DNA of 35,701 bases from Squalus acanthias. Taxonomy: Eukaryota. The translations under genes were made by a program, and so were the position numbers. The DNA lies in contig JASTWF010000333.1 of NCBI GenBank assembly GCA_030390025.1, positions 496,001 through 531,701 on the forward strand, in the 5' to 3' direction. Positions 1 through 35,701 of the stretch are shown piece after piece. Positions within the stretch are counted from its first letter, which is position 1. Each line of letters opens with the position of its first letter. The notes below the pieces were generated by a model. The model ran no database searches. It was not told the origin of the DNA and worked only from the letters and a program-made list of their open reading frames with translations.

Positions 1-2344
1 CACCCTGAATCATCCTCACACACACACAAACCCTGAATCATCCTCACACACACACACCTTGAATCATCCTCACACACACACACACTGAATCATCCTCACA
101 CACACACACCCTGAATCATCCTCACACAGACACACCCTGAATCATCCTCACACACACACACACCTGAATCACCCTCACACACACACACCCTGAATCAACT
201 CACACACACACACCCTGAATCATCCTCACACACACACACCCTGAATCATCCTCACACACACACCTGAATCATCCTCACACACACACCTGAATCATCCTCA
301 CAACACAGACACACCCTGAATCACCCTCACACACACACACACCCTGAATCATCCTCACACACACACACCCTGAATCATCCTCACCACACACACACACCCT
401 GAATCATCCTCACACACACACACACCTGAATCATCCTCACACACACACACACACCCTGAATCATCCTCACACACACACACACACCCTGAATCATCCTCAC
501 ACACACACACCCTGAATCATCCTCACACACACACACACCCTGAATCATCCTCACACACACACACCCTGAATCATCCTCACACACACACCCTGAATCATCC
601 TCACACACACACCCTGAATCATCCTCACACACACACACTCACCCTGAATCATCCTCACACACACAGACACACCCTGAATCATCCTCACACACACACACAC
701 CCTGAATCATCCTCACACACACACACCCTGAATCATCCTCACACACACAGACACACCCTGAATCATCCTCACACACACACACACACTGAATCATCCTCAC
801 ACACACACACACACTGAATCATCCTCACACACACACACACCCTGAATCATCCTCACACACACACACACACCCTGAATCATCCTCACACACACACACACCC
901 TGAATCATCCCCACACGCACATCCTGAATCATCCTCATACACACACACCCTGAATCCACCTCACACACACACACCCTGATTCATCCTCACACACAAACAC
1001 ACCCTGAATCAACCTCACACACACACACACACCCTGAATCACCCTCACACACAAACACACACACCCTGAATCATCCTCACACACGCACACACCCTGAATC
1101 ACCCTCACACACACACACCCTGAATCACCCTCACACACTCACACACCCTGAATCATCCTCACACACACACACACCCTGAATCACCCTCACACACACACAC
1201 TGAATCACCCTCACACACACACACACCCTGAATCATCCTCACACTCACACACACACCCTGAATCATCCTCACACACACACACACCCCCTGAATCATCCTC
1301 ACACACACACACACCCTGAATCATCCTCACACACACACACACCCTGAATCATCCTCACACACACACCCTGAATCATACTCACACACACACACCCTGAATC
1401 CTCCTCACACACACACACACACTGAATCATCCTCACACACACACACACCCTGAATCATCCTCACACACACACACACCCTGAATCTTCCTCACACACACAC
1501 ACAACTGAACCATCCTCACACACACACACACCCTGAATCATCCTCACACACACACACCCTGAATCATCCTCACACACACACACCCTGAATCATCCTCACA
1601 CACACACACACCTGAATCATCCTCACACACACACACACACACACCCTGAATCATCCTCACCCACACGCACACACCCTGAATCATCCTCACACACACAGAC
1701 ACACACCCTGAAACAAACTCACACACACACACACACCCTGAATCATCCTCACACACACACACCCTGAATCATCCTCACACACACACACACCCTGAATCAT
1801 CCTCACACACACACACCCTGAATCATCCTCACACACACACACACACACCCTGAATCATCCTCACACACACACCCTGAATCATCCTCACACACACACACTC
1901 ACCCTGAATCATCCTCACACACACAGACACACCCTGAATCATCCTCACACACACACACACCCTGAATCATCCTCACACACACACACCCTGAATCATCCTC
2001 ACACACACAGACACACCCTGAATCATCCTCACACACACACACTCACCCTGAATCATCCTCACACACACAGACACACCCTGAATCATCCTCACACACACAC
2101 ACTGAATCATCCTCACACACACAGACACACCCTGAATCATCCTCACACACACACACACCCTGAATCATCCTCACACACACACACACACCCAGAATCATCC
2201 TCACACACACACACACCCTGAATCATCCTCACACACACACACCCTGAATCACCCTCACACACACAAACCCTGAATCATCCTCACACACTCACACCTTGAA
2301 TCATCCTCACACACACACACACACATACACACACCCTGAATCAT

Positions 2345-2381
<37 letters not shown>

Positions 2382-4113
2382 GAATCATCCTCACACACAC
2401 ACACACACCCTGAATCATCCTCACACACACACACACAACCTGAATCATCCTCACACACACACCCTGAATCATCCTCACACACACACACCTGAATCATCCT
2501 CACACAGACACACCCTGAATCATCCTCACACACACACACACCCTGAATCATCCTCACACACACACACACCCTGAATCATCCTCACACACACAGACACACC
2601 CTGAATCACCCTCACACACACACACACCCTGAATCATCCTCACACACACACACCCTGAATCATCCTCACACACACACACACCCTGAATCATCCTCACACA
2701 CACACACACCCTGAATCATCCTCACACACACACACCCTGAATCATCCTCACACACACACACACCCTGAATCATCCTCACACACACACACACCCTGAATCT
2801 TCCTCACACACACACCCTGAATCATCCTCACACACACATACACACACACCCTGAATCATCCTCACACACACACACCCTGAGCATCAACACACACACACAC
2901 ACCCTGAATCATCCTCACACACACACACACACTGAATCATCCTCACACACACACACACACACCCTGAATCATCCTCACACACACACACACCCTGAATCAT
3001 CCTCACACACACACACACACCCTGAATCATCCTCACACACACACAAACACACCCTGAATAATCCTCACACACACACACACACCATGAATCATCCTCACAC
3101 ACACACCCTGAATCATCCTCACACACACACAAACACACCCTGAATCATCCTCACACACACACACCCTGAATCATCCTCACACCCACACACACACCCTGAA
3201 TCACTCTCACACACACACACCCTGAATCATCCACACACACACACACACCCTGAATCATCCTCACACCCACACACACACCCTGAATCACTCTCACACACAC
3301 ACACCCTGAATCATCCTCACACACACATACACACCCTGAATCATCCTCACACACACACACACACCCTGAATCATCCTCACACACTCACACCTTGAATCAT
3401 CCTCACACACGCACACCCTGAATCATCCTCACACACACATACACACCCTGAATCATCCTCACACACACACACACACCCTGAATCATCCTCACACACACAC
3501 ACACCCTGAATCATCCTCACACACACACACACACCCTGAATCATCCTCACACACACACACACAACCTGAATCATCCTCACACACACCCTGAATCATCCTC
3601 ACACACACACACCTGAATCATCCTCACACACACACACACCCTGAATCATCCTCACACACACAGATACACCCTGAATCACCCTCACACACACACACACCCT
3701 GAATCATCCTCACACACACAGACACACCCTGAATCACCCTCACACACACACACACCCTGAATCATCCTCACACACACAGACACACCCTGAATCATCCTCA
3801 CACACACACTCACCCTGAATCATCCTCACACACACAGACACACCATGAATCATCCTCACACACACACCCTGAATCATCCTCACACACACAGACACACCCT
3901 GAATCATCCTCACACACACACACACCCTGAATCATCCTCACACACACACACACACCCTGAATCATCCTCACACACACACACACCCTGAATCATCCTCACA
4001 CACACACACCCTGAATCACCCTCACACACACAAACCCTGAATCATCCTCACACACTCACACCTTGAATCATCCTCACACACACACACACACACATACACA
4101 CACCCTGAATCAT

Positions 4114-4148
<35 letters not shown>

Positions 4149-6020
4149 GAATCATCCTCACACACACACACACACCCTGAATCATCCTCACACACACACA
4201 CACAACCTGAATCATCCTCACACACACCCTGAATCATCCTCACACAGACACACCCTGAATCATCCTCACACACACACACACCCTGAATCATCCTCACACA
4301 CACAGATACACCCTGAATCACCCTCACACACACACACACCCTGAATCATCCTCACACACACACACACCCTGAATCATCCTCACACACACAGACACACCCT
4401 GAATCACCCTCACACACACACACACCCTGAATCATCCTCACACACACACACCCTGAATCATCCTCACACACACACACACACCCTGAATCATCCTCACACA
4501 CACACACCCTGAATCATCCTCACACACACACACCCTGAATCATCCTCACACACACACACACCCTGAATCATCCTCACACACACACACACCCTGAATCTTC
4601 CTCACACACACACCCTGAATCATCCTCACACACACACACACACACACCCTGAATCACCCTCACACACACACACCCTGAGCATCAACACACACACACACAC
4701 CCTGAATCATCCTCACACACACACACACACTGAATCATCCTCACACACACACACACACACCCTGAATCATCCTCACACACACACACACCCTGAATCATCC
4801 TCACACACACACACACACACCCTGAATCATCCTCACACACACACAAACACACCCTGAATAATCCTCACACACACACACACACCATGAATCATCCTCACAC
4901 ACACACCCTGAATCATCCTCACACACACACAAACACACCCTGAATCATCCTCACACACACACACCCTGAATCATCCACACACACACACACACCCTGAATC
5001 ATCCTCACACCCACACACACACCCTGAATCACTCTCACACACACACACCCTGAATCATCCTCACACACACATACACACCCTGAATCATCCTCACACACAC
5101 ACACACACCCTGAATCATCCTCACACACTCACACCTTGAATCATCCTCACACACGCACACCCTGAATCATCCTCACACACACACACCCTGAATCATCCTC
5201 ACACACACACACACCCTGAATCATCCTCACACACACAGATACACCCTGAATCACCCTCACACACACACACACCCTGAATCATCCTCACACACACATACAC
5301 ACCCTGAATCATCCTCACACACACACACCCTGAATCATCCTCACACACACATACACACCCTGAATCATCCTCACACACACACACACACCCTGAATCATCC
5401 TCACACACACACACCCTGAATCATCCTCACACACACATACACACCCTGAATCATCCTCACACACACACACCCTGAATCATCCTCACACACACACACACAC
5501 CCTGAATCATCCTCACACACACACACACACCCTGAATCATCCTCACACACACACACACCCTGAATCATCCTCACACACACACACACCCTGAATCATCCTC
5601 ACACACACACAAACCCTGAATCATCCTCACACACACACACACCCTGAATCATCCTCACACACACACACACCCTGAATCATCCTCACACACACACACACCC
5701 TGAATCATCCTCACACACACATACACACCCTGAATCATCCTCACACACACACACACACCCTGAATCATCCTCACACACACACACACCCTGAATCATCCTC
5801 ACACACACACAAACCCTGAATCATCCTCACACACTCACACCTTGAATCATCCTCACACACACACACACTGAATCATCCTCACACACACACACCCTGAATC
5901 ATCCTCACACACACACACACACACATACACACACCCTGAATCATCCTCACACACACACACACCCTGAATCATCCTCACACACACACCCTGAATAATCCTC
6001 ACACACACACCCTGAATCAT

Positions 6021-6055
<35 letters not shown>

Positions 6056-9000
6056 GAATCATCCTCACACACACACACACACCCTGAATCATCCTCACAC
6101 ACACACACACAACCTGAATCATCCTCACACACACCCTGAATCATCCTCACACACACACACCTGAATCATCCTCACACACACACACACCCTGAATCATCCT
6201 CACACACACAGATACACCCTGAATCACCCTCACACACACACACACCCTGAATCATCCTCACACACACAGACACACCCTGAATCACCCTCAAACACACACA
6301 CACCCTGAATCATCCTCACACACACACACACCCTGAATCATCCTCACACACACACACACCCTGAATCATCCTCACACACACACATACCCTGAATCATCCT
6401 CACACACACACACACCCTGAATCATCCTCACACAAAAACACACCCTGAATCATCCTCACACACACACACCCTGAATCATCCTCACACACACACACACCCA
6501 CTGAATCCTCCTCACACACACACCCTGAATCATCCTCACACACACACACACCCTGAATCATCCTCACACACACAGACACACCCTGAATCATCCTCACACA
6601 CACACACCCTGAATCATCCTCACACACACACACCCATGAATCATCCTCACACACACACTCACCCTGTATCATCCTCACACACACAGACACACCCTGAATC
6701 ATCCTCACACACACACACACCCTGAATCATCCTCACACACACACACCCTGAATCATCCTCACACACACACACACACCCTGAATCATCCTCACACACACAC
6801 ACACCCTGAATCATCCACACACACACAGACACACCCTGAATCATCCTCACACACACACACACCCTGAATCATCCTCACACACACACACACACACCCTGAA
6901 TCATCCTCACACACACACAAACACACCCTGAATAATCCTCTCACACACACACACCATGAATCATCCTCACACACACACCCTGAATCATCCTCACACACAC
7001 ACAAACACACCCTGAATCATCCTCACACACACACACCCTGAATCATCCACACACACACACACACCCTGAATCATCCTCACACCCACACACACACACTGAA
7101 TCACCCTCACACACACACACCCTGAATCATCCTCACACACACACACACCCACTGAATCCTCCTCACACACACACCCTGAATCATCCTCACACACACACAC
7201 ACCCTGAATCATCCTCACACACACACAGACACACCCTGAATCATCCTCACACACACAGACACACCCTGAATCATCCTCACACACACCCTGAATCATCCTC
7301 ACACACACACCCTGAATCATCCTCACACACACACACCCTGAATCATCCCCACACACACACACACACCCTGAATCATCCTCACACACACACACACACTGAA
7401 TCATCCTCACACACACACACACCCTGAATCATCCTCACACACACACACACACACACCCTGAATCATCCTCACACACACACAAACACACCCTGAATCATCC
7501 TCACACACACACACACCCTGAATCATCCTCACACACACACACCCTGAATCATCCTCACACACACACACACCCTGAATCATCCTCACACACACACACACCC
7601 TGAATCTTCCTCACACACACACCCTGAATCATCCTCACACACACACACACACACACCCTGAATCATCCTCACACACACACACCCTGAATCATCCTCACAC
7701 ACACACACACCCTGAGCATCAACACACACACACACCCTGAATCATCCTCACACACACACACACACCGTGAATCATCCTCACACACACACACACCCTGAAT
7801 CATCCTCACACACACACACACACCCTGAATCATCCTCACACGCACACATACCCTGAATCATCCTCACACAAAAACACACCCTGAATCATCCTCACACACA
7901 CACACACCCTGAATCATCCTCACACACACACACACCCTGAATCATCCTCACACACACACACCCTGAATCATCCTCACACACACACACCATGAATCATCCT
8001 CACACACACACTCACCCTGAATCATCCTCACACACACAACACACCCTGAATCATCCTCACACACACACACACCCTGAATCATCCTCACACACACACCCTG
8101 AATCATCCTCTCACACACACACACCCTGAATCATCCTCACACACACAGACACACCCTGAATCATCCTCACACACACACACACCCTGAATCATCCTCACAC
8201 ACACACACCCTGAATCATCCTCACACGCACACACCATGAATCATCCTCACACACACACTCACCCTGAATCATCCTCACACACACAGACACACCCTGAATC
8301 ATCCTCACACACACACACACCCTGAATCAACCTCACACACACACACCCTGAATCATCCTCACACACACACACACCCTGATTCATCCTCACACACACACAC
8401 TCACCCTGAATCATACACACACACACAGACACACCCTGAATCATCCTCACACACACACACACACCCTGAATCATCCTCACACACACACACTCACCCTGAA
8501 TCATACACACACACACAGACACACCCTGAATCATCCTCACACACACACACACACTGAATCATCCTCACACACACACACACCCTGAATCATCCTCACACAC
8601 ACACACACCCTGAATCATCCTCACACACACACACACACACCCTGAATCATCCTCACACACACACAAACACACCCTGAATCATCCTCACACACACACACAC
8701 CCTGAATCATCCTCACACACACACACACCCACTGAATCCTCCTCACACACACACCCTGAATCATCCTCACACACACACACACCATGAATCATCCTCACAC
8801 ACACACCCTGAATCATCCTCACACACACACAAACACACCCTGAATCATCCTCACACACACACACCCTGAATCATCCACACACACACACACACCCTGAATC
8901 ATCCTCACACCCACACACACACCCTGAATCACTCTCACACACACACACCCTGAATCATCCTCACACACACATACACACCCTGAATCATCCTCACACACAC

Positions 9001-12000
9001 ACACACACCGTGAATCATCCTCACACACACACACCCTGAATCATCCTCACACACTCACACCTTGAATCATCCTCACACACGCACACCCTGAATCATCCTC
9101 ACACACACATACACACCCTGAATCATCCTCACCCACACACACACACCCTGAATCATCCTCACACACACACACACACCCTGAATCATCCTCACACACACAC
9201 ACACACCCTGAATCATCCTCACACACACACACACCCTGAATCATCCTCACACACACACCCTGAATCACCCTCACACACACAAACCCTGAATCATCCTCAC
9301 ACACTCACACCTGAATCATCCTCACACACACACACACTGAATCATCCTCACACACACACACCCTGAATCATCCTCACACACACACACACCCTGAATCATC
9401 CTCACACACACACACACACACACACACACCCTGAATCATCCTCACACACACACACACCCTGAATCATCCTCACACACACACACACCTGAATCATCCTCAC
9501 ACACACACACACCCTGAATCATCCTCACACACACAGATACACCCTGAATCACCCTCACACACACACACACCCTGAATCAGCCTCACACACACACACACCC
9601 TGAATCATCCTCACACACACACACACACCCTGAATCACCCTCACACACACACACACCCTGAATCATCCTCACACACACACACACCCAGAATCATCCTCAC
9701 ACACACACACACCCTGAATCATCCTCACACACACACACACCCTGAATCATCCTCACACACACACACACCCTGAATCATCCTCACACAAAAACACACCCTG
9801 AATCATCCTCACACACACACACCCACTGAATCATCCTCACACACACACTCACCCTGTATCATCCTCACACACACAGACACACCCTGAATCATCCTCACAC
9901 ACACACACCCTGAATCATCCTCACACACACACACACACCCTGAATCATCCTCACACACACACACTCACCCTGAATCATCCACACACACACAGACACACCC
10001 TGAATCATCCTCACACACACACACACACTGAATCATCCTCACACACACACACACACACCCTGAATCATCCTCACACACACACACACCCTGAATCATCCTC
10101 ACACACACACACACCATGAATCATCCTCACACACACACACACACCCTGAATCATCCTCACACACACACACACACCATGAATCATCCTCACACACACACCC
10201 TGAATCATCCTCACACACACACAAACACACCCTGAATCATCCTCACACACACACACCCTGAATCATCCTCACACCCACACACACCCTGAATCATCCTCAC
10301 ACACACACACACTGAATCACCCTCACACACACACACACCCTGAATCACCCTCACACACACACACACCCTGAATCATCCTCACACACAACACACACCCTGA
10401 ATCTTCCTCACACACACACACACCCTGAATCATCCTCACACACAAACACACACCCTGAATCTTCCTCACACACACACACACCCTGAATCATCATCACACA
10501 CACACACACCCTGAATCATCCTCACACAAAAACACACCCTGAATCATCCTCACACACACACCCTGAATCATCCTCACACAAAAACACACCCTGAATCATC
10601 CTCACACACACACAGACACACCCTGAATCATCCTCACACACACAGACACACCCTGAATCATCCTCACACACACCCTGAATCATCCTCACACACACACCCT
10701 GAATCATCCTCACACACACACACCCTGAATCATCCTCACACACACACACACACCCTGAATCATCCTCACACACACACACACACTGAATCATCCTCACACA
10801 CACACACACACACCCTGAATCATCCTCACACACACACACACACACACCCTGAATCATCCTCACACACACACAAACACACCCTGAATCATCCCCACACACA
10901 CACACACCCTGAATCATCCCCACACACACACACCCTGAATCATCCCCACACACACACACCCTGAATCATCCCCACACACACACACACCCTGAATCATCCC
11001 CACACACACACACCCTGAATCATCCCACACACACACACACCCTGAATCATCCCCACACACACACACACCCTGAATCATCCCCACACACACACACACCCTG
11101 AATCATCCCCACACACACACACACCCTGAATCATCCCCACACACACACACACCCTGAATCATCCCCACACACACACACACCATGAATCATCCCACACACA
11201 CACACACACCATGAATCATCCCCACACACACACACACCCTGAATCATCCCACACACACACACACCCTGAATCATCCCACACACACACACACCATGAATCA
11301 TCCCCACACACACACACACCCTGAATCATCCCCACACACACACACCCTGAATCATCCCACACACACACACACACCTGAATCATCCTCACACACACAGACA
11401 CACCCTGAATCATCCTCACACACACACACACCCTGAATCATCCTCACACACACACACCCTGAATCATCCTCACACACACACACCATGAATCATCCTCACA
11501 CACACACTCACCCTGAATCATCCTCACACACACAGACACACCCTGAATCATCCTCACACACACACACACCCTGAATCAACCTCACACACACACACCCTGA
11601 ATCATCCTCACACACACACACACACCCTGATTCATCCTCACACACACACACTCACCCTGAATCATACACACACACACAGACACACCCTGAATCATCCTCA
11701 CACACACACACACACCCTGAATCATCCTCACACACACACACTCACCCTGAATCATACACACACACACAGACACACCCTGAATCATCCTCACACACACACA
11801 CACACTGAATCATCCTCACACACACACACACCCTGAATCATCCTCACACACACACACACCCTGAATCATCCTCACACACACACACACACACCCTGAATCA
11901 TCCTCACACACACACAACACACCCTGAATCATCCTCACACACACACACACCCTGAATCATCCTCACACACACACACACCCACTGAATCCTCCTCACACAC

Positions 12001-15000
12001 ACACCCTGAATCATCCTCACACACACACACACCATGAATCATCCTCACACACACACACCCTGAATCATCCTCACACACACACACACACCCTGAATCATCC
12101 TCACACACACACACCCTGAATCATCCACACACACACACACACCCTGAATCATCCTCACACACACACACACACACCCTGAATCACTCTCACACACACACAC
12201 CCTGAATCATCCTCACACACACATACACACCCTGAATCATCCTCACACACACACACACACACCGTGAATCATCCTCACACACACACACCCTGAATCATCC
12301 TCACACACTCACACCTTGAATCATCCTCACACACACACACCCTGAATCATCCTCACACACACATACACACCCTGAATCATCCTCACCCACACACACACAC
12401 CCTGAATCATCCTCACACACACACACACACCCTGAATCATCCTCACACACACACACACCCTGAATCATCCTCACACACACACACACCCTGAATCATCCTC
12501 ACACACACACCCTGAATCACCCTCACACACACAAACCCTGAATCATCCTCACACACTCACACCTTGAATCATCCTCACACACACACACACTGAATCATCC
12601 TCACACACACACACCCTGAATCATCCTCACACACACACACACACACACATACACACACCCTGAATCATCCTCACACACACACACACCCTGAATCATCCTC
12701 ACACACACACACACACACACACACACCCTGAATCATCCTCACACACACACACACACCCTGAATCATCCTCACACACACACACACCTGAATCATCCTCACA
12801 CACACACACACCCTGAATCATCCTCACACACACAGATACACCCTGAATCACCCTCACACACACACACACCCTGAATCAGCCTCACACACACACACACCCT
12901 GAATCATCCTCACACACACACACACACCCTGAATCACCCTCACACACACACACACCCTGAATCATCCTCACACACACACACACCCAGAATCATCCTCACA
13001 CACACACACACCCTGAATCATCCTCACACACACACACACCCTGAATCATCCTCACACACACACACACCCTGAATCATCCTCACACAAAAACACACCCTGA
13101 ATCATCCTCACACACACACACACCCTGAATCATCCTCACACACACACACCCACTGAATCATCCTCACACACACACTCACCCTGTATCATCCTCACACACA
13201 CAGACACACCCTGAATCATCCTCACACACACACACCCTGAATCATCCTCACACACACACACACACCCTGAATCATCCTCACACACACACACTCACCCTGA
13301 ATCATCCACACACACACAGACACACCCTGAATCATCCTCACACACACACACACACTGAATCATCCTCACACACACACACACACACCCTGAATCATCCTCA
13401 CACACACACACACCCTGAATCATCCTCACACACACACACACCATGAATCATCCTCACACACACACACACACCCTGAATCATCCTCACACACACACACACA
13501 CACCATGAATCATCCTCACACACACACACCCTGAATCATCCTCACACACACACAAACACACCCTGAATCATCCTCACACACACACACCCTGAATCATCCT
13601 CACACCCACACACACCCTGAATCATCCTCACACACACACACACTGAATCACCCTCACACACACACACACACCCTGAATCACCCTCACACACACACACACC
13701 CTGAATCATCCTCACACACAAACACACACCCTGAATCTTCCTCACACACACACACACCCTGAATCATCCTCACACACAAACACACACCCTGAATCTTCCT
13801 CACACACACACACACCCTGAATCATCATCACACACACACACACCCTGAATCATCCTCAAACAAAAACACACCCTGAATCATCCTCACACACACACACACC
13901 CACTGAATCCTCCTCACACACACACCCTGAATCATCCTCACACAAAAACACACCCTGAATCATCCTCACACACACACACACCCACTGAATCCTCCTCACA
14001 CACACACCCTGAATCATCCTCACACACACACACACCCTGAATCATCCTCACACACACACTCACCCTGAATCATCCTCACACACACAGACACACCCTGAAT
14101 CATCCTCACACACACACACCCTGAATCATCCTCACACACACACTCACCCTGAATCATCCTCACACACACAGACACACCCTGAATCATCCTCACACACAGA
14201 CACACCCTGAATCATCCTCACACACACACACCCACTGAATCCTCCTCACACACACACCCTGAATCATCCTCACACACACACACACCCTGAATCATCCTCA
14301 CACACACACTCACCCTGAATCATCCTCACACACACACACCCTGAATCATCCTCACACACACACACACCCTGAATCATCCTCACACACACACACACCATGA
14401 ATCATCCTCACACACACACTCACCCTGAATCATCCTCACACACACACACACACCCTGAATCATCCTCACACACACAGACACCCTGAATCATCCTCACACA
14501 CACAGACACACCCTGAATCATCCTCACACACACACACCCTGAATCATCCTCACACACACACACCCTGAATCATCCTCACACACACACACACACCCTGAAT
14601 CATCCTCACACACACACACCCTGAATCATCCTCACACACACACACACCCTGAATCATCCTCACACACACACACACACACCCTGAATCATCCTCACACACA
14701 CACAAACACACCCTGAATCATCCTCACACACACACACCCTGAATCATCCTCACACACACACACACCCTGAATCATCCTCACACACACACACACCATGAAT
14801 CATCCTCACACACACACCCTGAATCATCCTCACACACACACACACACACCCTGAATCACCCTCACACACACACACACACCCTGAATCACCCTCACACACA
14901 CACACACACCCTGAATCATCCTCACACACACACACACCCTGAATCATCCTCACACACACACACACCCTGAATCATCCTCACACACACACACCCTGAATCA

Positions 15001-15785
15001 TCCTCACACACACACACACACCCTGAATCATCCTCACACACACACACACACCCTGAATCATCCTCACACACACACACACACCCTGAATCATCCTCACACA
15101 CACACACACACCCTGAATCATCCTCACACACACACACACACGCTGAATCATCCTCACACACTCACACCTTGAATCACCCTCACACACACAAACCCTGAAT
15201 CATCCTCACACACTCACACCTTGATTCATCCTCACACACACACACACTGAATCATCCTCACACACACACACCCTGAATCATCCTCACACACACACACACA
15301 CACATACACACACCCTGAATCATCCTCACACACACACACACAACCTGAATCATCCTCACACACACCCTGAATCATCCTCACACACACACACCTGAATCAT
15401 CCTCACACAGACACACCCTGAATCATCCTCACACACACACACCCTGAATAATCCTCACACACACACCCTGAATCATCCTCACACACACACACACACCCTG
15501 AATCATCCTCACTCACACACACACAACCTGAATCATCCTCACACACACCCTGAATCATCCTCACACACACACCCTGAATCATCCTCACACACACACACAC
15601 ACCCTGAATCATCCTCACTCACACACACACAACCTGAATCATCCTCACACACACCTGAATCATCCTCACACAGACACACCCTGAATCATCCTCACACACA
15701 CACACCCTGAATCATCCTCACACACACACACAAACCCTGAATCATCCTCACACACACACACACACCCTGAATCGTCCTCACACAC
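1..15785. repeat. Tandem satellite, monomer CCTGAATCATCCT(CA)n, left array (roughly 550 units, continues beyond the window start)
   Basis: Continuous head-to-tail copies of a 13-bp core separated by variable CA tracts. Recurrent variants include CCATGA, TCACCCT, CAGACA, CTCACC and TCATCCCC. Unit count is estimated from length divided by ~29 bp. Confidence 0.99.
15781..15785. repeat. Left target-site duplication CACAC (partner at 25503-25507)
   Basis: CACAC precedes the LTR TG at 15786 and follows the LTR CA at 25502. Removing the provirus and one copy restores a normal TCCT(CA)7CCCTGA monomer. 3, 5 or 7 bp all fit; 4 and 6 bp do not. Confidence 0.75.
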
Positions 15786-16326
15786 TGTTGGGGAGAAAAT
15801 AAGATTCTCAGAGTCTGTGTAAAGTCCAAAAACACATAGTTTATTGACAAAGTACTTTGGGAGCAGGAGTCAAAAGGTCCCGTGACCTTTGTAACATCCT
15901 TCTCGTTTAACCTTTGTTCAGTACAGCTTATATTCAATATTTCTGGCTACATGCCATCATACATCGATTTTTGTCCAATTATATGGTATTACATTAATCA
16001 CCTGATTATATTTTGCCTTTATCTATATTTATTTGGCAACAATCATAAAAGCAGTTACATCTTGTTACGCCTTTTTGAGCATGGTCTAATCCCACAGTTT
16101 ACTACTGTATGTTATCTGTGATTGGCACCGTGCCTACGGTCTCTAGCTAACTTTGTAAAAGGCCTCTTTCAATACCGTTTATTAAACACCGAACCCTCCC
16201 TCAAAAATCTGTCTGGCAGCTGTAATTATATCTATTCCTTATCTCGTTTTGCAAAACCTTCACTGCACATGGTTTTATTGCAAATTGTGTAGAATTGAAT
16301 TTGACCATTTCAAATTAACTCTTTCA
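15786..16326 (-). repeat. 3' LTR (541 bp; minus strand TGAAAGAG...CCCCAACA)
   Basis: Direct repeat of 24065-24117 plus 25014-25502. Manual alignment gives 9 substitutions and one 1-bp indel. TG/CA termini, preceded by the PPT on the minus strand. Confidence 0.97.
15840..15845 (-). terminator. LTR polyadenylation signal AATAAA (3' LTR)
   Basis: Plus-strand TTTATT = minus-strand AATAAA, 54 nt from the LTR end, ~80 nt downstream of the TATA candidate and followed by TGTGTTTTT. Confidence 0.7.
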
Positions 16327-16327
16327 G

Positions 16328-16339
16328 TCCCTCCTGTTT
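16328..16339 (-). promoter_or_regulatory. Polypurine tract (plus-strand primer)
   Basis: Minus strand AAACAGGAGGGA-C directly abuts the TGAAAG start of the 3' LTR. Confidence 0.8.
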
Positions 16340-16499
16340 GGTCCCGGATCAAGCTTTTTATCCCGGGAACCAATTACCTTGCCTTTGTTACCATCCCCGG
16401 GGTTATAACCCTGTATTGATGGTTTAGGATCCCTGTCCTGAGGACCCGTCCTTGTTTCTCTCTGCATCGGATAGGATAGGTTCAGTGTTTAATTCTTTG

Positions 16500-18076
16500 T
16501 TACATAAAAGTGCCATCTCCTTCCTCCTCCCATAGCAGCATCATGGGGGCCGCTTTTGCTACCCCCACAATTGATTGTTTACACACGCATTTTAATAGTA
16601 ATATCATAGAATACATAATCAAGATTACGATGAAGAACAAAATCAATCCTTGTGCTATTGATGTCCCCAACGTCCCTAGCCACCTAGTTGCCCAGCTCCA
16701 GAGGGTAAGTGCTGGAGGTTGCTTTAATTTCTTTACCTCCTGTGTATATGCTCAGCTAGATTAGTTATATTTTCTGAGTTGTCTGGAATGTAGGTACAAC
16801 ATTCTGACCCTATTATTGCGCACGTTCCTCCTTCTTTGGCCAGAAGGTAATCGAGGGCCATCCTATTCTGAAGGGTTACTGTTCTTAAAGCGACCATCTC
16901 CGCATTAACATGTCTCAAAGCTTCGGCTGTGTCGTTGGCTACTTGCTCTAACACCGCTGCTATGTTAATAGATTCTCTTGCTAACTTCCCCGCTCCATAC
17001 CAGGGGAAGGCAATAGTGAAGAACCTTTCGGTTTCTGTGATTGCTCTTTTTGTGCGTATAGTTAGGGTTTTAGTAATTCGGGTATAAGGGATTACATATC
17101 CCATGTAACATGACCCTGTCCAGGACTGGGGCAACCATGGATATGCCTTGTGGCCGCATATGAAATAGGTACCGTTATAGGCAGTGAGGGATTGTACTGT
17201 TTCGGGGATCCATTTCTGTATGAAACTACTGCCACTGTTGGTGAGATTCTTGAACGAAAGTCTGGAACCGTCAGCGTCTTTATTTAAGTTCCAAGACTGT
17301 GAGCAACGACTCCATCCCACCTCTGTTCCCTTTTCTCCTTTCTTTAGGTTTCTGATTATGCATATTGCTCCCTGGGGTCTACCTACCCCTGAGGTATTTG
17401 TTAATATCAAAGACGGGGGTGGTTGAGTACGATTGTATTTGGGCTGATACCACCCCTGGAAGGTGGTCAGGTTGTAACCTGACGATTGCCATTCCTTTTT
17501 ATCCCCACTCACATCCACCTTATAGGTCCCTCCTTTAGTTTGAGCTCCCATCCTGAGACCATTCCTGGAAGAGTTTTGATTTAAATACCATGCTGCCATC
17601 TCTGACTCATTAAACGGTACTGGTCTTAAAGGGATCCCTTCCTGTGCATGTATAGGAACGTGTGCACATACCCAACATTTAGATACATTACTTCGTTTTG
17701 CATAAGTATAAGACATATACAGAAATGTGTTTACATTTAATTCTCGTTTCAACCGTCTGTTTGATTTCTCTTTTTGATATTTCTGGGCTGTAGGACACCG
17801 TAAGTCAACTAGGCAAGGAGTATCCCCGCATGGGACAGTCCAATTACTCCTGCCAGTTATATAAGTTCTTGAACCTTTGGTAAGCCAGGCTGTAGTGTCG
17901 GTTTCTCTCTCCAGCTTCCACTCCTCTCCGTCTCTTTCATCAGGGGCTGGGCAGTAAATCGTATCTTGGTCACACAATCGTATTGGATCTTGTCTCCGAA
18001 GAAGGCACTTGTATTTCAACGAGGCAATGTCCGTAGCGCATATTGCGATTACACTAATACACATAAGCAATTTCAT
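16500..18076 (-). pseudogene. env: Retroviral envelope, gamma-type. Open for 447 aa (16733-18076); one frameshift at ~16743 detaches the membrane anchor and tail (16500-16742)
   Basis: Signal peptide [24 protein letters not shown] (aa107-111), CWVC (aa134-137), furin site RTKR (aa341-344), fusion peptide, [19 protein letters not shown] and CAIIGSECC. The shifted frame reads [55 protein letters not shown]...GDGTFM* to TAA at 16500-16502. Confidence 0.95.
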
Positions 18077-18153
18077 CTTATTACTCTAAATTAACAACGT
18101 CCCAAAGGCTATATCGCCAACCTAACTATTTGTTGCTTGTGGATTCTGTTCTT

Positions 18154-18183
18154 CCTGTGAGGGTGTAATAATACAATTGTTAG
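18154..18183 (-). promoter_or_regulatory. Putative env splice acceptor with branch point
   Basis: Minus strand CTAAC-AATTGTATTATTACACCCTCACAG|GAAG (AG at 18156-18155). No ATG lies between it and the env ATG at 18076. Confidence 0.65.
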
Positions 18184-18461
18184 TTTGGTTCTCCGATCAC
18201 AACCATTTGGATTTCCTCCCTTACTATCGGTCGGAGTTGATGCTGGCGGGACTGTTCCCATACATACTTCAGGATCCAACCTAAGGTGTATCCCATTAGA
18301 AGAATGCAGATAGTCCAAGCCAGCGCGTGTACCAGCGCCCATTCCCATTCTTTATACTGTCTGGCATACTCTTCACTTTCTGCGAACGGTATTTGTTCTG
18401 GTGTAGCCATTTCTATGTTAGTGAAGGGTTGTAGGCTTTTAACTGTGTCCAGTGCTTCCAT
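18180..18461 (-). CDS. Putative accessory small single-pass membrane protein (93 aa, or 76 aa from ATG 18410)
   Basis: Intact ORF filling most of the pol-env gap. Both ATGs have strong Kozak context (acgATGG, gaaATGG), and the second lies 2 nt after the pol stop. One 24-aa hydrophobic segment WALVHALAWTICILLMGYTLGWIL, with an acidic N-side and K/R on the C-side. Confidence 0.6.
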   Translation of the reverse strand: MEALDTVKSLQPFTNIEMATPEQIPFAESEEYARQYKEWEWALVHALAWTICILLMGYTLGWILKYVWEQSRQHQLRPIVREEIQMVVIGEPN

Positions 18462-21400
18462 CGTCCCATGCCCTTTATATCAATGCAAGCACACGTATCT
18501 CCGCTGATAAGGATTTGATATGGCCCTGACCATTTAGGGGCAAATGTGATTCCTGGCTTCCCTGGCAAGCTTTTAACCATGACCTTAGTCCCTGCTGGGG
18601 GAACGTATGGAAGCGCAGTTAATTCCAAATCCTTGTCTTTCTCTTCCTGCCTTTCCCGAGTTTGTCTCTTTTTAACTGATTACTTAATTCCAAAACGTAC
18701 CGGCGGAGTCTATCTTTTAAAGGTCCTACGTCCTCCCCTCCGGTTATTATACCGTGTGGAAGCCGCATTGCCCTTCCTGTCATTAGCTCATATGGTGATA
18801 AGCCTGTGGTCCGGTTTGGAGTTGCTCTTAATTTCATTAACACGGTTGGTAGCATATCTACCCATCGTTGATGCTTTTCCCCTAATGCCTTAGCTAAAGC
18901 TGTTTTCAGGGTTCGATTCATTCGCTCCACCATCCCGGAACTCTGAGGATGGTAGGGGATATGAAACTTCTGTTTAATGCCCAACCATGCGCACATCTGT
19001 TTAACTACGGCTCCTGTAAAGTGAGTGCCCTGATCTGAGTCAATTTGAATTGGTACTCCCCATCTGGGAATTATTTCCTCTGCCATTATTCGTGCCACGG
19101 TGGTGGCAGTACAATTCCGGGTGGGGAACGCTTCGACCCACCTTGTGAATTGGTCTATAATCACCAGGCAGTACCTGCGTCCCCTTGAGGTAGGTAGTGG
19201 CCCAGTGAAGTCTATCTGTATGTTCTCCCATGGTCCCCTTGGTCTCGGTTGGTGGGCCAATCGTATCTTAACTGGCCGTCCCGGATTATGTTGGGCACAC
19301 GTTATGCATCTCTGGCAATGTTTCGCCACATCTCTTCCCAACCTTGCCACCACCATTCCTTGCCTATTAATTCAATCATTGATCCCCGCCCGGTATGGGC
19401 ATTTCCATGATGTAATTCTAAGAGTAACTGCCTAATACAGGTAGGGGCTATCACCTTTCCCTCTTTTCGCCATATGGCCTCTCTATCCGGTCTCCCTCCT
19501 GCATGGTACTATTCCTGCCTTTCTCCTTCTGAGGTATCTTTGTGTAGTTTACTAATATTTATTTCTTCCACCTGAACACTGGCTACACTTTCTTCGATTG
19601 TCTCGTGTTCGAGAGCCTGTTGTGCAGCCAGGTCGGCTGCATGATTACCCTCCTGTTCTATACTCTGTATCTTTTGGTGCGCTTTTATTTTCATTACTGC
19701 TGCCTGCGTTGGGGCTTTTGCCGCTTCTAGGAGGTCTTCTATACGTTGTTGGTGCTTAATATGATCCCCTCCTGTTGTTACGAATCCCCTCCTTCCCCAA
19801 GCTGTCATGTAATCATGTACTACCCCAAACGCATATCTACTATCTGTGTAGATGTTTACAGTTCTGTCTTTAGCTAATTCCAGGGCTTTCGTTAGGGCTA
19901 CTATCTCTGCCACTTGTGCCGAGAGCCCCCCGTCTAACCTTCCAGATAACTCAGTTTCCAACTGGCCATTAACAACTGGCCACCCGGTTCGTGGTGTTCC
20001 GTTAATATACTTTCGGGATCCATCCACATAAAGGGTAAGCTGAGCTTCCTCCAGTGGTTCATCCTGTATTGGGCTACTATCAACTTCGTCATCTACATCC
20101 GCACATTCATGGGGTTCTCCCATCCCTAGAATACCTTCTGCTGGGTTCTCCCCGGTGTCCCGAACGATTTTTACTGATTCATCTTTGGGTATCAATACAG
20201 CTTCCCATCGTGCCCTACGCATGTTTGACACTGACCTCAATTTGTTGTTATTTAGCATGTCTACCAGCGTATGTTTGGTGTGCAGGGTGATATCCCCGGT
20301 CATTACCGTGGGTTCGCTCACCCTCACAGCCCATGCTGCACAATCTAATGCTGCTACACACCGTGACAGCCCTGCGGCCACTGGTGACTGCTGGGTGGAA
20401 TAGTATGCTACCGGTCGTTTTCTGTCTCCATGCTGCTGGGTAACTACTGCAGCATAGAATCCTCCCTCATTTTCACAGTGTATATGGAATGGCTTTTTCA
20501 TATCGGGTAGCCCGAGTCCCGGGGCTGTTATCAATGCCTGTTTTAATTTTCCATATGCTTCCTGTTGTTCATGTCCCCATTCAATGAGGGCGTTACCGGG
20601 GTTTCCCCCTTTTACGAGCCTCTGAATCGGTTCCGCTATCGCTGCGAAATTAGGTATAAAGTTCCTACTATAATTAAAAAGACCCAGGACTTTTCTGACT
20701 CCTCTGACTGAGACCGGTCGAGGCATTTCTTGTATTGCCTTTCGACGGTCACTAGGCATTGTCCTGACCCCCTGGGATATTTGTTGTCCCAAGTAAGTAA
20801 CAATACTCTGTCCAATCTGAGCCTTCCTGGGGTTTGCTTTAAATCCACCCTTTTCTAGTGCTTGTAGGATTACACCCAGGGCTGCTGCATGCCCCTTTTC
20901 ATCCTCTGATGCTATTAACAGATCATCTACATATTGTAATACAGTGCTACGGTACGGGGAAAGATCTATAGGTTCTAATAATGAACTCATTACCCGATGA
21001 AATATTGCTGGACTATTGTGGAATCCCTGTGGCAATCGGGTCCACGTGTACTGTTTATTTCCCACGGTGAAGGCGAACTTACTCTGGGACTCCGGGTCCA
21101 AGGGCAAGGACCAGAATCCGTTGGCTATGTCCAATACTGTGAATATTTTGTGTTCCATACTCAAACCGTTTAAAATAGTGGCCGGGCTGGCCACTATTGG
21201 GTGTAATTTTGGAGTTACCTTATTTAGGGCTGTGTAGTCAATAGTCAATCGATATGACCCATCTGGCTTCTTTACTGGCCACACAGGGGAATTGGTTGTA
21301 CTTTCTGTTGCCCTAATTATTCCTCTTTCCTCCAAATCCCGTACTATCTTTGACACAGCTTCCTGTGCTTCTGGCTTAATGGGATATTGTCTGTGTGATT

Positions 21401-21941
21401 TATGCTCCGGACCGGGAACTATGATAGGGTCCACCTCTGCCAACCCAGTATCCTGCTTTGAGACTGCCCACACTGTCTTGATGTTCTCACATATAGCCCC
21501 ATATTCCTGACTCCAGTCTCGTTTTAACGTTTTTGCACTCCCCACCTTAGCTAGGTGACCAAAAGGTTTTGTTAATCCCGTCTTGTTTCCGTCCGTTTGG
21601 GACCAAATTATTTTATTCAGTACCGGACTTACCAGGATATTATATTCTCTTAACAAATCTATTCCTAAAATAGTTCCTTCATTATTGGGGCATACATAAA
21701 ATTGCGCGGGGAGTAGTCGTCCCGCTATCTCTAATACCTACACTTCACTTTTATATGCAGAAATTCGTTCCCCTCCTAATCCTGATATATATATTTTGTG
21801 TTTGGTGACGGGAAGAGGCAGGTCCGTTATTGACACTGCTGCTCCCGTGTCTACCAGCATATCGCACTGCCGGCCCCCTATCAGCGCTGGCACATAGACA
21901 CGGTCGTCATGCTCCTCTCTTCCCGCGGGGGCCGCTGCTAG
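18413..21941 (-). pseudogene. pol: pro-pol polyprotein (protease, RT, tether, RNase H, integrase), in frame with gag, disrupted
   Basis: DTG at 21843-21851, ILGID, YVDD at 20922-20933, RNase H LYVDGS/AEIVA/YTDS/NHAAD, integrase HHGNAH..CITC, QIDFTG, DSDQG, VERMN and WSGPY. Lesions: TAG 21738-21740, TAG 19509-19511, frameshifts at ~19346 and ~18670. Confidence 0.96.
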
Positions 21942-21944
21942 TCA
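21938..21944 (-). promoter_or_regulatory. gag stop codon in UGA-CUAG readthrough context
   Basis: Minus strand AAC CGC TGA CTA GCA. The same frame continues LAAAPAGREEHDDRVYVPALIGGRQCDMLVDTGA into the protease. Confidence 0.8.
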
Positions 21945-23355
21945 GCGGTTATTTCCCTGGTCCTTGACAAGTTGCAAAAACCTCTGATATTCTTCGGGGC
22001 TCAGTCTAGGACCCTGATCTCCCGACCCCATATTTTCCCGCTTTGGACCCCAGCAGTCGTTGGTGCGGTGTCCCTGCTTGCCGCAATTACCGCAAGTCGG
22101 GATACTTTGTTTGGGACTCCTACACTCCTTAGCCATATGCCCCATCTTCCCACAATTGAAACACGCCCCTCTCTTTGGCTGGGGGTTTCTTTGCTGAACT
22201 CCGACTGCTCCCACCTTTTCTTGTTTAATAACCTTTCCTCGCTCTCCTTCTGTTCCATCTATCTGACAAGCCCATTTAACTACCGCATCGTAAGTGTCAG
22301 CCGTAACTACCCCCATTTTTAGTATCTTTTGGTGTTCTGAGGACAGACCATCTTTGTACATTTTTACAAATACAGGGTCGTCCCTTTGGGGGTTTTCCTG
22401 TCCCGAGGATTCCTGATATTGGTACCAGAGCCGTTCCCCATACGAATTTGAATTTTCCCCCTTCTTCTGTTGTATCTGCATTATTAAACCCCAATTTGGT
22501 GACGGGGCCCCCATCGTTTCCTGGACCCCTCTCTTGAACTCACTCCTCATTGTGTCCCGATTGGCTTGGGTTTCACCTGCTGTTGGACACCAAGTGCCAT
22601 TTCGGAAATTATCTGGTAATGCATTCCACTTGTCCCTTGGGCACTTGGCACGAACTATCTGGTGGACATCCTTTTCATGCATATTATGTATATCGTACAA
22701 TTCTTCCAATTTTTCCCAAAATTCTACATTTCATTTTCTTGGCTGTAATGTTCCTAAATCTTGATTTATCATTTGTTTTTCGGCGGGGGTAAATGCATGA
22801 TACCTAACTCTTGCGGCACGAGGACTACCTCCCACTGTCCGTATTACGGGTGCTGCCTTTTTAGTGATTATCTTTTCATCTTCGTCATCCCCTTCGTTAA
22901 AATTATCTACCGGGGGTGCCGAAGCTGATACAGCATATGAGGGGGTATGTCATCTTCCTCACCATATCTTCCAACCCCCGCGCCAGCACTCAAGCCTGTT
23001 GTTCATTCCAGCGTTCACTTTTATCCATTCTATATCCATCCTTTAACTTCTGTCCTGTTCTTAAGTATTCATTCTCCTGTTGTAGCTCTAAGATTTTCTC
23101 GTTGTGTCTCGTCAAACCCATATGTAGATCTCATACCTTCCTGGTCACTACGACCAGTTGGTGTACTAAGATCACTCCTGCTTTCTTAATCCTTTTCTGT
23201 TTCTGTCTCATCCACCACTCTCTCTGAGTGACAGGTGACTGGAACGGATCCCATCCGTCCTTAATCATCTTTTCCACCATACCCTTCCGGTCATCTGCAT
23301 AGAACCTAGTAAGGGACCCTTCTGGCCCCCAGTCTAGTCCTTTCCCCGATGCCAT
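21942..23355 (-). pseudogene. gag: Gag polyprotein with two CCHC zinc knuckles, disrupted
   Basis: MASGKGLDW start, coiled-coil-like EKILELQQENEYLR, ASAPP, MHR-like IQQKKGENSNSYGERL, and knuckles CFNCGKMGHMAKEC (22122-22163) and CGNCGKQGHRTNDC (22053-22094). In-frame TGA at 23131-23133, 22990-22992 and 22731-22733; frameshift at the G5 run 22941-22945. The start codon is inferred. Confidence 0.92.
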
Positions 23356-23567
23356 CTATAGTCCGACGTCAGTCCTCCACTGCGTTCCTCTAATCGGGCT
23401 GGTCTAGGAAACCTAGTCTGACTTCAGTCTTACCCTACTTCTGCTGTGTCTCGCTAGGCGACAGAGTTTCCTTCGAATAAAAAGTTCGTGACACTTTGGT
23501 TACTCAATCACACCTCTGACTTTGCCTCCTGGAGTGCTTTGGAGCCTCTACGCCTACTTTATGGTCC

Positions 23568-23815
23568 TGGCCTTCACGTGGGGCATTTGCCCTCTTAATA
23601 ACCGGCCTGAGGCTAGGCGTATGAGACAGGCACTCCCCTTGTCCGCTGGGCTTAATCAGGTCTTACCCTTCTCGACATATATCGCTACAACAGTTCTGCC
23701 TTAATTACTTTATATCATTCAAATGTCCTCAAAACTGTGTACACTTACTTTCATTCAATCCACACACTCAGTTAATCTTTGGCCTTCGCGTGGGGCATTT
23801 GCCCTCTTAACAACC
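23568..23815 (-). repeat. 36-bp direct repeat pair in the leader (23568-23603, 23780-23815), candidate packaging hairpins
   Basis: TGGCCTTC(A/G)CGTGGGGCATTTGCCCTCTTAA(T/C)AACC occurs twice with 2 mismatches. Each copy contains a GGGC-AAAT-GCCC hairpin on the minus strand. Confidence 0.8.
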
Positions 23816-23888
23816 AGCTCAGGCTGAGTGTGCCTTATTCAACATCCACAGTCACCATTTACTCACTCTCTCTCTCTCTCTCACACCT

Positions 23889-23897
23889 ACTTACTGC
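23889..23897 (-). promoter_or_regulatory. Putative major splice donor
   Basis: Minus strand GCA|GTAAGT, ~150 nt downstream of the PBS and upstream of gag, followed by a (GA)n tract at 23866-23882. Confidence 0.6.
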
Positions 23898-24043
23898 GTG
23901 TTTTTCACTTCTCACAGCTCTTTCTCATTCGGAGTGCTACGATGCTGTTACTCCGCGTTCCCAGATGACACAATTTTTGGACGGTCAAAATTTTGACTGC
24001 TCGTCCGAGTTCACTGGTACAAACGGTCTGTCAACCTCGTAGC

Positions 24044-24061
24044 ACCCTGCTCGCAGCGCCA
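24044..24061 (-). promoter_or_regulatory. Primer binding site, tRNA-Ser (UGA/CGA type)
   Basis: Minus strand TGGCGCTGCGAGCAGGGT, 3 nt after the LTR end. Its complement ACCCTGCTCGCAGCGCCA resembles vertebrate tRNA-Ser(UGA/CGA) 3' ends as recalled (…CCTGCTCGCTGCGCCA / …CCTGCTCACAGCGCCA). Confidence 0.85.
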
Positions 24062-24117
24062 AATTGTTGGGGAGAAAATAAGATTCTCAGAGTCTGTGTA
24101 AAGTCCAAAAACACATA

Positions 24118-25010
24118 GGGGTAAAAATTAGGTCGCGCCCCATTTGGGGCGCAAATATCGTCTGGACGCAAATATTAGCGCCTGGCGCTAATTATCGGCA
24201 CTGACTGGAAACTTCACTTTTACCGCCCCGGGAGGTGAGTGGAGCGCTAAATCAGGCGCTGCACACCTGTCTTAAGGCGCAAAGGCCGAGGAGTGAGGCG
24301 CTAACTCAGAGCGCTGGCGAAGCTCATGTAATGTCAGTCAGCAATGGAACACACACACAATGGCACGGGCCAGTTCTTAAAGGGGATGGTTAATCTTGCT
24401 TTCCATCCACATCCTGTTCATTGCAGCCTTGAATCTCGGCCTGGAGAGACTTGCACATCAAATGTGCTGGAAAGAACAATGGAGAGTACCAGGCAAAGAG
24501 CTCAGAGTGCAGCTCCCACAGTCTCTGCTAAATCGATACAAGGAATGGCAAATCAAAATGAACCTGCAAAGTGCTGCTCAGTACCCAAAACTCCTTCACA
24601 CAACGTTGAATCTCTCCAGAAGTCTCTCCCTCTCTCTCTCAGAATGCGTAGTTCAAAAATGCCACCAACAATAAAAGACAGGAAGAGGCCCCCTTTAAAT
24701 AGCGCCCCCCCCAGCCCCACAGCGATTGATAGCGTTCCAGTCTTCTGGTCGTTGGATGCGCCAGGCGGTAAGGCAGGGGGCGCCACTCAATTTCCGCTCC
24801 GGGGCGCCACAAGGGCGTTGCACCATGGAATGACGTCACAATCTGCGCGCGCAGGTGGTCGCAGCGGTAAGTTTTAGCGCCGCCACACAATCTCTAGTTA
24901 AGTTCCCGAGCGGCGCAAACATCGCTGCGCCCGGGCGTTAGCGGTTTTGCGCCCCATTAGCGCCCTCTTAAGGCGCTAACGGGAGGCGCAACCAACTGAA
25001 TTTTTACCCC
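24118..25010. mobile_element. Non-autonomous TIR DNA transposon (MITE), PIF/Harbinger-like, 893 bp
   Basis: Perfect 12-bp TIR GGGGTAAAAATT...AATTTTTACCCC. 3-bp TSD ATA (24115-24117, 25011-25013), with the empty site visible in the other LTR (ACACATAGTTT). GC-rich palindromic subterminal motifs and no transposase. The superfamily is inferred from the 3-bp TSD and GGG termini. Confidence 0.92.
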
Positions 25011-25102
25011 ATAGTTTATTGACAAAGTACTTTGGGAGCAGGAGCCAAAAGGTCCCGTGACCTTTGTAACATCCTTCTCGTTTAACCTTTGAGCAGTACA
25101 GC

Positions 25103-25108
25103 TTATAT
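25103..25108 (-). promoter_or_regulatory. Candidate LTR TATA box (AATATAAG); equivalent at 15928-15933
   Basis: Minus strand ATATAA ~80 nt upstream of AATAAA, as expected for a U3/R layout. CCAAT further upstream at 25296-25300. Confidence 0.5.
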
Positions 25109-25502
25109 TCAATATTTCTGGCTACATGCCATCATACATCGATTTTTGTCCAATTATATGGTATTACATTAATCACCTGATTATAGTTTGCCTTTACCTA
25201 TATTTATTTGGCAAAAATCATAAAAGCAGTTACATCTTGTTCCACCTTTTTGAGCATGGTCTAATCCCACAGTTTACTACTGTATGTTATCTGTGATTGG
25301 CACCGTGCCTACGGTCTCTAGCTAACTTTGTAAAAGGCCTCTTTCAATACCGTTTATTAAACACCGAACCCTCCCTCAAAAATCTGTCTGGCAGCTGTAA
25401 TTATATCTATTCCTTATCTCGTTTTGGAAAACCTTCACTGCACATGGTTTTATTGCAAATTGTGTAGAAATTGAATTTGACCATTTCAAATTAACTCTTT
25501 CA

Positions 25503-28500
25503 CACACACACACACCCTGAATCATCCTCACACACACACACACCCTGAATCATCTTCACACACACACACACACCCTGAATCATCCTTACACACACACACA
25601 CACCCTGAATCATCCTCACACACACACTGAATCATCCTCACACTCACACACACCCTGAATCATCCTCACAAACACACACCCTGAATCATCCCCCCACACA
25701 CACACACATCCTGAATCATCCTTACACACACACACACCCTGAATCAACCTCACACACACACACACCCTGAATCATCCTCACACACACACACACCCTGAAT
25801 CATCCTCACACACACACACCCTGAATCAACCTCACACACACACACACCCTGAATCACCCTCACACACACACACACCCTGAATCATCCTCACACACACACA
25901 CCCTGAATCATCCTCACACACACACACCCTGAATCATCCTCACACAGACACACCCTGAATCATCCTCACACACACACATACCCTGAATCACCCTCACACA
26001 CACACACACACACCCTGAATCATCCTCACACACACACACACACCCTGAATCATCCTCACACACACACACCCTGAATCATCCTCACACACACACACACCCT
26101 GAACCATCCTCACACACACACATACCCAGAATCATCCTCACACACACACACACCCTGAATCATCCTCACACACACACACACCCTGAATCATCCTCACACA
26201 CACACACACCCTGAATCCACCTCATCCTCACACACACCCCCTGAATCATCCTCACACACACACACACCCTTAAACATCCTCACACACACACACCCTGAAT
26301 CACCCTCAAACACACACACCCTGAATCATCCTCACACACACACCCTGAATCATCCTCACACACACACACACACACACACCCTGAATCATCCTCACACACA
26401 CACACCCTGAATCATCCTCACACACACACACACCTTGAATCACCCTCACACACACACACCCTGAATCATCCTCACACACACACACACACCCTGAATCATC
26501 CTCACACACACACACACCCTGAATCATCCTCACACACATACACACACCCTGAATCATCCTCACACACACACACACACACCCTGAATCATCCTCACACACA
26601 CACACCCTGAATCATCCTCACACACACACACACCCTGAATCATCCTCACACACACACACACCCTGAATCATACTCACACACACACACCCTGAATCATCCT
26701 CACACACACACACCCTGAATCATCCTCACACACACACACCCTGAATCATCCTCACACACACACACCCTGAAACATCCTCACACACACACACCCTGAATCA
26801 TCCTCACACACACACACACACCCTGAAACATCCTCACACACACACACCCTGAATCATCCACACACACACACACACACACCCTGAAACATCCTCACACACA
26901 CACCCTGAATCATCCTCACACACACACACACCCTGAAACATCCTCACACACACACCCTGAATCATCCTCACACACACACACACACCCTGAATCATCCTCA
27001 CACACACACCCTGAATCATCCTCACACACTCACACACCCTGAATCATCCTCACACACTCACACACCCTGAATCATCCTCACACACACACCCTGAATCATC
27101 CTCACATACACACACACACCCTGAAACATCCTCACACACACACACCCTGAATCATCCTCACACACACACCCTGAATCATCCTCACACACACACACACCCT
27201 GAATAATCCTCACACACACACCCTGAATCATCCTCACACACACATACCCTGAATGATCCTCACACACACAAACACACCCTGAATCATCCTCACACACACA
27301 CACACACACCCTGAATCATCCTCACACACACACACACACCCTGAATCATCCTCACACACACACACACCATGAATCATCCTCACACACACACACACACCCT
27401 GAATCATCCTCGCACACACACACACCATGAATCATCCTCACACACACACACACCCCCTGAATCATCCTCACACACACACACACACCATGAATCATCCTCA
27501 CACACACACACACACCCTGAATCATCCTCACACACACACACACACCATGAATCATCCTCACACACACACACACACACTGAATCATCCTCACACACACACA
27601 CACACCCTGAATCATCCTCACACACACACACACACCCTGAATCATCCTCACACACACACACACCATGAATCATCCTCACACACACACACACACACTGAAT
27701 CATCCTCACACACACACACACACCCTGAATCATCCTCACACACACACTGAATCATCCTCACACACACACACACACACCCTGAATCATCCTCATACACACA
27801 CTCTGAATCATCCTCACACACACACACACACACACCCTGAATCATCCTCACACACACACACACCCTGAATCATCCTCACACACACACACACACCCTGAAT
27901 CATCCTCACACACACACCCTGAATCATCCTCACACACACACACACACCCTGAATCATCCTCACACACACACACACCCTGAATCATCCTCACACACACACA
28001 CACACACCCAGATTCATCCTCACCCACACACACACACCCTGAATCATCCTCACACACACACCCTGAATCATCCTCACACACACACCCTGAATCATCCTCA
28101 CACACACACACACACCCTGAATCATCCTCACACACACACCCTGAATCATCCTCACACACACACACACACCCTGAATCATCCTCACACACACATACACACC
28201 CTGAATCATCCTCACACACACACCCTGAATCACCCTCACACACACACACACACACCCTGAATCATCCTGACACACACACACCCTGAATCATCCTGACACA
28301 CACACACCCTGAATCATCCTGATACACACACACCCTGAATCATCCTCACACACACACACCCTGAATCATCCTCACACACACACACACACCCTGAATCATC
28401 CTCACACACACACACACACACCCTGAATCATCCTCACACACACACACACACCCTGAATCATCCTCACACACACACACACACACCCTGAATCATCCTCACA

Positions 28501-31500
28501 CACACACACACACCATGAATCATCCTCACACACACACACACACTCTGAATCATCCTCACACACACACACACCCTGAATCATCCTCACACACACACACACC
28601 ATGAATCATCCTCACACATACACACACACACTGAATCATCCTCACACACACACACACCCTGAATCATCCTCACACACACACACACCCTGAATCATCCTCA
28701 CACACACACACACCCTGAATCATCCTCACACACACCCTGAATCACCCTCACACACACACACACCCACCCACTGAATCATCCTCACACACACACACCCTGA
28801 ATCATACTCACACACACACACTGAATCATCCTCACACACACACACACTCTGAATCATCCTCACACACACACACACACCCTGAATCATCCTCACACACACA
28901 CACACCCTGAATCATCCTCACACACACACACACACCCAGATTCATCCTCACCCACACACACACACCCTGAATCATCCTCACACACACACCCTGAATCAGC
29001 CTCACACACACACACACACCCTGAATCATCCTCACACACACACCCTGAATCACCCTCACACACACACACACCCTGAATCATCCTGACACACACACACCCT
29101 GAATCATCCTGACACACACACACCCTGAATCATCCTGACACACACACACCCTGAATCATCCTCACACACACACACCGTGAATCATCCTCACACACACACA
29201 CACACCCTGAATCATCCTCACACACAAACACACACCCTGAATCATAATGACACACACACACCCTGAATCATCATCACACACACACACCCTGAATCATCCT
29301 CACAAACACACACACACACTGAATCATCCTCACACACACACACACCCTGAATCATCTTCACACACACACACCCTGAATCATCCTGACACACACACACCCT
29401 GAATCATCCTCACACACACACACCCTGAATCATCCTCACACACACACACACACCCTGAATCATCCTCACACACACACACACACACTGAATCATCCTCACA
29501 CACACACACACACCCTGAATCATCCTCACACACACACACACCCTGAATCATCCTCACACACACACACCCTGAATCATCCTCACACACACACACCCTGAAT
29601 CATCCTCACACACACACACACCCTGAATCATCCTCACACACACACACTCACCCTGAATCATCCTCACACACACACACACCCTGAATCATCCTCACACACA
29701 CACACACACCCCGAATCATCCTCACACACACACACACACTGAATCATCCTCACACACACACCGTGAATCATCCTCACACACACACACACACCCTGAACCA
29801 TCCTCACACACACACACACCATGAATCATCCTCACACACACACACACACCCTGAATAATCCTCACACACACACACACCCTGAATCATCCTCACACACACA
29901 CCCTGAATCATCCTCACACACACACACAACCTGAATCATCCTCACACACACACCCTGAATCATCCTCACACACACACACACACCCTGAATCATCCTCACA
30001 CACACACCCTGAATCATCCTCACACACACACACACACCATGAATCATCCTCACACACACACACACACACCCTGAATCATCCTCACACACACACACACACC
30101 ATGAATCATCCTCACACACACACAAACACTCTGAATCATCCTCACACACACACACACCCTGAATCATCCTCACACACACACACACCATGAATCATCCTCA
30201 CACACACACACACACCCTGAATCATCCTCACACACACACACACCCTGAATCATCCTCACACACACACACACCCTGAATCATCCTCACACACACACACCCT
30301 GAATCATCCTCACACACACACACACACCATGAATCATCCTCACACACACACACACACACCCTGAATCATCCTCACACACACACCCTGAATCACCCTCACA
30401 CACACACACACACACACCCCCTGAATCATCCTCACACACACACACACACTCTGAATCATCCTCACACACACACACACCCTGAATCATCCTCACACACACC
30501 CTGAATCACCCTCACACACACACACACCCTGAATCATCCTCACACACTCACACACACCCTGAATCATCCTTACACACACACACACACACCCTGAATCATC
30601 CTCACACACACACTGAATCATCCTCACACACACACACACCCTGAATCATCCTCACACACACACACACCCTGAATCATCCTCACACACACGCACACCCTGA
30701 TTCATCCTCACACACACACACACCCTGATTCAGCCTCACACACACACACACCCTGAATCATCCTCACACACACACACACCCTGAATCATCCTCACACACA
30801 CGCACACCCTGATTCATCCTCACACACACACACACCCTGATTCAGCCTCACACACACACACACCCTGAATCATCCTCACACACACACACACCCTGAATCA
30901 TCCTCACACACACACACACCCTGAATCATCCTCACACACACACACACCCTGATTCAGCCTCACACACACACACACCCTGAATCATCCTCACACACACACA
31001 CACCCTGAATCATCCTCACACACACACACACCCTGATTCATCCTCACACACACACACCCTGATTCAGCCTCACACACACACACACACACTGAATCATCCT
31101 CACACACACACACCCTGAATCGTCCTCAAACACACACACACACACTGATTCATCCTGACACACACACACACCCTGAATCATCCTCACACACACACACACA
31201 CACTGAATCACCCTCACACACACACACCCTGAATAATCCTCACACACACACCCTGAATCATCCTCACACACACATACCCTGAATGATCCTCACACACACA
31301 AACACACCCTGAATCATCCTCACACACACACACACACACCCTGAATCATCCTCACACACACACACACACCCTGAATCATCCTCACACACACACACACCAT
31401 GAATCATCCTCACACACACACACACACCCTGAATCATCCTCACACACACACACACCATGAATCATCCTCACACACACACACACCCCCTGAATCATCCTCA

Positions 31501-34500
31501 CACACACACACACACCATGAATCATCCTCACACACACACACACACACTGAATCATCCTCACACACACACACACACCCTGAATCATCCTCACACACACACA
31601 CACACACTGAATCATCCTCACACACACACACACACCCTGAATCATCCTCACACACACACACACACCCTGAATCATCCTCACACACACACACACCATGAAT
31701 CATCCTCACACACACACACACACACTGAATCATCCTCACACACACACACACACCCTGAATCATCCTCACACACACACTGAATCATCCTCACACACACACA
31801 CACACACCCTGAATCATCCTCATACACACACTCTGAATCATCCTCACACACACACACACACACACCCTGAATTATCCTCACACACACACACACCCTGAAT
31901 CATCCTCACACACACACACACACCCTGAATCATCCTCACACACACACCCTGAATCATCCTCACACACACACACACACCCTGAATCATCCTCACACACACA
32001 CACACCCTGAATCATCCTCACACACACACACACACACCCAGATTCATCCTCACCCACACACACACACCCTGAATCATCCTCACACACACACCCTGAATCA
32101 TCCTCACACACACACCCTGAATCATCCTCACACACACACACACACCCTGAATCATCCTCACACACACACCCTGAATCATCCTCACACACACACACACACC
32201 CTGAATCATCCTCACACACACACCCTGAATCATCCTCACACACACATACACACCCTGAATCATCCTCACACACACACCCTGAATCACCCTCACACACACA
32301 CACACACACCCTGAATCATCCTGACACACACACACCCTGAATCATCCTGACACACACACACCCTGAATCATCCTGATACACACACACCCTGAATCATCCT
32401 CACACACACACACCCTGAATCATCCTCACACACACACACACACCCTGAATCATCCTCACACACAAACACACACACCCTGAATCATCCTCACACACACACA
32501 CACACCCTGAATCATCCTCACACACACACACACACACCCTGAATCATCCTCACACACACACACACACCATGAATCATCCTCACACACACACACACTCTGA
32601 ATCATCCTCACACACACACACACCCTGAATCATCCTCACACACACACACACCATGAATCATCCTCACACATACACACACACACTGAATCATCCTCACACA
32701 CACACACACCCTGAATCATCCTCACACACACACACACCCTGAATCATCCTCACACACACACACACCCTGAATCATCCTCACACACACCCTGAATCACCCT
32801 CACACACACACACACCCACCCACTGAATCATCCTCACACACACACACCCTGAATCATCCTCACACACACACACTGAATCATCCTCACACACACACACACT
32901 CTGAATCATCCTCACACACACACACACACCCTGAATCATCCTCACACACACACACACCCTGAATCATCCTCACACACACACACACACCCAGATTCATCCT
33001 CACCCACACACACACACCCTGAATCATCCTCACACACACACCCTGAATCAGCCTCACACACACACACACACCCTGAATCATCCTCACACACACACCCTGA
33101 ATCACCCTCACACACACACACACCCTGAATCATCCTGACACACACACACCCTGAATCATCCTGACACACACACACCCTGAATCATCCTGACACACACACA
33201 CCCTGAATCATCCTCACACACACACACCGTGAATCATCCTCACACACACACACACACACCCTGAATCATCTTCACACACAAACACACACCCTGAATCATA
33301 ATGACACACACACACCCTGAATCATCCTCACACACACACACCCTGAATCATCCTCACAAACACACACACATACTGAATCATCCTCACACACACACACACC
33401 CTGAATCATCTTCACACACACACACCCTGAATCATCCTGACACACACACACCCTGAATCATCCTCACACACACACACCCTGAATCATCCTCACACACACA
33501 CACACACCCTGAATCATCCTCACACACACACACACACCCTGAATCATCCTCACACACACACACACACCCTGAATCATCCTCACACACACACACACCCTGA
33601 ATCATCCTCACACACACACACCCTGAATCATCCTCACACACACACACCCTGAATCATCCTCACACACACACACACCCTGAATCATCCTCACACACACACA
33701 CTCACCCTGAATCATCCTCACACACACACACACCCTGAATCATCCTCACACACACACACACACCCCGAATCATCCTCACACACACACACACACTGAATCA
33801 TCCTCACACACACACCGTGAATCATCCTCACACACACACACACACCCTTAAACATCCTCACACACACACACCCTGAATCACCCTCAAACACACACACCCT
33901 GAATCATCCTCACACACACACCCTGAATCATCCTCACACACACACACACACACACACCATGAATCATCCTCACACACACACACCCTGAATCATCCTCACA
34001 CACACACACACCTTGAATCACCCTCACACACACACACCCTGAATCATCCTCACACACACACACACACCCTGAATCATCCTCACACACACACACACACCCT
34101 GAATCATCCTCACACACATACACACACCCTGAATCATCCTCACACACACACACACACACCCTGAATCATCCTCACACACACACACCCTGAATCATCCTCA
34201 CACACACACACACCCTGAATCATCCTCACACACACACACACCCTGAATCATACTCACACACACACACCCTGAATCATCCTCACACACACACACCCTGAAT
34301 CATCCTCACACACACACACCCTGAATCATCCTCACACACACACACCCTGAAACATCCTCACACACACACACCCTGAATCATCCTCACACACACACACACA
34401 CCCTGAAACATCCTCACACACACACACCCTGAATCATCCACACACACACACACACACACCCTGAAACATCCTCACACACACACCCTGAATCATCCTCACA

Positions 34501-35701
34501 CACACACACACCCTGAAACATCCTCACACACACACCCTGAATCATCCTCACACACACACACACACCCTGAATCATCCTCACACACACACCCTGAATCATC
34601 CTCACACACTCACACACCCTGAATCATCCTCACACACTCACACACCCTGAATCATCCTCACACACACACCCTGAATCATCCTCACATACACACACACACC
34701 CTGAAACATCCTCACACACACACACCCTGAATCATCCTCACACACACACCCTGAATCATCCTCACACACACACACACCCTGAATAATCCTCACACACACA
34801 CCCTGAATCATCCTCACACACACATACCCTGAATGATCCTCACACACACAAACACACCCTGAATCATCCTCACACACACACACACACACCCTGAATCATC
34901 CTCACACACACACACACACCCTGAATCATCCTCACACACACACACACCATGAATCATCCTCACACACACACACACACCCTGAATCATCCTCACACACACA
35001 CACACCATGAATCATCCTCACACACACACACACCCCCTGAATCATCCTCACACACACACACACACACCATGAATCATCCTCACACACACACACACCCCCT
35101 GAATCATCCTCACACACACACACACACCATGAATCATCCTCACACACACACACACACACTGAATCATCCTCACACACACACACACACCCTGAATCATCCT
35201 CACACACACACACACACCCTGAATCATCCTCACACACACACACACCATGAATCATCCTCACACACACACACACACACTGAATCATCCTCACACACACACA
35301 CACACCCTGAATCATCCTCACACACACACTGAATCATCCTCACACACACACACACACACCCTGAATCATCCTCATACACACACTCTGAATCATCCTCACA
35401 CACACACACACACACCCCTGAATCATCCTCACACACACACACACCCTGAATCATCCTCACACACACACACACACTCTGAATCATCCTCACACACACACAC
35501 ACCCTGAATCATCCTCACACACACCCTGAATCACCCTCACACACACACACACCCTGAATCATCCTCACACACCACACACACCCTGAATCATCCTTACACA
35601 CACACACACACACCCTGAATCATCCTCACACACACACTGAATCATCCTCACACACACACACACCCTGAATCATCCTCACACACACACACACCCTGAATCA
35701 T
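25503..35701. repeat. Tandem satellite CCTGAATCATCCT(CA)n, right array (roughly 350 units, continues beyond the window end)
   Basis: Same monomer and orientation as the left array. Characteristic variants are GAAACATCC, TCCTGACAC, CTCTGAATC, CCAGATTC and GATTCAGCC. Confidence 0.99.

Follow-up and report, generated by a model that had tools for sequence, protein, structure and literature searches.

Organisation of the provirus

The window, the whole 35,701-nt stretch of DNA that was analysed, contains a provirus of 8.8 kb on the minus strand (25502-15786). It sits within a satellite array of 26-28-bp units, with 564 copies in the left flank (1-15785) and 364 copies of the same satellite in the right flank (25503-35701). 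The flanks are CA repeats, which leaves the length of the target duplication ambiguous. All features below lie on the minus strand, apart from the satellite and an insertion in the 5' LTR, to which no strand is given. The 3' LTR (15786-16327, 542 nt) runs from TG to CA, and the paired 5' LTR is split into a first part (25011-25502), 97% identical to 15835-16327, and a last part with the U5 end and terminal CA (24065-24117, repeat match of 97%). Comparison of the LTR pair (16327-15786 against 25502-24065) revealed 9 substitutions in 546 columns, giving a K2P distance of 0.017 (1.7% divergence). The non-coding, DNA-transposon-like insertion of 893 nt (24118-25010) is missing from the 3' LTR. Its ends, read directly, show 12-nt terminal inverted repeats with a 3-nt target duplication or else 11-nt repeats with a 5-nt duplication. 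Duplications of 3 bp are typical of Harbinger elements according to the part of PMC9179366 covered here, and the insertion is probably Harbinger-like.

The primer binding site (24044-24061) begins 3 nt past the LTR and matches, by eye, 17 of 18 nt of the complement of the 3' end of human tRNA-Ser(UGA) as printed in PMC11096365, in line with the tRNA-Ser assignment of the first-pass annotation. The following leader of about 690 nt (23356-24043) contains five sites resembling splice donors in a pattern scan, which may function as such. The gag gene (21942-23355) encodes a protein starting with MASGK at 23355, i.e. with Met-Ala rather than a Met-Gly that could be myristoylated, followed by a short coiled coil, a capsid and two CCHC knuckles (22163-22122 and 22094-22053). 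The coiled coil anticipated at the Gag N-terminus is present and modest, with a best 28-residue heptad score of 0.62 on a crude scale devised for this analysis, compared to 0.28 in a gammaretrovirus Gag and 0.77 in the Gag of the record taken as snakehead retrovirus (SnRV; L001/L156, 10,688 nt, UAGGGC junction). The gag product matches the Heterodontus protein P0006 at 48% and 41%, and an Atlas search with the Gag N-terminus yielded no usable match. The pro-pol region (18413-21941) encodes a protease (LVDTGA at 21857), an RT with the three expected motifs at 21293, 21134 and 21047 and YVDD at 20933, a tether, RNase H and an integrase with a GPY-type end.

Downstream of pol, a 76-codon open reading frame (18180-18410) and a sequence resembling a branch point and splice acceptor (18155-18190, read directly, of putative use) precede env (16500-18076), and a polypurine tract (16328-16346), read from the sequence, adjoins the 3' LTR. 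The Env is of the gamma type, with a signal peptide, an N-terminal domain rich in cysteine that ends at RLKR (17755), CWVC at 17677 in SU, a furin site RTKR at 17056, an ISD at 16873, CX6CC at 16822 and a membrane anchor. The cysteine-rich domain is probably an extra one, delimited by furin cleavage. A structure model of Env has a mean pLDDT of 69, dropping to about 50 in the N-terminal domain; it resembles ChHV5 F-env and ERV Envs, and had no match in the PDB at E<=0.001. Among named sequences, the closest Envs come from Heterodontus, Scyliorhinus and Aldrovandia.

Nine breaks interrupt the genes, as had been counted before: four in gag (in-frame stops at 23133 and 22733 and two further breaks between about 23000 and 22940), four in pol (two in-frame stops, at 21740 and 19511, and two frame changes, near 19345 and 18660) and one in env (a frame change near 16740). 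Pfam profile matches (RVT_1 8e-34, RNase_H 2e-22, rve 2e-20, zf-CCHC 2e-9, TLV_coat 8e-12), together with the LTR pair and the motifs, place the element in Retroviridae as an ERV. All motifs of the near-complete provirus reported by the first-pass annotation were found where it had put them, on the minus strand. A search of Rfam gave 0 matches, and viral contigs scanned directly with the Pol ORF gave none.

Relatives and position among retroviruses

The element had been regarded as an unusual mosaic from a poorly described lineage. This is largely refuted, because related elements with those traits are in print. The combination of class III-type Pol, Ser primer binding site and gamma-type Env was published for XtERV-S and CmiERV lineage I, and the covered part of Xu et al. 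2018 (PMC6001957) already contains the lineage as clade Huo, with Rh_ty_ERV4 and An_ro_ERV3. This group has been mined but is thinly described, and the provirus adds a further member to it, whose value lies in its gag-pol junction. In the same part of that paper, Rh_ty_ERV4 from the whale shark is identical by eye at 80 of 111 RT residues (about 72%), and shares the protease stretch, the two knuckles, a gag TGA in frame with pro and the helix arms described below. An_ro_ERV3 from the American eel, likewise seen in part, shares the LTR end, the 3-nt spacer and the first 15 nt of the primer binding site, in addition to the Met-Ala Gag start, GWDP..WW, VRAKCP and a coiled-coil-like stretch, but shows one knuckle in its first 400 residues instead of two.

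More distant relatives share fewer traits. CmiERV lineage I of the elephant shark (Han 2015), reported to cluster with SnRV, has by eye a tRNA-Ser primer binding site (18/18 to Ser-AGA), a Met-Ala Gag with coiled-coil repeats and a plainly homologous Env (PMC4422223). However, its Pol is from another subgroup, one knuckle is seen, pol and env leave no space for an intervening ORF, and its Env is without the extra N-terminal domain, all by eye. XtERV-S of Xenopus (Yedavalli et al. 2021) combines class III gag-pol, a Ser primer binding site, a Gag without myristoylation signal, an in-frame TGA and a class I TM with CxxC, ISD and CX6CC (PMC8278194), whereas it belongs to the ERV-L branch. XtERV-S and ERV-L have YIDD and no knuckles, and ERV-L/ERV-S elements carry a dUTPase after IN (PMC8278194, Table 2); the provirus has YVDD, two knuckles and no dUTPase match, which separates it from this branch. 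The SnRV record resembles the provirus in its Met-Ala Gag start, its coiled coil and a weak capsid similarity (24%), but has one knuckle, a 3' accessory ORF and an Env without CX6CC or ISD and without a BLAST match to that of the provirus.

The nearest RT is P0001 (73%), which clusters with a Mustelus asterias protein. The provirus, P0001, P0303 and Heterodontus form a clade in the RT tree (99/93) and in the RT+tether tree (100/100), the latter comprising 426 columns and 38 rows without class II, ERV-L or ERV-S; neither tree has ERV-L, ERV-S or lokiretrovirus references. In the RT tree the lineage lies in a polytomy outside a 100/99 class I clade, and AU tests rejected placement with either epsilon (p=3.5e-5) or gamma (p=6.6e-40) retroviruses. 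This position and an RT identity of 27-33% to class II also set it apart from the latter. A foamy affiliation is opposed by the two knuckles and by an AU p of 0.027 on RT+tether (0.25 on RT alone). A lokiretrovirus was rejected, as the Env is a TLV_coat protein with ISD and CX6CC rather than a paramyxovirus F-like Env (PMC7947760).

Of the earlier class III (SnRV/ERV-S-like) assignment, the place outside classes I and II stands, but no tree joins the provirus with SnRV, the RTs of which are 41% identical; AU p values of 0.078-0.18 across RT and RT+tether do not reject that grouping. RT+tether instead puts an eight-row clade as sister to class I plus an Astyanax pair (95/98 with a mixture model, 98/97 with LG+G4), and for both RNase H and integrase the class I records give better scores than the SnRV record does. 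The lineage could thus be a stem next to class I (gamma+epsilon) rather than phylogenetic class III, with Huo a grade and the non-myristoylated Gag and the readthrough helix shared with SnRV ancestral. We consider this quite possible, though short of probable: RT alone gives a polytomy, AU on RT+tether rejects neither a single Huo clade (p 0.18) nor the SnRV group (0.10) nor SnRV alone (0.13), the tree is without class II, ERV-L and ERV-S rows, and Huo is strongly supported in the covered part of Xu et al. (PMC6001957).

The gag stop codon and the downstream helix

The first-pass annotation described gag-pol as in frame. The two genes do share a frame, but are split by a TGA (21944-21942), read as UGA-CUAG. 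Type II readthrough has two contexts, UGACUA and UGACGG (PMC13517186), and the gag stop has the first of them. At the matching place, Rh_ty_ERV4 has TGA-CGG where the provirus has TGA-CTA-G (PMC6001957, covered in part). It seems very improbable that the TGA is another lesion in a once continuous gag-pol frame, even though gag contains three further in-frame TGA codons that are lesions. Every relative with DNA has its stop equally far from the protease Asp (31 codons in the provirus and L003, 32 in L004 and SnRV), the covered Rh_ty_ERV4 sequence carries TGA there, and a fused Gag-Pol of the lineage occurs in 0 of 27 longer Pol matches above 47% identity, which is a weak point.

Together with the stop, a predicted G+C helix of 8 bp (21871-21944; arms 21934-21927 and 21878-21871) forms a candidate readthrough signal. 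A G+C helix of 7-9 bp opens 8-9 nt past the stop in the provirus, two fish relatives (L003, L004) and the SnRV record (L156, with a UAG stop), a sample of four independent DNA junctions plus one read by eye. At this register (+11/+12) the helix was found in 4/4 tested members of the grade and 0/5 class I controls. One pair changes on both sides from C-G to U-A in L003 and L004, and another pair does so in L156; the amino acids encoded by the arms vary (Pro/Ser/Leu; Gly/Glu) while pairing persists. The folding energy of the junction was not unusual in four windows (z -0.53, 0.16, -0.97 and -1.86), two of which yield other folds. Codon shuffles attained the observed helix 10, 51, 5 and 58 times per 500 at the four junctions, so in two of them the helix is weak evidence alone; the control L089 attained 46/500 at a different register.

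Firth et al. in 2011 reportedly dealt with 3' readthrough structures. We propose that the helix is a candidate readthrough stimulator, seemingly common to SnRV. Similar to the type II readthrough of alphaviruses and coltiviruses and the UGACUAG of vertebrate genes (PMC13517186), the junction combines UGA-CUA(G) with a downstream extended stem-loop; this likeness is one of working and not of family, and on the side of the provirus it is drawn from sequence alone. According to a 2026 review, it is still unclear which elements act in cis on readthrough in fish retroviruses, and for SnRV it lists a hexanucleotide and nothing more (PMC13517186, section 4.1.2). In mainly open-access literature, partly covered and with the original SnRV genome paper outside it, no prior description was found of a UGA-CUAG Gag stop, the helix, the 76-codon ORF or the extra Env domain. 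The UGA-CUAG context would bring retroviruses into the type II class, and a helix with compensatory changes common to SnRV makes the junction amenable to a simple reporter test.

We hold it likely that the locus is a dead germ-line provirus, with a cartilaginous fish as its most probable host, and that it derives from a fish and shark lineage that falls outside classes I and II and corresponds to the Rh_ty_ERV4/An_ro_ERV3 group of clade Huo. Its ancestor would have primed on tRNA-Ser and targeted Gag without myristate. Gag-Pro-Pol would be made by readthrough of the UGA in its CUAG context, aided by the G+C helix, which opens 8 nt past the stop and has its closing side some 50 nt beyond that, and the gamma-type Env would be produced from a spliced RNA. 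The provirus presumably inserted into the satellite, and the DNA transposon would have struck later.

The small ORF between pol and env

The 76-codon ORF begins 2 nt past the pol stop and encodes one hydrophobic helix, making it a candidate accessory membrane protein. A homologue search gave 1 match among 2 candidates, one close copy and nothing further, and an Atlas search gave no usable match. A broader scenario, which we regard as speculative and rather unlikely, would have SnRV share an unreported stimulator with fish and shark viruses across a wide grade, in the form of an extended stem of G+C pairs placed 8-9 nt past a gag stop in UAG-G or alphavirus-type UGA-C. In this scenario the shark branch would also adjoin the root of class I and be a complex retrovirus; its genome would encode a Vpu-like small membrane protein upstream of env, and its Env would shed the extra N-terminal domain. 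Both the place in the tree and the small ORF are relevant to the origins of class I retroviruses and of accessory genes.

The virus might instead have been a simple one, with the ORF due to chance, the helix a side effect of protease codon conservation, and basal readthrough coming from UGA-CUA by itself. Some UGACUA motifs do function without structure (PMC13517186), the folding z-scores are weak, and the ORF, with its single close copy as homologue, diverges more than Env between the two copies (93/99 identical against 98%). We doubt this simpler reading, as the helix pairing is kept despite the amino-acid changes in its arms and an ATG ORF as long as this one arose in 37 of 5000 shuffled spacers. 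In favour of a candidate accessory gene, the frame starts directly behind pol, encodes a membrane-type helix and stays open in the second copy, where most changes are conservative.

Anatomy, decay and other copies of the provirus

The window is filled by a 26-28-bp satellite that is broken by the minus-strand provirus (25502-15786), with 564 and 364 satellite copies on the two sides. In this long satellite (1-15785 and 25503-35701), the core CCCTGAATCATCCT is fixed and the CA tract varies; one CA tract harbours the provirus. The strand skew of the satellite is extreme (GC skew about -0.84). The LTR pair was located on the minus strand at 25502-24065 (5') and 16327-15786 (3'). The 5' LTR is divided by an 893-nt DNA-transposon-like insertion (24118-25010), which is non-coding, G+C-rich and bounded by terminal inverted repeats. 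As the 3' LTR is free of this insertion, it postdates the provirus, which measures 8,821 nt without it. The insertion is also rich in GGCGC words and has, close to one end, an internal inverted repeat of 22 nt. Across 546 aligned columns, the two LTRs show 9 differences, to which 3 columns with gaps are added (K2P 0.017), corresponding to about 4 to 38 million years at the rates of 2.2e-9 and 2.2e-10 per site per year given in Han 2015 (PMC4422223). The differences comprise 3 transitions and 6 transversions, which is odd for neutral decay. Part of them may be assembly errors, and this would lower the age of the provirus insertion.

Compared by eye with human tRNA-Ser(UGA), the PBS agrees in 17 of 18 positions. 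The leader carries a 39-nt direct repeat of 92% identity (23568-23606 and 23780-23818), and leader repeats are also present in the elephant shark ERV (PMC4422223). All of the motifs named in the first-pass annotation were found, and its nine lesions agree with the nine breaks counted here, four in gag, four in pro-pol and one in env, which render this copy dead.

The stretch was found in 20 sequencing runs, nine of which contain at least half of the sampled words, and five organism labels reach 0.44 or above for these words. Contigs from four of the 20 runs, mostly 97-99% like the window, were compared over 40 of 419 letter differences and 12 of 44 indel differences. Among the differences listed, all four runs depart from the window at the pro stop and at the break in env, and three do so at the first gag stop and likewise at the break near 19345, the remaining run in each case being without cover; these lesions look private to the window's copy. 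In addition, an intact 525-residue Env, 98% identical to that of the window, occurs in a public record. The nearest named proteins come first from sharks (Mustelus, Heterodontus and Scyliorhinus) and next from teleosts, and the host is probably a cartilaginous fish.

Phylogenetic placement and published relatives

Tree references were taken from viral contigs and named by length and motif; the record L001/L156, which we take to be snakehead retrovirus (SnRV), has the 10,688 nt and UAGGGC junction published for that virus. In the RT tree (65 rows, 241 columns), the window clusters with its nearest RT P0001 (73%), the protein P0303 and one from Heterodontus (99/93). This clade is not part of the class I/II clade (100/99) and shares a polytomy with the foamy viruses and the SnRV group. 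AU tests on 45 of the 65 rows rejected epsilon and gamma groupings, but not a grouping with SnRV alone (0.078), with the SnRV group (0.135) or with foamy viruses (0.25). The RT+tether tree (38 rows, 426 columns, class II left out, two models) placed an 8-row clade with the window as sister to class I plus the Astyanax pair (95/98 and 98/97); the foamy grouping was rejected (0.027), and SnRV groupings (0.10-0.18) were not. Based on these trees and tests, the provirus is outside the class I crown. As to the initial description as SnRV/ERV-S-like, no clade with SnRV appears in the trees, and AU values of 0.078-0.18 do not reject such a grouping. The Astyanax pair, P0013 and P0019, is a separate fish lineage that every tree places nearest to class I, as its sister (95-100 support).

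In the TM tree, the comparison proposed at first pass, the window's Env joins shark and fish gamma-type Envs, away from mammalian gamma. Two fish relatives, L004 (6628-8889) and L003 (5210-6946), are similar in Pol and differ in Env, which is gamma-type in L003 and without similarity to that one in L004, suggesting that env has been exchanged among members of this grade.

The claim of an unusual mosaic largely fails, since the trait mix is published. Clade Huo of Xu et al. 2018 (PMC6001957) includes Rh_ty_ERV4 of whale shark, whose RT is identical to the window's at 80 of 111 residues counted by hand and which also shares the protease stretch and has TGA at the corresponding site, and An_ro_ERV3 of eel, which shares the PBS start, the Met-Ala Gag and Gag motifs. 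The elephant shark ERV, reported to cluster with SnRV (PMC4422223), has a Ser PBS, a Gag with a Met-Ala start and a coiled coil, and an Env homologous to the window's. XtERV-S (PMC8278194), which lacks a myristoylation signal, combines class III gag-pol with a Ser PBS, a class I TM and a TGA in frame, and a preprint on anamniote Envs (10.1101/2021.11.23.469661) describes class III SnRV-related Pol paired with gamma-type Env, as well as gamma-type Envs in six cartilaginous fishes. The provirus is real, defective and from an already-mined lineage with a known trait mix.

The gag-pol junction

It is the junction signal, and less surely a 76-codon ORF and an extra Env domain, that makes the provirus worth further study. 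The gag stop TGA (21944-21942, minus strand) is followed by CTAG, with pro in frame after it. The distance from this stop to the protease Asp is 31 codons in the window and L003, and 32 in L004 and the SnRV record, a match which marks the TGA as the native terminator of gag. A 2026 review (PMC13517186) gives UGACGG or UGACUA as type II readthrough contexts, lists UAGGGA, UAGGGC, UGAAGA, UGACGA and UGAAGU for retroviruses, and calls the cis elements in fish retroviruses unclear. The context is UGACUA in the window and UGACGG in Rh_ty_ERV4 (PMC6001957).

Past the stop, the best helix found in the window, L003, L004 and SnRV is a G+C stem of 7-9 bp that runs from +11/+12 to +74-+77, with pair probabilities of 0.5-1.0; 10, 51, 5 and 58 of 500 codon shuffles reached it. 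A U-A pair takes the place of C-G at one site shared by L003 and L004, and at a different site in SnRV. In the +11/+12 register, all five class I controls lacked this helix. The ordinary whole-region folding energies and the small set of junctions speak against the helix. In the SnRV-size record L156, the window's helix recurs at 2191-2270, after the gag stop; SnRV is able to replicate in culture. Read by eye, Rh_ty_ERV4 (PMC6001957) has these arms too, one of their pairs being G-U. If the signals of alphaviruses and gammaretroviruses are taken as a guide, a near-cognate tRNA would most likely read through the UGA, the CUAG context would favour readthrough, and the stem would slow termination at the preceding stop.

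The small ORF and Env

The 76-codon ORF begins 2 nt past the pol stop and reaches into the branch-point-like sequence of the putative env acceptor, where it ends. It encodes a hydrophobic 19-mer (mean 1.85), and an ORF of at least equal length arose in 37 of 5000 shuffled spacers. The frame is open in a second copy, where the longer frame from stop to stop agrees at 93 of 99 residues, and a homologue search found none beyond that copy. There is about an even chance that this candidate is a small accessory membrane protein; its position is like that of lentiviral Vpu.

In Env, a second furin-type site ahead of CWVC would sever a domain of about 90 residues that is rich in cysteine. Upstream of CxxC, 14 of the 93 Env matches with this motif have a basic site as well as a long segment, and two matches align with the extra N-terminal domain, for which structure modelling obtained no fold. 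When compared with viral models, the Env model has its best structural match in F-env from chelonid alphaherpesvirus 5 (E 1.5e-17, 24% identity), a likeness already in print.

Follow-up and report, generated by a model that had tools for sequence, protein, structure and literature searches.

A putative accessory membrane-protein gene between pol and env in endogenous retroviruses of Squalus acanthias, with a plausible stop-restart signal

Accessory genes are the means by which complex retroviruses act against host defences, and to our knowledge almost none are known from the oldest lineages of jawed vertebrates. HIV-1, a complex retrovirus, carries one just upstream of env: its product, Vpu, has about 80 residues and one N-out/C-in helix, with a tiny ectodomain, a long tail and the motifs DSGxxS and ExxxLV.

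The snakehead retrovirus (SnRV) has small extra ORFs of 52, 94, 76 and 205 codons (PMC12193657). Cartilaginous fish hold many copies of endogenous retroviruses (ERVs) with a gamma-type env, and the main text of the same survey of anamniote ERVs describes epsilon-related elements without an accessory gene, although its supplements may list such ORFs (bioRxiv 10.1101/2021.11.23.469661). A different point of reference is the TURBS, which comprises a purine-UGGGA motif, a flanking stem, a linker of 12-23 nt and a stop within 20 nt (PMC11921876, PMC10275272); the fourth pair of its P1 stem is reported to be an invariant C-G, assuming that the pair is written in 5'-then-3' order (PMC11921876). A 2025 homology search on reinitiation elements covered RefSeq viruses, not ERVs, in its available text, and the string "retrovir" is absent from the main text of the reinitiation papers that were searched for that word.

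The stretch of DNA analysed here (the window) comprises 35,701 nucleotides of contig JASTWF010000333.1, and consists of a CA-rich satellite and a single minus-strand provirus. The satellite (1-15785 and 25503-35701) is long, with units of roughly 26-30 nt. The provirus has the following parts.

24065..25502, minus strand: 5' LTR, carrying an 891-bp insertion (24119-25009)
24061-24044, minus strand: primer-binding site, adjoining the 5' LTR
21942..23355, minus strand: gag, interrupted in the window copy, with 2 zinc knuckles and a TGA-CTA end in frame with pro-pol
18413..21941, minus strand: pro-pol, with stops and frameshifts in the window copy
16500..18076, minus strand: env, with its own ATG and a hydrophobic leader at 18076 (Pfam TLV_coat, E 7e-12)
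15786..16326, minus strand: 3' LTR

Pfam identified zinc knuckles, RT, RNase H, integrase and the TLV-coat env, and the closest solved RT was that of MLV/XMRV (372 bits, with foamy RT at 225 bits). Gag, pol and env all carry stops or frameshifts in the window copy, the open pieces of pro-pol being 21737-19509, 19371-18619 and 18679-18413 (minus strand) and env being broken into two frames near 16740. The 891-bp insert that splits the 5' LTR has terminal inverted repeats, and looks like a non-autonomous DNA transposon younger than the provirus. The gag-pol junction at 21944-21939 (minus strand) reads TGA-CTA. This is a leaky context given for alphaviruses in a source whose UGA-using fish and frog retroviruses show other contexts (PMC13517186).

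The ORF and its predicted product

The initial annotation had described an uninterrupted ORF in the pol-env gap with a strong-context ATG 2 nt past the pol stop, and the coordinates were all confirmed. The features concerned are these, A being the lineage of the window copy and B and G related lineages of the same genome.

18180..18410, minus strand: accessory ORF of 76 codons (ATG at 18410, TAA at 18182-18180), the object of the selection tests
18413..18415, minus strand: pol-frame stop TAG, 2 nt before the ORF start
18270..18338, minus strand: predicted TM helix, residues 25-47 (hydropathy and AlphaFold)
18315..18329, minus strand: HALAW, the His of which is not conserved in relatives
18279..18293, minus strand: GYTLG, of which A, B and G all retain Thr42 and Gly44 while G has lost Gly40

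The minus-strand frame is free of stops from 18479 to 18180. Starting at the ATG at 18461 it would encode 93 aa, and at the ATG at 18410, which has A at -3 and G at +4, it encodes 76 aa. The 93-aa form, which had been put forward beside the shorter one, turned out to be specific to A, the open frame being 99 codons in A, mostly 81 in B and 83 in G; the start at 18461 was rejected as the start of the gene because the frame is not open that far in B or G. An intact ORF in the window copy proves little by itself, since this is a single young copy whose 5' and 3' LTRs differ at 9 of 546 aligned bases.

The top 23-residue hydropathy window corresponds to residues 25-47 (mean KD 1.82) and is bounded by Trp22/Trp24 and Lys48/Tyr49/Trp51, and AlphaFold predicted one long helix (block pLDDT 90-95 across residues 21-50; pTM 0.41). 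On these predictions the ORF product is very probably a single-pass membrane protein. The flanks of the helix hold 2 basic and 5 acidic residues on the N-side and 3 basic and 1 acidic on the C-side, which bears out the charge pattern that had been taken to point to N-out/C-in, and the predicted protein is consistent with that topology. Basic and acidic residues in the C-terminal tail number 4/4 in the window copy, 2/6 (L031) and 4/6 in B, and 5/2 in G. Common to A, B and G are Trp22-Glu23-Trp24, Leu26, Leu30, Trp32, Cys35, Ile36, Thr42, Gly44, Lys48 and Trp51; the conserved residues of the helix showed no clustering on one face (p 0.76).

Relatives, selection and motif conservation

A protein search of the 3.7 Gb host genome gave 530 candidates, and 150 of the 530 were scored, all of them matching. 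The ORF starts 2 nt past the pol stop in lineages A, B and G, with protein identities of 44-100%. A and B share about 80% DNA identity, and among the 64 fetched loci with the ORF it is full length in 22/33 A and 22/31 B copies, the others being shortened (2 in A, 2 in B), extended (4 and 6) or devoid of the start (5 and 1). In lineage G the ORF has 77 codons, is 44-49% identical and keeps the 2-nt spacing; of 13 near-full-length matches, 9 were analysed.

For 29 x 6 copies of A and B, dN/dS was 0.20 in frame, compared with 0.67 and 1.17 when the frame was shifted, and integrase gave 0.07-0.08 for the same two lineages. With 18 x 21 intact copies the ratio was 0.18 (0.09-0.32) at kappa 1, 0.27 (0.16-0.43) at kappa 3 and 0.31 (0.19-0.48) at kappa 5, the intervals being 95% intervals from a bootstrap with transition bias. 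Within G, pN/pS was 0.37-0.45. A codon model over the whole tree of 39 copies gave an omega of 0.63 (2dlnL 10.3 against omega 1), which we read as reflecting decay after insertion, as this would fit the dN/dS of 0.64 within A; private and shared variants differ weakly (Fisher p 0.057). The indels between L001 and L031 measure 6 and 3 nt in the ORF, while the 103-nt spacer has three of 1 nt. Given both selection and frame conservation the ORF goes beyond chance, and that it represents a real gene under purifying selection is, as far as sequence comparison can tell, almost certain. ORF preservation and dN/dS below 1 among sister proviruses, the checks that the initial annotation had called for, were both found (0.18-0.31 for A against B). 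Its proposal of a small single-TM accessory gene in the pol-env gap that had not been described before is supported: sister proviruses keep the ORF, and purifying selection acts on it.

A profile built from 48 natural copies found its best match among 987,766 residues in family F (E 0.0013). The alignment is free of gaps from the first Met, with 13-16 of 54 identities (shuffle p at most 1e-5), and by this measure family F carries a remote homologue in the same pol-env position. In F1 (L233-L255) start and pol stop overlap as AUGnnUAA, and the majority of copies stop at one shared TAG, 14 of the 21 parsed copies ending after 48 codons; the sequence past this TAG still resembles the tail of the A/B/G protein. 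F2 (L188, L189, L256-L262) comprises about 60 near-identical young copies, many with open pol, in which the gap ORF is broken and the env surface motif of F1 is absent. In family E a hydrophobic ORF occupies the corresponding position; it is frameshifted and matches the profile weakly (E 0.02-0.1), and in the family E env of L112 a segment around CWVC is present as five tandem repeats. Family D (L091, L092, L097, L102-L108) has a candidate 57-codon hydrophobic ORF that overlaps the pol stop as TAATG, and an 87-codon variant of it, with no match to the ORF profile; its gap is T-rich and holds a splice-acceptor-like tract, its copies are very alike, and a splice-donor-like site follows its gag start codon. 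In family C and seven more distant families env comes straight after pol or there is no such ORF at the pol stop.

Several deletions recur among the copies. Five A copies (L030, L037-L040) share one of 133 bp that takes out the pol stop and the ORF start and joins the remaining ORF to upstream sequence in one 413-codon open frame. Another, shared by 37 copies (L263-L265 and 34 further places), runs from the integrase end to 18214 and removes most of the ORF. In about 55 copies of family G (L169, L202, L204, L221-L231) a deletion at a short repeated motif has joined ORF residues 1-46, in frame, with the second half of env; there are about four such copies for every undeleted one, and they do not form a single clade.

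It could be argued that the ORF no longer works and is either a relic, for example of a former env leader, or a product of base composition, given that the gap ORF is wanting in family C and the seven more distant families, frameshifted in E and cut short at the shared stop in F1, that the 37 ORF-less deletion variants were amplified, and that the G copies join residues 1-46 to env. However, dN/dS is well below 1 both between and within lineages, A, B and G1 each have an env with a start and leader of its own, and the G fusion, besides sitting at a short repeated motif, requires at least 3 changes on the tree and has a distal env part in which pN is at or above pS among most close copies. We therefore consider a relic or by-product highly improbable; the ORF as an env leader was ruled out, the G fusion being a deletion.

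HALAW (18329-18315) and GYTLG both lie in the single hydrophobic segment, where they had been reported. While residue 28 is His in 29/33 A copies (Gln in the other 4), it is Gln in 18/31 and Arg in 13/31 B copies, Arg in 9/9 G copies and Phe in F1, and His thus accounts for 29 of 73 A/B/G copies in all, with none in B or G. GxxxG is intact in A and B, but its first Gly (Gly40) is Cys in 9/9 G copies. With regard to the conservation of His, Trp and Gly, for which a check had been proposed, Trp32 and Gly44 are kept in A, B and G and His28 and Gly40 are not. Since they are lost in relatives, HxxxW and GxxxG do not go beyond chance.

The His/Trp tetrads of M2 are found at the C-terminal end of its helix (PMC6679168), whereas residues 28 and 32 are at the N-terminal end of helix 25-47, opposite to M2. 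The two reservations with which HxxxW had been reported, that it lies at the N-terminal end of the helix and that so short a motif may arise by chance, were borne out by its position and by the relatives. HALAW is within the predicted helix in 29/33 A copies and A, B and G all retain Trp32, as an M2/BM2-like pH-gated proton channel working through His28 and Trp32 would have it; yet the gate suggested at first lacks its His in 31/31 B copies, 9/9 G copies and all F copies read, Arg is by established chemistry unable to shuttle protons near pH 6, and the motif and that of M2 occupy opposite helix ends. Such a channel appears extremely improbable, and the proton-channel reading is largely refuted by the relatives.

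Homologues outside the host genome were sought in several collections. Pfam with the ORF protein gave nothing under E 0.08, and the best PDB profile match (E 0.25) was unrelated. A search of 5.8 billion proteins found 1 protein of the same family (P0001, 93%), with no homologue among 5263 candidates from longer proteins of that collection, and a HMMER scan of 1.84 billion representatives found P0001 only. Match scores in the ESM Atlas were 0.76, below lead level. Viral contigs yielded 0 distant loci out of 55 and metagenome contigs 6 out of 125; in the one of these that was examined, L158, the pol stop is not accompanied by a hydrophobic ORF. Outside the host genome these searches turned up no homologue with genomic context, although relatives of the integrase occur in other cartilaginous-fish, teleost and turtle genomes. 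The literature search, which had most subscription papers outside its scope, returned no prior description of such a gene, nor is one described in the available text of PMC4422223, PMC4977317, PMC8278194, PMC2717909, PMC8672886, PMC5972666 or PMC13517186. On the sequence evidence, the ORF is an accessory gene that belongs to a known kind but is itself undescribed, and its TURBS-like signal is plausible.

Routes of expression

The elements that bear on how the ORF might be expressed are as follows.

18580..18625, minus strand: candidate upstream acceptor (exon from 18594; prediction only)
18471..18475, minus strand: AAGGG, 5' strand of the candidate P1 stem
18464..18469, minus strand: AUGGGA, candidate 18S rRNA-complementary motif 1 (as defined in PMC11921876)
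18424..18428, minus strand: CCCUU, 3' strand of the candidate P1 stem, separated from the AUG by 13 nt
18154..18183, minus strand: candidate env branch point and acceptor (pyrimidine-rich, CAG; exon from 18154), downstream of the ORF

The TAA of the ORF lies inside the CTAAC (18183-18179) of the candidate env branch point, confirming an overlap noted earlier, and B and G have an acceptor similar to 18154. Given that this acceptor is downstream of the ORF, the predicted env RNA would not carry the ORF. The 18594 acceptor has the top pyrimidine score with a branch-point match in 18800-18080, and a pol-frame AUG is found at 18580, 55 codons ahead of the pol stop. No public run recorded as RNA was found to carry the sequence. 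Contigs of four public runs, the RNA status of which is a guess, covered the ORF and showed 4 joints, none of them GT-AG, the donor region near 23854-23896 having been skipped as repeats. One contig begins exactly at 18154, but contig depth and ends are not readable as transcripts. A loose end at 18214 in all four runs was considered as a splice and rejected, as the junction of the genomic deletion shared by the 37 copies is visible in the same contigs.

AUGGGA is placed 59 nt before the ORF AUG, and the purine before UGGGA, the linker of 12-13 nt and the stop within 20 nt all match published TURBS. UGGGA is present in 29/29 A, 27/28 B and 32/32 G loci (88/89 in total, a few loci being repeats of one place) and in 3/3 of family E, but in 0/35 of family C, which is without the gap ORF; it is likewise missing in F (0/4, and none among 28 parsed loci) and D (0/18), although both have an AUG at the pol stop. 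The full layout occurs at only one of the 200 AUGs of the provirus, that of the ORF, and at 82/89 A/B/G pol junctions (stem of 5-6 bp, linker of 12-13 nt in nearly all), compared with 55 of about 12,300 other AUGs and none of the pol junctions in C, D, E and F. Synonymous differences amount to 0.32 in the last 30 pol codons and 0.52 overall (p 0.0007), and codon usage gives the five free motif positions a chance of 0.008 per lineage, figures to be read with the layout rule and the 30-codon window having been chosen after the motif was noticed and with A, B and G being kin.

Over five pairs, 221/225 cells of the P1 stem are paired and nearly invariant, with no excess of covariation over shuffles (420-494 of 500 reach the observed values). 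Its fourth pair is G-C. The stem is in the minimum-energy fold of 3/4 copies tested and absent from that of the window copy, and folding z-scores of -0.1 to -1.7 are no better than shuffles. Rfam gave 0 matches over the provirus to E 5, and AUGGGA doubles as Met-Gly codons of integrase in a clade of relatives.

A second account would have the gene be real but made from a spliced RNA of its own through scanning, whether ordinary or leaky, with the conserved bases in the last part of pol serving as a splicing enhancer or some other RNA signal. G-rich runs can act as splicing enhancers, the start context is strong in A, B and G, and UGGGA is missing in F and D. Candidate acceptors also exist at 18594, 18503 and 18412, but the AG at 18414-18413 is absent in most B copies, where the pol stop is usually TAA, several AUGs lie between the 18594 acceptor and the ORF start, and the 2-nt spacing between stop and start is fixed in A, B and G. 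We regard scanning as rather unlikely.

Expression by stop-restart, judged by motif and layout, seems to us evenly poised between right and wrong. Ribosomes would reach the pol stop either by Gag-Pol readthrough on genomic RNA (at TGA-CTA, with low output) or via the 55-codon pol-frame reading on RNA spliced to 18594, the latter route being the sole one open in the window copy since pol is interrupted upstream. There they would be held by pairing with 18S rRNA and would restart 2 nt on, while env would be translated from a separate RNA spliced at 18154. More tentatively, a retrovirus lineage may have independently evolved a TURBS-type signal in the end of integrase that drives a new env-linked family of accessory membrane proteins. 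If true, the stop-restart strategy used by caliciviruses, influenza B and hapaviruses would have a retroviral counterpart, and if the signal works, retroviruses would join the short list of viruses with TURBS.

Function and comparison with known systems

Gap ORFs or hydrophobic candidates are found in 6/7 families with the YMSY..CWVC type of env, while a gap ORF at the pol stop is found in 0/7 families without it, and on the integrase tree F is far from A, B, G and E, with at least 3 changes of label. This distribution, together with the distant position of F, suggests that the gene moves with env. Given the N-out/C-in layout without a basic tail and the link to env type, a Vpu-like adaptor is favoured, in which the helix (Trp24, Leu26, Leu30, Trp32, Cys35, Ile36, Thr42, Gly44) would bind a host or viral membrane protein and alter its traffic. 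By analogy, an adaptor seems somewhat better than an even guess over a pore.

The main functional rival is a non-histidine viroporin, an oligomeric and weakly selective pore that would serve budding or the ion balance of Golgi or ER, as CM2/DM2 or rhabdovirus alpha-1/U5 do. Its 24-residue N-terminal part and 23-residue helix match CM2 in size and layout (PMC6679168), its aromatic-rich N-terminus is like that of rhabdovirus viroporin-like proteins (PMC4334499), and the other TURBS-driven ORFs of BM2 and hapavirus U5 are viroporins (PMC11921876). Residue 28 is polar (His, Gln, Arg) in A, B and G, but Phe in family F; and although Trp24, Cys35 and Thr42 lie near the helix angle of residue 28, the conserved residues do not form a helix face. 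The highly basic C-terminal domain of rhabdovirus class IA is also missing, and a BFVD fold search gave 0 matches at E 10. A pore of this kind is, in our estimate, unlikely.

Size, N-out/C-in layout and the 24-residue ectodomain also recall sORF2/FAST-like proteins (PMC11952523), so that a FAST-like cell-cell fusogen aiding spread from soma to germ line might be considered. The proteins start with MAT, MDA or MSN and have 2-3 basic residues in the 15 after the helix, however, the N-terminal Gly and polybasic patch being absent in A, B, G and F, and these viruses possess an env. The candidate of the unrelated family D begins with Met-Gly, one variant having a basic patch. A fusogen is thus very improbable.

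Returning to the adaptor, the reading that we prefer as a whole, and hold tentatively, is that of a selected accessory gene encoding a single-pass N-out/C-in protein, likely TURBS-made and likely a Vpu-like adaptor alongside Env, not a His-gated channel. With four lineages at 25-100% identity, the copies amount to a naturally occurring allelic series, by which one mechanism is already excluded, and surveys that call these ERVs simple may overlook ORFs of fewer than 80 codons.

Among described systems, the ORF resembles HIV-1 vpu in the size of its product, the predicted single N-out/C-in helix and the position of the gene before env. It differs in that its predicted protein has a 24-residue ectodomain and a 29-residue tail, and in that the ORF does not overlap env and precedes the predicted env acceptor, from which it would follow that it is not on a bicistronic RNA of the vpu/env type. 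No sequence similarity to Vpu was found (Pfam, PDB profile), and neither DSGxxS nor ExxxLV is kept across A, B and G; ExxxM[VI] is present in the A and B tails and not kept in G. An acidic dileucine-like signal was rejected, as it is lost in G.

Influenza B BM2 is likewise a small single-pass protein, with its translation beginning where the preceding gene stops (PMC11921876, PMC5972666, PMC6679168), and its TURBS has the same purine-UGGGA, complementary flanks and 12-23 nt linker (PMC11921876). Here, however, the His is not conserved and is found at the opposite helix end, the start follows the stop by 2 nt where BM2 has UAAUG, the upstream gene is retroviral pol, and the fourth stem pair is G-C. 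The class IA proteins of rhabdoviruses and hapavirus U5 share an aromatic N-terminal part and a central helix and N-out orientation, both predicted here (PMC4334499, PMC11921876), U5 also being expressed next to the glycoprotein gene in a manner like the TURBS-like one considered here (PMC11921876), but our ORF product has no highly basic tail and its gene comes before, not after, the glycoprotein gene. SnRV, compared by description, is a complex fish retrovirus with small accessory ORFs, and reads through UAG where the window element has UGA, as do SSSV and ZFERV (PMC13517186). The element as a whole also resembles the anamniote ERVs with a gamma-type env, with which it shares a class I-like pol and a gamma-type env TM subunit (bioRxiv 10.1101/2021.11.23.469661).
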